This document shows, piece after piece, positions 1 through 64,000 of a stretch of 64,000 bases of DNA. The notes below the pieces were generated by a model, which saw only the letters and a program-made list of their open reading frames with translations, did no database searches and was not told the origin of the DNA. A program made the position numbers and the translations under genes. The stretch covers positions 124,001-188,000 of the IMG/VR virus record IMGVR_UViG_3300030419_008158; one strand, 5' to 3'. Position 1 is the stretch's first letter, and the number at the start of each line of letters is the position of its first letter.

Positions 1-278
1 TACCCTTCTACAAAACTTCTGTGCTTTAGAGAACCCCACAGAAAATAAAAAGTGTAGACAAGCCAGTGAAAAAGAAACAACATCTCAATTTGCTGAATGT
101 AATGAATCGTCTCATGGCGCTTTGATGTCTTTGACAAAGACCCTCTAGAAAAAACAAAGCACAAAATATTAACTGCTCCAATTTCAATCGGTGACACCTT
201 TGAAAGCCAAATCGGCACCTTGCTGTTCTCAAAAATCCACGGCGTTCTTCTTGAAAGCCACTTTCTTATGACGGACAT
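1..278 (-). CDS. HExxH zinc-metallopeptidase-like membrane protein (runs off the window edge)
   Basis: Not in the ORF track. ATG at 278 overlaps the sigma-gene stop (TAATG) with GGAGG upstream. Hand translation gives MSVIRKWLSRRTPWIFENSKVP...KRHETIHYIQQIEMLFLFHWLVYTFYFLWG..., open to base 1. Confidence 0.7.
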   Translation of the reverse strand, partial: MSVIRKWLSRRTPWIFENSKVPIWLSKVSPIEIGAVNILCFVFSRGSLSKTSKRHETIHYIQQIEMLFLFHWLVYTFYFLWGSLKHRSFVEG

Positions 279-1021
279 TATAGACCTCCTTTTTCTTTTT
301 CTTCCACCACTAATCTAGAATAAATCTTTCTTATTTTGCTCATTGATTTTGTCAAGTGCTTTTTTTCCAAACCGGAAATCTCGCACAAGTAAATGTAAAT
401 CGACTGTTTATTGATAAAATCAAGCTCTTGAGCATTATCAAACAATTTTTCAACTGCACTAATTGTAATCAGGTCTCTATCGTCAGATAGATGCTCTCTT
501 ACTTTCTTAACTCTAGCTATGTTTTCAGCTCTATTTTCACTGTTAATGATTAGCTCTTCTGTTGACGGAAGCTCAACATATCTATCAATTTGCTGCTTTA
601 TCAGAGAATCGCCCTTGCGTGACGTTACTTCGTCCAAATAAACGTGCTTGAAATACTTTTTTCTATGACTATTTGTCGTATTTATTAGAAAGTTTTTAGC
701 AACTACATTGAAATAGCTGAATGCTTTGGACCCTTTGGCTGGGTCCCACTTATGAAGTGACTTATAAAGAAAAAAGCAACCCTCCTCTATGAGTTCTTGT
801 GTGTTCATAAGCGGAGACTTAAATCCGTAGACGTAGATCAGACTTTCGACCAATTTTTTCATTGCTGGAAGAATTTCCTGACCGTATACTTGTTCTCTCT
901 CTTTTTTCTCTTCAGATGTCAGAAACTTTACAATTGAAACTTCTGTATCTTTGGTAAAATACATCACACTTTTTTGACCAGGGCGCCTCTTTATTCTTTT
1001 TCTGCCTTTTTTTGCCGCCAT
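278..1021 (-). CDS. Phage-type sigma70-like RNA polymerase sigma factor
   Basis: KWDPAKGSKAFSYFNVVAKNFLI resembles sigma70 region 2.3-2.4 (FDPxKGxKFSTY); C-terminal helical HTH-like segment (YIYLCEISGLEKKHLTKSMSKIR). Confidence 0.6.
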   Translation of the reverse strand: MAAKKGRKRIKRRPGQKSVMYFTKDTEVSIVKFLTSEEKKEREQVYGQEILPAMKKLVESLIYVYGFKSPLMNTQELIEEGCFFLYKSLHKWDPAKGSKAFSYFNVVAKNFLINTTNSHRKKYFKHVYLDEVTSRKGDSLIKQQIDRYVELPSTEELIINSENRAENIARVKKVREHLSDDRDLITISAVEKLFDNAQELDFINKQSIYIYLCEISGLEKKHLTKSMSKIRKIYSRLVVEEKEKGGL

Positions 1022-1309
1022 TTATTCTGTCTCCTGTTCTATGTTTTCTATATTTTTTGTAAGCGCTAAAGCAACTGAGTGCAGAGAATCTCTTACAGCA
1101 CTTATGTCGTTAACGACAGACTTTACTTCGGCACTGTCATAAAACAGGGGGCGCTTTAGTACATCTGACATCGTATCATACTTTTCATCAATTACATCCA
1201 GGCATTCTTCGATGGTGTCTTCAAGGCGAATAATTGTGATTCCCAACTTTATATTCTTGTAGACTGAAATGCTCAAAAGAATTCCTAGTATTGTAGCTAA
1301 GTAAATCAT
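1022..1309 (-). CDS. Hypothetical protein with N-terminal membrane anchor and coiled coil
   Basis: Hydrophobic N-terminus MIYLATILGILLSISVY followed by a heptad-like segment; abuts both neighbours. Confidence 0.6.
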   Translation of the reverse strand: MIYLATILGILLSISVYKNIKLGITIIRLEDTIEECLDVIDEKYDTMSDVLKRPLFYDSAEVKSVVNDISAVRDSLHSVALALTKNIENIEQETE

Positions 1310-2482
1310 CTATAGGTGTTTTCTCACGATACTCTCAAACTTTTCTTGTAATGCTTCCAAAGAGTGAGATTTGATTAGTTTTTCAGAAAGATTTTTCGCA
1401 TGAGCGCTAAACTGATTGGGTTTTTCATACACAGCTTTCATTTTTCTGCAAAAGTTTCCCTCTCTTGGATTTGCCCAAGCTGATCCGGCTACAAATATTT
1501 TTCCGTCAATTCTAGCAGGAGGTACAGGGCACATATCAAACTTTACTTTCTGAAAACTGGCGCCTTCCAAAAACTCTGTATGGGCAGACCAGTCTGTTGC
1601 AACAACTGGAAGTCCAGAAACTGCTGCCTCAAGCAGGGGCAAACCAAACCCTTCCCCACGAGTTGCAGACATATATCCTATAAGTTTCTGACTCTTGTAA
1701 ACATTTTTCATTTCCTCTCGAGTCATTGTGCCGTGCATCATATAGAGTTTTGGTGCTCTGTCTAAATTCACACTTGAAGAAGCCCTCACCTGTCTTAAAG
1801 TTTTTCTGACCAACTCTCTGTCTATTGTAGTGTCTCTTCCTCTAGATGTCTTTACAATCAACCCTACATCTTTTTTCCCTTCAAACGCCTTCAAAAACCA
1901 AAGAATACTCGATAATAAATTTTTTCTATCTGCATCAGGATTATCGCTAGTTAGAGTGCCTACTGTTAGAAAGTTTTTGTCTGTCGGTATGTCTTCTAAA
2001 GGGTCGCTGGATGGCTCCAAAAGAAGCTCACTGAAGTATGCTTCCGGAAGTACTTCTATGGGCGTTTTATTTTGTGAGCCTCCAGTCCTTTCTAGCGTTT
2101 GTTTAGTAAAGTCGCTAGGAACAATCACAAGATTCATTTTTTCTCTTTGCTTGACAGCCCAATCTTGTGAACATTTAGTTGTCTCAACACCTGCTGTAAC
2201 TCCAACATTGTAGTTGGCTAAAGTTTCATCCCACTCATGAGGAAGTTGGACTTGAAATGAAATATCAAATTTTTGTGTAGTCGGTCTAGATGCTGACATT
2301 ATTCTGCCGTATAAGCCGTCCTCATCGGTATCACTCACATTCCAGGGAGTAATTCCCCACGGAAGTATTTGTGTTGTAATATTCCAGCCTTTTTGTGCTT
2401 CACAAAATCTAAAAATTTGTCTAGAGTGAACCCCATAGCCGGATTGTGATAAAAGAGGTGCTCTTACTAAAACATTTTTCAT
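1310..2482 (-). CDS. GT-B glycosyltransferase (GT4-like)
   Basis: EGFGLPLLEAAVSGLPVVATDWSAHTEF motif. Confidence 0.85.
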   Translation of the reverse strand: MKNVLVRAPLLSQSGYGVHSRQIFRFCEAQKGWNITTQILPWGITPWNVSDTDEDGLYGRIMSASRPTTQKFDISFQVQLPHEWDETLANYNVGVTAGVETTKCSQDWAVKQREKMNLVIVPSDFTKQTLERTGGSQNKTPIEVLPEAYFSELLLEPSSDPLEDIPTDKNFLTVGTLTSDNPDADRKNLLSSILWFLKAFEGKKDVGLIVKTSRGRDTTIDRELVRKTLRQVRASSSVNLDRAPKLYMMHGTMTREEMKNVYKSQKLIGYMSATRGEGFGLPLLEAAVSGLPVVATDWSAHTEFLEGASFQKVKFDMCPVPPARIDGKIFVAGSAWANPREGNFCRKMKAVYEKPNQFSAHAKNLSEKLIKSHSLEALQEKFESIVRKHL

Positions 2483-3720
2483 GAAATTTCCTCGATAACA
2501 AATTTTTGATCTGTTTTGTAATTTTCAGTCAAATTCCACAGTGAATCATGCCACAAGTCTATCGTTTTCTGCAAAGAAAACTCCGACTGGACATAATCTC
2601 TTGCTTTCTGGCCCAGTGCTTTCCTTTCGCTTTTACTCATTTTGTACATCTTGTAAATTGATTCAGCGATAGTGTCAGTGCTTACATAGTCTTCGTAGAT
2701 ATAAGGGACCATTTGTGAACCTACCAAAGATTGCATTTCTACGTCAAGTGCAATTCCATTCTCTGTTCCATCTCTATGATCAACTACTTGACGAGTCAGA
2801 CCACCTGTTTTTACAGCAATTACAGGATTGGCCACCTTCATAGATTCCAGAGTTGCTAATCCAAACCCTTCTGCGTATGCTATGTTAATACAGCAGTCAG
2901 AAATATTATGCAGAATATTCATTCTATCAAATTCAACTCTTTGATTTGAAAAGACAACGCTGTCAACAACGTTCATGGCTTCAACATTCACTAGCAGATT
3001 TGGACCTTCTTGATCAACCGGATCTGTGTGCATAAGAAGCGTCGCATCTGATTTTCCTTCTTTTTCTAACATTTTCACAAACTTGGCCCATGCTTCAATT
3101 AAATCAGCCGGTCTTTTTCGACGAGCATTTCTATTGACCCAAAAAAGAACAAAGTGATCCTGTCTATGCGGTCCTAAAATTTGTATTTTGTTTGTTTTAA
3201 TCTGGTCTTCTGTCATAGGAAAAAATAAATCGTCCGGCAGTGCATGAGGTACAAAATTAGCTTTTCCCGGAACAATCTCATTTACCATTTCATACGAAAG
3301 ATAGCTGTGACAATTTATAAGATCAGTTGCCTCATAGAGGACTTTGTTGTAATAGGGTGCAGGTCGATTGTCCCACACATGCCAATAAGCAATTGGGCAA
3401 ATTTTATTGATCTCATCATGCATTTCCCAGACGTAAATAAAAAACCTAGGGTCTGTGAAAAGAAAAATCACATCAGGTTTTTCTGCGGCTATCGCCTGCA
3501 AAAGCATTTCTCTGTCGCCAAAACCATCTATGGGCTTGATCATAAAGTCCGGATTAACTTGAACAACATCATAATTGTTGTGCTTCATTGCAGCACCGAA
3601 CTGTCGAACTGACCAGCAGCCCTTATCGATTAGCCCGTTTATTAGAAAACGACTTTGACATCCGACCCCCGAAGTGCTGAGTGCGTGGTCGGAGAGCATT
3701 AGTATCTTTTTTTTCTTCAC
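2479..3720 (-). CDS. GT-B glycosyltransferase (GT4-like)
   Basis: EGFGLATLESMKVANPVIAVKTGG motif; GTG start; 4-nt overlap with the next gene. Confidence 0.85.
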   Translation of the reverse strand: MKKKKILMLSDHALSTSGVGCQSRFLINGLIDKGCWSVRQFGAAMKHNNYDVVQVNPDFMIKPIDGFGDREMLLQAIAAEKPDVIFLFTDPRFFIYVWEMHDEINKICPIAYWHVWDNRPAPYYNKVLYEATDLINCHSYLSYEMVNEIVPGKANFVPHALPDDLFFPMTEDQIKTNKIQILGPHRQDHFVLFWVNRNARRKRPADLIEAWAKFVKMLEKEGKSDATLLMHTDPVDQEGPNLLVNVEAMNVVDSVVFSNQRVEFDRMNILHNISDCCINIAYAEGFGLATLESMKVANPVIAVKTGGLTRQVVDHRDGTENGIALDVEMQSLVGSQMVPYIYEDYVSTDTIAESIYKMYKMSKSERKALGQKARDYVQSEFSLQKTIDLWHDSLWNLTENYKTDQKFVIEEIS

Positions 3721-3797
3721 ATCACACCAATTTTTTTAAAGCTTGTTGCTTATATTAGTGTGATGAAGACACTAGTAAATTCGAATTGAATAATTAT

Positions 3798-4664
3798 CTA
3801 CGTGCAATGCTCTGTCTGGGCGAATTCGCAAAACTTACAAGAAGATCTATTTTTTATCATAAATCCGGTCCTCATACCCTTCAACATACCGCTAACCATT
3901 TTGTTTGCTTTTGATATTGACTTCGGACCTGATGATACTTCGACAATATCTACTGACTTGCCCGGCTTGCTGTCACGCTTGAGAAGAACAAAGCATGCTT
4001 TTACTTGACTACTAGGTTTTCCTGACACTTGCATCCAGTAGTGTTTGTACAGCACAATTTGTGCCTGTGTCAAAAAATCTCTCTTTTTATCTTTTCTCCA
4101 ACCTCGAGGGCCCGCTGTCTTCCAATCAATAACTACGTGCTTTCCACTTGGAAGCTCAAGAACGCAGTCAATGAAGCCCTTGTAGAATCCAATTTCGTCA
4201 CCCGACACAGCCTCATATAGATTGTGCTCAGCAGCAACAGGTTTCCATCCAGGAAACTTTTCATCCAAAAATGATGGTAACTGTTCTAGACTGTTCTTCG
4301 ATGACTCTAGCCACCCTTCTAGATTCACGTGCCTATACTTCCACCCTTGCCCTGCAGCTCGAGATGTCTGCTCTTTTATAAATTTTTCAGAATCGAACCC
4401 ATGTTTACTCCACGCCTCTCTAATTTTATTGTGGGCCGTCGGAATATCCATAGGATTACCGTTTAGAAAATTTTCAACAGCATCATGTACAATGGTCCCG
4501 TATTCCAAGTACGGAGAAGGGACCACTTCCGAAAGGCCGTCGATGTACATCAACTTGTGACGAAAAGGACACTGCTGGTATATGCTTACTTCTGAGTATG
4601 ACACATGGGGTTTGCCATTCTTCAGAAGGGCAGTTTTTGTCTCAAGTTTTTTATAGTCTTCCAT
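3798..4664 (-). CDS. PD-(D/E)xK nuclease, RecB/AddB/Cas4-like, with 4-Cys cluster
   Basis: SYSE...QQCP at the N-terminus, KGFIDCV...VIDWKT catalytic motifs, C-terminal CKFC...C. Confidence 0.85.
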   Translation of the reverse strand: MEDYKKLETKTALLKNGKPHVSYSEVSIYQQCPFRHKLMYIDGLSEVVPSPYLEYGTIVHDAVENFLNGNPMDIPTAHNKIREAWSKHGFDSEKFIKEQTSRAAGQGWKYRHVNLEGWLESSKNSLEQLPSFLDEKFPGWKPVAAEHNLYEAVSGDEIGFYKGFIDCVLELPSGKHVVIDWKTAGPRGWRKDKKRDFLTQAQIVLYKHYWMQVSGKPSSQVKACFVLLKRDSKPGKSVDIVEVSSGPKSISKANKMVSGMLKGMRTGFMIKNRSSCKFCEFAQTEHCT

Positions 4665-5563
4665 GTATTAATTGTATCACTTTTTTGTACATTTTTACAT
4701 TTTTTCATAAATGATCGAACGTACTTCTTAAGCGACTTCTTTGCATGCCAGCCAGTTTCTTCTTTCATAAACTCCGGCTCTGCCAAAGTAATTCTTACTT
4801 CACCAGGTCGAGCAGGAATTCTGGTTTTGAGACCTCCAAACATGTTTGCCAACTCATTTATAGAATAGTTTGTGCCGGTACCTAAACTAAAAATAGGTGT
4901 TGCGTCAAATTTTGTCCAGTCTTTTATTCCAAGTTCGTATAAACCCCTGACAATGTCATCGACATGTGTAAAGTCTCGTCGTTGTTCTCCATCTCCGACG
5001 ATGGTTAGTGGTTTTTCTTTTTTTGTAAGTTCTTCAAACTTACCAACAACAGTTGCCCAAGGCCCTGTGATTGGCTGCCTAGGACCGTAAACATTGAAAA
5101 ACCTAGCAATGGCTGTGCTCATTCCATAGACTTCGTGATACATTTCACATACTCTTTCACCAGATCTTTTTGCGAAAGCATATGGATTTAAGTACTCATC
5201 TCCAAATGCAGTACTTGATCCTGCATAAACAAATCTCGCACCCACCCTTCTTGAATAATCACATGCAGCTGCAGTTCCCATAATGTCATTGGACAAATAA
5301 TCCAGCGGGTGTTCAAAAGAGGGTTGAATTCTAGCGTGTGCCGCCAAGTGAAACACAATGTCAAATTTTTCTTTTGAGTACTTTGATTTATCTAGATTTC
5401 TAACGTCATCGATCCAGTATGTAGAGTTTTCATTGCTATAACTTCTAGATGATGATTCTGAGCATAGGTTGTCCATTACAGTTACTGTACATCCCTCCCT
5501 TACTAACAAATCAACTAGATTGCTTCCTACAAATCCCAAACCACCTGTAACTAGTACTCTCAT
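4622..5563 (-). CDS. NAD-dependent epimerase/dehydratase (extended SDR)
   Basis: GGLGFVGS Rossmann motif, YAFAK (YxxxK), RFFNVYGP, GDGEQRRDF. Confidence 0.9.
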   Translation of the reverse strand: MRVLVTGGLGFVGSNLVDLLVREGCTVTVMDNLCSESSSRSYSNENSTYWIDDVRNLDKSKYSKEKFDIVFHLAAHARIQPSFEHPLDYLSNDIMGTAAACDYSRRVGARFVYAGSSTAFGDEYLNPYAFAKRSGERVCEMYHEVYGMSTAIARFFNVYGPRQPITGPWATVVGKFEELTKKEKPLTIVGDGEQRRDFTHVDDIVRGLYELGIKDWTKFDATPIFSLGTGTNYSINELANMFGGLKTRIPARPGEVRITLAEPEFMKEETGWHAKKSLKKYVRSFMKKCKNVQKSDTINTWKTIKNLRQKLPF

Positions 5564-5578
5564 TTGACACCTTCGAAA

Positions 5579-6550
5579 CTATAATTCTTTTTTTGTCAAA
5601 TCATAATCAGACTCATACATGATTTGAACTAAGTCATGAAATGTTGTTTTTGGTTCCCAAGAAAGCTTATTTTTTGCCTTTGACGAATCACCCAAAAGAT
5701 AAGGTACTTCGTGTGGTCGAAAAAACCTAGGATCAATCTCCACATGATCTTCTACGTTTAGTCCTGCAATTTCAAAAGTATAGTCTAAAAATTCTTTTAC
5801 TGACCTTGTCTCCCCTGTTGAAATCACATAATCATCCGGAATGTCTTGCTGCAGCATCAGCCACATGGCTTCTACGTAGTCTCCAGCGAAACCCCAATCT
5901 CTTTTTGCTGATAGATTGCCTAGGTAGAGCTTGTCTTGAAGGCCCAGCTTAATTTTTGCTGCAGCTCTTGTAATTTTTCTAGTGACAAAAGTTTCACCTC
6001 TACGAGGAGATTCGTGATTAAAAAGAATACCGCTTGAAGCATGAAGATCGTAACTCTCTCTATAGTTTCTGACTAGATTGTGTGCAAAAAGCTTTGCACA
6101 AGCGTACGGAGATGCAGGAAGCATTCTAGATTCTTCATTGAAAGGATAGTCTGGATTGTCACCATACATTTCAGAAGAAGAAGCTTGGTAGAATTTGCAG
6201 TCTGGCATTATGTTTCTTATCGCATCCAAAATTCTCAATGTACCCATTGCAATTCCGTCGACGGTGTTTTCCGGGATGTCGAAAGAAACGCGAACATGAG
6301 ATTGTGCAGCCAAATTATAAAACTCATCGGGCAAATAGTCGTTAAGAAGACGATAAATACATCCAGCATCGTTCAGATCAAAGTAAACAAGATGAAAGTT
6401 AGGATTTTCATAAATTTTATCAACTCGGTCTGTCGTAATAAGTGATGTCCTTCTCTTTGCTCCTACAACTTGGTATCCCTTGTCTAGTAAAAGTTCTGCT
6501 AAATAGGATCCGTCTTGCCCAGTAACTCCTGTAATTAATGCAGTCTTCAA
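5579..6550 (-). CDS. gmd: GDP-mannose 4,6-dehydratase
   Basis: [49 protein letters not shown]. Start moved to TTG 6550 (GAGG SD, overlap with the fcl stop). Confidence 0.95.
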
Positions 6551-7485
6551 TTTACACCTCTGACATTTGGATAGTTCATTATAAACCAATCACACGTCTT
6601 TTTTATTCCTTTTTCCAAAGGAGTATAGTCAGATTTTTTCCACCCTAAACTAAGAAGTTTTCTATTTGAACTGGGTTTTCTATGTTGCCCTAAGGGCTCA
6701 GATGTTTGCCACTCAATTTTTCCTTCATACTTCAGAGTTTTACAAATTATTTCCACGACCTCTTTGATTGAATACTCGTGGGTATTCCCTATGTTTATAG
6801 GTTCTGGCTCATTGTAGTTTTCCATCAAAAATAAAAGAATTTGTGCAACATCCTCAGAGTATGTGAATTCTCGAAGAGGAGATCCATCCCCCCAACACAG
6901 AACTTTCTCCTGCTTGTTGATTTTTGCTTCCCACACCTTTCTAATGATAGCCGGAATTACATGACTGTTCTCTAGATCAAAATTATCATATTCTCCGTAC
7001 AAGTTATTGGGTATTGCGGTTATAAAGTTGCATCCGTACTGTTGACGATATGCTCTTGACATGACATCAACCATTCTTTTTGAATACGCATAGCCATAAT
7101 TTGAGTTATGGGGTGGGCCTAAGTGAAGCTGGTCTTCTGTAAGCGGATAAGAAATATACTGCGCGTCTGGGTAGACACACGTAGAGAGAAGAGAGACAAC
7201 TTTTTCAACATTTTGAGAATGAGCAAAATTTAGAATTTTTTGGTTGATAATGCTATTTTCTAAATAAAAATCTAGCATGTAAGAAGTATTAGCTTTGATA
7301 CCTCCGACACGTGCTGCCAGATGAATTATATTTTTCCCAGAAACATCTTCTGGTTCAAGATTTTCAAAATCTTTGCGGTTCAAGTAAGTCGCACTTGGTA
7401 AAAATTTTTGAAATGCTGACCCCACCATTCCGGATCCGCCAGTAATCAGCATGTCTTTTTTTGTGTTCGTCTGTCTAGACTTCAT
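6547..7485 (-). CDS. fcl: GDP-L-fucose synthase
   Basis: [46 protein letters not shown]; adjacent to gmd. Confidence 0.9.
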
Positions 7486-8084
7486 GATTTTGTCAAAGTA
7501 AAAAATCCGTTACCGTGAGGAAAAACATCAGTCCACTTCTTTTTTATTTCTCCGTACTCGTAAGAAAAATCTTTTAATTCGTATCCGCAATTTTCAAACA
7601 TGTCAATCCACCACTCTTCATCTTTCTTGGTTACATGAGTGATGTCAACTTCATATTCTCTAATTCTAAATCTATTTTTGTCGCCTAAAGGTATCACAAA
7701 AAAGAATTGATCAGACTTGTTTCTCAAAAATTTCAACATTTTTGGTATGTCTTCTTCTTCAATATGCTCCAAGACATCTTTACAGATAACAAGATCATAC
7801 TTCTTGGACGTAGGTTTTCCTATAAATTTTCTTGCCCTGGGATGACAATTCTCTAGTGCGTACTCACTAATGTCTTCGCCATATGCATTGCATCCTAAAA
7901 TTCTAAGTGCTGCAACAAGAAAACCCTTAGCACACCCATAGTCTAAAACGGTGTCAAAATCTAATCTTTTCTTTATCTCAAGTGCCTCAGGTATGGATCT
8001 AGTGGGCATCCATCTGTAGTTTTCATATCCAGATATACCTTTCCTCACACCGTCTTCATAGTAATCTTTATTAAATTGACTCAA
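7482..8084 (-). CDS. Class I SAM-dependent methyltransferase
   Basis: VLDYGCAKG motif I and CKDVLEH; TTG start with GAGGTG SD. Confidence 0.8.
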   Translation of the reverse strand: MSQFNKDYYEDGVRKGISGYENYRWMPTRSIPEALEIKKRLDFDTVLDYGCAKGFLVAALRILGCNAYGEDISEYALENCHPRARKFIGKPTSKKYDLVICKDVLEHIEEEDIPKMLKFLRNKSDQFFFVIPLGDKNRFRIREYEVDITHVTKKDEEWWIDMFENCGYELKDFSYEYGEIKKKWTDVFPHGNGFFTLTKS

Positions 8085-8095
8085 TTTTTCTCACC

Positions 8096-9157
8096 TCAAG
8101 CAAAATCATTATGTTCAGTCACTGTGACTACATCATCAATTAGTTCGTTCTGCATTGCGTATTTACAGTAATGGCAAGCATGTGTTCTTTTGTGTGACGG
8201 CTTGCTGTAATAAGCATCTATTCCGTCTATGTCACATACCATAAACTGTGAAGATGGAACATAGTTGTAGTTATTCTCCAGAGATAGTTCAGCTGACGGG
8301 CAGACATATATGTGTCCATCAGTGAAAAGAAATGGTTTTACCATGTGCATGTAGCAATTGCTGTTTCTTCGCTCTCCCTTAAAATTAAAGTCTGAGAGAA
8401 ATGCGTACTCTAGAGTTTTTCCTCTGGCTGTCTCATACTCATTCAAGACCTTTCTAATTACTTCTATGTCTTTTTCTGTCTCTTTTACGTTTTTTATTGC
8501 ATTGAATGCAATTCTTGTCGGAATTTTATTATCTTCTACCCAATCTAACATTCTTTCAAAATTTTGACGATTTTGAAACTTTGTGGCCAGCTTCTTCTTA
8601 GATGCGTCTGTCCACTTTCCTGTGATATTGGGATTACTTGAAGTCGAAAGAGACTCGTCCCAAACGTATGCTGCTGATACTGCTGTGTCTAGTCCTTCAA
8701 ATACAGACAAATCATAATCGTACCCTTCATAAAATCCGTACATTCCTAAACGAACCCATGTAAATAGAGAAACGACGTCTTCTTTTATTTTTCTTTTCTT
8801 GCCGATAAGTGCACCATTTGTACAAACACCCAAAGAAAAGCCCAAGGATTTTGCATACCTAGCTATTTCTTCAAATTGCGGGTGCAGAGTAGGCTCTCCA
8901 CCGCCCGTAAACTCCACCCCTGTTACACCTATTTTGCGAAAAGAATCTAGTGCTTGTTTGACTTTTTCGACAGGTAGCCTATCTTTCATGTCTCTATTTG
9001 CAAAACAACAAAAACTGCATGTCAAGTTACACGCATTGATTAGTGAAATATGAACCATTACAGGTGAAGGAGTTTTTCCTTCTTGAATAATTTTTAGCTT
9101 ATCTAAGTGCTTGAGTAGTTTTGTTGTGTTGCTACTAAAACTTCTTCCCTGTACCAT
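8096..9157 (-). CDS. Radical SAM protein with C-terminal Cys cluster (SPASM/twitch-like)
   Basis: CNLTCSFC (CxxxCxxC), TGGGEPTLHP, CTNG, C-terminal CYM...CP...CHYC. Start moved to ATG 9157 (TAATG overlap, GGAG SD). Confidence 0.85.
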   Translation of the reverse strand: MVQGRSFSSNTTKLLKHLDKLKIIQEGKTPSPVMVHISLINACNLTCSFCCFANRDMKDRLPVEKVKQALDSFRKIGVTGVEFTGGGEPTLHPQFEEIARYAKSLGFSLGVCTNGALIGKKRKIKEDVVSLFTWVRLGMYGFYEGYDYDLSVFEGLDTAVSAAYVWDESLSTSSNPNITGKWTDASKKKLATKFQNRQNFERMLDWVEDNKIPTRIAFNAIKNVKETEKDIEVIRKVLNEYETARGKTLEYAFLSDFNFKGERRNSNCYMHMVKPFLFTDGHIYVCPSAELSLENNYNYVPSSQFMVCDIDGIDAYYSKPSHKRTHACHYCKYAMQNELIDDVVTVTEHNDFA

Positions 9158-9849
9158 TAGTAGTGCTCCTTGTACTGATGTACTATTGGAAAATTCTCCC
9201 AATTAGCATGCAATCTTTTTTGGGCTAACCATTCTGCATTTTCATAAGGCTTGCCCATTCTATTGAAATGAAATACTAAATTTAGGTCTATTGCTCCAAT
9301 TCCACGAAAGTCTGGATGCTGCAGCAAGTCATCATGATGATTCTCTGTAAACGACAATGCGCTAGAAAATACTTCTAAAAAATCACTCGAACTGTAGACG
9401 CTACCTCCGCAGGCACCGTACCTTCCATGACTCACCCAGCCTTCATTTTCTCTAATAATATTGATAGCAATATTAGGTAGCGGATTGATAGTTGCGCCCT
9501 TGAAGCTAAAATCGTCAAATTCAACTTTATCTTGAACCAAAACGTCGTCTTCCAAAATCATGATATAGTCAGTATTTGCATTTTCTACAGCCAATTTGTG
9601 ACGTCTCCATCCCTCGATCATTCTACTGGAATCATAATACGTGTCATCATTTTTGCCAAAAATATTGTGCAAGTGAACAAAATCAGTATTGTATCTACTT
9701 GCTAAATCACTAAAATCTTCGCCGCCATCAGATATCATCATGATCGGGCTGTCTGGATAGTATTTTCTAAATCTCTCAAGAACAAAGCTAGTCGCCTTTT
9801 TATTATTGTAGACTTGATAATATGCACCCAGTGTTTTAGAGGTATTCAT
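9157..9849 (-). CDS. Putative GT-A glycosyltransferase
   Basis: ISDGG and MILEDDV (DxD-like) motifs; glycan-island context. Confidence 0.55.
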   Translation of the reverse strand: MNTSKTLGAYYQVYNNKKATSFVLERFRKYYPDSPIMMISDGGEDFSDLASRYNTDFVHLHNIFGKNDDTYYDSSRMIEGWRRHKLAVENANTDYIMILEDDVLVQDKVEFDDFSFKGATINPLPNIAINIIRENEGWVSHGRYGACGGSVYSSSDFLEVFSSALSFTENHHDDLLQHPDFRGIGAIDLNLVFHFNRMGKPYENAEWLAQKRLHANWENFPIVHQYKEHY

Positions 9850-9850
9850 T

Positions 9851-11428
9851 TTATCTTTCCTTTGAAAATAAGTAGTTTTCCACTACTACGTAGTCTAACT
9901 CAGTATTATCGAGCACATGAAGAGCATCTGCTATTGTCGTTAAGATTGGAAACCCCCTGATATTGAAAGAAGTATTTAGAAGAACATTAGTATCTGATAT
10001 CTTTCCAAACTCTGTCAACAAATCATAAAATACTTCATGGTCTTCTCTGGTAACAGTCTGGAGTCTAGAAGTTCCGTCAATATGGGTTATTGCTGGAAGA
10101 ACTTCTTGATATTCTTTTTTGACAACAGGTGCGAAACTCATGTACTCCATACTGTCAAAACTACTGGACTCAAAATAATCGCCGGCTTCTTCTTTTTTGC
10201 AAAATGGAGCAAAGGGACGATACCATTCTCTAAATTTTACTTTTGCATTGAGACTGTCTTTCATTTTCTGGTAAGAAGGGTCACATACAATGCTTCTGTT
10301 CCCAAGAGCTCTGGGACCAACTTCAGAGTCGCCATAAACTAGACCTACAATTTTTCCGCTTTTTATGAGCTGCGCGACTTCAGCTAAGTTGACCTTCTTG
10401 GCACCTCTTTCTGAGACGTGCTTTTCTAGATCTTGCTTATCAAGCAATGGTATTCCACTATAGGTCACAATCGGTCTGTTTTCAGGCGGTGATACCAAGA
10501 ATGCAGCCCCAAGAGATAAGCCGCAGTCGTTTGGATTGGGTGGTACGTAAGGTGTCACACCAAATTGATTTTTTACTCTCTCATTCAACAAGACATTTAA
10601 AGATCCGCCACCGGTAAAACATATTCCTGCACTTGGAAATCTGTCTTTCCATCTGGCAAAGACATCTATGAAGGCTTCTTCGTACCCTTTTTGAAGAGTT
10701 GCAGCAAGATCATAAGCTGACTGTCCCGAAAATTTTGCATTAGACATCGGATTTTTCCAGGGATCGTCAGTATTTAAAAGATCTAAACCTGTTAGCTCAG
10801 AAAGTTTTTTATAGTCTCGATCAAAGAAAAATTCCTTAAAGTGGGGAACTAGTTCATCTTTAGCTTCTCCGTAAGCACACAGTCCCATGGATTTTCCTGG
10901 GAGTGCCAACTGGTGGCGACTATTATCACTTATTTCATGCAAAATTGAAGCACCTAGCATGTAACCACCGCCAAAGTCAGACTCTACTTTCTCCAAAAGA
11001 TTGATCTGGTTTTCTTTTGCGTGATAAACATTAAAAAAACCGTCATTTCCTCCACCATCAAAAGAAAATATTAGTGCTTCTTTATGAGGTGAAAGATAGT
11101 AAGCACAGCTAGCGTGACACTCATGGTGATTCTTTACCATGCCGATACTATTTGTCTCAAACACCTCTGCCAGAACGCTCAACGGATTGATTCCTCCGTC
11201 TGCTGTTACAATTACATGATCTGGATTGGAGAAATCCCAGAATTTTTTTGCAATGTCTTTACACTGCAAAAGAATGTTTCTTATAGCCTCTAGGTCGTTA
11301 TCAACGTGCAACCTAAAATATCTCTTTCGAACTAATCTCTCGAGCTCAATAATATGAATTTTTTGCTTTTCTGTGTCGTAGAATGTTATATTCGAATCGT
11401 GGCCGGCAAAAATATTTACTAATTTCAT
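9851..11428 (-). CDS. O-carbamoyltransferase (NodU/CmcH family)
   Basis: HHECHAS, FDGGG, GPRALGNRSI, KFREWYRPFAP, LLNTSFN. Confidence 0.92.
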   Translation of the reverse strand: MKLVNIFAGHDSNITFYDTEKQKIHIIELERLVRKRYFRLHVDNDLEAIRNILLQCKDIAKKFWDFSNPDHVIVTADGGINPLSVLAEVFETNSIGMVKNHHECHASCAYYLSPHKEALIFSFDGGGNDGFFNVYHAKENQINLLEKVESDFGGGYMLGASILHEISDNSRHQLALPGKSMGLCAYGEAKDELVPHFKEFFFDRDYKKLSELTGLDLLNTDDPWKNPMSNAKFSGQSAYDLAATLQKGYEEAFIDVFARWKDRFPSAGICFTGGGSLNVLLNERVKNQFGVTPYVPPNPNDCGLSLGAAFLVSPPENRPIVTYSGIPLLDKQDLEKHVSERGAKKVNLAEVAQLIKSGKIVGLVYGDSEVGPRALGNRSIVCDPSYQKMKDSLNAKVKFREWYRPFAPFCKKEEAGDYFESSSFDSMEYMSFAPVVKKEYQEVLPAITHIDGTSRLQTVTREDHEVFYDLLTEFGKISDTNVLLNTSFNIRGFPILTTIADALHVLDNTELDYVVVENYLFSKER

Positions 11429-11454
11429 AAATTACACCTATCGTGAGATAAACC

Positions 11455-12450
11455 TCAGTAGTTTTCGTTTGCTATGTCAACTAGCGACTTTATTCTATTG
11501 ACATAGGTGTGTTTTTCTTTTACTAGCTTTTGTGCATTTTTTATCATCTGCCAGTTCTCTCTATTTGATATACAGTTATGCAAAAGCTCATCTGTTTTTG
11601 GGTTGAATATACAGTTTCCTTCTAGCTCTTTGTATACTGCTTTTGAATTTGTCATTCCTAAGTGACCAAAACTAATGTTCTTAAAGATTCTTTCAGGAAC
11701 CATGTTAGTTCGAACATGTTCGGGCCCTCTTATTTCAACCCCTAAATAAGATTTCTTTGTCGTTTCCACTAGCTTGTCTGTTGTCACGGGAGACCGCCAG
11801 GGATCGTTGTGGTAAAACTCTATTCCTAGTTTTTGACATTCCTCAACAAAGGGCTTAAAGTTGGAAAAATTTTCATGCTGTCCCGCATTTGAAATGGAAC
11901 CTAGAAAATAAATTTTCTTTTCGTCTCGCTCTAAGTAGATATCGCTTTCTAGTATCTCATGAGGCAGAAGGTTGGTTGCCCAATTTATGTAAAGTCGATC
12001 AAAATCATCTATTTCATAAGAGACATATTGATTTGAAATTGTTACTTTTTGATCTTTCTTTTTCTCCATAAGACAGGAGGGACCGATGCTTATTGTGTCT
12101 AAGCTGGAGACGCTATAGTCGTGTATGTGATCCTTATGGTTGTCAACAGGCATTCTAACGTCTACGAACTTCTTAACACCCGCGTTTATGTACTTTGCCG
12201 GATCCGGGCAGTACCAGACAAAATAGCAGCTCGAATCATTCAGGGGAAGTTTTTTATCAGCAAATCCCTCACATAAAAACATTGTATTTGAAAAATCAAA
12301 ATCTTCAGGGAAGTCTTCATCATGAAACCAATAGACATCATAGCCCAAATAACTAAAAGCTTTTTGATAAGCTTCCCACCCATAAGATGCAGTATGAGAA
12401 TAGAGCGGATAACCCCATATTACAACTTTGTCGTAAGCAAAATTTTTCAT
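11455..12450 (-). CDS. Putative glycosyltransferase-like protein
   Basis: C-terminal RIFKNISFG...VKEKHTYVNRI resembles CgeB-like GT-B tails; island context. Weak call. Confidence 0.45.
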   Translation of the reverse strand: MKNFAYDKVVIWGYPLYSHTASYGWEAYQKAFSYLGYDVYWFHDEDFPEDFDFSNTMFLCEGFADKKLPLNDSSCYFVWYCPDPAKYINAGVKKFVDVRMPVDNHKDHIHDYSVSSLDTISIGPSCLMEKKKDQKVTISNQYVSYEIDDFDRLYINWATNLLPHEILESDIYLERDEKKIYFLGSISNAGQHENFSNFKPFVEECQKLGIEFYHNDPWRSPVTTDKLVETTKKSYLGVEIRGPEHVRTNMVPERIFKNISFGHLGMTNSKAVYKELEGNCIFNPKTDELLHNCISNRENWQMIKNAQKLVKEKHTYVNRIKSLVDIANENY

Positions 12451-13127
12451 TCTTGACTCGCATGGTTCATCTTGATATCTTCGAATCCTTCTCCGAAATT
12501 TCTCACAATTTCATTTTTTATCCCAACACGAATTTTATTTTTGTCTCTAAGCGTCAATGTTCTTCTTCCTACTTCTTCTAAGCCCAAAAGACCTTCTTTT
12601 CCTTTTCGTATGTCTGATTCCATGTCCCAACACTCGCCGTTTATCTTGTAGAGTCGATCAACATAAGGTTGTATTCCCTCATACTTGTCGAGTTCTCCCT
12701 TTAGCTGTGCCAGCTGGATAGATAAATCTTCCCCTTCAACTCTTTCATGTTTTAGTTTGCATATTGTGTAGCGATCGGCAACTTCTGCAATCGGATACGG
12801 TAGCGGAGACTTTTTCGGGTTCAACCAATCTGCTACATTTACTGCCTTGTCATCGATGTAAAAGTCTGCTTTAGGCTTTTTGTTCATTATGAGCTGGTGG
12901 TATTTTATTCCAAAATCTTTCATTTGATTTTCTGTAAACTCAGTGTAATCTTTCTTGCTAGTCATACCCCTGGCAGTCATCAAAATAATTTTATGACCTT
13001 TGTCATATAAAGAGTTTGCTTTGGATACTGCTCTTGACACAGGCAAGGCAGCGCTATAATCACCTTGCGTGTCAGTCACTAGTGTTCCATCAATATCAAA
13101 AACATAAGTTTTTATTTTTTCAACCAT
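12447..13127 (-). CDS. HAD phosphatase (capsule-biosynthesis type) fused to a helical DUF6165-like domain
   Basis: YVFDIDGTL...MTARG...KPKADFYIDDKAV, then PIAEVADRYTICKLK...LYKINGECWDME...KNKIRVGIKNEI. Confidence 0.7.
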   Translation of the reverse strand: MVEKIKTYVFDIDGTLVTDTQGDYSAALPVSRAVSKANSLYDKGHKIILMTARGMTSKKDYTEFTENQMKDFGIKYHQLIMNKKPKADFYIDDKAVNVADWLNPKKSPLPYPIAEVADRYTICKLKHERVEGEDLSIQLAQLKGELDKYEGIQPYVDRLYKINGECWDMESDIRKGKEGLLGLEEVGRRTLTLRDKNKIRVGIKNEIVRNFGEGFEDIKMNHASQE

Positions 13128-13774
13128 TCTGAAAAATCCTTCATGAAGCCGTCTATTGATTTTCTGGTTCCTTCATGTTCTAATCCCATTTCAATAATTG
13201 CCGGGCTGGCAGTAGCAATATGAGCCCCACAATCCCAAGATGTTACAATATCTTCTGGCTTTCGAATACTGCCGGCGATGATTTCACAGTCCAAATTATG
13301 ATATTCAATAAACCTTCTAGTCGTTTCAAGGTGCGACTTTACATCTTCTCCCGAATCGATTGCGCGCCTATAAAAAAGAGAAACATATCTGGCACCGCAT
13401 TTTGCAGCAGCAGTCAGCTGATTTGATGTGTAGCCGCACGTTGCATTAATTTTTATTCCCTCACTGGCAAGCCTAGAAATGACAGGCAAATATTTCATTT
13501 CTATTGGAACTTTTACACTGAGGTTTTCTGAAACGTTTTTTACTAGATTGACTGCATCAGTGTAGACATCTTCCGGGTCTAGAGAGAAAACTTCTACACT
13601 CAGCGGTAAATTACTTTGATTGCAGACTTTAGAAATCTCTCTACACATTTCTAAGAAGTTTCCTTTCGGCTCTTTAGCAAAAAGACTTGGGTTGGTAGTT
13701 ACACCATCTATTAGATTACAAGAAATCAAATTTTTTATCTGGCCTAAGTTTGCAGTATCAGCAAAAACTTTCAT
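13112..13774 (-). CDS. tal: Transaldolase / fructose-6-phosphate aldolase family
   Basis: FADTA, GVTTNPS, VKVP (Schiff-base Lys), INAT, YVSLF..R, IIAGSIR. Confidence 0.88.
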   Translation of the reverse strand: MKVFADTANLGQIKNLISCNLIDGVTTNPSLFAKEPKGNFLEMCREISKVCNQSNLPLSVEVFSLDPEDVYTDAVNLVKNVSENLSVKVPIEMKYLPVISRLASEGIKINATCGYTSNQLTAAAKCGARYVSLFYRRAIDSGEDVKSHLETTRRFIEYHNLDCEIIAGSIRKPEDIVTSWDCGAHIATASPAIIEMGLEHEGTRKSIDGFMKDFSEWLKK

Positions 13775-14193
13775 GTGTCCTCCTTGTGAACATATTTTAG
13801 TCCATCCTCAACAATATGTGAATCTCCATCGTCATCTTTTGTGGAGACTTCAATAATAACACAGTCAACAGGCGCAATTCTCATATGCATTAGACCAGGC
13901 TCAATATGAAAAACGTCACCCTGTTTTAACATTACAGATTTATTTTGTGCTCTACCGATTCGAACGCCTACCTTAAGTTGGCCACTCTCAATATAGTACA
14001 TTTCTTTCTTTTTAATGTGAAACTCCATGCTGCTCTGGGAGCCGGCTTTCATAAAAATTCTTTTGACAGAATGCACATCATCTTCAAATATTGTTGTCAT
14101 ATGACCCCAGTACTTTTCGATATGCTTTACCGGTGAAGTAGCTTGAGGCAAATCTTGTCGACCATATTTGATGTCAGTTCCCGTCTTGTCCAT
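13771..14193 (-). CDS. Cupin (sugar isomerase/epimerase-like)
   Basis: EKYWG, SMEFHIKKKE, IEPGLMHMR, IIEVST. Start placed at ATG 14193 by the GGAG SD. Confidence 0.75.
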   Translation of the reverse strand: MDKTGTDIKYGRQDLPQATSPVKHIEKYWGHMTTIFEDDVHSVKRIFMKAGSQSSMEFHIKKKEMYYIESGQLKVGVRIGRAQNKSVMLKQGDVFHIEPGLMHMRIAPVDCVIIEVSTKDDDGDSHIVEDGLKYVHKEDT

Positions 14194-14857
14194 ACCTTCT
14201 CCCTTTGCCATGCTTCCTGTCCCAGTGAAAACTAGAAATAGTCGAAGATATCTTCATTCTTCCACCCAAAGATTCTGTAATATATGCCATTTTAGCTATC
14301 TCCTCTAAAGCAATGGCAACATCGACAGCATTTTCTTTTTCTGACCACGTGAAGGGTCCATGACTGCTTAGAAGAATTGCACCGCTATCTTTAGAAGTTA
14401 AGTTTTTTGCAATATAAACTCCCAACTCTTTCTCATGCTGGTCTCCTGCTTCATAAATTGAAATAGGAGAATTTATGACCCTAACTGTGTCAACAAACAT
14501 GTCTGCATGGGTTGTTCCATACATTTGTATGTCTCTATTGGCTTGTGCAAAAGATGTCGCATATGTAGAATGATTATGGCAAATTGAACTTATGTGTGTC
14601 ATTGCTCTGTAAATCTCGACATGTATTGGTGTGTCAATAGAACACTTAAGACCCGATAGTTGATTGTAGCTCATATCAATAACTGCTATATCGCTTTCGC
14701 TCATTTTTTCAACATCTACACCACTGGGCTTTATATACACCAAAGAATTTTCTCTGTCTATGCAGCTATAATTTCCCCATGTTAGCTTTGCTAAATTTTC
14801 ACTTTTTATTTTTCTATTTTCTCTCAAACAAAGGGCAAGAAAATTCTTACTTGACAT
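14174..14857 (-). CDS. Class II aldolase/epimerase (AraD-like)
   Basis: WGNYS, IKPSG, SIDTPIH, ICHNHS, GTTHAD, LLSSHGPF. Confidence 0.85.
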   Translation of the reverse strand: MSSKNFLALCLRENRKIKSENLAKLTWGNYSCIDRENSLVYIKPSGVDVEKMSESDIAVIDMSYNQLSGLKCSIDTPIHVEIYRAMTHISSICHNHSTYATSFAQANRDIQMYGTTHADMFVDTVRVINSPISIYEAGDQHEKELGVYIAKNLTSKDSGAILLSSHGPFTWSEKENAVDVAIALEEIAKMAYITESLGGRMKISSTISSFHWDRKHGKGRRYGQDGN

Positions 14858-15668
14858 TTTCAGCCCTCCTTAGATAATTGTAAGCTGTGGTGTCTCCGAA
14901 CACGATAGCGTCATGCAAGTTTTTTCCATTGTATGTTGCACAAAAACCTGCAAAAAAGGCATCTCCTGCTCCGTGATAATCGCTAACGTCATCTATCGCC
15001 CTTGGTTTGTGAACAATTTTTTTATTTTCAGAACATGCAATAATTTCATCTTTGCCATCCGTTGCAACACACACATCAAACATATTTTGTCTCAGTATGT
15101 GCTCAATATCTTTTTTTGGTACTTCGTTCTCATTGCCAACAAAACAGTGAAACCCAAGATATTTTTTAATACTTTCGCTGGAATCGCTTACTTGCATTTG
15201 ACATATTGTTTTATTCTTGGGTAATATTTTCAATATTTGATCACTAACAACACCCAATCGATAATCAGAAACCACTATCAAATCATATGTGGGCATCTTT
15301 CTATGCGATGTCCAAACAGTAGTTGGTTCTATGGGCATACAGTCATTTATTTGCAAGTATTTGTAAGAAGCATCTTTTACAAGATAGAACCTTTCTTTGA
15401 TTTGATCTCTTTTTCCAGAGCAAATTACATTAATTCCTGGATTTGTTTCCAAAATCTTGCGATGTTCATCTGAAACTGAGGTTACAAAGTCTACATCGCA
15501 ACCTAGTTGCGACATTTTTATTGCTACATTTGCGGCGCCGCCGAGAGATTGATATTCTCTAATTTTTTGACATTTTATCGTAGGTGTTTCTAGACTAAAA
15601 CCCGTAGGTTGTAGATACACATACTTGTCTATGATTGTGTCACCTATCAGAAGGACTAATTTTTTCAT
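14847..15668 (-). CDS. PfkB-family sugar kinase (HldE kinase-domain-like)
   Basis: LIGDTIIDKY, GGAANVA, DYRLG, GAGDAFFAG. Confidence 0.8.
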   Translation of the reverse strand: MKKLVLLIGDTIIDKYVYLQPTGFSLETPTIKCQKIREYQSLGGAANVAIKMSQLGCDVDFVTSVSDEHRKILETNPGINVICSGKRDQIKERFYLVKDASYKYLQINDCMPIEPTTVWTSHRKMPTYDLIVVSDYRLGVVSDQILKILPKNKTICQMQVSDSSESIKKYLGFHCFVGNENEVPKKDIEHILRQNMFDVCVATDGKDEIIACSENKKIVHKPRAIDDVSDYHGAGDAFFAGFCATYNGKNLHDAIVFGDTTAYNYLRRAENVK

Positions 15669-16521
15669 GTGTTCTTAGCTCTCGTATTCTTCTGAGTTGG
15701 TCTGTTGTAGAAAAACCAGATGTTAGTGGCAGTGTCATGATCTTTACTTGATCTGGAATTTTGTCTCTTTTTCTAACTTCTTCTGCAGTCCACTCCCCTC
15801 CTTTTACAACAATTTCTGGCACTAGGCTTTCAATAATATTTCGTAGCTCTTCCTCTGTGTTAAAAACTATTACTTCATCGACATTTTTCATCGACAGCAG
15901 TATTTCTCTTCTAAAGCTTTGATTATTAATAGGTCTGTCTGGGCCCTTCAAGTGTTTTACTCTATCATCAGAGTCTATTGCAATTATAAGTTTTCCACCA
16001 CAACTCTTGGCGAAATTTAGCAAGTCCAAATGACCCTTGTGAAGCACATCAAATACACCGTTTGCAATTACTAAACCAGGAACAGGATCTATTTTTGCTA
16101 TTCGCTTATTGTGACGACCTTCTCCGTACGGAGTTTTTAGCCATGTTTTGACAATATCGATATTTTTTTTCTCACTATTAATCCAAGCTCCCAAGCAAAG
16201 GACATTTGAATCATTATGCTCCCTAGTTTTTTCTGATGTTGTTAGATTGTGGACTAAAGATGCTCTGGCTCCTGTAATTCTATTAGCAACAATAGACATT
16301 CCTACTCCAGTACCACAAATCAATATTCCTTTATTGTTCGGATTGTCTGAGACGATTTGTGCTACTTGGTATGCATAATCTACATAGTCAACTTTTCCAT
16401 GCTCATCATATGGTCCCAAGTCTATCGGAAGAAATCCTAGGGATTTCAAATTTTCAACGACACGCTTTTTTAGCTTTACACCGTTGTGATCAGATGCTAT
16501 TACAACTGTTTTTTCGCTCAT
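15640..16521 (-). CDS. rpiB: RpiB sugar-phosphate isomerase fused to an HldE-type nucleotidyltransferase domain
   Basis: ASDHNG, ILICGTGVGMSIVANR, HNDSNVLCLG, then NGVFDVLHKGH, GPDRP, VKGGEW. Confidence 0.88.
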   Translation of the reverse strand: MSEKTVVIASDHNGVKLKKRVVENLKSLGFLPIDLGPYDEHGKVDYVDYAYQVAQIVSDNPNNKGILICGTGVGMSIVANRITGARASLVHNLTTSEKTREHNDSNVLCLGAWINSEKKNIDIVKTWLKTPYGEGRHNKRIAKIDPVPGLVIANGVFDVLHKGHLDLLNFAKSCGGKLIIAIDSDDRVKHLKGPDRPINNQSFRREILLSMKNVDEVIVFNTEEELRNIIESLVPEIVVKGGEWTAEEVRKRDKIPDQVKIMTLPLTSGFSTTDQLRRIRELRTHEKISPSDR

Positions 16522-17289
16522 CTAAAACCTCGGAAGTGTAACATTGATTGGAAGATTGACACACTGAATTCCATGCCGGGCCAAATTTATTGCCAAAGCC
16601 ATCTCATTACAAATTGGGTGAGAATTTGGAGTTTTTTCAATGTCTGAATAGATCTTCTTGTAAGATAAGAATGTAGTACCATAAATCATCATATTTTCAA
16701 AACTTGAAAAATTTAACCAATCTGAAATGTGTCCATATTTTTTGGACATGTCGATTGCGTACATGTAGCTTTGATCAAATTGAGACATAATCAGGGGTGT
16801 CATTACATTAATGTCAAATCGACACCTTATCACGGCGTCATACTCCTGACCTGTTTTGAGACAGTGATGATACATCATTTGTGTCGACTCGTAAATAGAT
16901 GACCACATGCTAAGATTATTTGAAAGAATAAACTTTTCGTAGTCTCTATGTGTCATTCCTGCTTCTTCAGCTTCTTTTTCTGTTCCCGGAGAATAAACAT
17001 CAAATGTTCTTTTCAAAGACACACTTGGCATTAGAAATTTTCTAGTGGGTTCAACTTTACTGGCTAAGGGTGCATAGAGTTGTATAGCTTTTTCGTGAGA
17101 ATTAGAATCTATTCTCTTTTTCTTCCACCCACCATCTCCTCCGTATTTATAAGGCTCATTTTCATCTTCATAAGACCAGGCATGTAAAAATATATCTGGA
17201 TTGTTCGGTTCAATAATGTTTTTTAGAATGCTTTCGTAGCACTCATCAAGAAATCTAGGTTGGCCGGACATGCACAATGCAACTTTCAC
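16522..17289 (-). CDS. Hypothetical glycan-associated protein
   Basis: MKVALCMSGQPR start, YDAVIRCRFD, SDWLNF; type commonly seen in polysaccharide loci; function unassigned. Confidence 0.55.
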   Translation of the reverse strand: MKVALCMSGQPRFLDECYESILKNIIEPNNPDIFLHAWSYEDENEPYKYGGDGGWKKKRIDSNSHEKAIQLYAPLASKVEPTRKFLMPSVSLKRTFDVYSPGTEKEAEEAGMTHRDYEKFILSNNLSMWSSIYESTQMMYHHCLKTGQEYDAVIRCRFDINVMTPLIMSQFDQSYMYAIDMSKKYGHISDWLNFSSFENMMIYGTTFLSYKKIYSDIEKTPNSHPICNEMALAINLARHGIQCVNLPINVTLPRF

Positions 17290-18305
17290 TTTGTCTCCTT
17301 TGAGTCTATCTGTGATTTTGCATATTCCACGACTGCTTCAACACCCTTGACAAGACCAACTTTTGTCTTCCAACCTAAAATATTTTCTACCTTTTTAGAA
17401 GACCCTAAGCTAAATTTGTTCACCTCAGAAACTACTCTTTCTTGCGGAAGAGGTAGAGGGCCACTAAATAGTTCTGGGTATTTGTCCCAAAACTTTTCTG
17501 CACTTTCAAAAGATGGCTCAATATAAGTTCCGAAACTTTCACAAAATATTTTGTATATTTCTTTTACAGAATATGCCGTGCCGGACGAAACATTGAAGAT
17601 TTCTCCCGGAACATCACTTCGCTTTAAACACATTTCTACCAAATCAACCAGATCGCTTATATAGACATAGTCTCTCTTTTGATCTCCGCTGGAGAAGAAT
17701 GTGGGCTTTTCACCCTGAAGGAGGCATTTTGTAATGTATCCCATTAGTGGGGGATGTTTTCTTCTAAAATCTTGATGTGGTCCGTAAACATTAAAGAATC
17801 TAAGGGTAATAACATCCATTTTGTATGTGGAAGCATATGCTTTACACAGTGATTCACACTGTAATTTACTGACTGCGTAAACGAGGTCAGGATTGGACTC
17901 GAGTCTATCTTCCACAAAGGGAGTAATTTTACAATTTTCATAAATTGCACTAGTGCTGGCAAAAATAAACTTCTTAATTCCCTTTTTTCTGCATGCTTCT
18001 AGCATATTGGCAGTTCCAGTAACGTTATTATCGATTGTCTTGCTAGGGTTTAGCTGACAATCTGGCAAAGGGGCAATTCCCGCCATGTGTATTACAGCAT
18101 CAACTCCCTCTAAGTGCTGTCCTATGTCTTTGTCTCTAACGTCTGCATGTATAAACTCACCTACTTTTTTACCGTCGACTGTGAGATTATCTTCATGGCC
18201 ATAGCTCATATTATCTAAAAGGACAACGTAGTGTCCGTTTTCTTCAAGATGATGTCCTATTTGTGAACCAATAAATCCGGCTCCACCTGTTATAAGAATT
18301 TTCAC
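17286..18305 (-). CDS. NAD-dependent epimerase/dehydratase (extended SDR)
   Basis: GGAGFIGS, YAVSK, LRFFNVYGP, GDQKRDY. Confidence 0.9.
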   Translation of the reverse strand: MKILITGGAGFIGSQIGHHLEENGHYVVLLDNMSYGHEDNLTVDGKKVGEFIHADVRDKDIGQHLEGVDAVIHMAGIAPLPDCQLNPSKTIDNNVTGTANMLEACRKKGIKKFIFASTSAIYENCKITPFVEDRLESNPDLVYAVSKLQCESLCKAYASTYKMDVITLRFFNVYGPHQDFRRKHPPLMGYITKCLLQGEKPTFFSSGDQKRDYVYISDLVDLVEMCLKRSDVPGEIFNVSSGTAYSVKEIYKIFCESFGTYIEPSFESAEKFWDKYPELFSGPLPLPQERVVSEVNKFSLGSSKKVENILGWKTKVGLVKGVEAVVEYAKSQIDSKETK

Positions 18306-19375
18306 GTAATGTATTCTCCTAGAAGTTCATTTCTTTTTATTGATATTGATTGACAGGATGGGTGTGGGTTTGTTGGAGCAAAATCATTTATAATAATTCG
18401 TCTGCTGTGATTGCATCCTGAGATTATTTGTTTGTATTGAATATCATTATCTTTTAGTAATTGCCTAAACTCTAGAAGAAATTCTTCTGTTCTAGCTGTC
18501 ATAAAAATTATCTCATTCCCTTCCTTCGACAGCCTTTTGACAGTGTCAATATTTTCTTGAATGGGTTCAAAATAGTTTGACCAGTTATTTTTACCAAATC
18601 TTCCACTATTTTTCAAAAGAACACCATCAATATCAAAGATGTATGTTTTGTAACGCCCTAGTTCTTCATACCAATCTTCTTTAGTGCCCCAGTCTATAAA
18701 TTCATCTGCCTCGACATATTCAAAAATAGCCTCTTCACATACTATTAGATAAGAAATTACATGACTAACATATACTTCACTTAGATTTTTGTAGACTTCA
18801 TGATCTCGTATTTTTTCATACGCTCGACAAAATTCATTGGCATCCGATGAATATACACCCAAACAAATAATGTTAGAAACCATCTCTTTTTCGATGATGT
18901 CTGTTATAATGTCGTCGTCATTTTTAATGATAAAGCTTTTTTGCTGCACTCTATCAATATTTGATTTAGCAGATACACTCAAACCAACGATATGATTTGA
19001 GCTACTAGGAAGCTTTGAACGAACAAGACAGTCGGTATCTTTTATAGTTATTTTTCCTGTCACAGAAAGCTGCTTTAAAGTCTCGTATACAGTCTCAGAT
19101 GCAGAGGATGTCGGATTTTTTAGAGATAGAACTTCTACTTTTTTTCCAAAAACCTGATTTAGAATCGTATCAGCATCATACTTTTCACAATGATCATTTA
19201 GGACTGTGACTATAATTCTGTCAAATGAATTTGGATTCTCTTCAAGAAAAGACGAAATCACCTTGTCAATCATAAGTCGGCCATCTGGGTGTGTCAAAAG
19301 CCACTTGGGTCTCATGCCGGGATATCTACTTGATTTTCCAGCTGCTGGTACTATTAATGTTGATTTATTTTTCAA
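18302..19375 (-). CDS. Sugar nucleotidyltransferase fused to a C-terminal HAD phosphatase
   Basis: VPAAGKSSRYP...PKW N-terminal motif and DWGT; then YIFDIDGVL...MTAR...IIINDF. Confidence 0.75.
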   Translation of the reverse strand: MKNKSTLIVPAAGKSSRYPGMRPKWLLTHPDGRLMIDKVISSFLEENPNSFDRIIVTVLNDHCEKYDADTILNQVFGKKVEVLSLKNPTSSASETVYETLKQLSVTGKITIKDTDCLVRSKLPSSSNHIVGLSVSAKSNIDRVQQKSFIIKNDDDIITDIIEKEMVSNIICLGVYSSDANEFCRAYEKIRDHEVYKNLSEVYVSHVISYLIVCEEAIFEYVEADEFIDWGTKEDWYEELGRYKTYIFDIDGVLLKNSGRFGKNNWSNYFEPIQENIDTVKRLSKEGNEIIFMTARTEEFLLEFRQLLKDNDIQYKQIISGCNHSRRIIINDFAPTNPHPSCQSISIKRNELLGEYIT

Positions 19376-20162
19376 AATGATTTTCCATATGAGCTAATCT
19401 TTCTTCTAGAATCTTTAAAGTATGTGTATCTGCGTATGGGATTATTCTTATGATATTCATAACCAAAAGTCTTTTGACTGCTTCCATTTCGTCATTATTT
19501 AGTCTTTCACACATTTTATTATAGAGAAACATGCACTTTATTACAGGCGGAGATGTGCTATTTCTCCACGACCACATCGATATGATGTCTTGAAAAACTT
19601 TGGCGCAGTCAATGTATTTTGTCTCAGCAAATGAATCTAAAAAATCGATAAGATAGACATCAGAGTTGTAGATAATAATATTTTCAAATGTTAGGTCGCC
19701 ATGACACATCGATGATGTCATTTTTGTCCAATCATAGTCTAAACAATATTGAAAGTATTTTTCAAATTTTGAAGAGACATGACTTCTGAGGTCATCTACT
19801 TTTTTCTCAACTAACGATGCTAGATTACTTTTATCTTCTTTGCGAAATAAAAAATTAGTAATTTTTTCAAAAATATGAAGAATATCATTTGAACTACTAG
19901 AGGAAACATAGTTGCTAAATGTACAGCCACTTATGTACTCCATGTCGAAATAAAACATGTTGTCATGTGTGCCAAAGTTATATATTTTTGGCGTTTTTAG
20001 GACAGAATCTCTAAAAAGAAGCTGTTTTTTCATTTGACTTTTTAGTCGATTGTTGTATTCAATACTAGGTGATATTTTTCTTACAAACTTTCTTTCTAAT
20101 TCTTTGTCAATATGAAGCTCAACTTTGCAACCTGAGTGTCCTTTGAGTTTCTTTACAAACAT
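19365..20162 (-). CDS. APH/choline-kinase-like phosphotransferase
   Basis: KGHSGC, VRKIS, HGDLTFEN, YLIDFLD. Confidence 0.75.
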   Translation of the reverse strand: MFVKKLKGHSGCKVELHIDKELERKFVRKISPSIEYNNRLKSQMKKQLLFRDSVLKTPKIYNFGTHDNMFYFDMEYISGCTFSNYVSSSSSNDILHIFEKITNFLFRKEDKSNLASLVEKKVDDLRSHVSSKFEKYFQYCLDYDWTKMTSSMCHGDLTFENIIIYNSDVYLIDFLDSFAETKYIDCAKVFQDIISMWSWRNSTSPPVIKCMFLYNKMCERLNNDEMEAVKRLLVMNIIRIIPYADTHTLKILEERLAHMENHFEK

Positions 20163-20187
20163 GTTTTTCTATCAATTCTCACCCTCG

Positions 20188-20994
20188 CTAGCGAAATATT
20201 TGATACATTATTTCAAAATTTCTATGCTGGTGTGCATTACACTGAAGAACTAGAAATGAGGTTGGTATTTTCTTTGCTAAATACCCAATAGCTAGCTGTT
20301 CATTATTCATTCTTCCAGCGCCAATCATCAAGTTTTGTAAAACATCATCACACCATGCTCTAAGAGCAATGCTTCCGAATTTATCTACTCCGAAAAGGCC
20401 GCCCCACATAAAAGATCTATTGTCCCAAAAATAGTCTTCTGTCATATCTCCGTTGATAAGATCCGGATAGGGCGAAACATACATCTGATATAGTATTTTT
20501 GCTGTATGTTCTTTTATTTGATTTTCAAAAGTTGGTCCCGGTAAGGGTTGAGTAAAATCAATGTCAGGCGCGTGTCGAGAAATACCGGCGTCCATCCAGA
20601 AAAAATAGTCGCTATTAAAGTGATTCTCTAATGCAGCTCTTTCGACCCAAGCAAATTTAGAATATTGAATTATGGAGTAAAGACTAGTCTTGCATTCTAT
20701 CCTACCTGGATCTTTAATCCTGTCCTGGTATTCCTCGCTGGATAGAACTGCATCAATTTTTTCTTTCAAATGATAACACGGAACTTCATCAAGTTTTTGA
20801 TTGATTATTTTTGTTTCTCTACCAGGAGGTCTGTTTTCTTCAATAAACGAATTCAAACTCTCATCACAGTAGATAACCATCGGGGCACCCATTTTAAGAG
20901 TGTCCGCAAACCACTCATAATACTGCTCCATTCCGCGGCCGTCGACATCTTTTCTTCCAATATCAAATAAAGCTGTTACCACTGTTGCTTTCAT
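20188..20994 (-). CDS. HtrL/YibB (WlaTC)-like glycosyltransferase
   Basis: TVVTALFDIGR, YFFWMDAGI, GGLFG, NNEQ. Confidence 0.7.
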   Translation of the reverse strand: MKATVVTALFDIGRKDVDGRGMEQYYEWFADTLKMGAPMVIYCDESLNSFIEENRPPGRETKIINQKLDEVPCYHLKEKIDAVLSSEEYQDRIKDPGRIECKTSLYSIIQYSKFAWVERAALENHFNSDYFFWMDAGISRHAPDIDFTQPLPGPTFENQIKEHTAKILYQMYVSPYPDLINGDMTEDYFWDNRSFMWGGLFGVDKFGSIALRAWCDDVLQNLMIGAGRMNNEQLAIGYLAKKIPTSFLVLQCNAHQHRNFEIMYQIFR

Positions 20995-21950
20995 GTGTTC
21001 TCCTTGTCACATACTTTCTTTACATTCTTTAGATAAATTTGACTAACTATATTTTTCCAATCAAAAGTCTCTGCGTATCTTCTTATTTCGCTTCTCATCT
21101 CAATAGAAACTTCTCTATTTTTTGATATCACACTTTTCACATAGTCAGCATCATCAATTTTGCTTTCCGGTATTATATCAATAAAGGGAAGATCAGCATC
21201 TAAATTGGCTGCTGAAAACTCCGATATAACCAACCCTAGACCGGCTGACATGGCTTCCAAGCAAACTAGTGGGTGTGCTTCTCCGTCGCTGAGCAGTACT
21301 AAGTTAGCAAAATTAGTAAGACCATCGTAAAGTTCATTTTTTGTCCACTCGCCCAAATATCTATCAGATGATGTATCAAACTGTGGCTCGATACAGTTAC
21401 CAACAAAGTAAAGATTTTCTATATCTTGAAACTTTATTTGCCTTTTTCGAAAGTCAATCTTTGCCAGATAAATAGAATCATTGGGGCGCAAACATGTCGG
21501 TTCGTATCTAAAAAGATCAGTTCTTACTCCGTTGGGAACTACATAAAGTCTGTCTTCTGGAATTCCTGATTTTTTATAAATTTCTTTTATTCCCGGTGAG
21601 AGACAAAATACATTCCAGTTACTGTTGACAAATGCCCAAAAGACGTTTCTATAGCCGGCGTCCCACCGGTGTGTCTGTTCTAGATAGCCATAGTGACTAG
21701 TCACAACAACATTTTTCTTTCTTATGTGGGGAGCCAGATGTGCCCATTCATCATACTGAAAGTGGATAAAATCAGCATCTGATGCATTTACTAGTTCGAC
21801 TATTAGACTGTGATCTTTTGTGTTTATAATTTCCACTTCGTGACACATGGAAATTAGTGTCTTTCTGTAGTCATCAATTAATATCTCTACTGCGCCCCAA
21901 CCCTTTGGAGGTATTGGCATTTCCCCGGGACCTACTATACAAAATTTCAT
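20991..21950 (-). CDS. GT-B glycosyltransferase (GT4-like)
   Basis: IPPKGWGAVE, VVPNGV, EAHPLVCLEAMSAG. Confidence 0.8.
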   Translation of the reverse strand: MKFCIVGPGEMPIPPKGWGAVEILIDDYRKTLISMCHEVEIINTKDHSLIVELVNASDADFIHFQYDEWAHLAPHIRKKNVVVTSHYGYLEQTHRWDAGYRNVFWAFVNSNWNVFCLSPGIKEIYKKSGIPEDRLYVVPNGVRTDLFRYEPTCLRPNDSIYLAKIDFRKRQIKFQDIENLYFVGNCIEPQFDTSSDRYLGEWTKNELYDGLTNFANLVLLSDGEAHPLVCLEAMSAGLGLVISEFSAANLDADLPFIDIIPESKIDDADYVKSVISKNREVSIEMRSEIRRYAETFDWKNIVSQIYLKNVKKVCDKENT

Positions 21951-22672
21951 TTTACACCTGCGAATCTAGGGAATTCACTCATGTCTTTATGAAGATGAAC
22001 AAACTTAGTTGGATAGTTTTCTCTAATATTATTATAGCCATTTTGAGGCTGGGCATAGCCCGGATGAAGTGTTCTCACTAGACTGCTATTTTCTAAAAAG
22101 TATTTGTTTGTGTGTGATTCATCATGCCAAACTGCCACGATTTCGTCTTCTAAATCTTCATCCACTCTTCGCTCCAAAACACTTATCATTTCTAAAAACT
22201 CTAATGTCTTTCCGCCCCAAAAACACCCTTGCCTGTATTGAGATAGATCATATTGATCATCGTATATATTAGCTCGAGATCTAGTGTCGGTTTCGAACGC
22301 TCCAATTTTCCCCAAAAAACCTGGATGTTGCACACCAATCAAAGGCTCATTTCCAAAAAGATCGTCTGGGTCTACCTTCCCAACACACCACATGTCTGCG
22401 TCGACAAAAAAAGAATAATCAAATTTAGAAATTTGTTTTCTCATCTGATTCATGTACTTAAATCGATAGAGGGTAATATAAGGCCAACCCTGGTGATCTA
22501 TTTTCATGCACGTAACGTTTTCTTTATTGAATAATTCATAGTCAATATCGTCTGTGTACACAAAATAATGTTTCTCGATGCCTGGTAGAAAGTTCTTCTG
22601 TAGGCCTTCATAATAGCCCTCAAAAAAGCCTTTATATCTGCCAGTTCCGATAAAATTAATTGCTACTTTCAT
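21947..22672 (-). CDS. GT6 alpha-1,3-Gal/GalNAc transferase (ABO-transferase family)
   Basis: FIGTGRY, FVYTD, WPYITLYRF, FVDADM (DxD), QGCFWGG, WHDESHTNKY. Start moved to 22672 (ATGA overlap). Confidence 0.88.
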   Translation of the reverse strand: MKVAINFIGTGRYKGFFEGYYEGLQKNFLPGIEKHYFVYTDDIDYELFNKENVTCMKIDHQGWPYITLYRFKYMNQMRKQISKFDYSFFVDADMWCVGKVDPDDLFGNEPLIGVQHPGFLGKIGAFETDTRSRANIYDDQYDLSQYRQGCFWGGKTLEFLEMISVLERRVDEDLEDEIVAVWHDESHTNKYFLENSSLVRTLHPGYAQPQNGYNNIRENYPTKFVHLHKDMSEFPRFAGVK

Positions 22673-23436
22673 ATTGTCACCCAATTGCTTCTGTAAATAG
22701 AAGACCAATCTGAGGGTCCTTCACTAGAAAACCATTTTTTTGGAGCTATGACTCCACTAGAATTGCTAAGCCATGCACCCCACCAGCTAAACGAAGAATT
22801 CGCAATAATATGCGAGGTACACATGGACATCATGCACATTTCTGTTGCATCGTCACCATCCTCAGCAAAATAAAATCTATCGTCGCTAAAAATATTCTTA
22901 CACCACTCTATGTCGTCACTAAAAACCAGAAAAATACAGTCAGGAATATTTTGAATTACTATGTTGATCGCTTCTTGATAGTAGTCAGTGCCTAGATTTG
23001 TATGATATCCCGACAAGCTAAGATAATCACCTCTTCTGACATGTAGAGAGCAAATATTTTTTCCCTCAAATGGTGTCATTAGGTTTTTAGCGTTTTCTTG
23101 TATTTTTTTGTGAAATGTGAACTCTTTTCTAAGTGATTTTTCACAGTGATTAAAATATCCTGGTGATTGAAAATAGCCGTGTATGTCAGTTTTGTCAGGT
23201 GCCATAAAAATATTAGGAGAGAATAAAAAATTTGGCTCTTCATACCGGTACTTAGGCGCATAATTTTCCGGAATTATTTCGGCATTAGTCATAGAAAACA
23301 CGCTAAAAAGCTGATGGTTATTTTTAGGAATTGCTATTTTTTGTCCTCTCAAGAATCCTACGGAAAACAATGTTGCGTATTGAAACATTTGATTTCCTAG
23401 TCTTCCATTTTTTCCTAGCTCACTATAAGTTATCAT
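22669..23436 (-). CDS. GT11 alpha-1,2-fucosyltransferase
   Basis: GRLGNQMFQYA, GYFQS, HVRRGDY, IIANSSFSWWGAWL. Start moved to 23436. Confidence 0.92.
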   Translation of the reverse strand: MITYSELGKNGRLGNQMFQYATLFSVGFLRGQKIAIPKNNHQLFSVFSMTNAEIIPENYAPKYRYEEPNFLFSPNIFMAPDKTDIHGYFQSPGYFNHCEKSLRKEFTFHKKIQENAKNLMTPFEGKNICSLHVRRGDYLSLSGYHTNLGTDYYQEAINIVIQNIPDCIFLVFSDDIEWCKNIFSDDRFYFAEDGDDATEMCMMSMCTSHIIANSSFSWWGAWLSNSSGVIAPKKWFSSEGPSDWSSIYRSNWVTI

Positions 23437-23437
23437 T

Positions 23438-24124
23438 TTATCCCACTCCGTAAAAGGATCTAAAGACACTACTTAGAAATGCTGGTGCTTTATGGTTATA
23501 GTTGGGATTATCCTTGTATGTGTAATCTAGCAAGATCTCGTCAACAATTCCAAATTTATACCACTGCATAGCTCTAAGCCACAAACTATAATCTTCTGCC
23601 ATCCAAAATGTATCATCGTATCCGCCCAGCTTTTCCATAATCTTTTTTCTAAAAACGACACCTGGGTGTGGTATGACATTCCACCCTCTAAGAAGAGCTG
23701 CTTTTATATCCATGTCTTTGGTGGGGCGAAGTGGTTCTTGCTTTGTAGGTAAAAAATTTTCATCTACCAATCTGATTTGTGTACTACAAATGTCGATATC
23801 AGAATTTTCAGACAAATATTTTATCTGCTTTTCTAGCTTTTCAGGGTACCATAAATCATCTGCATCTTGTCGACCGATGAGATCAAATTTAGAAACTGAT
23901 AGGCCCTTATTAAGGGCCGGAACTAATCCGGGCGAAGAATGTTCCACCACAACTCTATTATCCTTCGAAGCAAAATCTAAAAGTATTTTTTCAGTTTTGT
24001 CAGAACTATCATTAACAACACAAATTAGCTCAAAATTCGAATATGTTTGTGATAAAACTGACTTTACTGCTCTCTCAAGAGTCTTTTCAGCATTTCTTGC
24101 CGGAAGAATAATAGATATTTTCAA
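23438..24124 (-). CDS. GT2 glycosyltransferase
   Basis: ISIILPARN, ICVVNDSSD, ALNKG, RQDADD, EDYSLWLR. Confidence 0.9.
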   Translation of the reverse strand: MKISIILPARNAEKTLERAVKSVLSQTYSNFELICVVNDSSDKTEKILLDFASKDNRVVVEHSSPGLVPALNKGLSVSKFDLIGRQDADDLWYPEKLEKQIKYLSENSDIDICSTQIRLVDENFLPTKQEPLRPTKDMDIKAALLRGWNVIPHPGVVFRKKIMEKLGGYDDTFWMAEDYSLWLRAMQWYKFGIVDEILLDYTYKDNPNYNHKAPAFLSSVFRSFYGVG

Positions 24125-26016
24125 AACTCGATCCGTATACTGGGGGTGGGATTTTTCCAGTCTACCTTAGAATGAAATACATGCCCTCCGGTTTCCTTTG
24201 AAAGCTTTTTAGCCAATGTCTCTATTTCATCGTCTGTCACTTCTGACCACGGTTTATCAAAGAACTTGTTATTTTCTGACGTGTCTTCATGTGTTATGTT
24301 ATACAAGCTTTCCCAATGTCTTTGCCAAAAATTTTTGTAAGTCTTGATTTTTCTAGAAATGTCCATCCAGGAAAAATGTTCTACTGCTGGCAGAAGATTT
24401 ACGCAGTTTTGAAGCCATTGCTCGTATGCTTTCAGTGCTTCATTGTTTCCGTTTAAAGCCTGGTGTCTGGCAATATGTGCCGGTTCATTGTAAAAATTAG
24501 CATGCGGAATTATTTCGAACGTCTCAGCATGCACATAATCACACCCATCTGTCCCTTGTGACGCATAAAGATCTCCATTTTCATCCTGCATTCTCATTTG
24601 CTTTGGAATTCCATGGGTAATGTGAGGTAGATTTTTACTAAGCCGCCACTTCCATGGATTTACGTCGACTCTAACTTTATTTTTAGATCCCCAGTATTCT
24701 ACTACAGGAAATGAAACTAAGTCCACAGTTTGTGGCCATGATCGACAAAAAGATCTAACTTTTTCTAAAGTACCTTCCGGTACAACTTCATCAGCATCCA
24801 TTTGCCAGCAATATTCCATCGTACATCTTTTTCTAGACTCAGCTTTTTGTGCCCCATCGAAGACTGCAGACCTTGGGTGATCCCAATCTCTTTCAACTAA
24901 AAAGACTTTGAGCTTATCTTCCTTTTCTGACCACTCCAAAAGCTTTTCCCACGTCCCATCAGATGAACCACCGTCGACGACAACAACCTCGTCACAAAAA
25001 TTTATCATCGAGCTAATACACTCTTCAAAAGGATATTTTTGCTCAACACAGTTTAGTGTAGTTGTATAGCCTGAAATTGTCGGCTGATAGTTAGCATTTT
25101 TCATCTCTTGACGCCAAAATAAATCTCTACTGCCGTATAAATACTCTTCTATTTCCTGGATATTCTCAGTTACAAACCACTCCTCGTCTTTGTGCTGAAC
25201 GTATTCATTGAGTTCTAATTTGCACCCTAGAAGCTTGGCCTCTATTACCATTCTAGGACATGTATCATTGCCCATGGGAAGATATACAAATCCTTCTGCA
25301 GTTGAAAGTTTTTCTAATAGATCTGCATACGGAAGGCCCCAAACTACTTCATATTCTAAGTTGTTTTGTTTGCACCATGCTTCTGCTTGTTCAGCTCCTT
25401 TTATCCATGAGTTAGATCCTAAAACTATCCATCCTTTTCTTTTCTTAGATTTAGAGTCTACTCTTAGCTTCTTTACAGTCACAAAAAACTCATCATTAAA
25501 GACTGAACTTAGAACTGTATTATTCTTGTCTTGTAAGAATGGAAATTTTTCGAAATATACGCTTTGTTGCTTTTCACCCATCCAATAGAGTGTTTTGGCA
25601 CCGTAATAGAAAGCAGAAATCATTTTTCCATGCTGTGATTGATCACAGTCGCACTCTGAACCTTCTGCAAATAGGTGTTTTTCTGCAGATCTATACTTAC
25701 AGTACTTATAATCATACTCTAGAACTGAATAGCTTATATTGGCAACAATTGTAGGAATCAATTCTGGGTTCATTCCGGAAAAGTTTCCAAATATCCAATG
25801 TTTACCATGACCTTGCTCTAAAAGTTCAACAGAAACCCTTTTAGAGTGTACTTTCTGATATTTTACTGGGCACTTCTCGATAAGCGCTTCAGTAGTAAGC
25901 TCAGCTCCGCCCACATAATCATCTACGAACATGTCTGAGACGAATATTATTTCTGCATCTTCTTCTAGCGAGAATGTGTCTACATTTTTAGCTGAGAAAG
26001 GACTGTTTAAGTTCAT
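24121..26016 (-). CDS. Two-domain glycosyltransferase (GT-B-like + GT2)
   Basis: FVYLP...DTCPRMVIEAKLLGC, then YPFEECISSM...VVVVDGGSSDGT...QMDADE. Confidence 0.8.
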   Translation of the reverse strand: MNLNSPFSAKNVDTFSLEEDAEIIFVSDMFVDDYVGGAELTTEALIEKCPVKYQKVHSKRVSVELLEQGHGKHWIFGNFSGMNPELIPTIVANISYSVLEYDYKYCKYRSAEKHLFAEGSECDCDQSQHGKMISAFYYGAKTLYWMGEKQQSVYFEKFPFLQDKNNTVLSSVFNDEFFVTVKKLRVDSKSKKRKGWIVLGSNSWIKGAEQAEAWCKQNNLEYEVVWGLPYADLLEKLSTAEGFVYLPMGNDTCPRMVIEAKLLGCKLELNEYVQHKDEEWFVTENIQEIEEYLYGSRDLFWRQEMKNANYQPTISGYTTTLNCVEQKYPFEECISSMINFCDEVVVVDGGSSDGTWEKLLEWSEKEDKLKVFLVERDWDHPRSAVFDGAQKAESRKRCTMEYCWQMDADEVVPEGTLEKVRSFCRSWPQTVDLVSFPVVEYWGSKNKVRVDVNPWKWRLSKNLPHITHGIPKQMRMQDENGDLYASQGTDGCDYVHAETFEIIPHANFYNEPAHIARHQALNGNNEALKAYEQWLQNCVNLLPAVEHFSWMDISRKIKTYKNFWQRHWESLYNITHEDTSENNKFFDKPWSEVTDDEIETLAKKLSKETGGHVFHSKVDWKNPTPSIRIEF

Positions 26017-26078
26017 TTACTTCACCTCTTCTCTATAATAGAGATACTAATACATAAAGTACAAAAGTAAATGAACTT
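26009..26078 (-). promoter_or_regulatory. 14-bp perfect inverted repeat covering the start codon of the first glycan gene
   Basis: aagttcatttactt (26009-26022) and aagtaaatgaactt (26065-26078) are exact reverse complements; ATG at 26016; SD GAGGTG at 26023-26028. Confidence 0.55.
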
Positions 26079-26237
26079 TCTTATAGATGATTCTTTAAGA
26101 AAATAATCTCTATAGAGATAGAAGATATCTTAAGAATCTCAGTCTCTTTCCCCGAGTCCAGGTTCATTTAAAGAATAGAAGCATTTCTATAAATGTTCAA
26201 AAAAAAATAATTATTTTCTAGAAATGATGAAAATTAC

Positions 26238-27683
26238 CTATGAAACTACTTGATAACCTTTCATTGGATCAAAATCGATTAGGACATCGCCCGATGATGA
26301 ATCTATGGAAAGAGCATATCCAACAACTCTTACGTACTCGCCGGCGCTTGAGGGGGCTGCTGCATCAAATTGTCCTGCGGTACCTTCTGATACATAGACA
26401 GCTGAGCCTGTCACAAATGTTCCATTGAATTGACCAGAAGGAATTCTATAATACCCCTTGGTGAAAACACCATAGTATTGAGAAGGTCCGCCCAATCCAA
26501 TGCCTAATTTTGCTGTTGCACCGGTTGATACTGATGAAGCATCTGCCAGATTCCACGTGCCGTCTGTGTGCAAGTAGTATAATGCACCTGCAGTAAGCAT
26601 CTCATTAGCACCCGGGGAGAAAACAAGAAAGTCTCCTCTTCCCCACCCACTTTGGAACTGTCCGGTAAATGAATAATTCTGAATATCAAGCCAGTCTTCT
26701 TCCCCTCCAAACTTTTTAAAGCCCCCAGACACAATTAAATCGCCCTGGGAGACTGCGGCTCCATAAGACCCGGGCTGGCCGTTGGATCCTGCTGTTCCGG
26801 AAATGAAAAGAACAACATCAGTCCCCACACCGGTTACACGCCCACCACCTATAATGTTTTGAGTTGATCTGAGATGAAGAGAATCGACTTCAGAGTGATG
26901 ATTGTACCCACCATACAAATTTCCTGATACAACTAGATCACCACCGAATATTGAAACTCCTTCGTTATTTTTACCACCTTCTGATCCGGACACAAAGAAG
27001 TTAGTATCGGACGGTGCTTCGTCGGAGAGGACTAAAACTTGACCCTCGTTGCTGCTTTCAACCATCGTGAGCATATCAACTCCGCCGGCCTGGAAGTTAA
27101 TTTTGTCTGCAGCAGGAAAATCCATGAAAGTATTGCTATCACCCAGATGCTGCAACCTCTTTGAGATGGCAATATCAGATGTATGACCTCCATCAATCCC
27201 TACAACAAAAGTTCCAGCGCCCATTGAGCTTACGCCATTTGGTCCGAATCCAAAACGACCATCAGCCCGAGCTCTAAATAGTACATCACCGTCACCATCT
27301 TCCATCTCTAGAATGTGGGTACCAGATCCGTTGCCATCTGCTAATAGCTTTAAAACATGGCCTGAATCGCTTTGATCGTTATGTAATTTGGCAGCGAAAC
27401 CCTCATGAACATTTGCCTTAGATTCTAGTGCACCTGTTAAAATAAGAGTTGTACCATTATATGTAAGATTAGATTCTACAGAAGCCTCGTCTGAGTCTTT
27501 ATAGGTCAGCACCCCGTTAGATGTTGATCCGTCAAAAGATATTCCGCCCCCACCACCAGATGCAGCTATAGTAACATTATCTCCGGAGCCACTAGATATT
27601 GTAATGTTAGATCCGGCGATTAAAAATGATGATCCATCAGAAAGTTTTGTATGTGAACCTGAAACTGGCCCTATTAACGGCAT
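26238..27683 (-). CDS. Virion fibre/appendage protein (481 aa)
   Basis: Gly/Ser-rich; shares SGSxTxLxDG and FxVSG...FGGD modules with its neighbours; distinct C-terminal domain. Confidence 0.65.
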   Translation of the reverse strand: MPLIGPVSGSHTKLSDGSSFLIAGSNITISSGSGDNVTIAASGGGGGISFDGSTSNGVLTYKDSDEASVESNLTYNGTTLILTGALESKANVHEGFAAKLHNDQSDSGHVLKLLADGNGSGTHILEMEDGDGDVLFRARADGRFGFGPNGVSSMGAGTFVVGIDGGHTSDIAISKRLQHLGDSNTFMDFPAADKINFQAGGVDMLTMVESSNEGQVLVLSDEAPSDTNFFVSGSEGGKNNEGVSIFGGDLVVSGNLYGGYNHHSEVDSLHLRSTQNIIGGGRVTGVGTDVVLFISGTAGSNGQPGSYGAAVSQGDLIVSGGFKKFGGEEDWLDIQNYSFTGQFQSGWGRGDFLVFSPGANEMLTAGALYYLHTDGTWNLADASSVSTGATAKLGIGLGGPSQYYGVFTKGYYRIPSGQFNGTFVTGSAVYVSEGTAGQFDAAAPSSAGEYVRVVGYALSIDSSSGDVLIDFDPMKGYQVVS

Positions 27684-27697
27684 TTAGCCCTCCCAGA

Positions 27698-30600
27698 TTA
27701 GTCGGTGATTTCTTCCATAAGAAGTCTGAAAAGTTTTCCGTTGTTGTTATTTCTAAGAGTGAGATAATTCTCTTCCTCTATGACTGTCCAGTTTCCTCTA
27801 TCATTCTGTAAGTGGAGGTCACCGGTGTATATGTTTGCCCATCTGTTAGTTGCACTGCCTAGATTTAGAGAGTTGTCTACACCCGGTAAAAGGTTACCGG
27901 AAGTAATCAAGCGCCCACCGAAAACGGAAACTCCTGAAGAACCGGTTTTAGATCCTGAAACGAACATGCTAGTATCTGATCCAGGGCCACCGTATTGGCC
28001 TCCCAGCATAACTGTACTGGATCCAAGTACTGTTAGATCGGCTCTAAGGTTAAGCATAGATCCACCCGTGGGTGAAGTATAACCACCTCTAACAGTACCT
28101 GACATAACAACATCACTGTCGAAAATAGCTCGAGCTTTTTCTCCTTCCTCTTGATATCCAAATTGCATCCCTCCGTAGAGAGGAGTTCGAACTCCTGAAA
28201 CGAAAAGTATTGCATCACTTACTGGATTAGTATTGGCAATTGAATCCGGAGATGCCATAACCAAGGGCGAACCGGCCATGTGAAGTTCGGATCCACCGGT
28301 GTATCCTTGGCTCCATCCTCCCAACAAAGAACCTGATATTACTACGTCTCCACCAAAGAGAGCTGCTCCGTGAGATTCTCCGTTATGCTTTGAATCGACA
28401 GATCCCGAAACGTAAAAATAGACGTCTTCCGGATTTGTAACATTTCCCACCGCAACATTTCGATCGGAATCAACACCAATAACAGTGGTTCCGTCCTCTT
28501 GAATCTGAACGCCTGTTTGACCATCCAGTTTTAGAGGTCCTCCAGAAGTTGTCACTGTAGAAGAAGCTGTACCAGCAATATTAAAGGCACCAGATGTAGC
28601 ATCAATGTCCAGAGTTTCTCCTGCAAGTGTCAGTGCGCCTGAAGATGTAGAAAGATTAGTGGCACCTGCACCATCAATAGAAATAGTGCTTTCAGAATCT
28701 ATGGCAATTGAACCGTGTGCATCTATGTCGATGGCATCATCAGAATTGATATCTAAATCTCCGGTACCTGCTGTGATTGTGATACCACCGGCAGCATGCG
28801 AAGATGTTAGAAGAAGAACACCAGCACCGGTCTTTCCTGCGTTAATGATAACGCCGCCAGCAGTTGAAGTTAGCTTGAGAGAGTCATTACCCGTTCCGTC
28901 ATTATTAATGACCTCAAGATCTCCATCAGATTCAGACCAGATGTAGTTTCCAGCGTCTCTAAAGAACAACTTAGCATCACCTGTACTGGCTCCGACTGTA
29001 GAATCTCCTGTAGAGTCATTAAAGGTGAGGTCAGCCGCGGCTCCGAAGGATCCACCGTTATTATATTGATATTGTGTATCTGATCCCGCAACTGATCCGC
29101 CCCCGCCAGAAGCAGAAATTGTAACAGCACCCGAAGAACCGGTTGTGATTGTTATGTTAGACCCAGCGATAAATGCTGAAGTACCGTCAGTCAACTTTGT
29201 ATGTGACCCAGACATTTTAGTTGCAAAAACCTGTCCCGTGTATAAGACACCCGAAACAAATGTATCACCTCTAAACGTCGCGACACCGGAGCCTGTATAT
29301 TTTCCACCAATAGACCCGGAAACAGCAAAATATTCATCGCTAGCTAGAGTAACCCCACCAATAGCAACCTCTCTATCATTAGTGACTGCTATGACTGTGG
29401 TTCCGTCTTCCTGGATGTTTACTCCAACTTGTCCATCTAAGTTTAGTGCACCGCCAGAAGTTGTCACTGTGGAGGCAGATGTGCCTGCGATGTTGAATGC
29501 CCCGGAAGTGGCATCAATATCCAGAGATTCTCCTGCCAGAGTTAGAGCCCCAGAAGATGTCTGAAGATCTGTCGCGCCGCCACCTTGAATAGAAACTGTC
29601 GAAGCACCATCAATTGTTAATGCACCTGAAGCGTCGATATCGAGAGTAGAAGCATCAACATCAATAGCAACATCAGATGTTGTACCGATATTGATACCGC
29701 CGGCTCCATGAACAGTAAGAGCACCGGCTGAAGTTGACAAGTTTGAAGCCGCACCGGCATCTATAGAGATACCCGCTTCTGAATCGATTGTCATAGCACC
29801 TACTGAATCGATATCTAATGTGTTACCGAACTGTAAGTTACCAGCTGCTGAACCTGATATAGTGAGAGCACCAGATGTTGTAGTAAGGTTTGTGGCACCT
29901 GCCGCGTCAATAGAAACAGTTGAAGAACCATCGATGGTAATAGCACCAGAAGCATCGATATCGAGAGCTGCTGAATTAAGATCAACAGTCTCACCGGTTC
30001 CGTCTAGAGTAAGTGTACCGCCCAATGATTTTATAGTAACAGTACTGTCAGCTGCTTCACCAATAGTAATGGTACGCGTACCGTCAGTACCGATGTTGAT
30101 AGCTTGGTCTACGTCATCATTACCAATATTAATGGCGGCCGCGGATGAGTTGAGTGAAATAGCACCCGAACCGTCAATGTCCACTGTTGTTGCATTAGCA
30201 ACTGCGACCGCTCTTGCATCTGAAATGGTAATAACTGAAGTTCCATTCTCTTGAATATTTACGCCTGTTTGACCGTCTAGACTTAGTGCACCACCAGAAG
30301 TTGTTACTGTGGAGGCAGATGTACCAGCAATATTAAAGGCACCACCCGTTGCGTCGACATCTAGGGATTCTCCAGCAAGAGTTAGTGCACCAGCACTAGT
30401 CGTAAAATTAGATGCTGCACCTGCATCGATTGATATCGCACCTACAGCATCAACAGTCACAGCATCGTCAGAATTAATGTCTACATCACCCGTACCTGCG
30501 GCTACCTTGACACCACCATCAGCATGTGAAGCAGACAAAAGAAGCACACCAGCGCCTGATTTTCCTGCTTTAATGATCACCCCACCCGCTGTTGAGGTGA

Positions 30601-30955
30601 CTTTAACTGAATCTGCTGCTGTTCCGTCGTTGTTTATGACTTCAAGATCTCCATCAGACTCAGACCAGATGTAGTTTCCAGCATCTCTAAAAAATAGTTT
30701 AGCGTCTCCGGTCGAAGCGCCTACTGTCGTGTCGCCTGTGGAGTCATTAAAAGTAAGATCAGCCGCACCTCCAAATGCGCCCCCGTTATTGTACTGGTAT
30801 TGTGTGTCTGACCCTGCAACGCTTCCTGCGGAAGATGCAATTGTAATAGAATCACCAGAGCCGCTTGTAAGCGTAATTCCAGACCCAGCAATCAAGTATG
30901 ATGATCCATCTGTTAAGTGGGTCAAAGAACCCGACATACTTCCGATTAGTGCCAT
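27698..30955 (-). CDS. Tail-fibre-like protein (1085 aa) with internal duplication
   Basis: Beta-repeat composition; C-terminal NIYTGDLHLQNDRGNWTVIEEENYL domain of the type seen at phage fibre ends. Confidence 0.75.
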   Translation of the reverse strand: MALIGSMSGSLTHLTDGSSYLIAGSGITLTSGSGDSITIASSAGSVAGSDTQYQYNNGGAFGGAADLTFNDSTGDTTVGASTGDAKLFFRDAGNYIWSESDGDLEVINNDGTAADSVKVTSTAGGVIIKAGKSGAGVLLLSASHADGGVKVAAGTGDVDINSDDAVTVDAVGAISIDAGAASNFTTSAGALTLAGESLDVDATGGAFNIAGTSASTVTTSGGALSLDGQTGVNIQENGTSVITISDARAVAVANATTVDIDGSGAISLNSSAAAINIGNDDVDQAINIGTDGTRTITIGEAADSTVTIKSLGGTLTLDGTGETVDLNSAALDIDASGAITIDGSSTVSIDAAGATNLTTTSGALTISGSAAGNLQFGNTLDIDSVGAMTIDSEAGISIDAGAASNLSTSAGALTVHGAGGINIGTTSDVAIDVDASTLDIDASGALTIDGASTVSIQGGGATDLQTSSGALTLAGESLDIDATSGAFNIAGTSASTVTTSGGALNLDGQVGVNIQEDGTTVIAVTNDREVAIGGVTLASDEYFAVSGSIGGKYTGSGVATFRGDTFVSGVLYTGQVFATKMSGSHTKLTDGTSAFIAGSNITITTGSSGAVTISASGGGGSVAGSDTQYQYNNGGSFGAAADLTFNDSTGDSTVGASTGDAKLFFRDAGNYIWSESDGDLEVINNDGTGNDSLKLTSTAGGVIINAGKTGAGVLLLTSSHAAGGITITAGTGDLDINSDDAIDIDAHGSIAIDSESTISIDGAGATNLSTSSGALTLAGETLDIDATSGAFNIAGTASSTVTTSGGPLKLDGQTGVQIQEDGTTVIGVDSDRNVAVGNVTNPEDVYFYVSGSVDSKHNGESHGAALFGGDVVISGSLLGGWSQGYTGGSELHMAGSPLVMASPDSIANTNPVSDAILFVSGVRTPLYGGMQFGYQEEGEKARAIFDSDVVMSGTVRGGYTSPTGGSMLNLRADLTVLGSSTVMLGGQYGGPGSDTSMFVSGSKTGSSGVSVFGGRLITSGNLLPGVDNSLNLGSATNRWANIYTGDLHLQNDRGNWTVIEEENYLTLRNNNNGKLFRLLMEEITD
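28460..30823 (-). repeat. Internal duplication of about 200 aa (copies near 30823-30215 and 29095-28460), plus a third partial copy near 29570-29370
   Basis: SVAGSDTQYQYNNGG...GASTGDAKLFFRDAGNYIWSESDGDLEVINNDGT occurs twice almost identically; ALTLAGE.LD.DAT.GAFNIAGT...LDGQ.GV.IQE.GT occurs three times. End points are approximate. Confidence 0.85.
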
Positions 30956-30970
30956 TTTATCTCTCCAATG

Positions 30971-33900
30971 TTATTCATTTTCGTCTAGCGGTATGAGTGC
31001 CATTTTGAATTTTTTCCCTGTAAGGTTGTTGACTACGCAAAGATAATCAGCTTCCTCAACTATTGTCCAGTCTCCCCTATCATTCCTCAAGTGGAGGTCT
31101 CCAGTGTAAATATTACCGAATCGTCGACTTGGTGCACCTAAATTCGATCCTAAATCTGCACCCGGTAATATTGTTCCGCTAGCAACGACATCGCCACCAA
31201 ATAATGATGTACCTCTTGTGGACGTTGATGCAGAAGAAGTCGATCCTGACACATAGAATGCTACATCAGATCCTACTGCTTCGTTAGTAGAGGAAGCCGC
31301 TCCTCCAGAAAGGATGAGAACTTGGTCTGTTGAACCATCAACCAAAAGAGCGTTTGCTTTAAGTCTAGACTCAACTCTAAAATCTGTTGCTGCACCAATT
31401 TCATTCACTACCACACCTGAGCTGGAAATATCAAGTGCGCTTCCATAGCGATTATTGATCAACATTCGTGAATTAGGACTTCCGCCTCCAAACCAGCTAA
31501 CTCTATCAGTTGTATGGTCTACTGATAATGCCAAAGGATCGCTATTAGTTGCCAAGTAAAATCCACCGGAGACGTATAAATCACCCCCAAAGACTGATGT
31601 CCCTCTATTAGCAGATCCAGCATTATCTGCTGTACCTGAAACGTAGAAGTTGACGTCAGCTCCAGCTGCTTCATTATAAGATGTTGCCCCTCCACCCGAC
31701 AGTATCAGAACCTGGTCTGATGATCCGTCAACTAAGAGAGCGTTTTCTTTAAGGTTAGACTCAACTCTAAAGTCGACACTAGCTCCTTGCTCGTTGAAAA
31801 CAGCAGCACCGTTAGATGCAAAGAATATGTCAGCATCTCCCGGAGTTGCCGAAGTTGTTCCAATAGTAAGCGAACCAGAAGTTGCAATAACTTGATTTGC
31901 AGGTCCGCTCCACCCTACCGCATCTGCGACCCCTCCTCCAGATGAAGCTATCGTCACAGCTCCGGAGGATCCGGTTGTTATGGTTACATTCGAACCAGCA
32001 ATAAGATAGGATGTGCCGTCACTTAGGTGGGTGAGAGATCCCGAAAGAGCTGGAGCAGTAACAGCTCCGGAAAATGTAGATCCAGTAAGAGTTGCGATTA
32101 CCGTATTGTCAACTGCCAGCTCTGTTGAATCTATTTTCAGCCCGCCGCCAGACTTCAGATCAGTGCTAAATGTAGTCCCACTTAGATCTAGACCATCACC
32201 AGCAGTGTACTCCGTGTTAGTGTCTGCTGAGGTGATCGTCACAGCTCCAGATGATCCGGTTGTTATTGTAACATTAGATCCGGCAATCAGGTATGAAGTT
32301 CCGTCTGAAAGCTTAGTTAGTGATCCTGAAACGGCGGCACTGGTGACTGTAGAAGCGTGAACAGTGCTGGCATAAACAGATCCTGAAGAGTATAGATCGC
32401 CTCCAAAAACTGCTGTTCCTTTTGTTGATGTACCTCGAGAACCGATTGCGCCTGAAACAAAGAAGGCAATATCTGCGGCGTTCTTCGGTTGCATTGCTCC
32501 CTCATGAAGCCCTGAACCTGACAGGAATATAATTTGTCTATTTAGAGAACCCCAGTGAGAACCTATTCGGAACATCTCCTCAGGGGCTGATCCGTTGTGA
32601 GTCTTGAAAACTAAGTCGTTGCTGCTGCTTATGTGCATTATGGCGCCGGTGCTACCCTCAGAGCCTATAAATGCTACTGTCGAATCATTTGAGTTACTTT
32701 CTCTCTGTAGTGAAAGCGTTGGAGCTGACTCCTTCAAGTGAAGCAAAGAAGAAGGTGAATTTGTACCAATACCTACCCTGTCTGAACTTCCTTGAACATA
32801 TAGAGTATTGTCATCTCCATCGGTTCTAACTTGGAAGTCAACATCTCCACCATCTCCGATTTTTACGATATCCTGACCGGCCTCAGATACTGTAATAAGT
32901 TGTTCACCACCTGCAGTAATCCCAATAGAATCTTCAGCAAATTGTATGAATGTATTGGAGTCAGTATCGCCACTGTGGTAGATGTACTCGCTTACATGTA
33001 TATCTTGTCCATGCAGTGTACCTGAAATAACGACATCACCACCAAATACCGCGGCCCCTCTAGTAGAAGTACCTCGTGATCCAACTGTACCTGAAACGTA
33101 GAAGTTGACGTCATCGCCGGTTGCCTCATTGTAAGATGTTGCTCCTCCACCCGAAAGTATTAGGACCTGATCGGTAGAGGCATCAACCTTTATGGCATTA
33201 GCTCCGGACCCACCGCTAGAATTGACAACAAAATCTACATTTGCAAAATCACCATTGACGATTAGTTGACCACTGTTATCACTTCCCTCCGAAACGGTAA
33301 TGACAGCATTTCCGCTGTCTTCCTGAATTTCTAAAGAACCTCCCCCAGCACCTCCAGTTTGAAGAGCTTTTAGAATTACACTTTTGTCACCCGATTTTGA
33401 AATACTAAGAACGTCGTCAAGATGTATAGTTCCCGATGATAATAGATCGCCTCCAAAAACAGCAGTCCCCGCTGTGGAAGAATCTTTAGAACCTATTGTT
33501 CCGGAAACAAAGAAGAACGCGTCAGACCCAACCGAATCTGCAGTATAAGTCATCCCTTTTCCGCCGGCAACTGAAAGTGATGCTGTCGTAACAAACTCTG
33601 CGGGAGAAGGAACGTTAAAGCTACCTGATGTTACAGTGCCACCAGTTGAAGCAATTGTAAGAGCTCCACCGGCACCAGCATCACTTAGAGAAATACCAGA
33701 CCCAGCTGTAAGAACTCTTTCATTATTTAGCGAACCTGTGGCTGAAAGAACAATGTATGTTGCACTTGGGTCACCTGATCCACCCCCAGATCCAGCAGCT
33801 GCATTAATAGTCACAGCACCCGACGATCCAGTAGAAATCGTAATGTTATCGCCGGCGATTAGATATGGTGTGCCGTCTGTCAACTGTGTAAGAGATCCAC

Positions 33901-36900
33901 TTATACCATCATCTGCTCTAATCTGTCCCTTGAAGTGTGTTCCGCCGGTGGCACCGGTCATGAACAGTGTACCGGGGGTGTTTAGTGATATTGATCTATT
34001 TGCTACACCACCGCTACCTGTTAGCCACATTGCGCCGGCTGCACCATCATCTAAGTCTAAAAAGTCTATTTGCCCAATGCTGGAACCCAGCTTCAGAGAA
34101 GAGCTGGCAAATACTTTTACAGGACCGTGTGGATTTCGAACGATAGCATCGTCACCAGAAGGAGGCTTCAGCTCCATTGTGCCGGTTACTTCCAAACCGC
34201 CGTCAATTTTGAGAGGTGATCCGCCGTGGAGAGTTCCTGATATTACAACATCTCCACCGAATACAGCGACACCTCCTCCGGATCCGTCCTTAGACCCTAT
34301 GGTTCCCGATACAAAGAATGATGTGTCTGTAAAATGTTTGGGATCTACACTAGTGGGCGCGCCGCCAGAAAGTATATAAACCTGGCCCCCGTGTGATGCA
34401 GATGTCATCAAAAAGTTTCGATTGGCCCCGCCAAAACCACTTCCGTAGGTTGGCATAGCCATCTCTGTCACCAAAAATGAAGCAGGACTTTTAGCTAGAG
34501 ATCCGGTCCCTAGACCTATCATTATTGATCCTGCGCCTCTATTTTGAATGTTTACAGAATTAGCACCACCCACAGCCGGCAAAGTATCTTTCGAGCGTAA
34601 ATTGATATGGAAGTAAGCATTACTGTCATCATTATCATTTATAAATTTAATGCCGCGATAATCGGAGGTTGACTGTGCTGAATTGTCTATGAAAAGCGTC
34701 CCGCTGGATAATAAGTCACCTCCAACTACAGTCGTTCCTCTAGCATTTGATGTACCCTTCCAGTCTATTGCGCCTGATATAAAAGTCGAAATATCGGCGC
34801 CCATAGAGGACGGTATGCTACCGCCTTGAATTATGTTGACATCTGCTCTGTGTGCCAGGTGTGTACCCTCTATGACTGAACTGACTCCGCCGTAAAGTGT
34901 TCCAGAAATAACAACATCGCCCCCAAAAGCACTCACGGCTGCTGAGTCTATTACATCTTTTTTCCCTTTTGAACCACTGACAAAGAAATAAAGATCTGAT
35001 CCTTCATGATTTGCAGTGTGTGTAAATCCTTCACCACCCGCTAGTGAAAGGGATGCCGTTGTTACAAACTCTCCCTGCCCAGGAACGTTAAAGGATCCGG
35101 TTGTAACTGTGCCGCCTCCTCCTCCGCTTCCAACTTCAACTTCACCGCTTTCGTTCTTGAAATATAGCTTTGTTACACCGGAGTCGTCTTTACCGTAAAG
35201 CACAACAGCACCATCAGGTATTGTACCTGGTGCGGAAATCTCTTCAAGATACATGGCGCCAGAGACAACAACATCACCACCAAATAATGAAACATTGTGA
35301 TCATCTCCTCCTTTGCCTCCCACGGCGCCTGAGACAAAGAAGTTGACATCCATGTATTCTGATTCGTTAGGAGAATTTATGCCACCTCCTGATAGAATTA
35401 ATACCTGATCCCACCTGTTGTATTGTGAGCTCGGGCCTCCCAAATATATGATGTCACTGTGATCACCCTCTGACTCTGACAAAACAAGTCCGGCCTTGCC
35501 TCCAGCCTCTATGCTGATTTTATCATCAGAAAAATGAATTTTTGTGTTTGAGTCCCCAATTCTACTGACAGTGTTTTGGACTTCTATGCCGTTACCGTTT
35601 GTTATTCTAACTTTCTCACTGCCGTCCACATTGAATAGAATGTAGCCAGTTCCGCTGTTGTCACCAAAATGCATATTGGTGTCATCTGCCAAAGAACTAG
35701 TAATAGCTGTTACATGAAGGGCAGTTTCTGCATAAAGCGCGCCGGAGACAACAGTATCGCCTCCAAAAACTGCTGTTTTGCCAGTTGCCTCTCCCTTTTG
35801 ACCAACTGACCCGCTAACAAAGAAAAACGCATCTGCTCCGGATGCGTCTGCTGTATGACTGAAACCAAGACCACCAGCAACTGATAGAGATGCAGTGGTC
35901 ACAAACTCTCCCGGTGATGGAACGTTAAAGCTACCTGTCGTGCTACTTCCACCGCCACCGCCACTACCTATTGGATTTCCGTTCCCATCATACAGGGTTC
36001 CGCTAACAACAACATCTCCACCAAAGACCGCAGTCCCTCTATCTGTAGCAGAATTTTTTGACCCCCTAGATCCAGAAATATAAAAGTTGGTATCATCGCC
36101 TGTTGAAGCGGATCTTCCATTTCTGTTCTGGAACCTTAGTTGATCAGCAGTAAAATCAAGTACTGTTTTACTGCCTGATTCTTGTGTTCCCCAAATAGAG
36201 CCAGAAATAACAACGTCACCACCAAAGACCGCGACTCCCGTGCTATCTTTGCCCCCAGAAGTTCCTGATACGTGAAAGAATGTGTCACCACCAGGTGAAA
36301 GCTCGCCAGAAGAGTCTGATGTTTGAAACTGAATATAGTTGTGTTGTCCGCTGACCTTTATAATTCCTGCGGAGTCTTTTGAGTTTACAACAAAATCTTG
36401 CAGTGATCCGTCAGCAGAATCTGTGGGAGGTGTTCCGACAACCATTGCACCGCTGACCATTACATCGCCACCGAAAATCGATGTACCCCTAGTTGATGTA
36501 TTTCTAGATCCCATAGACCCGGATACCCATACATGAGCATCTAGGCCCAATCCGGTTGCACCGGCAGTTTCACCAATAGCAGCTGCAGCAACTCCGGAAT
36601 TTGATCCCAAAGCATAGAGCGTGCCACTTATGACTGTGTCGCCGCCGAATAGCGATGTAACATGTGAATCTGTATGTTTAGCGCCGGCGCTTCCAGAAAC
36701 AAAAAATGCTACATCTTCTCCACTTGACTGATCAGCAGAATGCCCACTACCACCGGAAAGAATTAGAACCTGCTCGTTCCCTGATTGTGCGATTCCCTTG
36801 ATCAACTGTTTACCCAGAGCATCTGCATAAACAATAAAATCAACATCATTTGCGTTGTTGTTTATGTTGATAGACTTTTGACCAGAATCTCCATCTAATT

Positions 36901-38041
36901 GTATAACTACAGTCCCATCAGCTTGTATTTTTACATCATTATCTTGAAAATCAATTCTTGTGTTAGAATCAGATAAGTGAGAAACATACTGTGAAACTAT
37001 TAGTTCACCTCGAACTGTGAGGTCATCGCCAACGTCTAGATCATCTGTAATGGTGAGATCATCAGTATAAAGTGCGCCGGAAACTACGACGTCACCCCCG
37101 AAGACCGCAGTCCCTTTTGTGGAGGATCCCTTGGAGCCTTGCGATCCAGAAACATAGAATGCAACATCAGATTGAGCGGCTTCGTTAAAAGATGTAGCTC
37201 CGCCACCAGACAGGACTAAGACTTGATCAAATTTATATGGATTGCCTGAACCTAGCCCGTAGCTCCCTAGCCATACTTTTTGATTCGGACCATCGGCAGA
37301 AAGAGCTGTAAGTGACTCTGCGTCTAAGAAAAATTGACCATCTGCAGGAAATGCTATTTGTGTAGTCAGATCTCCGATGTGTCTGACGCTTCTAGCAATA
37401 TCGATTGAAGCCGCCCCTGCCCCGTAAACCTCCAAGACACCGCTTGTTACAACATCACCACCAAAAACTGATGTTCCTCTAGTTGATGTTCCTTTAGAGC
37501 CTACAGCCCCAGAAACATAGAATGCAACATCATTTTGGGAACCTTCATCAAAAGATGTAGCTCCGCCGCCCGATAGAATTAAAACCTGGTCTTTGCTAGC
37601 ATCAACAAAAAGTGCATGTGTTTTATTTTCTGACTCGACCCTAAGATCATTTTCTGGATCTCCCTCGCCCGATTCATTGACAATTAGTCCTTCATGAATC
37701 GTGGCACTCTGAGAAACAATAAGTGATCCGGATACAGAAAGAGATCCTGTGGCGCTAAGATCAACCTCGACGACCTGTCTTTCCGCATACATTGTACCAG
37801 AAATGACTACGTCTCCACCAAAAAGCGTGACATCTGTTCGTGTGTTTTTACTTCCTGTCACAAACATAAAAACGTCTGTGCCGACATTTGCGAGAAGTGC
37901 AGAGTTGCTTAGAGCTTCTCCCTCATAGCCAGAAGAATCAGATGCACTAACAACCAGAATGCTGGGCTTTCCAGATTCAGATCCGGATCCGATTATTTGT
38001 GTAAGCCTGACCTGACTAGCTCTAAAATCTTTAGTTGCCAT
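30971..38041 (-). CDS. Giant tail-fibre-like protein (2356 aa)
   Basis: About 17 copies of D..F.VSG..G.K.....G..(V/L)FGGD..(V/S)SG; YTAGDGLDLSG fibre motif; C-terminal NIYTGDLHLRNDRGDWTIVEE domain. Confidence 0.8.
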   Translation of the reverse strand: MATKDFRASQVRLTQIIGSGSESGKPSILVVSASDSSGYEGEALSNSALLANVGTDVFMFVTGSKNTRTDVTLFGGDVVISGTMYAERQVVEVDLSATGSLSVSGSLIVSQSATIHEGLIVNESGEGDPENDLRVESENKTHALFVDASKDQVLILSGGGATSFDEGSQNDVAFYVSGAVGSKGTSTRGTSVFGGDVVTSGVLEVYGAGAASIDIARSVRHIGDLTTQIAFPADGQFFLDAESLTALSADGPNQKVWLGSYGLGSGNPYKFDQVLVLSGGGATSFNEAAQSDVAFYVSGSQGSKGSSTKGTAVFGGDVVVSGALYTDDLTITDDLDVGDDLTVRGELIVSQYVSHLSDSNTRIDFQDNDVKIQADGTVVIQLDGDSGQKSININNNANDVDFIVYADALGKQLIKGIAQSGNEQVLILSGGSGHSADQSSGEDVAFFVSGSAGAKHTDSHVTSLFGGDTVISGTLYALGSNSGVAAAAIGETAGATGLGLDAHVWVSGSMGSRNTSTRGTSIFGGDVMVSGAMVVGTPPTDSADGSLQDFVVNSKDSAGIIKVSGQHNYIQFQTSDSSGELSPGGDTFFHVSGTSGGKDSTGVAVFGGDVVISGSIWGTQESGSKTVLDFTADQLRFQNRNGRSASTGDDTNFYISGSRGSKNSATDRGTAVFGGDVVVSGTLYDGNGNPIGSGGGGGSSTTGSFNVPSPGEFVTTASLSVAGGLGFSHTADASGADAFFFVSGSVGQKGEATGKTAVFGGDTVVSGALYAETALHVTAITSSLADDTNMHFGDNSGTGYILFNVDGSEKVRITNGNGIEVQNTVSRIGDSNTKIHFSDDKISIEAGGKAGLVLSESEGDHSDIIYLGGPSSQYNRWDQVLILSGGGINSPNESEYMDVNFFVSGAVGGKGGDDHNVSLFGGDVVVSGAMYLEEISAPGTIPDGAVVLYGKDDSGVTKLYFKNESGEVEVGSGGGGGTVTTGSFNVPGQGEFVTTASLSLAGGEGFTHTANHEGSDLYFFVSGSKGKKDVIDSAAVSAFGGDVVISGTLYGGVSSVIEGTHLAHRADVNIIQGGSIPSSMGADISTFISGAIDWKGTSNARGTTVVGGDLLSSGTLFIDNSAQSTSDYRGIKFINDNDDSNAYFHINLRSKDTLPAVGGANSVNIQNRGAGSIMIGLGTGSLAKSPASFLVTEMAMPTYGSGFGGANRNFLMTSASHGGQVYILSGGAPTSVDPKHFTDTSFFVSGTIGSKDGSGGGVAVFGGDVVISGTLHGGSPLKIDGGLEVTGTMELKPPSGDDAIVRNPHGPVKVFASSSLKLGSSIGQIDFLDLDDGAAGAMWLTGSGGVANRSISLNTPGTLFMTGATGGTHFKGQIRADDGISGSLTQLTDGTPYLIAGDNITISTGSSGAVTINAAAGSGGGSGDPSATYIVLSATGSLNNERVLTAGSGISLSDAGAGGALTIASTGGTVTSGSFNVPSPAEFVTTASLSVAGGKGMTYTADSVGSDAFFFVSGTIGSKDSSTAGTAVFGGDLLSSGTIHLDDVLSISKSGDKSVILKALQTGGAGGGSLEIQEDSGNAVITVSEGSDNSGQLIVNGDFANVDFVVNSSGGSGANAIKVDASTDQVLILSGGGATSYNEATGDDVNFYVSGTVGSRGTSTRGAAVFGGDVVISGTLHGQDIHVSEYIYHSGDTDSNTFIQFAEDSIGITAGGEQLITVSEAGQDIVKIGDGGDVDFQVRTDGDDNTLYVQGSSDRVGIGTNSPSSLLHLKESAPTLSLQRESNSNDSTVAFIGSEGSTGAIMHISSSNDLVFKTHNGSAPEEMFRIGSHWGSLNRQIIFLSGSGLHEGAMQPKNAADIAFFVSGAIGSRGTSTKGTAVFGGDLYSSGSVYASTVHASTVTSAAVSGSLTKLSDGTSYLIAGSNVTITTGSSGAVTITSADTNTEYTAGDGLDLSGTTFSTDLKSGGGLKIDSTELAVDNTVIATLTGSTFSGAVTAPALSGSLTHLSDGTSYLIAGSNVTITTGSSGAVTIASSGGGVADAVGWSGPANQVIATSGSLTIGTTSATPGDADIFFASNGAAVFNEQGASVDFRVESNLKENALLVDGSSDQVLILSGGGATSYNEAAGADVNFYVSGTADNAGSANRGTSVFGGDLYVSGGFYLATNSDPLALSVDHTTDRVSWFGGGSPNSRMLINNRYGSALDISSSGVVVNEIGAATDFRVESRLKANALLVDGSTDQVLILSGGAASSTNEAVGSDVAFYVSGSTSSASTSTRGTSLFGGDVVASGTILPGADLGSNLGAPSRRFGNIYTGDLHLRNDRGDWTIVEEADYLCVVNNLTGKKFKMALIPLDENE

Positions 38042-38048
38042 ACTACCC

Positions 38049-38363
38049 TCAATAATTTGTTTCTACTACAAAAATATTATGTGACTGAACTACAAAATGA
38101 GAACCGCCGTCGTTGGTTTCCCTAGGCACAGCACTGACTGAGCCTGTGTGCGCTAACACTGTTGATGTGTTCATAACGCCGGAAGTAAATACGTTTATGT
38201 TACCGTATAGATTGCTGCCGTCTTCCAGGATATTTGTAAGAAGAGCAAAATTACCATCAGCTTTCATATCACGATCGGCTTTTAACACTCCTGAGACGAT
38301 TTTGTCGTCTCCCTGGCTAGAGGCTTTTTCTCCAGTATATACTGCAAAATTAAACAATCTCAA
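38049..38363 (-). CDS. Hypothetical protein (probable virion-associated)
   Basis: TTG start with AGGTGG SD; sits between structural-type genes. Confidence 0.6.
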   Translation of the reverse strand: MRLFNFAVYTGEKASSQGDDKIVSGVLKADRDMKADGNFALLTNILEDGSNLYGNINVFTSGVMNTSTVLAHTGSVSAVPRETNDGGSHFVVQSHNIFVVETNY

Positions 38364-38364
38364 C

Positions 38365-38703
38365 TTATCCCACCTTTATTGCCAAAACATCTACGTAGCC
38401 TGTGAAAGGTGCACTAGCGTATATTGTGACTGAAGTCGTCTTAATGTCTCCGGTTTTCAAGTACAGGTTGACGTTTGCACTTTCTTCTCCATCTTGTCGA
38501 GCAATTGCTTGCACTGCATAATTGGCAGGAAGCTGATATTCGAACTCAAGCGTTCCTGAATCTGTGTTGTCAAAATATATAGAACCTACTTCTATTGATA
38601 GATCCTGATCTCCTGAGAACGTCAAACGCTTGGGTGCTCGAATAAGTGGATACCTTTTAGAGTATCGATTTCTATCAATCAGTCTAGAACGCAGTTTTGC
38701 CAT
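38365..38703 (-). CDS. Hypothetical protein (probable virion-associated)
   Basis: GAGG SD; beta-rich C-terminal half; preceded by the GATATTTA motif. Confidence 0.65.
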   Translation of the reverse strand: MAKLRSRLIDRNRYSKRYPLIRAPKRLTFSGDQDLSIEVGSIYFDNTDSGTLEFEYQLPANYAVQAIARQDGEESANVNLYLKTGDIKTTSVTIYASAPFTGYVDVLAIKVG

Positions 38704-38719
38704 TGCACACCTCTGCGAC

Positions 38720-38727
38720 TAAATATC
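38720..38727 (-). promoter_or_regulatory. GATANTTA putative late-promoter motif
   Basis: GATATTTA 16 nt upstream of ATG 38703; same motif precedes several other genes. Confidence 0.5.
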
Positions 38728-38742
38728 TTGATGTAAGATTTT

Positions 38743-40044
38743 CTAGAGCAAATGAGATGCCTCTGATGCTATTGTTGATCTTATTCCAACGGGCAAGTTT
38801 ACGTGGCTTGTGTGGAGAGAGTCTCTTAGTTTTTTTGTAACCAGCGAAAGTCCGTTTGTATTTTTGTTGATGTATGGAGTGTCAATTTGATCTGTGTCAC
38901 CCATAAGAATAATTTTTGAACCTTCTCCAACTCTTGTGATAACTGTCTTGAGCTCATGAATTGTAGCATTCTGAGCTTCGTCCAAGATAATGTAGGAATT
39001 AGTAAAAGTTCTGCCCCGAATAAAACTCATGGGGGCAATTTCTATCAACCCATTGACTCTCATGAGATCCCAAGCTGATTTGTCTTTAAAATGATTTCGA
39101 AGATTGTCAATAACTGGCGCCATCCATGGAGTCATCTTTTCTGTCATGTCACCGGGTAAATAGCCTATCTCTCTTCCCACAGGTTGTAGATTTCTGGTTA
39201 TTACAATTCTTTCATATCGATTCTGCTGAACTTCTGAAATTCCCGCAATTAAACTTAAAAATGTCTTTCCGGAGCCCGCTAAGCCTGTCATAGTAAAAAG
39301 CGGGATTTTAGGATTTTGCAGAGCCCACATGGCAAATTTTTGTTCTTTATTTTTTGCCATGACAGGCAAAGGAGATCCACCCAACCTAATGTCATTATCA
39401 GGAACAAGAATCATTTTTCTTTCAAAAGCATCATAAACACAAAGTGCAGACTGCCCCGAAGGACTTTTCATGACGACAAAAGAATTAGGACTAAGATCGC
39501 TGTCGTAGGGAATTTGTTTTTCTTTGTACAGGGCATCTATCATTCCGTCTTCTGGTTGAACTTCAACAATACCAGACCAGTTGTCTTCAGGAAGATCGAT
39601 GTAGTCAGTATAATAATCTTCTGATGATAATCCTACTGCATCGCACTTCACCCTAAGATTGATATCTTTAGAAACAACTACGATTGATTTCTGTGGGCTC
39701 TCTGATTTCATCTGAAGGCCTTCTAGTAAAATCTTATTGTCACTATCATTGGGATTCAAAGGAAAGCTCTGTGGTATCTCTGGATGTACGAGACGAATCG
39801 ACAGCGTGCTATCGTCTCCCATAGGTACACCCTTATGAAGTGGGCCTGCAGACCTAAGATCATCTAACAATCGATTTGCGTATCTTGCGTTTTCTCCTAA
39901 TGATCCTTGCTTTTCCTTGAATCGATCCAGCTCATCTAGGACAACTAGAGGAATAACAACATCACATCCGGAAAAATTTTCGATAGCATTTTTATCGTAT
40001 AAGATCGCGCTAGTATCTAGAATTACAGTTTTTCTTTTTGACAT
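38743..40044 (-). CDS. phoH: PIN-domain PhoH-like ATPase (PhoH2/YlaK type)
   Basis: VILDTSAILYD, ELDRFK, VSKDINLRVK; GLAGSGKT Walker A, RGRTF, ILDEAQN, GDTDQID. Confidence 0.92.
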   Translation of the reverse strand: MSKRKTVILDTSAILYDKNAIENFSGCDVVIPLVVLDELDRFKEKQGSLGENARYANRLLDDLRSAGPLHKGVPMGDDSTLSIRLVHPEIPQSFPLNPNDSDNKILLEGLQMKSESPQKSIVVVSKDINLRVKCDAVGLSSEDYYTDYIDLPEDNWSGIVEVQPEDGMIDALYKEKQIPYDSDLSPNSFVVMKSPSGQSALCVYDAFERKMILVPDNDIRLGGSPLPVMAKNKEQKFAMWALQNPKIPLFTMTGLAGSGKTFLSLIAGISEVQQNRYERIVITRNLQPVGREIGYLPGDMTEKMTPWMAPVIDNLRNHFKDKSAWDLMRVNGLIEIAPMSFIRGRTFTNSYIILDEAQNATIHELKTVITRVGEGSKIILMGDTDQIDTPYINKNTNGLSLVTKKLRDSLHTSHVNLPVGIRSTIASEASHLL

Positions 40045-40086
40045 TGAAAATTTTTCTCCCGTATGTTACATTTTCCATCATAAGTA

Positions 40087-40284
40087 ATGAGTTCCGCTAT
40101 GAAAAAAAATGATTTTGATCAAAACAGTGAAAAAGATAAGTCTCCAATAAAGAAAAAAATGAGAGAAGCATCTCTTCAAGAGATTGGAGAAAAACTAGGT
40201 CTTACAAGAATGAGAATATGTCAACTCGAAAAAATAATACTAAGAAAGATTCGAGAAAGCAAAGATTTAGATGAATTTAAATAA
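40087..40284 (+). CDS. Stand-alone sigma70 region-4-like HTH mini-protein
   Basis: SLQEIGEKLGLTRMRICQLEKIILRKIR matches sigma region 4.2 (TLEEVG..F.VTRERIRQIE.KALRKLR). Confidence 0.6.
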   Translation: MSSAMKKNDFDQNSEKDKSPIKKKMREASLQEIGEKLGLTRMRICQLEKIILRKIRESKDLDEFK

Positions 40285-40311
40285 AAAAAGGCGGTGGATA
40301 AATCCACCGCC
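40283..40311 (-). terminator. Rho-independent terminator
   Basis: GGCGGTGGA-loop-TCCACCGCC stem (40290-40311) followed on the minus strand by 7 T; lies between convergent genes. Confidence 0.85.
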
Positions 40312-40341
40312 CAAAAACCATTTTACTTATGTTTTTAGAGT

Positions 40342-40545
40342 TTAGCTTTTTCTAGCCTTTTCTTCCGAAATGGTCAGTTTGACAAGATCAGCTGATCTTC
40401 CCTTGAGAAGCCTTAGGGCTCTACGTGCTCTTACTCCTGCAGCAGAATTTCCTTTTGCATTCTTGACGACATCTGTCTCTGCTGCATCAACTAGAGCCTT
40501 TACTTCGGCCCATGCCTCCAAGATTGTGCTATTTCCATTACTCAT
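40342..40545 (-). CDS. Histone H1-like nucleoid protein (Hc1-like)
   Basis: KGNSAAGVRARRAL matches the GNKAAGxRARK hallmark; AGGAG SD. Confidence 0.7.
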   Translation of the reverse strand: MSNGNSTILEAWAEVKALVDAAETDVVKNAKGNSAAGVRARRALRLLKGRSADLVKLTISEEKARKS

Positions 40546-40553
40546 AATTACTC

Positions 40554-40826
40554 CTAGGTGTAAATCTTAACATTTGGATTTTTTTCCATAGCATCAGCGC
40601 CAGATTCGATTTTATCGTTCTCATCGAAAAAAGCATTGATTTTGTTCATGATCTGAACGTTTTCTAATTCTAGTGAAAGAAGCTTGATTATGTAAACAAT
40701 TTGTGACTGGGATACACCAAAATCCATAATTTCTCTTACAATTTCTCTTGCTTTCATTCTGCTTAGAACATCGTCCCGCTCATCTTTTGATAAATTTTTA
40801 ACTTTTTCTTTTCCATTCTCACTCAT
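40554..40826 (-). CDS. Hypothetical protein
   Basis: In-operon spacing; 4-nt overlap with the upstream gene. Confidence 0.65.
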   Translation of the reverse strand: MSENGKEKVKNLSKDERDDVLSRMKAREIVREIMDFGVSQSQIVYIIKLLSLELENVQIMNKINAFFDENDKIESGADAMEKNPNVKIYT

Positions 40827-41287
40827 GAAATTACCTCTTGCCGACTAAATGATTCGACGCGAAATCTATCGGGACCCAAAAATCTCAATATTTTTCCAGT
40901 AGTTTTTTCGCCCTCGATCTCTGTGTCTAGCGTGAGAACATATTCCCATTTTTTATTTTCCAGAATAAATCTCGCCATTTGATAGTCACAAAGATCTAAA
41001 CTATAGCTTTCCAAGAGTTCAACTATTTGCCCGGGAAGAGAAATAGCAACATCTTTTATTTTTTCAACTGTTACTGACTCTTCTTTGCCCACGATAATTT
41101 CAGACTTGCAAATGTCATAAACTTTATGAACTGTTCCACAATTATTACACTGTGCATGATTAGGAAGCACTGTATCAGATGCGTCAAGCTCGCTAAAGAC
41201 TACAAACTTATGGTAAACGGGATCTTTTCTATCTCTGTATTGAGGAAGAATACAGTGACACTCAACAATATGTTTCGTCCCATTCAT
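40823..41287 (-). CDS. Hypothetical protein with possible Zn-binding site
   Basis: ECHC and CNNC...H motifs. Confidence 0.65.
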   Translation of the reverse strand: MNGTKHIVECHCILPQYRDRKDPVYHKFVVFSELDASDTVLPNHAQCNNCGTVHKVYDICKSEIIVGKEESVTVEKIKDVAISLPGQIVELLESYSLDLCDYQMARFILENKKWEYVLTLDTEIEGEKTTGKILRFLGPDRFRVESFSRQEVIS

Positions 41288-41493
41288 TTTGAAAAAAGAT
41301 TGCTAATAGCTCCAACTGTTCCGTTTGTGCTGGATACTTGCGCTGCTTCAACTTTACCAAAAAGATCCTTAAGTACTTCCTGGTCCAATTGTGATCCTGC
41401 AGCTTCAAGTATCAAATTTTTTACTTGATTTGACAGAACTTCGTTTCTTTCAATAACTAGTCGACAGACATCTCTTTCTTTTGCAGAAGACAT
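41284..41493 (-). CDS. Hypothetical protein (69 aa)
   Basis: Start moved to ATG 41493 behind a strong AAGGAGG SD. Confidence 0.65.
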   Translation of the reverse strand: MSSAKERDVCRLVIERNEVLSNQVKNLILEAAGSQLDQEVLKDLFGKVEAAQVSSTNGTVGAISNLFSK

Positions 41494-41506
41494 TTTTTCC
41501 TCCTTA

Positions 41507-42655
41507 TCATTCGTATGTGACAATTGACCCAATGTTTTGTAAAATATTTTCGATACTCTCAGAGCATCTAACAGCTGCTTTATACGTTGAAATAGGCACA
41601 TAAAAATTGAAATTATTATACTTTAATTTCATAACTCCCGACCTAGATGTAAAACGAGCCAGTGCCAAAAGAGTCTTGACTCTATCAATTGTAACTCCTT
41701 TGAGATAACTTAGGTCGGCTCCAAACTCTACGCTGATCTTTCTATCTTTTGCAGAAGATGCACTTTTAATAAGAATGCTCGACATTTCCATGGAAATTTC
41801 TATTTCGTCTGCTAGTCTTAGATTTGTTAGTTCACTGCCGATATCAGCACTAGCACATACAACACCAGCATTTTCAAAAAATAAAAAATTGGAAATACAC
41901 CATTCGTCAACAACAAATGGAATGCACATAAGTTTGTCGGGGTAATTAGTTGCTAACGTGTTGATCACATCCGGAAGAAATCCCTTCGCAGCAATTACAA
42001 CTGTTTGTCCTTTAGAATGATCTAAAATATTATGAATCTGTGACACTTTTTCTACGAATCCATCGACAGCAAATACAAATGCTTTTCCTGAAAAAGAAAA
42101 GTCACTTTCAAGTTTAGAAGAAAACCCCGGGGCAATATTGCCTTTCTGTGTAATACCTTCAATACATTTTATTTTAGTGCCGAATGAGTTTGCTTCCAAA
42201 AGATTGACTTCACACCCGCAGCCGCCCATATAAAATACTTCTTTTGCTATTTTACTGGATAGTCCGGAACCGCCCCAAGAGCTCACAACATTAATTACAT
42301 CATTTTCGTAGACTTTTCTTTCTTCTGTAATTTTTTCAACTTCACCAACAAGCATCATGCAGGAAAGCAACGCAGAACCTCCCTGCTTAGCTTCTGATGA
42401 AAAGAAAGAACTAAGCATGATGTTTCGTATGGATTTATCTAGAGAGTTGTTTCTAGACCACTCTGATAATATCCTAGGAAATTCTAAGGGCGTGCATGTA
42501 GACACTCTATCACCCAGCATTATGGTTCCGTTTCCAGAAATGCATTGGGATAAAAAATCTGACAGTTCTTTCTTTGCTTTTTTTATGGATGAGCTAACAT
42601 CACGTGAAAAATGAATAGATGAACTAGTGTATTTCTTTTGAGAAGGCTGATACAT
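41507..42655 (-). CDS. Degenerate, shortened GroEL/Cpn60-like protein
   Basis: Collinear similarity by eye to GroEL equatorial, intermediate and apical segments (see findings); the GDGTTT ATP motif is replaced by GGSALL. Confidence 0.65.
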   Translation of the reverse strand: [382 protein letters not shown]

Positions 42656-42881
42656 CGAAGTGATTGGGTGCCTCGACTAACTTATTTATGAAAGTACATG
42701 CAGAATCATAAAGTGCTTCTTTTTTGGACATTCTATTCAATTCAACCGCGTATCTAACGATGCCGCTTATAGTGCCTAGAGAAAGCAAAACTATGGAAAG
42801 TGTAACACTTTGAGAAAAAGAAAGTGCTCCACATGCAATTAGAGTTTCTGAAACAAACCCTTTCATTAGCTGTCTCTCCAT
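42624..42881 (-). CDS. Small membrane protein
   Basis: Two hydrophobic stretches in the N-terminal half. Confidence 0.55.
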   Translation of the reverse strand: MERQLMKGFVSETLIACGALSFSQSVTLSIVLLSLGTISGIVRYAVELNRMSKKEALYDSACTFINKLVEAPNHFDVSAFSKEIH

Positions 42882-44797
42882 AAGTTGTTGCTGGCATACG
42901 TAAGAATTTCTTCTGCAGAATCTTCGTTGTATCCATATTGTTCTATCATAACTTTCACCATTTCGTTATATTTCTTCTGTTGATCTTTGTCTCTAGTTTT
43001 GGACTTGGTAACAATTCTAGAAATATCTCGTACAGAGTTAATCAAGTATGACTCAATCGCTTCCTTGAGCGGTTCGTAAGATCTAAAGTCTACTTTTTCT
43101 CCTCTTCTCATTTTGGCGAACATATAAGCAGTGACATCCGACCTAAAGCCATCCCTAGAAGATCCTGTAACTCCAATTTGCTCTTCTATTGAAGCCATAA
43201 ATCGATCATCAGGCTTTCGAGTCTCTTTTGTGACTCTATCTTTCATCTTTTGTTTTGTTGTGTAGGCTTCTGCGTTGTCAAGATAGGTGTCAAAGAGTGA
43301 CTGTGCCTGTTCTTCGTAGGCGGAAATAAATGCTTTTGCAATTTCTGAATCCAGCATTTTCAAATACTCTTCCCGAAGAACTTTTCCAATAAGCTCGAGA
43401 CATTTTTGCTTGAATTCTTCGTCGGAAATTTGTTCTTTAACAGAATTTGTCAAGGATTCCATTAGTGATACCGGCGTAATCATATTTTTATCACTTTTGG
43501 CCAGTGCACCGTCCAAAGCCTTGGTTATAAATCTAGTCGATATGCCGCTCATCCCTTCTCTTCGAGCTTCTTCCTTTAGATCTTTGATGTCAATTTTTTT
43601 AACTCTGCCTTTTTCTACAACTTCTTCTCCATTGTAGATCTTCATTTTAGTGACTAGATCACACTTAGCAGACTGTTTAAGTCTAGACATGATGCTAAAC
43701 ATTGAAGCAATTCGCAGCGTGTGGGGCGCAATGTGTGCATCAAAATCTGATTGGCCTAGCATTTTTTCGTAAATTTTAATTTCTTGATCTAGTTCTAGGC
43801 AATAAGGTACATCTACTTTTACAACTCTGTCTAAAATTGCTTCGTTTGTGTGTTCACTTTGGAACCTATTCCACTCTGCTTCATTGCAATGAGCTAAAAT
43901 TACACCATCGAAGTGAAGCATATCACTTTTTCCGGGCGAAGGAATTCTTTTTTCTTGAGTCGCTGTAATAATTGTATGAAGAAATTCTATTTCATTTTTG
44001 AAAACTTCTACTAGCTCAACAATACCCCTGTTACCGACATTGAATGCACCGTTTAGAGAAAGAGCACGAGGGTCATCTTCTGCATATTTGTCAAGTTTTG
44101 ATATATCAACTGATCCTATCAAAACAGAAGTATCTTGACTGTTGGCATCCATGGGAGGGACAGAGGCTACGCCACGACGACCGCGCTGGGAAAATGTCGT
44201 CTCTTCAACCTCAAAATCCTCATATTTTCCATCCAACTGCTGAAGAAGGAGGTGGCGTGCAATAGGACTAATATCGCCATGGATTCTCACCCCTAGCTCT
44301 TTTTCAAACGTATCTCTTAGTGCTCTTGGAACCAGCTGTAATGGCTCTCCTCGATGAGGATCACCTTTCAAGTGGTAATATTTGTGTCCTTCTAGTGCAC
44401 TTTTTATATGCTCAGTAAGCGCAGATTTACCAGCCCCGACAGGCCCCATAAGAAGTAAAACTTGTCTACTTTCTTCTCCGTTGTGAGCCGAGCTGTGCAT
44501 AAAGCTCATGAGTTTTTCTAGCACTAATTCCATGCCAAAAAAATGCTCTTCAAAGTACTTGTAAACTTTGACTGAATTATTGTCAAAGATTCTACTTTTT
44601 CGCGGGTTGCTATCTGGCATTTTTTCAACACCGTACTCAATAATAGCATCGTAAAGTCGTCTATGTGCAGACTTTACAACACTAGGATCTTTGGCAACTT
44701 TTTCCAAGTAATCGCTAAAAGTACCTTCAAACTTTTTCTTTTTGGAACCTTCTTCTCTCTGTTCCTTTATTGCATCTAATAGTGTGTTTACAGACAT
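42866..44797 (-). CDS. prkA: PrkA/YeaG-family AAA+ protein
   Basis: FFGM, GPVGAGKS Walker A, NVGNRGIVELVEVFKN, AHCNEAEW, AILDR, APHTL. Start moved to 44797 (GGAG SD). Confidence 0.93.
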   Translation of the reverse strand: MSVNTLLDAIKEQREEGSKKKKFEGTFSDYLEKVAKDPSVVKSAHRRLYDAIIEYGVEKMPDSNPRKSRIFDNNSVKVYKYFEEHFFGMELVLEKLMSFMHSSAHNGEESRQVLLLMGPVGAGKSALTEHIKSALEGHKYYHLKGDPHRGEPLQLVPRALRDTFEKELGVRIHGDISPIARHLLLQQLDGKYEDFEVEETTFSQRGRRGVASVPPMDANSQDTSVLIGSVDISKLDKYAEDDPRALSLNGAFNVGNRGIVELVEVFKNEIEFLHTIITATQEKRIPSPGKSDMLHFDGVILAHCNEAEWNRFQSEHTNEAILDRVVKVDVPYCLELDQEIKIYEKMLGQSDFDAHIAPHTLRIASMFSIMSRLKQSAKCDLVTKMKIYNGEEVVEKGRVKKIDIKDLKEEARREGMSGISTRFITKALDGALAKSDKNMITPVSLMESLTNSVKEQISDEEFKQKCLELIGKVLREEYLKMLDSEIAKAFISAYEEQAQSLFDTYLDNAEAYTTKQKMKDRVTKETRKPDDRFMASIEEQIGVTGSSRDGFRSDVTAYMFAKMRRGEKVDFRSYEPLKEAIESYLINSVRDISRIVTKSKTRDKDQQKKYNEMVKVMIEQYGYNEDSAEEILTYASNNLWRDS

Positions 44798-44850
44798 ATT
44801 ACAAATCTCCAGCGCCATGGCATCTTATAAAACATAGGAAGACGATAAAA

Positions 44851-46152
44851 TCAAATCTCCCATGGCTCTCCCTCTATTATAGTATTTAAGACTACATTTT
44901 TACCCCATAAACATTTTGAATGTTCGACAGTATGATCTGCGTAGTCTAAATCAAGATCTCTTCCGTCGTGCTCATGCCGAAGCATAAGCGTACCATCCAT
45001 ATCGATATCATCTACTTTAATGACAGGAAGACGAGAATCAGCAATAGAGTCACACATGTGTGCTTTAACTTTTTTCCACCCATCATCATCTGAAATTTCA
45101 TCAATTGTAAATGCGTCTTTTTTTTCACTCCAGCTAAACAGATTTAGCTCATTGCAAAGCTCTTCGGTCAAATACTGTCTAACAAAACTAATGTCATTTC
45201 CTGACTCTCTTGCGACAAAGCATTCTTCTAGGCCGTGCTTTTCTTTGATGTCTTGAAAAATTACAAACCCCAAATGATACGGATTTAACCTTCCAATATG
45301 AGGCCTAATAACAGCATTGTGCATTCGCAAAAATGGAATATGATACTTGTCTGGTAAATTCAAATCGTGACATATTGTATAGTGCCAAAAAGAAGCCCAC
45401 CCCTCGTTCATTATTTTAGTTTGTATTTGTGGCATAAAATAATAAGCTTCATCTCTAACAATCTCTATTACATCACGTTTCCAGTCGGGCATTCTTGCAT
45501 GTTCTGAAATAAATCCCATAATATCACAGTCCGGCTCAAGAGGTGGACTGTCTAAGTCTAATAGAATTAAATTCCCTTCTTTGTCATGCTCTCTTAGCCC
45601 TTTATAATATTCGACCAATTCTTTGTGTGTTTTTCGCTCCGATCCGTCTCTATAGATCTGATACTGGAGAGCGTGACATGCATCAATTATTTCTTCGACT
45701 TTTTCTATTCCAATATAGGGATCTTCGACGTACTCTTGAATTCTTTTTTTAGCCTGTCTAAATCTACCGATCACAGAATCTGCTCTTGTATTTTTAAACA
45801 TTCGATTGTTTTTGAAAAAATCAGAGTGTCCGACACAATGAGCCATGATAAGAATTTGCAAGTAAAGAGGGTTTTCTCGCATAAGATATGCGATAGAAGG
45901 GTTGGAATTGATAATAAGCTCGTATGGAAGGCCTTCGGCACCCAAGTTATACATTTGATGTGTTCTTTCAAAAGACTTTCCGTAAGACCAATGATCGTAA
46001 TGTGTGGGCATGCCGTGATAAGACATATGACCAATCATTGAGTAATAGTCACAAACTTCATAGCTTATTGGGTACCAATCCAGCCCATACCCATTTGCGA
46101 TTTCAATAATTTTGTCATCCCATTCTTTCAAATCATCTACAGACCAGCTCAT
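44851..46152 (-). CDS. spoVR: SpoVR/YcgB-family protein
   Basis: GMPTHYDHWSYGK, YELIINSNP, AHCVGHSDFFKNN, TKIMNEGWASFWH, NPYHLG, LRHEHDGRDL. Confidence 0.93.
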   Translation of the reverse strand: MSWSVDDLKEWDDKIIEIANGYGLDWYPISYEVCDYYSMIGHMSYHGMPTHYDHWSYGKSFERTHQMYNLGAEGLPYELIINSNPSIAYLMRENPLYLQILIMAHCVGHSDFFKNNRMFKNTRADSVIGRFRQAKKRIQEYVEDPYIGIEKVEEIIDACHALQYQIYRDGSERKTHKELVEYYKGLREHDKEGNLILLDLDSPPLEPDCDIMGFISEHARMPDWKRDVIEIVRDEAYYFMPQIQTKIMNEGWASFWHYTICHDLNLPDKYHIPFLRMHNAVIRPHIGRLNPYHLGFVIFQDIKEKHGLEECFVARESGNDISFVRQYLTEELCNELNLFSWSEKKDAFTIDEISDDDGWKKVKAHMCDSIADSRLPVIKVDDIDMDGTLMLRHEHDGRDLDLDYADHTVEHSKCLWGKNVVLNTIIEGEPWEI

Positions 46153-47321
46153 TTTTCTTCTCCGTAGTTTCCAAACATTATCTTAAATGACTTCCATACA
46201 TCTTCTTTTTCTTTAATAGAGGTACATTTCATTGACCTTCCGACCAATTGTTTTAGGTGATTTGAAATTTTTTGTTCCTGAAACCATTCGGGTTCTGCTC
46301 CCGGTGTTATTTCACAGTAACCAAATAGTTGACAAATATCTCTAAGTTTCGTTGCAGCAGACAACATATCTTCCGTATCATGACCAAAGTTGTCCCCATC
46401 TGATGCATGGAACGCGTAGACATTCCAAGCAGACGGATGGTATCTTTGATTAATCACATCAAGTGCTTCATTGTAAGCAGTAGAGACTATAGTTCCTCCG
46501 GAGGATCCTCTTGTAAAAAATTGTTCTTCACTTACTTCTCGTGCTTCCATGTCGTGTGAAATAAAGACTATTTCTGTTTGATCGTATTTTGATCGAATAA
46601 ACTGATATAAAAGAAAAAAGAAGCTTCTTGCAAGAAATTTTTTCGGTTTGCCCATAGAGCCTGAAACATCCATCATCATCACAATGACAGCATTTGTATT
46701 TTCTTTCATTTTGGGCTTATAGTGTCGATATGTCAGATCATCGTTGTGAAAACTACCTTCTAGCTCTTCTATTTCTTCTCCGCCCTCTCTTTGTTTTGCC
46801 TTGAGTCTTTTTATTCGATTGATAGCTGATTTTTTCTTGTCTAGGCGTGGAATAATTCCTTGAGGTCTATAGCCAGTTCTTTTTAGTTTTTCTGATTTGC
46901 TTTGAGTAAAAGCTTTGCGCTCCATGTCAGGAAGCTCTAATTCATCAAAAAGATATTTTGCTAATTCGTCGAGTGATATTTCAACCTCGTAAAACTCATC
47001 GCCTCTTTTGTCACCGGCTTTTTGGGGCTTACCGTCTTTTGATTTATTTTTTTCTCTTATAATCTGGTCTCTTGCAAGATCTTTTCCAGGTGCTGATCCT
47101 ACATTTTTATTAGCCTCGCCACTACCGTAGACAAAACGATATTCCTTTATCCCTCTAACGGGTATTCGAAACTTCTTTTTTCCGTCTTGACCAATAATAG
47201 ATTCATCGGCAACAATATCATGAATTCCTTCACGAATTGCCTTTTCGATCTTGTGTTTGTGTCGTCGACGATCAGAAGCAGATCGATCTGCTGTAGTCTT
47301 ATGGTGAGAAAATCCTGACAT
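46149..47321 (-). CDS. yeaH: YeaH/YhbH (DUF444, vWA-like) protein
   Basis: DRRRH...IRE, IPVRGIKEYRF, MMDVSGSM, FISHD, GGTIVS, WNVYAFHASDGDN. Confidence 0.9.
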   Translation of the reverse strand: MSGFSHHKTTADRSASDRRRHKHKIEKAIREGIHDIVADESIIGQDGKKKFRIPVRGIKEYRFVYGSGEANKNVGSAPGKDLARDQIIREKNKSKDGKPQKAGDKRGDEFYEVEISLDELAKYLFDELELPDMERKAFTQSKSEKLKRTGYRPQGIIPRLDKKKSAINRIKRLKAKQREGGEEIEELEGSFHNDDLTYRHYKPKMKENTNAVIVMMMDVSGSMGKPKKFLARSFFFLLYQFIRSKYDQTEIVFISHDMEAREVSEEQFFTRGSSGGTIVSTAYNEALDVINQRYHPSAWNVYAFHASDGDNFGHDTEDMLSAATKLRDICQLFGYCEITPGAEPEWFQEQKISNHLKQLVGRSMKCTSIKEKEDVWKSFKIMFGNYGEEK

Positions 47322-47337
47322 TATCTTCCTGTGATTA

Positions 47338-47345
47338 TAACTATC
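47338..47345 (-). promoter_or_regulatory. GATANTTA putative promoter motif
   Basis: GATAGTTA 16 nt upstream of the yeaH ATG at 47321. Confidence 0.4.
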
Positions 47346-47397
47346 CTAGGAAGATTGTATGTCATATCCAGGAAAAAGAAACATAATATAAATGCCT

Positions 47398-49005
47398 TTA
47401 GCCAAATTCTGGTCCAAACATTTTTTTATTTTTTTGAAAAAATCTTTCCCACGAAGAATCAAGTATGTAAGTAACAGCTGTATCCGTTTCACTTCTAACG
47501 GATCTTCCTATGCTTTGTATGACAGTTTTTGCTGTTTGTAAGTCGTACCACCAGTCCCACTTATTCATTTTTTTTCTTACTAGTCTGTCACCCAAATATG
47601 GAAATGGAACCTTGCAGATAATCTGAAATCTGGACAAGTCTTCCTTAAGATCAACACCTTCTGTCATAGATGGCGAAAGAAGCACAGTGGGCTCTTTTGA
47701 TCGAATATGTTTTTGAAGTATTTCGTCTCTATTGGTTGAATCATGAATAAGCAGTCTAGAACTTCTAATGTTCTTCTTTAAGTGCCAAGCGATTTTATAA
47801 GAATGGCAGTGAATAATTCCTTTTTCATTTTTATGACCTTTGAGTATTTCTTTGACAGCAGCTGTAAGCTTTGGAAGCGTTGAATTTATTTCATTGGCAG
47901 ACATTTTTCCAATACCGCTGTAGATGATTGGTCGATTCTCAGTAGGAAATGGGCACGGAATAGAAAGGGTCTTATAATTTTTTCCCTCTGATATTCCTGA
48001 GATTTTTGCAAATTTTTCCATATCGACAATTGTTGCTGACATCATTAGAACATGCTGTCCCATCTTAAGCATGTAATCATATGCATACGGTGCGACATCG
48101 ATGGGTTTGAATTCTACCTTTCTACTAGATTTTTCTTGGGCCGGTATTTCTGTCATGACCCAGTTATCTTTGTCGTAAAGGGCTATAAAAGTAAGAACTT
48201 TTTGTTCATGACTCGTTAGAATTTCAATCTGCCTTGATAGTTTAGAAAATTCTCCGCTTTTCATGCGAGACTTAATTGATGTGTATTTCTCTAAACCTCT
48301 ATTGAATTCTTTGACTTTCTTTGCAAGTGCTGGATGATATTCGTTTTTTACCCATCTGACAAACATTCCAGGCGTTATCTTTTCCGGAAGGGTTATGCCT
48401 ACAAACGACTTTGCAAATCTATCAGAAAAAGTTACTTCAATAAACTTGCTAAGCTCTTCTGGTGCATTGTGTGCTTCATCAATCACAAGAAGCGTCTTTT
48501 TAGGAATTTTGCCGCTATAGCGAGTCTCAGTCAAAAAGTAAGAAAAGTTTGTAACACCGTGAGGATCTTCGATAAACTTGTCTTTTGCCTGTTTGTAGGT
48601 GCACTTAAAAGCACATCTTTTGAAAAATGGATCGCTGCGATCAGTTGTTTTTAGCATCTTCCTTGATTCATTACAGTTTTGGTGCTTGTGATACGTGCAC
48701 TGATAGTTTGAAGATGACTTGAGAGAATTAATGTCGGGATAATCCCGTTTATATTGTTCTTGTAGTAATTTTTGTGTAGTAAGGATGTTGCTTCCGCGAA
48801 CAAATTCATCGACCGCCGGAATATGATGAGCAACATAGCGTGCTACAGTTGATGCAATTGCAGACTTCCCTACACCGGTACCCGCATCGAGTACAAAATA
48901 TTTTTTTCCTGACTCGAAAGCATCAATAATTTCATCGATTGCTTTCTTTTGTCCGGGTCGTACTTCTGGGTACGGAAAGTATCCTTTCCAATCAAATTTA
49001 GGCAT
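47398..49005 (-). CDS. DinG/YoaA (XPD-like) SF2 helicase
   Basis: RPGQ Q-motif, AGTGVGKS, DEAH, MSAT, EGVD, QSIGRSVR; Cys residues compatible with an Fe-S site. Confidence 0.88.
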   Translation of the reverse strand: MPKFDWKGYFPYPEVRPGQKKAIDEIIDAFESGKKYFVLDAGTGVGKSAIASTVARYVAHHIPAVDEFVRGSNILTTQKLLQEQYKRDYPDINSLKSSSNYQCTYHKHQNCNESRKMLKTTDRSDPFFKRCAFKCTYKQAKDKFIEDPHGVTNFSYFLTETRYSGKIPKKTLLVIDEAHNAPEELSKFIEVTFSDRFAKSFVGITLPEKITPGMFVRWVKNEYHPALAKKVKEFNRGLEKYTSIKSRMKSGEFSKLSRQIEILTSHEQKVLTFIALYDKDNWVMTEIPAQEKSSRKVEFKPIDVAPYAYDYMLKMGQHVLMMSATIVDMEKFAKISGISEGKNYKTLSIPCPFPTENRPIIYSGIGKMSANEINSTLPKLTAAVKEILKGHKNEKGIIHCHSYKIAWHLKKNIRSSRLLIHDSTNRDEILQKHIRSKEPTVLLSPSMTEGVDLKEDLSRFQIICKVPFPYLGDRLVRKKMNKWDWWYDLQTAKTVIQSIGRSVRSETDTAVTYILDSSWERFFQKNKKMFGPEFG

Positions 49006-49442
49006 TATAGTTCTAGTTCCATCATTTTCTGCACCATAGACTTAGAAATGTTAATCTTAAGCTCTGTGGTAGAGAAATTATGATTTCTTTCAATAAAATA
49101 GACAGGTTTTTCGTAGTGTGCTCCAGTGTAATCTTCTCTGTCGCGATAGTCACTACCTAAAATTCTGACGTCGTAATTTTCCTGTCCCAGGACTTTGTCT
49201 AATTCTTTCTCTGTGTTATATGTGACAATCTTATCAACATAGCGAATTGACTCCAATATTTCAATTCTATCACTCAGGGATTGTACTGGCTTGCATTTTT
49301 CAGGCCTGTCGATAGTGGGATCCCCTTGAAGAGCAACAGTAACATTTTCACAAACGCTTTTTGCCTCTTTAAACATTCTAATATAGCCTGGATGAATTAC
49401 ATCAAACGAGCCACAAATAATTCCGCATGTATAAATTTTCAT
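49005..49442 (-). CDS. Cytidylyltransferase (TagD-like)
   Basis: GSFDVIHPGY, YVDKIV, LGSDY, FSTT. Start moved to 49442 (ATGA overlap). Confidence 0.85.
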   Translation of the reverse strand: MKIYTCGIICGSFDVIHPGYIRMFKEAKSVCENVTVALQGDPTIDRPEKCKPVQSLSDRIEILESIRYVDKIVTYNTEKELDKVLGQENYDVRILGSDYRDREDYTGAHYEKPVYFIERNHNFSTTELKINISKSMVQKMMELEL

Positions 49443-50059
49443 ATTATTGCATCCACCAGCCCTAGCTCCAAACATCTTTCAGAGGGTAACCAAAGCTCAT
49501 GCTTCAATAGCTCTTCAAGAGATTCTTCGTCAATCTTTGATGTTTCAAGATAAATTTTCTTTATTGTATCAAATATAACTTTTTGATTTTCTATTTCGTC
49601 AATAAACTCGTCATGCTTACCAGCCCATAAAATTTGAGGCTGATGGATTAGCATAAATGATCTTTTGCTAATATAACGTTTTTTACCTCTTGAAGATATC
49701 AATGTTGCCGCAGATGCAGCTGAGCCCTCAACGTATGTGTAAACATCAGTCTTGCATCTATCAATTGCATCACAAATATTTAGTCCAGAAAATACATCTC
49801 CGCCCGGACTTTGTATATGCAAATGAATGGGTGGATTCTTTCTAAGACCAATTCTTGCTGCTAAATAAGACATTTCTATGTCTAGACGTCTTATGATTCG
49901 AACTAATTCGAATGCTTCTTTATCTGTTACAGCTGCATAAAAATATATGTGGTTCTCTTCAACATCAATGCCGCTAGGTTTTCCTTTTTCTTCTGACATT
50001 AGCAAGGACGCAATGTTCTCACTCATCTCATCAGAAATCACTGCTTGATCTTCGTTCAT
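49439..50059 (-). CDS. clpP: ClpP-like serine protease
   Basis: IQSPGGDV, GSAASAAT (catalytic Ser), MLIHQP (His), ELWL...CLELGLVD. Start moved to 50059 (ATGA overlap). Confidence 0.85.
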   Translation of the reverse strand: MNEDQAVISDEMSENIASLLMSEEKGKPSGIDVEENHIYFYAAVTDKEAFELVRIIRRLDIEMSYLAARIGLRKNPPIHLHIQSPGGDVFSGLNICDAIDRCKTDVYTYVEGSAASAATLISSRGKKRYISKRSFMLIHQPQILWAGKHDEFIDEIENQKVIFDTIKKIYLETSKIDEESLEELLKHELWLPSERCLELGLVDAII

Positions 50060-50502
50060 TCGGTAGAATCGTCGTCTATTTTCAGAAGAGGATAATCTCC
50101 GAATGACGTTTTTACTATTGCGCATTTTACTCCTTCAAAAGCGTTATTAGGTAGACTTTTTGCATTAATAATCAAAATTTCAAATTTAGCTGTAGTTGAA
50201 ATGTGATTTCTGTCATTATCTAGATTTGAAATTTTTGGAATACAAGTCGCCCGATAATAGTTCATCATTCCATCTTTCCAGATATTTGATGTTTCGTCTA
50301 CTTTTTCTCCTTGAAAGACTTTCCACACAGATGGATTTCTGTCAGAATAGTCACCGCAGCATAAAAAAAACCTTAGGTCATCGTAGAGATCATCTGGGAC
50401 ATCTGGAACATCGCCTACAGGTGTCATATATTGATACTCTTTTTCAACGACTAAAAGATCCAGCGGAGAAAATAAGTTTCGTATTTTTTCTAATTCGTTC
50501 AT
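50056..50502 (-). CDS. Hypothetical protein
   Basis: Overlaps clpP by 4 nt; no recognised motif. Confidence 0.6.
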   Translation of the reverse strand: MNELEKIRNLFSPLDLLVVEKEYQYMTPVGDVPDVPDDLYDDLRFFLCCGDYSDRNPSVWKVFQGEKVDETSNIWKDGMMNYYRATCIPKISNLDNDRNHISTTAKFEILIINAKSLPNNAFEGVKCAIVKTSFGDYPLLKIDDDSTE

Positions 50503-50527
50503 CAGTTTATACTTAAAAATCGGGGTT

Positions 50528-51316
50528 ATGAAAAAAAACTATATCAGTCTAATTCTATTACTAATGTGTCTTTTTTTCACACAATGTGGTGTACATGGAA
50601 AATACACAGGTCCCACTCCAGCAATTTACAAGCTTGTTGAAACCCAGACAGTACTTGTTGAAGTCACAAATACGATTACACCAACGCGGTGTGAAAATAA
50701 ATCTAATTTTGCAAAGAAAGAAGACCTTTGCTCAAAAGTTTTGCCCGAACTTCCACCCATACACGGATCACATGTGGGAACAGGAACATTTATCAAGTTG
50801 AACGATGAAATAGTTGTTTTGACTGCAGAGCATGTATGTGCCCCAGACGAAGTTCCGAAAAAAGTAGAAAAAGATGACGTAGTCGTTTATCCGACAATTG
50901 AAACAAAAATTGAAATTAAGTCGAGAATTTATACGGGTGTTGGCTCTGTGTTAAAAATGAGCAAACCTCTGGACATATGTGTTTTGTCGCTAGACGTCCA
51001 GCCTAATGTTTCTGTTCCTAACTTTTCAAGAAAACCACCCGAAAGAGGTGCTAGAATATACTACGCCGGAGCGCCGCAGGGGTTCATGTCGGATACTGCC
51101 CTAATGATGTTTGATGGAAGATATGCGGGAACCATGGGGAAAATGCTAGCATTTTCAATGCCCTGTGAGCACGGAACCTCAGGTGCCAGTGTTAGAAATA
51201 GTAAAAATCAAATATTTTCGATAGTGCAAAGAGTGAACGGTCAGTTCAAGCATATGTGTTACGGTGTTAGCACAGAAGAGATGATAAAATTCTTAAGTAC
51301 TATAAAGCCTAAGTAA
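50528..51316 (+). CDS. Secreted/lipoprotein trypsin-like serine protease
   Basis: Signal-like N-terminus ending FFTQC; LTAEHVC (His), DICVL (Asp), HGTSGA (Ser). Confidence 0.82.
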   Translation: MKKNYISLILLLMCLFFTQCGVHGKYTGPTPAIYKLVETQTVLVEVTNTITPTRCENKSNFAKKEDLCSKVLPELPPIHGSHVGTGTFIKLNDEIVVLTAEHVCAPDEVPKKVEKDDVVVYPTIETKIEIKSRIYTGVGSVLKMSKPLDICVLSLDVQPNVSVPNFSRKPPERGARIYYAGAPQGFMSDTALMMFDGRYAGTMGKMLAFSMPCEHGTSGASVRNSKNQIFSIVQRVNGQFKHMCYGVSTEEMIKFLSTIKPK

Positions 51317-51599
51317 TTTCTTTGGACGTAGAATTCATATAGTCAACTCGATGCTTGTCTATGATCATTCTTGCCATGTGCTTAGCGTCACTTTCTGATG
51401 CGTGTCTAGATGTGTGCATTAGTTTTTTATCCTTAAAAGAAATATCCATAAGGTAAGAACCGTCTGCTTGTGGGTAATATTCTATTTCGTAATCCTGAAA
51501 ATTGTCCCATGTATTGGGATCCGGATCAACTGTGTGATAGTTTCTTCCAATTTCTTCTAGAATAATCTCTCTAATTGTAGCCAAGAGAACTTTTTTCAT
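51309..51599 (-). CDS. Hypothetical protein with degenerate leader
   Basis: MKKVLLATIREIILEE N-terminus; TAATG overlap. Confidence 0.7.
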   Translation of the reverse strand: MKKVLLATIREIILEEIGRNYHTVDPDPNTWDNFQDYEIEYYPQADGSYLMDISFKDKKLMHTSRHASESDAKHMARMIIDKHRVDYMNSTSKEIT

Positions 51600-52048
51600 T
51601 ATGTACTCGCGACAAAGAGTTCAATGTCAACAGCCGAAGAGTCAGCTGATGCTTTCATTGATGTAAAATCTACAAAGCTGTCAAAAGCTGCACCAGCTGC
51701 ACTGCCCGAAACAGACGGGGATGTAAAGATCGCAGATCTTTTTGCAGGAAGTTTCATGTCGTATCGATTAAGGGCACCACTTACAAATGCTATTCTTACA
51801 AAATTTGTATCATCTAGGTTTGTAATTCTGACATACTGCAAGTTAGAAGTAACATAAGTTCCGGCTCCTGCCGACGAACTCAAAGCCAAGATTTCTGTTT
51901 CGTAGGTGGGTACTGTGAAAACACGTCGAGATGCTTCGTTGACATTGGGAATCGAATGAGTAACTCTACTTCCTACTTGATGTCCATTGAGCTTTACGTC
52001 TTCGTTGACTGTGACAGTCAGTGTTGCATCATCTATTGTTGTCGCCAT
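51599..52048 (-). CDS. Probable virion structural protein
   Basis: Thr/Ser/beta-rich, TLTVTVNE...YVRITNLDD pattern; family not confirmed. Confidence 0.55.
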   Translation of the reverse strand: MATTIDDATLTVTVNEDVKLNGHQVGSRVTHSIPNVNEASRRVFTVPTYETEILALSSSAGAGTYVTSNLQYVRITNLDDTNFVRIAFVSGALNRYDMKLPAKRSAIFTSPSVSGSAAGAAFDSFVDFTSMKASADSSAVDIELFVAST

Positions 52049-52268
52049 CTTTTATCTCCAAAATTTTTTCTAGAATTACTTCCAGCAGAGCTTCTGCTTC
52101 TTTGTCATCGGATTCCATTTCTATAGCAGCTATTTGCCCTTGTGCTCTTTTTTTAGATGTATGACAAGCAGAATGTTTTTTACCTTTTTTGTCTGTGTAT
52201 GAAAGTGTGTAACTACCACTGTCTCCATCTGCTTGTTTACACTTGTTTTTTCGAACTGTGTAGGGCAT
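52029..52268 (-). CDS. Small basic hypothetical protein
   Basis: GGAG SD; MPYTVRK...CHTSKKRAQGQIAAIE. Confidence 0.65.
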   Translation of the reverse strand: MPYTVRKNKCKQADGDSGSYTLSYTDKKGKKHSACHTSKKRAQGQIAAIEMESDDKEAEALLEVILEKILEIKDGDNNR

Positions 52269-52271
52269 GGT

Positions 52272-53561
52272 CTATGCTCCACCACTGCACGACTCAGTTG
52301 ATAGATCGCTATCGTCGACTTCTATAAACTTTTCACTCTCGTGCTCTTCATCATCTTCTCTCATTCCCGAAACTTTGCTAATCATATCAGGAATCGGACA
52401 ATCACCAACATCAACTTCAAGAAACTTTTTTGCAGTTGCAGCACGTGCCATGGGAGCTGTCATCGACTTGTGTACAACAGTTGCAGCTGCAATTTTCCCC
52501 GGGTCACTATTTTTTTCTGCTTCCAGCAAAACTTTTCTTATAATTTTTCTAAGAACAGATTCAGACAGCATAAGATTTCTTTTCATAGTTTTTGTCTCTC
52601 CAATTGTACAGCTATGTGTGGGCTGGGTTGGCAATTCTCCTTTGGAAAATTCGTAGTTATATATTTCCAGCTCAGTACCTTCTGCGTTCTCAGAAGCCTC
52701 ATTATCACAAAGTTGAGCAACTCTTCGAGCATTTTCTGGATCGTCATCATAAAAGTGTATGTTATCGATGGAAGGATTGTGAATCTTACCAATTAGATCT
52801 CTCTTCGCTGATGCAGGATCACTGGGATTGAAATCAGCTGCGCCATAGACGACGTCAGCATTCGATCCGATTTCTGACGCCAAAAAATCCTGTATATCAG
52901 ATGCGTTAGTTGCAGGAACTTTACCTCCACCTAGTGTATCTAGATCGGTCTTTCCTTTTCTTGCTGTAACAACAGCGGTCATGTCGCCTGATGCTTCAGC
53001 ATCTAGGAACACATCTAGCATACTGTCTATTGGTTCTACTTCTGTGCCAATTGTACTTGATGGACTAAAGTCAGCAATGTGTATTTCGCCTGTTTTACCC
53101 TGGTCAAACATCTCTCGCCCGGCGCTTCGAATATCGTTGCTTATGTTGGGATTTACAACCAAACGAACATGTTCACCAGAAGGTATATACTTTTCTTTCC
53201 AGTCTCTATACTGCTCTGTGTCTAGAACAATCGCTTCAGCGTCATCTAGTTCATCATTGCTTCTAACAGTATTTCCTGATAGCCCTGGAGAGTTTACGTT
53301 TTTTTGAGCCGGCGTGCTGAGGTTTTTTACTTTTGATCCCACACGCGAATTTAGATTTTTTATGGGAATATACGATGAAGGGTCATCAGGGTCTCCACCG
53401 TTATATTCGACAGCTGCGACAAGTGTCGGTGAGGTGGTTACACCCAAAGTATCATCGAAATCAAAGACATGCAAATCTCTCTCCGGACTTTTTACTTGAT
53501 CCTCGTCCTGTTCTTGTAAAATTCCAGCTAGTTTACACCATCGATTGATAACTGCATCCAT
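52272..53561 (-). CDS. HAD-family hydrolase with N-terminal RWxKLAG motif and internal leader module
   Basis: VFDFDDTL, VTAR, FYDDDPEN; MDAVINRWCKLAG start; internal MKRNLMLSESVLRKIIRKVLLE. Confidence 0.8.
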   Translation of the reverse strand: MDAVINRWCKLAGILQEQDEDQVKSPERDLHVFDFDDTLGVTTSPTLVAAVEYNGGDPDDPSSYIPIKNLNSRVGSKVKNLSTPAQKNVNSPGLSGNTVRSNDELDDAEAIVLDTEQYRDWKEKYIPSGEHVRLVVNPNISNDIRSAGREMFDQGKTGEIHIADFSPSSTIGTEVEPIDSMLDVFLDAEASGDMTAVVTARKGKTDLDTLGGGKVPATNASDIQDFLASEIGSNADVVYGAADFNPSDPASAKRDLIGKIHNPSIDNIHFYDDDPENARRVAQLCDNEASENAEGTELEIYNYEFSKGELPTQPTHSCTIGETKTMKRNLMLSESVLRKIIRKVLLEAEKNSDPGKIAAATVVHKSMTAPMARAATAKKFLEVDVGDCPIPDMISKVSGMREDDEEHESEKFIEVDDSDLSTESCSGGA

Positions 53562-53590
53562 GAATAATTCTCCGAGTCACTTATGTTTGC

Positions 53591-53598
53591 TAAATATC
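53591..53598 (-). promoter_or_regulatory. GATANTTA putative late-promoter motif
   Basis: GATATTTA 29 nt upstream of ATG 53561. Confidence 0.5.
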
Positions 53599-53770
53599 TC
53601 TCCGGAGATAAATTTGACACGGCGAACGAGAATTTATTTAGTGACAACTCTGTGAAAACAGACAGCAGCCAAAATAATCACGGTGAATCATTCGCTTCTT
53701 TTATGAGTGTTTCTATATATTGTCGCAAACAATGAACCAGAGAGCTTTTTAGCAGCCTCTGTGATCAATT

Positions 53771-54835
53771 CTATGAAAGCGTTCCTGCTAGCTTGTTCCA
53801 TCTTTCAAGAAGAATATTTCCGCTGTTTCTTGTTCGCGACTCAGTTTTAGTCTTATTACCCAAAGCGTTGCCGATGGCAGTCAAGAATTTAAGAGTCTTC
53901 TGGGGATCTCCTAAAGCTTGCAAGTTTACTTGCCCGGCAGTTCCCATTGAAGCAGATGGATCATTGAACATGGTGGCAGCCCATCGATGGTGACCATCAA
54001 GAATCTCTCCGTTGGTGCCTGCCCAGGCGTCTAGATCTCCACCTGCTATTTGATTTTTAGGGTTCATTGCCATACCCAAAGCTTTGTAAATAAGAATATT
54101 AGACTGTGTAGGAATAGCGTCAGAAGCATTAAGCGATCCCCCCGCTTTTATTTCGATCTTGTCGTCTGTGTCATCTCCGTCATCAAGACCTGCAGTCATA
54201 AACTCTTTTGCACCTGGCGCATCCATGCCGACAAATTTATTTGGCGGAGGGGGCTCACCACCTTTGAGGTTAGAACTTTCTTCTTTTTCCTCTTCTTGCT
54301 CCATGAGAGCGCGCGCGCCCACCTTCCATGCTGCCTCCTTGAACGGAGCAGTAACATCAATATTATAGTCTCCGCCCGGTGTAAGAGCGTCTTCAACGTC
54401 AGAAACTTCCCCCTTAGCATCTTCGGGCCCGGGTAAGAAAGGCATGACACTTTTTGGTAATCCAGTGGAAGGAATTTTGGAAGCTAATGTGTTTAGGCGC
54501 TTGACAAACGTTTCAGGGCCAATCTTTTCAATCCATTCCTTAGCTTGCGCACCGTTAGTTTCATACCACTCGCCTTTCGTAATAGCTACGATTGGTGCGT
54601 CATCATCCCCAGAAAGAAGTTGGTTTGCGATTTCAACAGCATCTACATCTTTTACATTCGTCGTCTTATCAACCGAGGTTCCCTTAGGAGCATCTCCAAT
54701 TTTTCCAGATGCTTCTTTTTTCTCCTGGCCTTCCTCTTCTTGCTCAAAAAGAATCTTACTTAATTTCGGCAATTGGCTTGATGTGTCTTCATTTATGACA
54801 TGTCTTACTATTCTTCTTAGGTCGCTTTTCTTCAT
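53771..54835 (-). CDS. ParB/Srx-like (DGHHR) protein with leader and C-terminal RWxKLAG
   Basis: MKKSDLRRIVRHVINE; IPTQ...ILDGHHRWAA; LLERWNKLAG. Confidence 0.7.
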   Translation of the reverse strand: MKKSDLRRIVRHVINEDTSSQLPKLSKILFEQEEEGQEKKEASGKIGDAPKGTSVDKTTNVKDVDAVEIANQLLSGDDDAPIVAITKGEWYETNGAQAKEWIEKIGPETFVKRLNTLASKIPSTGLPKSVMPFLPGPEDAKGEVSDVEDALTPGGDYNIDVTAPFKEAAWKVGARALMEQEEEKEESSNLKGGEPPPPNKFVGMDAPGAKEFMTAGLDDGDDTDDKIEIKAGGSLNASDAIPTQSNILIYKALGMAMNPKNQIAGGDLDAWAGTNGEILDGHHRWAATMFNDPSASMGTAGQVNLQALGDPQKTLKFLTAIGNALGNKTKTESRTRNSGNILLERWNKLAGTLS

Positions 54836-54866
54836 TTTTCTCCCTAGGGATTTACGTTGTGATGAC

Positions 54867-54874
54867 TAAGTATC
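54867..54874 (-). promoter_or_regulatory. GATANTTA putative late-promoter motif
   Basis: GATACTTA 31 nt upstream of ATG 54835. Confidence 0.5.
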
Positions 54875-54876
54875 TT

Positions 54877-56361
54877 CTAGTCCTGAAAAATTCCTGCCAG
54901 CTTTTGCCAGCGTTCAACAATCAAGTTATCTTTTTCTAGATTTGATTCTTTCTTAAAGGGCGGGACAACATTATACTCACCGGCAGGAAGCCCTTTTTCA
55001 ATTTTTGCCAAACCTGAGGAGCCTCCAATAGACTCGTGATCTAACTGCGGCATATCTTCTCTAGATTTTGGCGCGCCATCTAGCGGTTGAGGCAGAGATC
55101 CTAAATTTTCTCCCACTTTGCTGGCAATTGCTTTTCTGATGGGGTCGTTTTCAAATCCTGTTCCTGAGTCTGCCAAAGAGACAAACTCTTCATCTCCTGT
55201 TAGACCGGCCCACTCATTTATTTTAGGGTGCTTTCCGTCTGCAATTGACTTAATCATAGCATCATTCAGCAGCGGCCCCGGGGCCTTTTCATCAGTCTGC
55301 TTACCTTTGTTTGCGTCTATCATGGCAACAATTGCATCTTTGCTTTTTCCGATGATGTCAGTTGCTGCTCCACCTCCTTTTGATGGATGCTGTCCGCTAT
55401 CATTGACAGCGGCAACTGCAAGCTGCGCTGCTGCCAGCTTATCAGCCACACTCCCGGGAAAACCAAAATCTTTTGCATTTATCGATCCGTCCGGCGTAAT
55501 AGCAAAAACGCCCGACCAGCGATGATGTCCGTCCAAAACAGCATTTCCGGAAATAGATATCGCTCCTGGTGCACCAGAAGTCTTGCTGGTAATTGCACTT
55601 TCTAGAACTTTTGCACTTCCTAAAGGAAATGAAACAGATTGCATCAAATCAATGAACTGCTGCGTAGGTCCTAGACTGCTTACGCTCACAGGAGTAGCAC
55701 TCCCTACTGTAATCTTATCATCCGGCTCTGCACCGTCATCAGCTTCAGCAGCTTTGACAAGAACATCCTGAACACCCGGGTCTTTATTTCCTTGTGCATC
55801 CATGAATGCTCGAACCCCCTCAGGTCCTGCTTTATATGCTGTTTCAAGATCTTTTCCTGGATCGCCAGTGACCTCTGGAGATTCTTTTTCTTCTTTGTCT
55901 TCTTGTTCAAAAAGGTTTCTCATTTCTGAGAGAATTATTTTTCGCAAGTCTTTGCTGTCAATTTTCTTAGTAGGTTTTGTAAAACCCAATGCTTCAGAAA
56001 GTGTAATTTTTCCCATGAATTTATTCTCCATTCTTCTTCCCATACCCGACCTTGTTGGCAACTCAATGTCATACTCACCTGGCATTAAATCTTGAATTCT
56101 ACGTTCCATTTCAATGTATTCTAGGTCTTGTATCACTTGTTCTTCTCGGGCACGATTAACAGCAGCGTATTCTTCCCAAATTTCATCTACAGCGGATTCT
56201 GCCTCTTCCATTGTTTCGAACATTGGAATTTTAGGTCGACGACCGTACAATTCTTTGTACATGTCAGAATACATGCCACCCAAATCTTGCAACTTTTGAT
56301 CATACTCGGCGTCTGCTGTGTCTCTAGGGTGCAATTCTCTAATAAGTTTGCTCAGGTGCAT
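54877..56361 (-). CDS. ParB/Srx-like (DGHHR) protein with N-terminal extension, internal leader and C-terminal RWxKLAG
   Basis: Start moved to ATG 56361 (AAGGAG SD); DLRKIILSE; LGPTQ...VLDGHHRWSG; IVERWQKLAG. Confidence 0.7.
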   Translation of the reverse strand: MHLSKLIRELHPRDTADAEYDQKLQDLGGMYSDMYKELYGRRPKIPMFETMEEAESAVDEIWEEYAAVNRAREEQVIQDLEYIEMERRIQDLMPGEYDIELPTRSGMGRRMENKFMGKITLSEALGFTKPTKKIDSKDLRKIILSEMRNLFEQEDKEEKESPEVTGDPGKDLETAYKAGPEGVRAFMDAQGNKDPGVQDVLVKAAEADDGAEPDDKITVGSATPVSVSSLGPTQQFIDLMQSVSFPLGSAKVLESAITSKTSGAPGAISISGNAVLDGHHRWSGVFAITPDGSINAKDFGFPGSVADKLAAAQLAVAAVNDSGQHPSKGGGAATDIIGKSKDAIVAMIDANKGKQTDEKAPGPLLNDAMIKSIADGKHPKINEWAGLTGDEEFVSLADSGTGFENDPIRKAIASKVGENLGSLPQPLDGAPKSREDMPQLDHESIGGSSGLAKIEKGLPAGEYNVVPPFKKESNLEKDNLIVERWQKLAGIFQD

Positions 56362-56382
56362 GATTTTCTCCTTCACTAGCAG

Positions 56383-56390
56383 TAAATATC
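56383..56390 (-). promoter_or_regulatory. GATANTTA putative late-promoter motif
   Basis: GATATTTA 21 nt upstream of ATG 56361. Confidence 0.5.
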
Positions 56391-56405
56391 ATGCAAAGAA
56401 AAAAG

Positions 56406-58499
56406 CTACTCAGGATTGCAAATCTCAGAAAGAATTTGCATTAAAGAGCCGTACATTTGTGTAGCGTTGCTAGACAGTTGAAAATACTCACCTGAACATG
56501 TGGAAGCAATTTCATCCCACTCCCATGATTCGTTAGTAGAAAAAGTGTATATCTTGGTTTTGGGCGCACTGATACAAGCATTTTTTATCTGCTCTACAGA
56601 AATCTCAGGTATCATGTAGCTTTGCTCTTCTTCATCGCTGAACACGATAATGATTTTATCAGCAGTCGGTCTCCAGCCAATTGTAAACACGTCTTTTGGT
56701 GGGATTGACTCACCGACATCTGTGTCCCACTCTGTTGCACTCATATCCATGTTTGCACCAGAAGAAATATTATGCAAAGACAAGTATATTCCATCAAGAA
56801 GCATCTCACTTCCTGTGTTCATTCCGTCGCTTCCAAGCGCAGCAAATGCTGCTAGAAAGTCCGGAAAGGGTGCAATATCTGACACTAGAATTAATCTTTC
56901 TTCAAATTCTCCTGCAAGTTGTTTCGGACCAACAATAAGACCCCAGTGTAACTTATCTTCAAGGGAATAGTAGGCAGCAAATTGATTTAATGCAATTAGA
57001 ACAGCTTCGATTTCATCAATCATCGAGCCAGACCAATCGATAACAAAAAGAATATCAGTTTCTGGTACTTCTTTTCCCCAGTCAACTTGTCCATCACAGT
57101 CATCATCAATTCCGTTACATTCTTCCGGCTTGGGTAGTACTTGATCTGCGCACATATTATCGATAAAGATATTATCTGACGTGTATGAACCCCAGGATCC
57201 CATATTGCACGTCATATTGCCTGCTTCGCAGATTCCTATGCCTAAAGTACCCTCTGGGCCTGTGTAACAATCTGCAATAAGACCCTCATCAATAAGAGTG
57301 TTGCAGTTGTCATCAAAGTTATTACACTTCTCTTCATTTAGAGGCATACCGACCAAGGAGTCACAAGCTGGGTCTGAGCCGGGAGGATCAACTAGCCAGT
57401 GGCAAATAGCGTAGCAAGGTGATAGAACAATCTCTTCACACCCAGGATCATTACAAAGACATGTCTTATATCCCTGGCCGCACAAGAGTGGCGGCTCAAA
57501 ACAGGGTAGAAGCTTTCCAACGTCTTGCACTGTGCATAGACACTCTATTCCATCGTCTATCAAGCCGTTACAATCGTCATCAAACCCGTTGCAAATCTCA
57601 GGCATTGGTTGCTTGGCTGTGCAACCACTCCAGTTTCCTGCGACGCAGACTTTGACCCCGACACCACATGCCGTGCTACACTCTTCTATTAGCTCATCAT
57701 CAACAAACCCATTGCAATCATTGTCGATCCCGTCGCATTCTTCAGCCGGAACTGCTCCGCACTCATCGCATGCGTTTCTTTGACCTTCGTCAATTTCACC
57801 ATCACAGTCATTGTCTGCATAATCACAAATTTCTTCTTGAGGTATGGGCCCGTAACAGACAAAGACACCGTCTTCACATATGGCATTCCCAGGCCCACAC
57901 TCATTTTCACAGGGTTCCACACCGATATCTTCGTCTGTAAGGCTATCACAGTCATTATCTTGTCCGTCACAAATTTCTTCTGTGCAGTCTTGACAGTCTG
58001 AAAAGTAAAGCTTGCCCTTGTCACAAACAACGTTTTGTTTACCGAGGGACCCATCTTCCATTTCACAATACTGCCACCCATAATCTAATGTCTGTGCACC
58101 TGGAGGACACTCGTATGCTTCGTAACATTCTCCCATAAAAAGAATTTGAGGTGGATCACATTCGTTTATTCCTAGAGGTTTACAAGGAACGTCTGAATCG
58201 TGACAAAAGTTTAGAACGACCTGCTTCTTCTCCATTGTAGGTTCACCGAATACAGGTGGACAAAACCATTCTTGTGTTTCACAACACTGAGGTTTGCAGC
58301 TGCACCACATAAACTGATCCTCTATTGTGATAGTTGCACAGGGATCTACATCTTCGGGAGGTGTGTCTGGTGTGTCGACATTCCTGGGATCTGTATCTAT
58401 TACAACTTGTGTGCTAGAAACATCTACCGGACTGCCACGGTCGTCGGCACAACCAACAACAAATAATAACGTAAGCGCCAGTGAGACAATTTTATTCAT
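56406..58499 (-). CDS. Lipoprotein with six Cys/Asp-rich (MopE-like) repeats and a C-terminal vWA domain
   Basis: MNKIVSLALTLLFVVGC lipobox; 6 x E.C.G.D.DC.G..DE; DILFVIDWSGSM MIDAS; FSDEE. Confidence 0.82.
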   Translation of the reverse strand: MNKIVSLALTLLFVVGCADDRGSPVDVSSTQVVIDTDPRNVDTPDTPPEDVDPCATITIEDQFMWCSCKPQCCETQEWFCPPVFGEPTMEKKQVVLNFCHDSDVPCKPLGINECDPPQILFMGECYEAYECPPGAQTLDYGWQYCEMEDGSLGKQNVVCDKGKLYFSDCQDCTEEICDGQDNDCDSLTDEDIGVEPCENECGPGNAICEDGVFVCYGPIPQEEICDYADNDCDGEIDEGQRNACDECGAVPAEECDGIDNDCNGFVDDELIEECSTACGVGVKVCVAGNWSGCTAKQPMPEICNGFDDDCNGLIDDGIECLCTVQDVGKLLPCFEPPLLCGQGYKTCLCNDPGCEEIVLSPCYAICHWLVDPPGSDPACDSLVGMPLNEEKCNNFDDNCNTLIDEGLIADCYTGPEGTLGIGICEAGNMTCNMGSWGSYTSDNIFIDNMCADQVLPKPEECNGIDDDCDGQVDWGKEVPETDILFVIDWSGSMIDEIEAVLIALNQFAAYYSLEDKLHWGLIVGPKQLAGEFEERLILVSDIAPFPDFLAAFAALGSDGMNTGSEMLLDGIYLSLHNISSGANMDMSATEWDTDVGESIPPKDVFTIGWRPTADKIIIVFSDEEEQSYMIPEISVEQIKNACISAPKTKIYTFSTNESWEWDEIASTCSGEYFQLSSNATQMYGSLMQILSEICNPE

Positions 58500-58563
58500 G
58501 CTATGTTAAACATTATAAAATTGTCGAAACAGTAAAAAGAAAAATTATCTAATAGTCAAATGA

Positions 58564-59967
58564 TTACACTTTGATTCTATCAATTGTCTGTGGATAGCTT
58601 ACAGCAATATCTTTGTAAAGCTTCTTCATCACTGCTTTCGTAATATTTGCCAGCTCTTCTTTTGTTGCTTTGTTCTTAAGAATTTTCTCTACTTCTGTCT
58701 TGATGGTTTTTTGCAGATCTTTTCCAACAACTTTTGTAATTTCTTTTTGTGCTTCTTTTCTAGAAATCCTTTCGATTTCTTTCATGTCTGTTTTGGTAAA
58801 TTTTTCTACCAAAAGTATCTCTCTTACATGTCTTCTAAAGCGAAGCTCTTCTTGGATATAGCTTTGAGCAATTCGACTATATCCTGCTGCAAGCCTAAGC
58901 TTTTGTTCGGGAGGTTGTTCTCTAGACAACCCTAGTTTATCAATGATAAGGGAGATCACTTCTTGCATGTCATCTCTAGTCAGACCCCTAACATACGCTT
59001 TTACTTGCTGCATAAATTGTTTTCTGTCAGCCGGCTCAGCAAACGCTCGATCCTCAGACCCAACTGTTTTCATTAGATTTTTTGCAGTTTTTTCGAAAAG
59101 TTGATCCGGATCCATAACTTCCAAAGATGCTATTTGAGATCCTGCGCCCTCAGTTTGACCACCTTCAGAGTTTTGACCATCCGACCCTAAAATTATCTCC
59201 ATATTCTTCTTGTTTAGGCGCCCATCAGACATGCCAAGTTTTTTTACTAGCTGCTTCTTGACTGCTTTAATAAGATCGTCAGCATCAGCCGGCTTTTTTG
59301 TAAGAGCATCTAAAAGTCTGTTTCGAAGATTTTCTAAAGGTTTACCCTGGGTTATCTCTACGGGTTCTTGTGGAAGATGTTTTACGATATTGTTTACAAC
59401 TCCCTCTCTGCTGATTGGTGCAGTCACGTGCCCCCAACGAATTATAACATTTTCGTCGTTTCCAGTTTTTATGACCCCGATATTACCTAGCATTTTCTTA
59501 TCAGGTTCTTTTATGATAAGTGCAAGAATAGATTCAATTTTTGGCGAGGAGCTTGATGTGGCTGCAGAAAAATTATCGTCTGCACGATATGAAGAAAAAG
59601 AAGACTTGACAGAATAGTAAACACCGTCCTTATCAGCATCATAAAAAGTTGTGACACCTGCACTACCTTGATCTTCTACACCAAAACCCCAAAACTGGAG
59701 CATTTTTTCGGCAATTGACTGCCACGCATTTTTATTCCCGCTCTCAGTCGCAACAGAGTGAACTAATTCATTGAATACCAGAACCTCTGAAAGCAGCTTA
59801 TCAGCGTCACCAGCTCGGGCAATATTCTCAGCGTATTTTGGTATATTGATATCGTATGCTACTGGAATATCAACACTGACACTCCCAGCAGCGCCTGCAT
59901 CCATTTTCAATACTTTTTCGGATAAGATTACATTTCTTATCCAAGACTTTAAGAGCCTCTTTTTCAT
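58564..59967 (-). CDS. Hypothetical protein with leader-like N-terminus and internal leader-like module
   Basis: Start moved to 59967 (MKKRLLKSWIRNVILSE); late segment LRFRRHVREILLVE. Confidence 0.7.
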   Translation of the reverse strand: MKKRLLKSWIRNVILSEKVLKMDAGAAGSVSVDIPVAYDINIPKYAENIARAGDADKLLSEVLVFNELVHSVATESGNKNAWQSIAEKMLQFWGFGVEDQGSAGVTTFYDADKDGVYYSVKSSFSSYRADDNFSAATSSSSPKIESILALIIKEPDKKMLGNIGVIKTGNDENVIIRWGHVTAPISREGVVNNIVKHLPQEPVEITQGKPLENLRNRLLDALTKKPADADDLIKAVKKQLVKKLGMSDGRLNKKNMEIILGSDGQNSEGGQTEGAGSQIASLEVMDPDQLFEKTAKNLMKTVGSEDRAFAEPADRKQFMQQVKAYVRGLTRDDMQEVISLIIDKLGLSREQPPEQKLRLAAGYSRIAQSYIQEELRFRRHVREILLVEKFTKTDMKEIERISRKEAQKEITKVVGKDLQKTIKTEVEKILKNKATKEELANITKAVMKKLYKDIAVSYPQTIDRIKV

Positions 59968-59968
59968 T

Positions 59969-60565
59969 TTAGAAAAGCTCTTCATTTTTTGGGTCATGCT
60001 TGACCAGAATCTTCTTCATAACAGCAACTTGTTTATCTGACATGCGTCTGCCGGATTTCATTTGATCTGCGAGGCTTTGCAAGAAATTATTGGTCTTAAC
60101 AGACAGGTAATCTTCGATAGCTGCTAATTGTTTCCCTCTTACAGAGCCGGCCATTGGAGGTATATTTTTTCTTCGCCTCCATGGCGGACTAGTCCCGAGA
60201 TAAGTCTCACCACCATATTTTTGACCAAAGGCTGCACCTCTGCGCGATACGTTACCTTCATCATCGTAGATATTACCCTCGGCGTCGACGTATTGTTCGT
60301 ATTCCAGCAGCATTAATTCACGACGAACAATGCGTCGAAGTTCATTCTCAGAAAGAAGTGGTTCTTGAGCTGGAAGAGACTCCGGAGATTTTGTAGTAGC
60401 TTCAGACCCTACAGCCTTTGAGTGATCTATGTCTAACTCTAGATTTTTTGCTGTACCCTCAATGTCTCCGGACCACGCATCTTCAACGGGCTCCACATCA
60501 GAAGGGTGTTCTTCATCTAGCATTTCTAAGATAATTTTTTTGAGCTGCTTTTTTGTAATTTTCAC
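59969..60565 (-). CDS. Leader-bearing multi-module hypothetical protein
   Basis: GTG start at 60565 with GGAG SD (MKITKKQLKKIILE); second LSENELRRIVRRELMLLE module. Confidence 0.75.
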   Translation of the reverse strand: MKITKKQLKKIILEMLDEEHPSDVEPVEDAWSGDIEGTAKNLELDIDHSKAVGSEATTKSPESLPAQEPLLSENELRRIVRRELMLLEYEQYVDAEGNIYDDEGNVSRRGAAFGQKYGGETYLGTSPPWRRRKNIPPMAGSVRGKQLAAIEDYLSVKTNNFLQSLADQMKSGRRMSDKQVAVMKKILVKHDPKNEELF

Positions 60566-60581
60566 TTTAGAATCTCCATTC

Positions 60582-60920
60582 TTAAATAAAGGCACCTAGT
60601 TCTATTTCGGTTGCTCTGTCTTCTGCCCACTCCTCTATGTCGAGTGGACCGATAAAGCCGTTCTGCGGGGGTGTGTAGTCAAGCCATGTTCGATTCGGGG
60701 CACCGGCGCGCTGTGCTAGGTCGTCTAGATCTTCAAATCCAAGACCTCTCTGGTCCAGCCACTCTCCCCAACCATGCATGAGCTTCTCGTCCGTTTTTTG
60801 TTCACCCTCCCCACCGGGTGCATAGTAATCTTCTTCACCGGGAGGAGCAGAGAAATCTCTATCATCATCGGCCCATGCTTCCCTGATGATTCGCCTGAGC
60901 TGTCGCTTAGTGATTCTCAT
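60582..60920 (-). CDS. Leader-bearing hypothetical protein
   Basis: MRITKRQLRRIIRE followed by an acidic body. Confidence 0.8.
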   Translation of the reverse strand: MRITKRQLRRIIREAWADDDRDFSAPPGEEDYYAPGGEGEQKTDEKLMHGWGEWLDQRGLGFEDLDDLAQRAGAPNRTWLDYTPPQNGFIGPLDIEEWAEDRATEIELGAFI

Positions 60921-60924
60921 ATGA

Positions 60925-61149
60925 TCATCTGCCTCTGCGCAAGACTTTAACAGTTACGCCCTTGACATCACCGGTCATAATATAAAGTTCGCCGGGTGCA
61001 TCACCTTTTTCAACAGTTGCCACCCCTTTGTTTATTCTATTCTGTAAATCAGCTGCCAATCTTTCTGGAGTCTCCTCCAGATCAGGTAAGTGACTTGCAT
61101 CTAGCATTTCCTGAATGATTTGTTTTAGCTTTTTCTTTGAGATTTTCAT
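60925..61149 (-). CDS. Leader-bearing hypothetical protein
   Basis: Start moved to 61149 (TAATG overlap); MKISKKKLKQIIQE. Confidence 0.8.
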   Translation of the reverse strand: MKISKKKLKQIIQEMLDASHLPDLEETPERLAADLQNRINKGVATVEKGDAPGELYIMTGDVKGVTVKVLRRGR

Positions 61150-61412
61150 TATCTCATCCTCTGAATTTTTTCTAACATTAGATTCTTGCATTCTCTCTTG
61201 ATTCCGGGTGAGCGAAAGCTGCCACCAATACGCACAGCCTCGCTGATACAATGCTGGATCAGTTCGTCGATGGACATTTCAACATGTGCTAAGAGGTCTG
61301 ATCTTGCTTCATCTTCATCAGCAGAGATTGTGCCATCAGGATTCATTTCATTGAGAATCTTGACTTTCTCTTCTTTAATAATTCTTCTGAGTTGCTTCTT
61401 TGTGATTTTCAT
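61149..61412 (-). CDS. Leader-bearing hypothetical protein
   Basis: MKITKKQLRRIIKEE; GGGAG SD. Confidence 0.8.
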   Translation of the reverse strand: MKITKKQLRRIIKEEKVKILNEMNPDGTISADEDEARSDLLAHVEMSIDELIQHCISEAVRIGGSFRSPGIKRECKNLMLEKIQRMR

Positions 61413-61414
61413 TG

Positions 61415-62140
61415 TTATCTCCCGCTAACCTTTCTATACATCGCCTTATGAAGAGAATTAACCATAGGTTCAAGGTCTGTCCCGTACAACACAGGCATAA
61501 CCCTGTCTTCAAGATCATAAATGGCTTGTTGTATTTTTGCGTTATTTTGAAGTTCGTATTGCTCTGCGTTGGCGTCTTCTTGTAGCTCTTCTTTGATAAT
61601 TCTTCTGAGTTGTCGTTTTGTGATCTTCATTCTGTTTTTTCCTTCAATCTTATATTCGTCGCGACCTACTTCAAAATCTTCATCATCTGGCTCTTCGATG
61701 CCAGCGGCTATAGCCTTTTTGTTTTCTACATCCGCTACGGGGGAATCATCAGCGACGTAACCCACACCAGTATTACTTGCAGGTGAAACGTCGTATGGAG
61801 GTTTCGGTGCCGGATTCTTACTGAGTGACGGGTGTCCGGCATAGAGGCTCCAGTCGATTGGCTCGTCGACAGGCACCTCTACTTTTGGGCCGAACCTTTG
61901 ATTATCCGGATGGTAGTTATCCTCCGCGACGCCTCGGGCCGCCTGGTCAGCGGTTTGAAACATATGATTTAGAGACCCAACTCCCATAAACGGCCGGCCC
62001 TGCGCCTTGCCCAGCCAGTCGGTGGCCGCTTGTTTTGACCCCTTTGCCGGCCAGAATGGTGCGTGCTTATCTCGCCTCTCGAGAAGACGGGCCTTCTCTT
62101 CTTTGATGATTCTTCTGAGTTGTCGCTTTGAGATTCTCAT
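61415..62140 (-). CDS. Leader-bearing hypothetical protein with a second complete internal leader
   Basis: MRISKRQLRRIIKEE; in-frame MKITKRQLRRIIKEE from ATG 61630. Confidence 0.8.
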   Translation of the reverse strand: MRISKRQLRRIIKEEKARLLERRDKHAPFWPAKGSKQAATDWLGKAQGRPFMGVGSLNHMFQTADQAARGVAEDNYHPDNQRFGPKVEVPVDEPIDWSLYAGHPSLSKNPAPKPPYDVSPASNTGVGYVADDSPVADVENKKAIAAGIEEPDDEDFEVGRDEYKIEGKNRMKITKRQLRRIIKEELQEDANAEQYELQNNAKIQQAIYDLEDRVMPVLYGTDLEPMVNSLHKAMYRKVSGR

Positions 62141-62143
62141 TAT

Positions 62144-62344
62144 CTATGCTTCTGCCTCTATAGTACCTTGTTCATATCCAGCATCATACGCCTGTGGATA
62201 TGTTGAGCGATCAGCATCGTTTGGATACCCCTGATAAGCATCATCATACCCGCGATCGTACTCTTGATCTTCATCCCTGTTGGGGCTCATCATTCTAATC
62301 TCTTCCTTGATGATCCTTCGCAGTTGTCGCTTGGTGATTCTCAC
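62144..62344 (-). CDS. Leader-bearing small acidic protein
   Basis: GTG start with GAGGA SD; MRITKRQLRRIIKEE; YDxGY repeats. Confidence 0.78.
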   Translation of the reverse strand: MRITKRQLRRIIKEEIRMMSPNRDEDQEYDRGYDDAYQGYPNDADRSTYPQAYDAGYEQGTIEAEA

Positions 62345-62357
62345 GGTTTATCCTCTT

Positions 62358-62966
62358 TTAAGCTCTAAAGGCATCTCGAACATAGTCGGTTGCGTAGTCA
62401 ACGGCAGATTCCTTTTCGCCCTCAGACTCGGCGTACTCAATATTAGCAAGGGCATCGAGTGCCTCATCAACCTCAAACCCCGTACCCAAGTTTCGAACCA
62501 TGTCTTCCAATTGAGCCAATGTTGCTGAATCGTTAGGGTTTCGTGATAGCTTGCTCAGCAGATCACTAGCTTGATCGTAAGTTGCTCGGCCACCAGATCG
62601 ATTGTCGTCTACTACGTCCTGCACAAATGCGATCATTTGGTCAATAGGTTGTGATGGAGTATCAGAGTCTTCTTCGGAAACTGTGTGATAGCCTGCAGCT
62701 TTAAGAGTGTTTAGCGACTGCAACTGTGCTTCAACACCGTCACGGGGCACCGGGCCGCCACCAAACTGCCTAGCAACATCATCATCGGTCATTGCGACGT
62801 TATTTCCGTCTAGATACCAAAAACCCTGTGCTAAATCAGCATGACCCTTTTTGTCCATCTGCTCCATCAATCTTCTGCGCACAATTCTACGAATCTTCTG
62901 CTCAGCCAGAACTTTGGCTTTCTCTTCTTTGATGATTTGTCTTAGTTGTCGCTTGGAGATTTTCAT
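62358..62966 (-). CDS. Hypothetical protein with extended double leader
   Basis: MKISKRQLRQIIKEEKAKVLAEQKIRRIVRRRLMEQ; AAGGA SD. Confidence 0.8.
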   Translation of the reverse strand: MKISKRQLRQIIKEEKAKVLAEQKIRRIVRRRLMEQMDKKGHADLAQGFWYLDGNNVAMTDDDVARQFGGGPVPRDGVEAQLQSLNTLKAAGYHTVSEEDSDTPSQPIDQMIAFVQDVVDDNRSGGRATYDQASDLLSKLSRNPNDSATLAQLEDMVRNLGTGFEVDEALDALANIEYAESEGEKESAVDYATDYVRDAFRA

Positions 62967-62981
62967 GTTGTTTTTTCCTTC

Positions 62982-63371
62982 TTACGTCATCTCGACAAAT
63001 TCGTCAAAGTCACCAGCTGCGTAAGGATCACCCCCTGCATACCAGTTGACAAACCAGTCCTTGAGCATTCCAACATCACCCGCGACGTCGAGCATGCTGT
63101 ACCCGCTTGGGCCGGTCCCCCTGTCTGTAAATCTCAGACCACGATATCGGGGGTTTCTTGTCATCTGCTTGAATGGACCACTCTCATCACGTATTTCCCC
63201 GTGTTCGTCCATCATGTCTAGGCCTCGAATTATTCCCTGTTGACCGGTTGGCTCAGCTGGTCCTCGCATCTTGATAGCTTGTTCAGCGATACGACGGACC
63301 TTCTGTTCAGCCAGGACCTTGGCTTTCTCTTCTTTGATAATTCTTCGAAGCTGTTTCTTTGTGATTCTCAT
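62982..63371 (-). CDS. Hypothetical protein with extended double leader
   Basis: Start moved to 63371 (TAATG); MRITKKQLRRIIKEEKAKVLAEQKVRRIAEQ. Confidence 0.8.
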   Translation of the reverse strand: MRITKKQLRRIIKEEKAKVLAEQKVRRIAEQAIKMRGPAEPTGQQGIIRGLDMMDEHGEIRDESGPFKQMTRNPRYRGLRFTDRGTGPSGYSMLDVAGDVGMLKDWFVNWYAGGDPYAAGDFDEFVEMT

Positions 63372-63784
63372 TAGAAAAAAGCTCCTATTATGTTTAGCCA
63401 TGTGTCAAGGGTAAATCTGTCGCCGGCATCTGGGTCCATTTCGTCCGCAAGCTCATCGTCCCTGACATGCGTTACACCGTATGTGGATCTAAGCCAGTTG
63501 GCCAGCGCGACATGATCAGCCTTTGAGTCCAGATCTCCTTCCCACCAGACTGTCTTAATGCCTGGCTTGAGCTCAGGATGTGAGTCTGGGTATTGAATTA
63601 CAATACCGGAATTTTCAAGAGTACCAAGGCCGCTGGGAGGCGATCTGTAGTCTATCACTAGTGTTTCACCACCAGCCTGCTCCAATAGTTTCCTGCGGAC
63701 AATTCGACGGACCTTCTGCTCAGCCAGAACTTTGGTCTTCTCTTCTTTGACTATTCTTCTAAGTTGTCTTTTTGTGATTTTCAT
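63371..63784 (-). CDS. Hypothetical protein with extended double leader
   Basis: Start moved to 63784 (AAGGA SD); MKITKRQLRRIVKEEKTKVLAEQKVRRIVRRKLLEQ. Confidence 0.8.
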   Translation of the reverse strand: MKITKRQLRRIVKEEKTKVLAEQKVRRIVRRKLLEQAGGETLVIDYRSPPSGLGTLENSGIVIQYPDSHPELKPGIKTVWWEGDLDSKADHVALANWLRSTYGVTHVRDDELADEMDPDAGDRFTLDTWLNIIGAFF

Positions 63785-63795
63785 TCTGTATCCTT

Positions 63796-63912
63796 TTATG
63801 CTACGTTGCACTTGCCCAGGCAGCTCTCACACGAGCAACAACCGCAGCAGCAGCAGCAGTGTGAAGATTTAAATAAGTTGCGTAGACGATGAAAAAATAG
63901 ATTTGCTGACAT
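63796..63912 (-). CDS. 38-aa Cys-rich, metallothionein-like peptide
   Basis: Not in the ORF track. CAGGAG SD 8 nt before ATG 63912; MSANLFFHRLRNLFKSSHCCCCCGCCSCESCLGKCNVA*; 10 Cys. Confidence 0.7.
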   Translation of the reverse strand: MSANLFFHRLRNLFKSSHCCCCCGCCSCESCLGKCNVA

Positions 63913-63945
63913 GGCGTCATCTCCTGTGGTTTGTATTACGAGATG

Positions 63946-63953
63946 TAAATATC
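63946..63953 (-). promoter_or_regulatory. GATANTTA putative late-promoter motif
   Basis: GATATTTA 33 nt upstream of ATG 63912. Confidence 0.5.
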
Positions 63954-63958
63954 ACAGT

Positions 63959-63999
63959 GCGGAGAAAATGCCGCTTGCGGCGAGATCATTTTTCTCCGC
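63959..63999. other. Stem-loop at the window edge
   Basis: gcggagaaaatg ... catttttctccgc outer arms (one bulge) enclosing gccgc-tt-gcggc. Confidence 0.5.
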
Positions 64000-64000
64000 G

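What the first reader, a model, noticed from the sequence alone, without database searches (positions are those of the whole stretch)
52272..62140. In-frame internal restarts with their own SD: cassette fusions or protease-processed polyproteins
Seen: several ORFs contain a second leader mid-protein that starts at an in-frame ATG with its own SD-like site. ATG 61630 (MKITKRQLRRIIKEE) has AAGG upstream. ATG 56016 (MGKITLSE...DLRKIILSE) has GGAG 9 nt upstream. ATG 52586 (MKRNLMLSESVLRKIIRKVLLE) has GGAG about 11 nt upstream. Internal leaders without an ATG occur in 59969-60565 (LSENELRRIVRRELMLLE) and 58564-59967 (FRRHVREILLVE). Inference: neighbouring cassettes fused by stop loss are tolerated because the internal L-x-E site lets a maturation protease release the modules, or both long and short forms are made.
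Basis: partly seen in the sequence, partly recalled or inferred. Interest (0 to 1): 0.65.

Follow-up and report, generated by a model that had tools for sequence, protein, structure and literature searches.

The report
Capsid-address leader cassettes, some fused
A 284-kb T4-like jumbo phage carries dozens of small genes that share one N-terminal peptide resembling T4's capsid-targeting, protease-cut leader, and in several genes this peptide also sits mid-protein, where two interchangeable modules are joined into one reading frame.

Summary
Minus-strand ORFs at 52-64 kb begin with a near-invariant leader (consensus MKITKRQLRRIIKEEKA-LL-E). The leader recurs in frame inside ORFs.

- **Internal copies:** there is a perfect copy at 61630. 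Divergent but non-random copies lie at 60355, 56016-55924 and 52586-52521. The copy at 58839 is weak.
- **SD sites:** the three internal ATGs have the SD-like sites exactly as described.
- **Genome context:** the window is part of a circular 284-kb phage genome. That genome encodes a T4 gp21-family prohead protease, with its His and Ser conserved, and a gp23 capsid protein.
- **Cleavage motif:** in 254 of 263 leaders an [LI]-x-E motif ends at residue 14. 65% have a second such motif about 8 residues later. Proteins encoded between the protease and capsid genes start with leader-like peptides.
- **Split and fused forms:** metagenomic relatives show the same modules alone, joined to other modules, or in three-module ORFs, with junctions at the leader.
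- **Start codons:** 4 of 22 internal leaders have lost the start codon but keep the peptide, so the constraint is on the protein.

My best reading is that these are T4-CTS-like targeting and cleavage peptides that flank shuffled cargo modules. Fused ORFs would then be protease-resolved polyproteins, and internal initiation probably also occurs. Cleavage and packaging are inferred, not shown. I class this as a new variant of a known kind.

The parts
61415..62140 (-). Two-module ORF (241 aa): leader, module A, linker, second full leader, module B
   Evidence: Relatives carry module A plus leader followed by other modules, module B after another module, and module B alone.
61586..61630 (-). Internal full leader (MKITKRQLRRIIKEE) starting at an in-frame ATG. 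An SD-like GAAGGA lies at 61640-61645.
   Evidence: HMM 43 bits, E 5.6e-12. The upstream string is nearly identical to that of the true start at 62966.
59969..60565 (-). Two-module ORF (198 aa) with a GTG start and a divergent N-terminal leader
   Evidence: Module 1 stands alone in L042 and L070. Module 2 follows an N-terminal leader directly in P0008. L025 has a fused three-module version.
60302..60355 (-). Internal leader-like segment without a start codon (LSENELRRIVRRELMLLE)
   Evidence: PSSM rank 26 of 86,361. It aligns with the N-terminal leader of P0008 just before the shared module.
58564..59967 (-). 467-aa ORF with a leader-like N-terminus and a C-terminal module of about 90 aa
   Evidence: The C-terminal module is shared with a 662-aa protein in L011.
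58804..58839 (-). Weak internal leader-like segment (FRRHVREILLVE)
   Evidence: PSSM rank 106 only. L011 has a clearer leader-like stretch at the same junction.
54877..56361 (-). Two-module ORF (494 aa): helical N-module, internal leader, DGHHRW (ParB/Srx-like?) module ending in RWxxLAG
   Evidence: Alignment A1. AF2 model: residues 15-92 and 222-430 are folded and 96-220 has pLDDT below 50. Foldseek top hits are weak matches to ParB-N.
55924..56016 (-). Internal split leader (MGKITLSE ... DLRKIILSE) at an in-frame ATG, with GGAG 9 nt upstream
   Evidence: PSSM rank 29. It aligns with the N-terminal leaders of stand-alone orthologues in L078, L005 and L010.
53771..54835 (-). Stand-alone paralogue: divergent leader plus DGHHRW module, C-terminal RWxxLAG
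52272..53561 (-). 429-aa ORF: N-terminal RWxxLAG-LQE, HAD-like DxDxT module, internal leader, C-terminal module of about 80 aa
   Evidence: Weak phrog_415 match. The orthologue in L078 is 76% identical up to residue 324 and then continues in frame with a different module.
52521..52586 (-). Internal leader-like segment (MKRNLMLSESVLRKIIRKVLLE) at an in-frame ATG, with GGAG 11 nt upstream
   Evidence: PSSM rank 35. No stand-alone homologue of the downstream module was found.
62144..63784 (-). Four single-module leader genes (starts at 63784, 63371, 62966 and 62344). Three carry a tandem second leader unit (K-[IV]-RRIVRR-x-LLEQ).
60582..61412 (-). Three single-module leader genes (starts at 61412, 61149 and 60920)
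51309..51599 (-). 96-aa ORF with a leader-like N-terminus (…LLATIREIILEE)
   Evidence: Conserved in L078.
49439..50125 (-). ClpP-like protease. It is the only protease of this kind inside the window and an alternative candidate for processing.
   Evidence: PF00574 at 93 bits; phrog_94 head maturation protease

Best explanation
The leader is the functional equivalent of the capsid-targeting sequence (CTS) of phage T4 internal proteins. It is a short basic amphipathic peptide that takes otherwise unrelated cargo modules into the prohead core. The gp21-type prohead protease then cuts it off after Glu14 (I-K-E), and often again after a second L-x-E about 8 residues later.

Each cassette consists of a leader plus a module. 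Cassettes are packed head to tail, with overlapping or near-overlapping stop and start codons, so the SD of each cassette lies in the coding end of the one before.

Small indels, stop changes or recombination in the conserved leader join cassettes into one frame. The joined protein is still addressed by its first leader. The internal leader supplies the cleavage sites that separate the modules inside the prohead, so fusion costs little and can persist. Where the internal ATG or GTG and the SD are kept, the downstream cassette is probably also translated on its own.

**Shown:**
- the family and its conserved motif
- the protease and capsid genes
- the split, fused and swapped forms
- constraint on the peptide where the start codon has been lost

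**Inferred:**
- targeting to the prohead
- cleavage at the leader
- internal initiation
For: **Genome context**
- The genome is one circular contig of about 284 kb.
- It encodes a Peptidase_S77 (gp21) homologue at 92 bits. The residues aligned to T4 His85 and Ser140 are conserved (5jbl match).
- It encodes a Gp23 capsid protein. That protein's N-terminus has VLKE|A close to the position aligned with the T4 gp23 maturation site.

**Leader conservation**
- 263 distinct strong leaders were collected from this genome and about 40 IMG/VR contigs.
- E14 is present in 262 of 263, and [LI]-x-E ends at position 14 in 254 of 263.
- A second [LI]-x-E is present in 65%, against 8.8% in background windows.

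**Link to the head module**
- ORFs between the protease and capsid genes start with leader-like peptides. In T4 the gp22 N-terminus likewise resembles the IP CTS.

**Module shuffling at leaders**
-.

**Selection on the peptide**
- Synonymous codons vary at conserved residues.
- 4 of 22 internal leaders have ATA, GTA, ACG or ACT in place of the start codon while the rest of the peptide is intact.

**Structure**
- The inter-module region of the 494-aa ORF is predicted with low confidence, between two folded parts.

**T4 precedent**
- The T4 CTS is a 10-20 residue propeptide that is sufficient for packaging, and gp21 cuts after Glu (PMC9026906 section 2.6; PMC5694885).
Against: - There is no experimental evidence of packaging or cleavage, and no cultured relative carries the family.
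- The leader has no sequence similarity to the T4 CTS.
- The complex prediction of protease with the junction peptide gave no answer.
- The gp21 specificity in this lineage is inferred from T4 and from one aligned capsid site.
- A ClpP-like protease is also present.
- Some genes end in a leader 'stub' with no module behind it. The cleavage model does not need this feature.
- Module functions are almost all unknown.
Confidence: 0.6

Rival explanations
1. The fused ORFs are operon-like units in disguise. The functional products come from internal initiation at the retained SD plus ATG/GTG, and the long read-through forms are incidental by-products with no role. No protease is needed.
For: - 18 of 22 internal leaders keep ATG or GTG.
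- 18 of 22 keep an SD-like 4-mer, against 16% in the background.
- In unfused neighbours the SD already lies inside the upstream ORF and must work there.
- T4 itself uses in-frame internal starts in genes 21 and 17 (PMC9026906).
Against: - Four internal leaders have lost the start codon yet keep the full peptide.
- Internal leaders at 60355 and 58839 have no start codon at all.
- Fused junctions are conserved across relatives at about 80% identity.
- This rival does not explain the invariant Glu14 or the [LI]-x-E register.
Confidence: 0.2
2. The leader is a structural or binding helix that stays on the mature protein and is not removed. It could mediate coiled-coil oligomerisation, nucleic-acid binding or membrane binding. 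Multi-leader ORFs would then simply be multi-domain proteins with repeated helices.
For: - The peptide is basic and amphipathic with heptad-like hydrophobic spacing.
- It occurs in tandem in three genes.
- It occurs as a C-terminal stub in relatives.
- The AF2 model predicts helices in the linker.
Against: - There is near-invariant [LI]-x-E at a fixed register in a genome with a gp21-type protease.
- The same peptide heads more than 30 unrelated small proteins, which fits an address label better than a shared structural role.
- Core or scaffold-region proteins share it.
Confidence: 0.15
3. The conservation is at the DNA or RNA level, for example a recombination site, a homing target or a translational control element, and the peptide is a passenger.
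For: - Codon choice in the leader is biased away from the genome average. ATC is used for Ile in 65-74% of leaders against 20% genome-wide. This hints at shared DNA ancestry or gene conversion.
- Module swaps have their break points at the leader.
Against: - Leu8 uses five codons and Arg6 switches between CGA and AGA while the amino acids stay fixed.
- Divergent leaders keep the residue pattern rather than the bases.
Confidence: 0.05
4. The in-frame junctions are assembly or sequencing errors that removed stops or shifted frames.
For: The genome is a metagenome assembly, the leaders are repeats that could mislead an assembler, and reads could not be examined.
Against: - Independent assemblies from other samples carry the same fused junctions or equivalent ones.
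- Multi-leader ORFs occur in 19 of the 392 leader-bearing reading frames across this genome and the IMG/VR stretches.
Confidence: 0.02

Closest known systems
Capsid-targeting sequence (CTS) of phage T4 internal proteins IPI, IPII, IPIII, and the polymorphic IP locus of T-even phages
   Same: - A short N-terminal peptide is shared by otherwise unrelated small proteins.
- The peptide ends in hydrophobic-x-Glu.
- The genome has a gp21-family protease.
- The peptide resembles the N-termini of core or scaffold proteins.
- The downstream sequences are highly variable between relatives.

Sources: PMC9026906, PMC3012670.
   Different: - There is no sequence similarity to MKTYQEFIAE.
- The leader is longer (14-22 aa) and usually has two sites.
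- This genome has more than 30 copies, against 3 IP genes in T4.
- Leaders also occur inside ORFs at module junctions, which is not described for the T4 internal proteins.
Propeptides of ejection and inner-body proteins of phiKZ, 201phi2-1 and SPN3US giant phages
   Same: - Many head-packaged proteins are processed after Glu by a gp21-related protease.
- Propeptides carry redundant cleavage sites.
- Paralogues have identical N-terminal 15 residues.

Source: PMC5694885, PMC9026906.
   Different: - The cleavage motif there is A/S/G-x-E and the propeptides are often longer than 100 aa.
- There is no single leader shared by dozens of genes.
- Those phages are not T4-type in the rest of the head module.
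Nested in-frame genes in phage head assembly (T4 genes 21 and 17; lambda C/Nu3, the latter from memory)
   Same: An SD plus start codon inside an ORF, in the same frame, gives a long and a short product (PMC9026906).
   Different: In those cases both products share one fold or function. Here the internal start would give an independent cargo module, and several internal leaders have no start codon.
Protease-resolved viral polyproteins
   Same: Independent modules lie in one ORF, separated by a recurring consensus site for a virus-encoded protease.
   Different: Here the polyprotein state is optional and varies between close relatives. The linker is also a targeting peptide. Cleavage has not been demonstrated.

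Membership tests
T4-type capsid-targeting-sequence (CTS) proteins | A short (10-20 aa) N-terminal peptide common to otherwise unrelated proteins | tested here: met
   More than 30 ORFs in this genome and 356 distinct copies overall share a leader of 15-22 aa. The downstream sequences are unrelated.
T4-type capsid-targeting-sequence (CTS) proteins | The peptide ends at a gp21-type cleavage site (hydrophobic-x-Glu) | tested here: met
   [LI]-x-E ends at residue 14 in 254 of 263 leaders. A second site is present in 65%, against 8.8% in the background.
T4-type capsid-targeting-sequence (CTS) proteins | The phage encodes a gp21-family (Peptidase_S77) prohead protease next to scaffold and gp23 genes | tested here: met
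   PF03420 at 92 bits, with the residues aligned to T4 His85 and Ser140 conserved. PF07068 (gp23) at 215 bits lies about 4 kb downstream.
T4-type capsid-targeting-sequence (CTS) proteins | Sequence homology to the T4 CTS | tested here: not met
   The T4 IPII and IPIII N-terminus (MKTYQEFIAE) and that of IPI show no similarity beyond the terminal x-E logic. This is an analogue, not a demonstrable homologue.
T4-type capsid-targeting-sequence (CTS) proteins | The peptide is necessary and sufficient for packaging into proheads and is removed by the protease | not testable with these tools
   This needs an isolate or a heterologous assay. The complex prediction gave no answer.
Protease-processed polyprotein | Independently occurring modules joined in one ORF and separated by a recurring protease consensus site | tested here: met
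   The modules of the 241-, 198- and 494-aa ORFs occur alone or with other partners in relatives, and the junctions carry the leader.
Protease-processed polyprotein | Demonstrated cleavage into separate mature products | not testable with these tools
   No proteomic data were available.
Nested in-frame internal start | An in-frame start codon with a ribosome-binding site inside the ORF | tested here: met
   Met for 61630, 56016 and 52586. Not met for 60355 and 58839, which have no start codon. Across the family 18 of 22 internal leaders keep a start and 4 do not.
Nested in-frame internal start | The short product is actually made | not testable with these tools

The most novel reading that the evidence does not exclude
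Far-T4 jumbo phages of aquatic habitats devote about a tenth of their genes to a plug-and-play cargo system. One conserved leader would serve three roles at once:
- the capsid address
- the protease cut site
- the recombination joint

Dozens of effector modules could then be exchanged between phages and loaded either as single genes or as self-resolving polyproteins. A second, C-terminal address (RWxxLAG), shared with the scaffold-like protein, would load larger enzymes.
Probability: 0.4. Interest if true: 0.8.

Novelty: new variant of a known kind. Interest (0 to 1): 0.62.

Why it matters
If the leader is a capsid address with built-in cut sites, four things follow.

- This phage lineage would carry an unusually large and fast-shuffling set of proteins injected with the DNA. 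These are likely host-takeover or anti-defence factors. They can be listed from sequence alone because they all bear the same label.
- It would show that the T4 CTS principle is general beyond the T-even phages, and that it can work inside polyproteins.
- The 15-22 residue label could be used to load foreign proteins into capsids of such phages, as was done with T4.
- For annotation, it explains why gene callers disagree in these regions, and why 'fused' and 'split' versions should be treated as the same set of cassettes.

Tried and rejected
- **Family scans.** Pfam and PHROGs scans of the leader-bearing ORFs found no family for the leader or for nearly all modules.
- **Cultured phages.** tblastn of two leader proteins against 50,697 GenBank phage records found nothing, even at E 10. 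BLAST's low-complexity filter may hide the short basic leader.
- **Literature.** Text searches for the peptide strings gave zero papers. Searches on CTS with metagenomes found nothing on this family. Repoila et al. 1994 is not held, so I cite it only through PMC3012670 and PMC9026906.
- **Complex prediction.** Folding the gp21 homologue with the junction peptide (residues 150-205 of the 241-aa ORF) returned a 'no answer' verdict. This is not evidence either way.
- **Fold search.** Foldseek of the 494-aa model against PDB gave no hit at E <= 0.001. The weak top hits are ParB-N/Srx-type, so the 'ParB-like' label remains a lead.
- **Missing relatives.** No viral-contig relative was found for the 467-aa ORF. 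No stand-alone homologue was found for the C-terminal module of the 429-aa ORF.
- **Late promoter.** The T4 late-promoter motif TATAAATA is not enriched (4 on the coding strand in 284 kb), so expression timing could not be inferred.
- **RNA/DNA-level explanation.** I consider this largely rejected because synonymous sites vary.

Full report
**1. What is in the sequence**

All real genes in window 52-64 kb lie on the minus strand. Thirteen consecutive ORFs, interrupted only by a Cys-rich lipoprotein gene (56406-58499), begin with a leader or a divergent form of it. The canonical leader reads M-[KR]-I-[TS]-K-[RK]-Q-L-R-R-I-I-K-E-E.

The window is G000:C1:124001-188000 of a single 284,429-bp contig. 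Its first 40 bases recur at position 284,008, giving a 421-bp terminal overlap, so the genome is circular and about 284 kb.

I built an HMM from the strict copies. It finds about 40 leaders in the genome, all on the minus strand. They form two clusters, at 176-189 kb (the finding) and at 271-284 kb running over the contig end.

**2. The claimed internal copies**

- **ATG 61630.** This starts a perfect leader (43 bits, E 5.6e-12). It lies 171 codons into the 241-aa ORF.
- **Upstream strings.**
  - 61630: GAAGGA plus 10 nt, nearly the same as upstream of the true start at 62966.
  - 56016: GGAG plus 9 nt.
  - 52586: GGAG plus 11 nt.
  - Such SD-like 4-mers precede only 13-16% of internal codons in this genome.
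- **PSSM ranks.** I scanned an 8-residue core PSSM over 86,361 positions.
  - 60340: rank 26
  - 55947: rank 29
  - 52553: rank 35
  - 58839: rank 106

The first three sit just below the canonical leaders. The last is weak by itself.

One of the five elements depends on comparative support.

**3. What kind of phage this is**

- The genome encodes a Peptidase_S77 (T4 gp21) prohead protease. It scores 92 bits, is 34% identical to T4 gp21, and conserves the residues aligned to T4 His85 and Ser140.
- It encodes a Gp23 major capsid protein.
- These sit in a T4-like order: terminase, portal, protease, small proteins, a 543-aa acidic protein, then the capsid protein.
- The closest cultured capsid relatives are Flavobacterium phage immuto, Microcystis phage Mel-JY01 and Rhodothermus phage RM378, at 38-46% identity. 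This is a distant T4-type jumbo phage.
- The capsid protein has VLKE|A at residues 57-61. This is within a few residues of the position aligned to the T4 gp23 maturation site.

**4. The leader carries the T4 protease logic**

I collected 263 distinct strong leaders from this genome plus 67 IMG/VR stretches. The stretches were retrieved with the exact peptide pattern, which biases one copy per stretch but not its neighbours.

- Glu14 is present in 262 of 263.
- [LI]-x-E ends at residue 14 in 254 of 263.
- 65% have a second [LI]-x-E ending at residues 18-26, against 8.8% of background windows.

T4 gp21 cuts C-terminal to Glu at a short motif. The T4 CTS is a 10-20 residue propeptide that is sufficient to load foreign proteins into the head (PMC5694885; PMC9026906 section 2.6; PMC3012670). 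T4 IPII and IPIII start with MKTYQEFIAE, and T4 gp22 starts with MLKEQLIAE.

The parallel holds here. Two small ORFs between the protease and capsid genes start with leader-like peptides.

**5. Selection acts on the peptide**

- At conserved residues the codons vary. Leu8 uses five codons, and Arg6 uses both CGA and AGA.
- There is also a bias toward ATC for Ile that differs from the genome average. This is compatible with shared ancestry or gene conversion among leaders.
- Among 22 internal leaders with at least 60 open codons upstream, the first codon is as follows:

| First codon | Count |
|---|---|
| ATG | 14 |
| GTG | 4 |
| ATA | 1 |
| GTA | 1 |
| ACG | 1 |
| ACT | 1 |

- In the last four the rest of the peptide is intact at 32-41 bits. 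The internal leader is therefore kept for what it does in the protein, not only as a start site.

**6. Split, fused and swapped forms**

*241-aa ORF (61415-62140).*
- Module A plus the second leader is followed by three different modules in P0002, P0003 and the window.
- It is followed by a stop in P0004.
- Module B follows a different module in P0006 and P0007.
- Module B is a stand-alone leader gene in P0027 and P0028 (L082).
- Sources.

*198-aa ORF (59969-60565).*
- Module 1 stands alone in L042 and L070, where it ends in a leader-like stub.
- Module 2 follows an N-terminal leader directly in P0008, which then continues into two more leader-module units.
- L025 is a three-module fusion.
- Sources.

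*494-aa ORF (54877-56361).*
- Its internal leader aligns with the N-terminal leaders of stand-alone orthologues in L078, L005 and L010, and of the paralogue at 53771-54835.
- Its N-module is joined through a leader-like stretch to other modules in L013 and L032.
- Sources.

*429-aa ORF (52272-53561).*
- The syntenic orthologue in L078 is 76% identical up to residue 324, then continues in frame with a different module and ends in a leader stub.

*467-aa ORF (58564-59967).*
- Its C-terminal module is shared with a 662-aa protein in L011, where a clearer leader-like stretch precedes it.

Because independent assemblies share these junctions, assembly error is very unlikely. Reads could not be checked.

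**7. How fusions arise and why the SD is there**

Junctions between leader genes in this genome are overlapping (-4 or -1 nt) or 1-15 nt apart. Only 3 of 28 have the upstream ORF in the same frame. The SD of every cassette therefore already lies in the coding end of the preceding cassette.

A fusion needs one of three events:
- a small indel;
- a stop change in the few same-frame cases, for example 62144-62344 and 61415-62140, which are separated only by TAG-ATA;
- recombination within leaders.

SD-like 4-mers precede 18 of 22 internal leaders, compared with 71% of N-terminal ones and 16% of background positions. Since the same SD-ATG context works in the unfused state, internal initiation in the fused state is plausible. 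It is not shown.

**8. Structure**

An AF2 model of the 494-aa ORF was built from a 7-sequence alignment. Mean pLDDT is 56.
- A confident helical N-module spans residues 15-92.
- A moderately confident C-module spans residues 222-430.
- Residues 96-220, which include the internal leader, have pLDDT below 50.

This fits two independent folds joined by an exposed linker. Foldseek gave only weak hits, led by ParB-N/Srx-type folds. That agrees with the DGHHRW motif, but it is a lead only.

**9. Conclusion**

The ORFs are mosaics of leader-plus-module cassettes, and I hold this part with high confidence.

The most likely mechanism is that the leader is a T4-CTS-like address and cleavage peptide. 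Fused ORFs would then be resolved by the gp21-type protease, and internal initiation would provide a second route where the start codon survives. I put this at about 0.6.

No paper or cultured phage with this family was found.

Noticed in passing
window 53771-53803, 54877-54912, 53522-53561; G000:C1:78374-78406 and about 15200-15230: A second position-specific motif, RWxxLAG, lies 9-11 residues from the C-terminus of four proteins: both DGHHRW proteins, the 543-aa scaffold-like protein just upstream of the capsid gene, and a protein of about 464 aa. It also lies at the N-terminus of the 429-aa HAD-like ORF. Relatives keep it (L078, L004, L042, L050, L010). It may be a C-terminal capsid or scaffold address. 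About 0.14 occurrences are expected by chance and 6 were seen.
   Followed up: partly
window 62882-62909, 63700-63727, 63299-63320: Three leader genes carry a tandem second unit (K-[IV]-RRIVRR-x-LLEQ) straight after the canonical leader. The internal leader at 60355 belongs to this subtype.
   Followed up: partly
P0004 / L004:10505-10561; L042:2593-2859; L070:4717-4959; L078:3001-4494: Several relatives have genes that end in a leader or a leader-like 'stub' followed at once by a stop, with no module behind it. These may be scars of deletion or recombination, or C-terminal propeptides.
   Followed up: partly
window 56406-58499 (-): A 697-aa predicted lipoprotein sits in the middle of the leader cluster. 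It has a signal peptide ending in Cys, four MopE-type Cys-rich repeats (PF11617) and a C-terminal DxSGS stretch that looks like a VWA MIDAS motif. It has no leader and is conserved next to leader genes in L042.
   Followed up: no
window 42866-47321 (-): A PrkA, DUF444 (YeaH-like) and SpoVR gene trio is encoded by the phage. The best phage matches are Thermus phages, Ralstonia RsoM2USA and megaphage-size metagenomic records.
   Followed up: no
window 49439-50125 (-) and 50528-51316 (+): A ClpP-like protease with an N-terminal extension of about 90 aa is present in addition to the gp21-type protease. A trypsin-like predicted lipoprotein is the only plus-strand gene in this stretch and is conserved in L078.
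   Followed up: no
window 27698-38041 (-): Two very large ORFs (2356 and 1085 aa) lie in a block of higher GC, 0.46 against about 0.38. The larger one ends in an endosialidase-type tail-spike chaperone domain (PF12219), so it is probably a tail fibre.
   Followed up: no
L013 (IMGVR_UViG_GVMAG-S-1030632-100_000001): One contig carrying the leader family is labelled as a giant-virus MAG. Its content, leader cassettes homologous to this phage, suggests a phage contig binned with a eukaryotic giant virus.
   Followed up: no
L086:6782-7024 (T4 gene 67): T4 prohead core protein gp67 contains ...DLIKEEKIAIARNFLIE..., which resembles the second half of the leader (IIKEEKA-LL-E). This could be chance or a distant echo of a shared core-association motif.
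   Followed up: no

Follow-up and report, generated by a model that had tools for sequence, protein, structure and literature searches.

A cysteine-rich small-protein family, possibly metal-binding, encoded beside small-gene arrays of marine phages

The window, i.e. the whole stretch of 64,000 nucleotides analysed here, corresponds to bases 124001–188000 of a 284,429-bp IMG/VR record that is rated complete by CheckV, and nearly all of its genes lie on the minus strand. Close to one end it contains an open reading frame (ORF) for a 38-residue peptide, which combines a predicted N-terminal amphipathic helix with a block of cysteines at positions 19–23, 25, 26, 28, 31 and 35 (Table 1). As the window ends at position 64000, the side upstream of the peptide gene was read from the whole record. 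An earlier note on this DNA had pointed to a Shine–Dalgarno (SD) sequence, an upstream motif, a stop codon 11 nt before the next start, 10 cysteines within 17 residues (Cys19 to Cys35) and an amphipathic N-terminal helix. The sequence elements were all present as described, with an AAGGA inside the 11-nt gap between the stop and the ATG of the next gene, and the helix was reproduced by AlphaFold2, which predicted it as the only structured element of the peptide and with low confidence (pLDDT 56). Further upstream, a stable hairpin overlaps the stop codon (63986–63988) of a 136-residue ORF; it is not followed by a T-run and is not a canonical terminator. Searches with this upstream ORF and with the 137-residue downstream neighbour found no relatives among viral contigs or in five records of related jumbo phages.

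Table 1. Features of the peptide locus and its genome. Positions refer to the window unless stated otherwise.
Feature	Position	Strand	Details
38-residue peptide, coding sequence	63796..63912	minus	ATG at the 63912 end; TAA stop at 63796–63798
Amphipathic helix (predicted)	residues 3–13 of the peptide		
Cysteine block	residues 18–35 of the peptide		His-Cys5-Gly-Cys2-x-Cys-x2-Cys-x3-Cys
SD sequence AGGAG	63921..63925	minus	8 nt 5' of the peptide ATG
Promoter-like motif GATATTTA	63946..63953	minus	upstream of the peptide ATG
Hairpin	63959..63999	minus	10-bp outer stem GCGGAGAAAA / TTTTCTCCGC plus inner 4–5-bp stem
First downstream gene, 137 residues	63371..63784	minus	array N-terminus M-K-I-T-K-R-Q-L-R-R-I-V-K-E-E
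Eight or nine further small array genes	59969..63401	minus	same N-terminal motif
T4-type prohead protease	82529–82945 of the 284,429-bp genome		E = 5.7e-27

The nine or ten genes that follow the peptide gene all start with M-[KR]-I-[TS]-K-[RK]-Q-L-R-R-I-I-K-E-E, and the ORF at 61415–62140 holds a second, in-frame internal copy of this motif. Across the genome, the motif gave at least 16 regular-expression matches and 23 DNA-level matches, which fall into two clusters, and another member of the array family is found upstream of the peptide gene at genome positions 188780–189217. The peptide gene thus lies ahead of a set of genes whose products begin alike. The statement of the earlier note that it heads a cargo array holds for the run of nine or ten genes but not for the whole array region, given the member upstream. 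The peptide gene likely heads a transcription unit. Prohead proteases of the T4 family cleave behind the Glu of a hydrophobic-x-Glu motif, and the otherwise diverse internal proteins of T4 carry capsid-targeting sequences in the form of N-terminal propeptides of 10–20 residues (PMC5694885, PMC3012670). Because the array N-terminus ends in I-K-E, which conforms to hydrophobic-x-Glu, and T4-type proteases cut after Glu, the label "cargo array" seems reasonable by analogy. The neighbouring array genes have an N-terminus of the form expected of such a propeptide; the peptide has no Glu before residue 30 and no hydrophobic-x-Glu site before the cysteine block. An array protein found no match among isolate phages, and the literature searched returned nothing for the array N-terminal motifs.

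The core of the peptide gene is a (TGC)n repeat across which three frames are open in the window, so that comparative evidence was needed to judge whether the Cys frame is a gene. Five records of related jumbo phages, found via their helicase, were searched for the peptide at the protein level, and it was present in one of them, the helicase of which is 50% identical. The homologue, an ORF of 32 codons, shares the N-terminus and the H-C5-G-C2-x-C core of the peptide; it sits between two array-type genes, and its stop overlaps the next ATG. Its differences in the core (TGC/TGT, GGT/GGG and GAG/GAA) are synonymous in the Cys frame only. All IMG/VR contigs were scanned twice, with a back-translated C5-G-C2 pattern followed by a stricter F-N-x-x-H-C5-G-C2 pattern, plain repeats being discarded by a script. 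These scans yielded at least 66 viral contigs or loci and 55 distinct peptides of 31–49 residues.

Among 18 of these genes, the entropy at codon positions 1, 2 and 3 was 0.57, 0.39 and 1.11, respectively, and 0.96, 0.61 and 1.16 for the 12 codons that precede the core and lie outside the first search pattern; substitutions fall mainly at third codon positions. Each of the remaining five frames contains stops in most of the 18 genes. For a set of 58 distinct sequences, in which synonymous sites are near saturation, pN/pS was 0.16 overall and 0.30 in the N-terminal 12 codons, compared with 1.40 and 0.74 in the two shifted frames. Of 52 distinct regions upstream of homologues, 51 contain an SD-like sequence, whereas random ATGs have one in 15% of cases, and the peptide stop overlaps the next start or lies at most 19 nt from it in 41 of 50 loci. 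A contig from an independent marine DNA run is identical across the whole peptide ORF. Two metatranscriptome runs contained short, ambiguous contigs that touch the locus, and the read depth over the ORF possibly comes from repeats or relatives.

The earlier note had set the Cys frame against an overlapping Ala-rich frame and held that a reading frame not conserved at homologous loci would speak against the gene. The Cys frame is conserved in the 66 viral contigs, with substitutions of the coding type, which favours a gene. As judged from these substitutions, the comparison shows the family to be kept in the Cys frame under purifying selection, and the 38-codon ORF is, on this sequence evidence, very probably a translated gene. 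That it is instead a (TGC)n simple-sequence repeat, open in one frame by chance and encoding nothing, is extremely improbable and effectively refuted by the comparative data: the core is indeed a trinucleotide repeat with three open frames in the window, and bare C5-G-C2 DNA-pattern matches in viral and cellular contigs are mostly such repeats, but the TGC/TGT alternation is silent only in the Cys frame, the non-repetitive N-terminus, SD sequence, start and stop are conserved across 66 contigs from phages whose helicases may be only ~50% identical, and the peptide is the sole SD-preceded ORF of 20–90 codons with at least six cysteines in the 284-kb genome.

The family pattern reads M-K-x-h-L-H-[KR]-L-x-N-L-F-N-x-x-H-C5-G-C2-x-C, followed by two more cysteines, and residues are numbered hereafter from the histidine that precedes the cysteine run, His(0). 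Invariant in all 55 peptides are His(-10), Phe(-4), His(0), Cys(+1 to +5), Gly(+6) and Cys(+7, +8), with Leu(-8), Asn(-6), Asn(-3) and Cys(+10) near-invariant. Although the search pattern fixed only seven cysteines, exactly 10 are present in 53 of the 55 peptides; likewise, exactly two histidines occur in 51, and His(-10) was never part of any search pattern. The layout has two parts, an N-terminal amphipathic helix of ~14 residues and a C-terminal cysteine block. With His(-10), Asn(-6), Asn(-3) and His(0) at i, i+4, i+7 and i+10, these four would fall on one face of the predicted helix and Leu and Phe on the other, and the mean hydrophobic moment is 1.5 sd above that of shuffled sequences. 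Beyond Cys(+10) the arrangements diverge into x-x-G-C-C, x-x-C-x-G-x-C and C-C (GCC, CxGxC and CCC types), the peptide of the window having x-x-C-L-G-K-C-N. The cysteine content is ~26–32%. Phe, Trp and Tyr are absent from all 55 cysteine domains; the N-terminal helix carries the invariant Phe and often a second aromatic residue. The median net charge is +3 and the maximum +13, and about seven members have a C-terminal tail of the R-R-R-G-R-P-R-K-K type or a basic insertion. R-G-R-P is the core of the AT-hook, which such tails resemble. The basic-tailed variants adjoin a primase gene rather than structural genes.

Searches based on hidden Markov models (HMMs), in which no pattern was forced, were performed against 5.8 billion proteins with a word-indexed method and against 1.84 billion representatives exhaustively. 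Each returned only eight proteins, none of them named and most with the H-C5-G-C2 core. Two core variants, H-C-C-S-C-C-G-C-C and H-C5-K-C-C, were among them, as were two long "fusion" proteins, which come from very short contigs or mis-called starts. No family was recognised in Pfam, NCBIfam, PHROGs or PDB sequences, even at E values up to 10, and the ESM Atlas gave no usable match to the peptide. A literature search with the core motif string retrieved DNA primers only, and one on phage metallothioneins nothing relevant. The peptide is almost certainly, as far as these sequence comparisons reach, a member of a previously unannotated small-protein family. Gene callers often miss proteins of fewer than 50 residues, as illustrated by the mere eight called relatives in the exhaustive search; yet the peptide is among the most strongly constrained sequences in the carrier genomes, its H-C5-G-C2-x-C core being shared by carriers that include phages with helicases only ~50% identical.

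Sequencing runs in which the locus was detected derive from marine or seawater metagenomes. A T4-type prohead protease (PF03420, Peptidase_S77) is encoded in 26 of 48 peptide-bearing viral records and in all six that are at least 90% complete (175–205 kb), the other records being fragments; tail sheath and baseplate genes are also present in the 284,429-bp genome. Since all six near-complete records encode this protease, the carriers are, by gene content, read as uncultured T4-like marine myophages. The nearest prohead proteases from isolates, those of cyanophages and a Flavobacterium phage from the Baltic, show no more than 55% identity, and no match to the peptide profile turned up in the genomes of the five nearest isolates (cyanophages, a Flavobacterium phage and a single-cell marine virus). 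Nothing usable came from tblastn and blastn searches of 50,697 isolate phage records, for which the query was very short and low-complexity filtering applied. Among 185,579 species genomes, true members were detected on two contigs of metagenome-assembled genomes only, and the one contig inspected is full of phage-type genes. The family is patchy among close relatives, with one carrier among the five related jumbo phages.

Across loci, the usual place of the peptide gene is within an array of genes for small proteins with a common N-terminal motif, or directly ahead of one. When first residues were read by eye, the downstream ORF was assigned in ~36 of the 50 loci that have one either to the array type described above or to a second type starting M-K-x-L-L-x-x-W-R-K-F-L-x-E. 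The N-terminus of the peptide is not a diverged version of the main type, against the profile of which it scored negatively, and its similarity to the second type (MK-x-LL-x-x-W-R-K-F-L) is weak, with a median of 0.5 bit and a best score of 8.6 bits. Genes upstream of the peptide vary, a DNA primase gene preceding it in ~8 loci, and those downstream are not conserved either. No enzyme family occurs repeatedly beside the peptide among the first 18 loci. The iron–sulfur scaffold gene IscU adjoins the peptide or lies within 2 kb of it in three loci that are probably related; an association with Fe-S assembly was discarded, as IscU occurs in two of 20 large carrier records and none of the seven near-complete ones, and is absent from the 284,429-bp genome.

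The setting recalls the hypervariable loci of T4 internal proteins (IPI, IPII, IPIII and Alt): the peptide sits in hypervariable arrays of small genes, the carrier phages encode a T4-type prohead protease, and the array genes share only an N-terminus of ~15 residues that ends in hydrophobic-x-Glu, like the targeting sequence of the T4 proteins (PMC3012670, PMC5694885). Unlike T4 internal proteins, the peptide begins with a different motif and has no Glu cleavage site; the likeness is one of genomic setting only. The arrays look like a marine counterpart of the T-even hypervariable internal-protein loci and are apparently undescribed; the regular place of the peptide at their head provides a handle on arrays with a shared N-terminal tag.

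The promoter-like motif GATATTTA is not over-represented in the window by count (four found, 3.5 expected). Genome-wide, however, 21 copies lie on the gene strand against two on the other, and for 18 of the 21 an ORF of 30 codons or more begins no further than 36 nt downstream; for the copy before the peptide, the script chose the overlapping Ala-rich frame as that ORF. The motif also precedes the tail sheath, baseplate wedge and head–tail adaptor genes, as well as one other array gene. From this strand bias and the copies before structural genes, we infer a late-type promoter element. The proposed link to late genes is borne out to the extent that the peptide gene and structural, i.e. late, genes have the motif in common, and late expression of the peptide is plausible in the 284,429-bp genome on these grounds. 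It may not hold family-wide, and nor may packaging, because the gene follows a DNA primase gene in ~8 loci.

We tentatively favour, at somewhat less than an even chance, a metal–thiolate mini-protein that is metallothionein-like and delivered in a context-dependent manner. About 12 thiolate and imidazole ligands would fold round a small polynuclear cluster, with Zn(II), Cu(I) or Cd(II) as the metal or possibly of the Fe-S kind, which would resemble, by analogy, those of metallothioneins such as the Zn4Cys9His2 cluster of cyanobacterial SmtA. The N-terminal helix would dock the module to a partner or self-associate. In the 284,429-bp genome, the putative late-type promoter GATATTTA would drive a set of closely spaced genes, with the peptide gene as the first cistron; the products of the other genes share an N-terminus resembling a T4 capsid-targeting sequence, and the peptide would be made together with probable virion cargo. 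It could then store or donate metal, or buffer thiols, for cargo proteins or packaged DNA, and in a minority of members the C-terminal R-G-R-P basic tail may contact DNA. A ligand count that stays fixed despite the shifting last cysteines, together with the lack of aromatic residues in the cysteine block, would be expected of a polynuclear metal–thiolate site as in metallothioneins, and less so of disulfides cross-linked at random or of a simple codon run.

Bacterial metallothioneins include cyanobacterial SmtA/BmtA, with a Zn4Cys9His2 cluster, and mycobacterial MymT, which binds Cu(I). Like these, the peptide is very small and rich in cysteine (~26–32%), with Cys-Cys and Cys-x-Cys motifs, no aromatic residues in the cysteine domain and histidines as possible extra ligands, its 10 Cys and 2 His being compatible with a four-metal cluster. 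The composition is that of a metallothionein in length (31–49 residues), in cysteine number (10 in 53 of 55 members) and in the C5-G-C2-x-C core; the low aromatic content typical of these proteins extends over all 55 cysteine domains, yet an invariant Phe is found in the N-terminal helix. Unlike metallothioneins, the peptide is phage-encoded within cargo-like gene arrays, has an invariant five-cysteine run and a conserved N-terminal amphipathic helix, and has no detectable sequence homology with them: 18 members searched against Pfam and NCBIfam matched no metallothionein family, and no PDB chain was matched, in either case at E values up to 10. By its sequence, then, the peptide resembles a metallothionein in composition and belongs to no curated metallothionein family. 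To our knowledge, no characterised metallothionein has five cysteines in an unbroken run, and neighbouring thiols might just as well pair in disulfides. The bacterial chaperones SlyD and Helicobacter HspA also end in short unstructured tails whose Cys-Cys pairs and His bind Ni or Zn. The peptide likewise has Cys-Cys pairs and His in a short stretch, but the SlyD and HspA tails are appendages of larger folded proteins with far more His, whereas the peptide stands alone and is dominated by Cys.

A fuller version of the metal–thiolate reading is more speculative and somewhat doubtful: that the Cys10His2 module on its amphipathic-helix handle represents the first phage metal–thiolate family, confined to one uncultured lineage of T4-like marine myophages, co-produced and possibly packaged and injected with the hypervariable arrays of capsid-targeted cargo, and that during infection it supplies, sequesters or buffers metal or thiols in hosts from seawater poor in trace metals or sulfur. 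A different role for the module, e.g. in neutralising host defence, is possible. If metal binding holds, marine phages would have a new way to reprogramme the trace-element or sulfur economy of their hosts, and we know of no metallothionein-type protein described before for a phage.

Rather unlikely, and not exclusive of metal binding, is that the peptide is a structural, DNA-associated component of the head interior, packaged with the genome and cargo, in which metal binding is incidental. Outside the reducing cytoplasm, its thiols would oxidise or cross-link in a protamine-like manner and stabilise condensed DNA or an internal protein body. The late-type promoter, the position at the head of a cargo-like array and the prohead protease of the carriers would suit such a component, as would the positive charge of the family (median +3, up to +13), but no targeting or cleavage motif is recognisable, similarity to array N-termini being absent for the main type and weak for the second. 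The R-G-R-P or polybasic C-terminal tails and basic insertions, present in about seven members, likewise suggest DNA contact, and yet these variants are encoded beside a primase gene, away from structural genes. Exactly 10 Cys and 2 His together with an unvarying Gly would suit a defined metal site, as posited for the metal–thiolate mini-protein, better than cross-linking at random.

The earlier note had also listed a modifiable peptide among its options. As a precursor of a ribosomally synthesised and post-translationally modified peptide (RiPP), the first 16–18 residues would be the leader and the cysteine-rich part the core, modified to thiazoles/oxazoles or to radical-SAM thioethers. A conserved leader-like N-terminus followed by a cysteine-rich core is what this would require, and precursors of the streptolysin-S type (SagA family) do have an N-terminal leader and a core that starts with a five-cysteine run. 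The likeness to the SagA family is confined to this start in a short peptide: the context differs, no Ser/Thr-rich continuation follows, and a YcaO cyclodehydratase (PF02624) is absent from the 21 genomes searched, i.e. the 284,429-bp genome and 20 other large peptide-bearing records, while the positive controls of the search were detected. Three radical-SAM enzymes are encoded elsewhere in the 284,429-bp genome, one of a B12-binding type, one lysine-aminomutase-like and one generic, but all three are 40 kb or more away from the peptide, and none shows a SPASM domain. The core lacks both the Ser/Thr pattern and the protease site that are usual in such precursors, and among the first 18 loci no enzyme is found repeatedly as a neighbour. 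The modifiable-peptide option is thus disfavoured by the missing YcaO, SPASM domain and conserved enzyme neighbour, and a RiPP precursor appears quite improbable, a host-encoded modifying enzyme being possible.

It is very improbable that the ORF is a regulatory leader with a functionless product, at which ribosomes would stall on Cys codons when cysteine or charged tRNA-Cys is scarce and thereby lower the coupled translation of the array. Its run of identical codons is as in amino-acid attenuator leader peptides, and in most loci its stop codon runs into or directly adjoins the next start, but this very proximity (11 nt or an overlap) leaves no room for alternative hairpins, while in six loci the next ORF starts 176–224 nt away, and the genes downstream are not conserved. 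Nor would stalling account for the conserved non-Cys residues, with His(-10), Phe(-4) and the Gly in the run invariant and Asn(-6) and Asn(-3) near-invariant, for the total of 10 cysteines kept despite differing C-terminal arrangements, or for the functional-looking C-terminal basic extensions of some members. The remaining probability falls to unforeseen functions, e.g. an inhibitor of a host protein. Cysteine strings are also known from eukaryotes, where that of the cysteine-string protein DNAJC5 is S-palmitoylated by eukaryotic enzymes and acts as a membrane anchor. We know of no enzymes in bacteria or phages that S-palmitoylate strings of the DNAJC5 type; the feature that the peptide shares with DNAJC5 is a dense string of adjacent cysteines with interspersed glycine.

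A phage-borne IscU gene adjoined that of the ten-cysteine peptide homologue, or lay less than 2 kb from it, in three contig loci (L120, L143 and L220), which are probably related to one another. Two of the three carried a fatty-acid-hydroxylase-like gene, and an IscA/HesB-like gene was additionally present in L220. This last locus is on a MAG contig labelled Candidatus Pelagibacter sp. TMED166, which looks like a mis-binned phage contig because its translations, read by eye, included ClpP-like, amidase-like and array-type genes.

A minority of the peptide family bore basic segments, either as an R-R-R-G-R-P-R-K-K C-terminal tail, which resembles an AT-hook, or as an insertion between the cysteine groups. 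These members comprised the homologues at loci L178, L181, L194, L186 and L220, along with proteins P0002 and P0003. Of the four loci whose peptide ends in the R-G-R-P tail, three had the peptide gene directly downstream of a DNA primase gene. On one contig, that of L186, a 284-aa ORF just downstream of the peptide gene displayed an N-terminal G-x-G-x-x-G-x-N motif reminiscent of tubulin/FtsZ.

The array downstream of the peptide gene belongs to a set of at least 16–23 small genes in two clusters, which had in common only an N-terminus of ~15 residues (M-K-I-T-K-R-Q-L-R-R-I-I-K-E-E). The DNA encoding it was 82–92% identical over ~50–60 nt, and 50 nt of this segment matched many unrelated contigs in four marine runs, which indicates that the N-terminal module is widespread. 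As the genome encodes a T4-type prohead protease and the common N-terminus has an I-K-E ending, the array genes resemble those for capsid-targeted cargo at hypervariable loci. No match to the motif strings emerged from a literature search. One array ORF of 241 aa contained a second copy of the motif and represents either a fusion of two array genes or an internal start. Elsewhere in the genome, outside the window, an N run at ~256.5 kb shows where the assembly has a gap or two scaffolds were joined.

The promoter-like motif GATATTTA, found upstream of the peptide gene, was strand-biased genome-wide, with 21 copies on the gene strand vs 2 on the opposite one. It was usually positioned 0–36 nt upstream of a start codon, and the genes it preceded included those for tail sheath, baseplate wedge and head–tail adaptor. 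GATATTTA is probably the late-promoter element of this phage lineage and is distinct from TATAAATA of T4.

Features of the window and genome with their coordinates
Feature	Position (strand)	Description
Array gene clusters	window 59969-63784 (-); genome 184.5-189.2 kb and 274-284.4 kb plus 0-0.6 kb	common N-terminus
Array ORF, 241 aa	window 61415-62140 (-)	second, in-frame internal motif copy ~60 residues from the C-terminal end
GATATTTA copies	window 38720, 53591, 56383, 63946 (-)	
697-aa protein	window 56406-58499 (-)	four copies of MopE-type putative metal-binding Cys/Asp motif (PF11617, E = 8e-17)
Three adjacent genes	window 42866-47321 (-)	650-aa protein of unknown function (phrog_22605), DUF444 (YeaH-like) and SpoVR, in that order
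Higher-G+C block	window 26000-38041 (-)	ORFs of 481, 1085 and 2356 aa
Long ORF run	window 1-26016 (-)	ORFs of 146-631 aa, mostly 200-370; low G+C

The gene for the protein with MopE-type motifs was located ~5 kb downstream of the peptide gene. DUF444 and SpoVR, which together with PrkA/YeaG form a bacterial stress triad, were here phage-borne and adjoined PhoH and a helicase. The higher-G+C block had a G+C content of 0.42–0.47, compared with 0.34–0.40 upstream, and its largest ORF ended in a C-terminal domain of the endosialidase type, a hallmark of tail fibres or spikes. Among the products of the long ORF run were a family-2 glycosyltransferase, a carbamoyltransferase and a radical-SAM enzyme. 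The phage thus seems to carry here a cluster for glycan or small-molecule modification.
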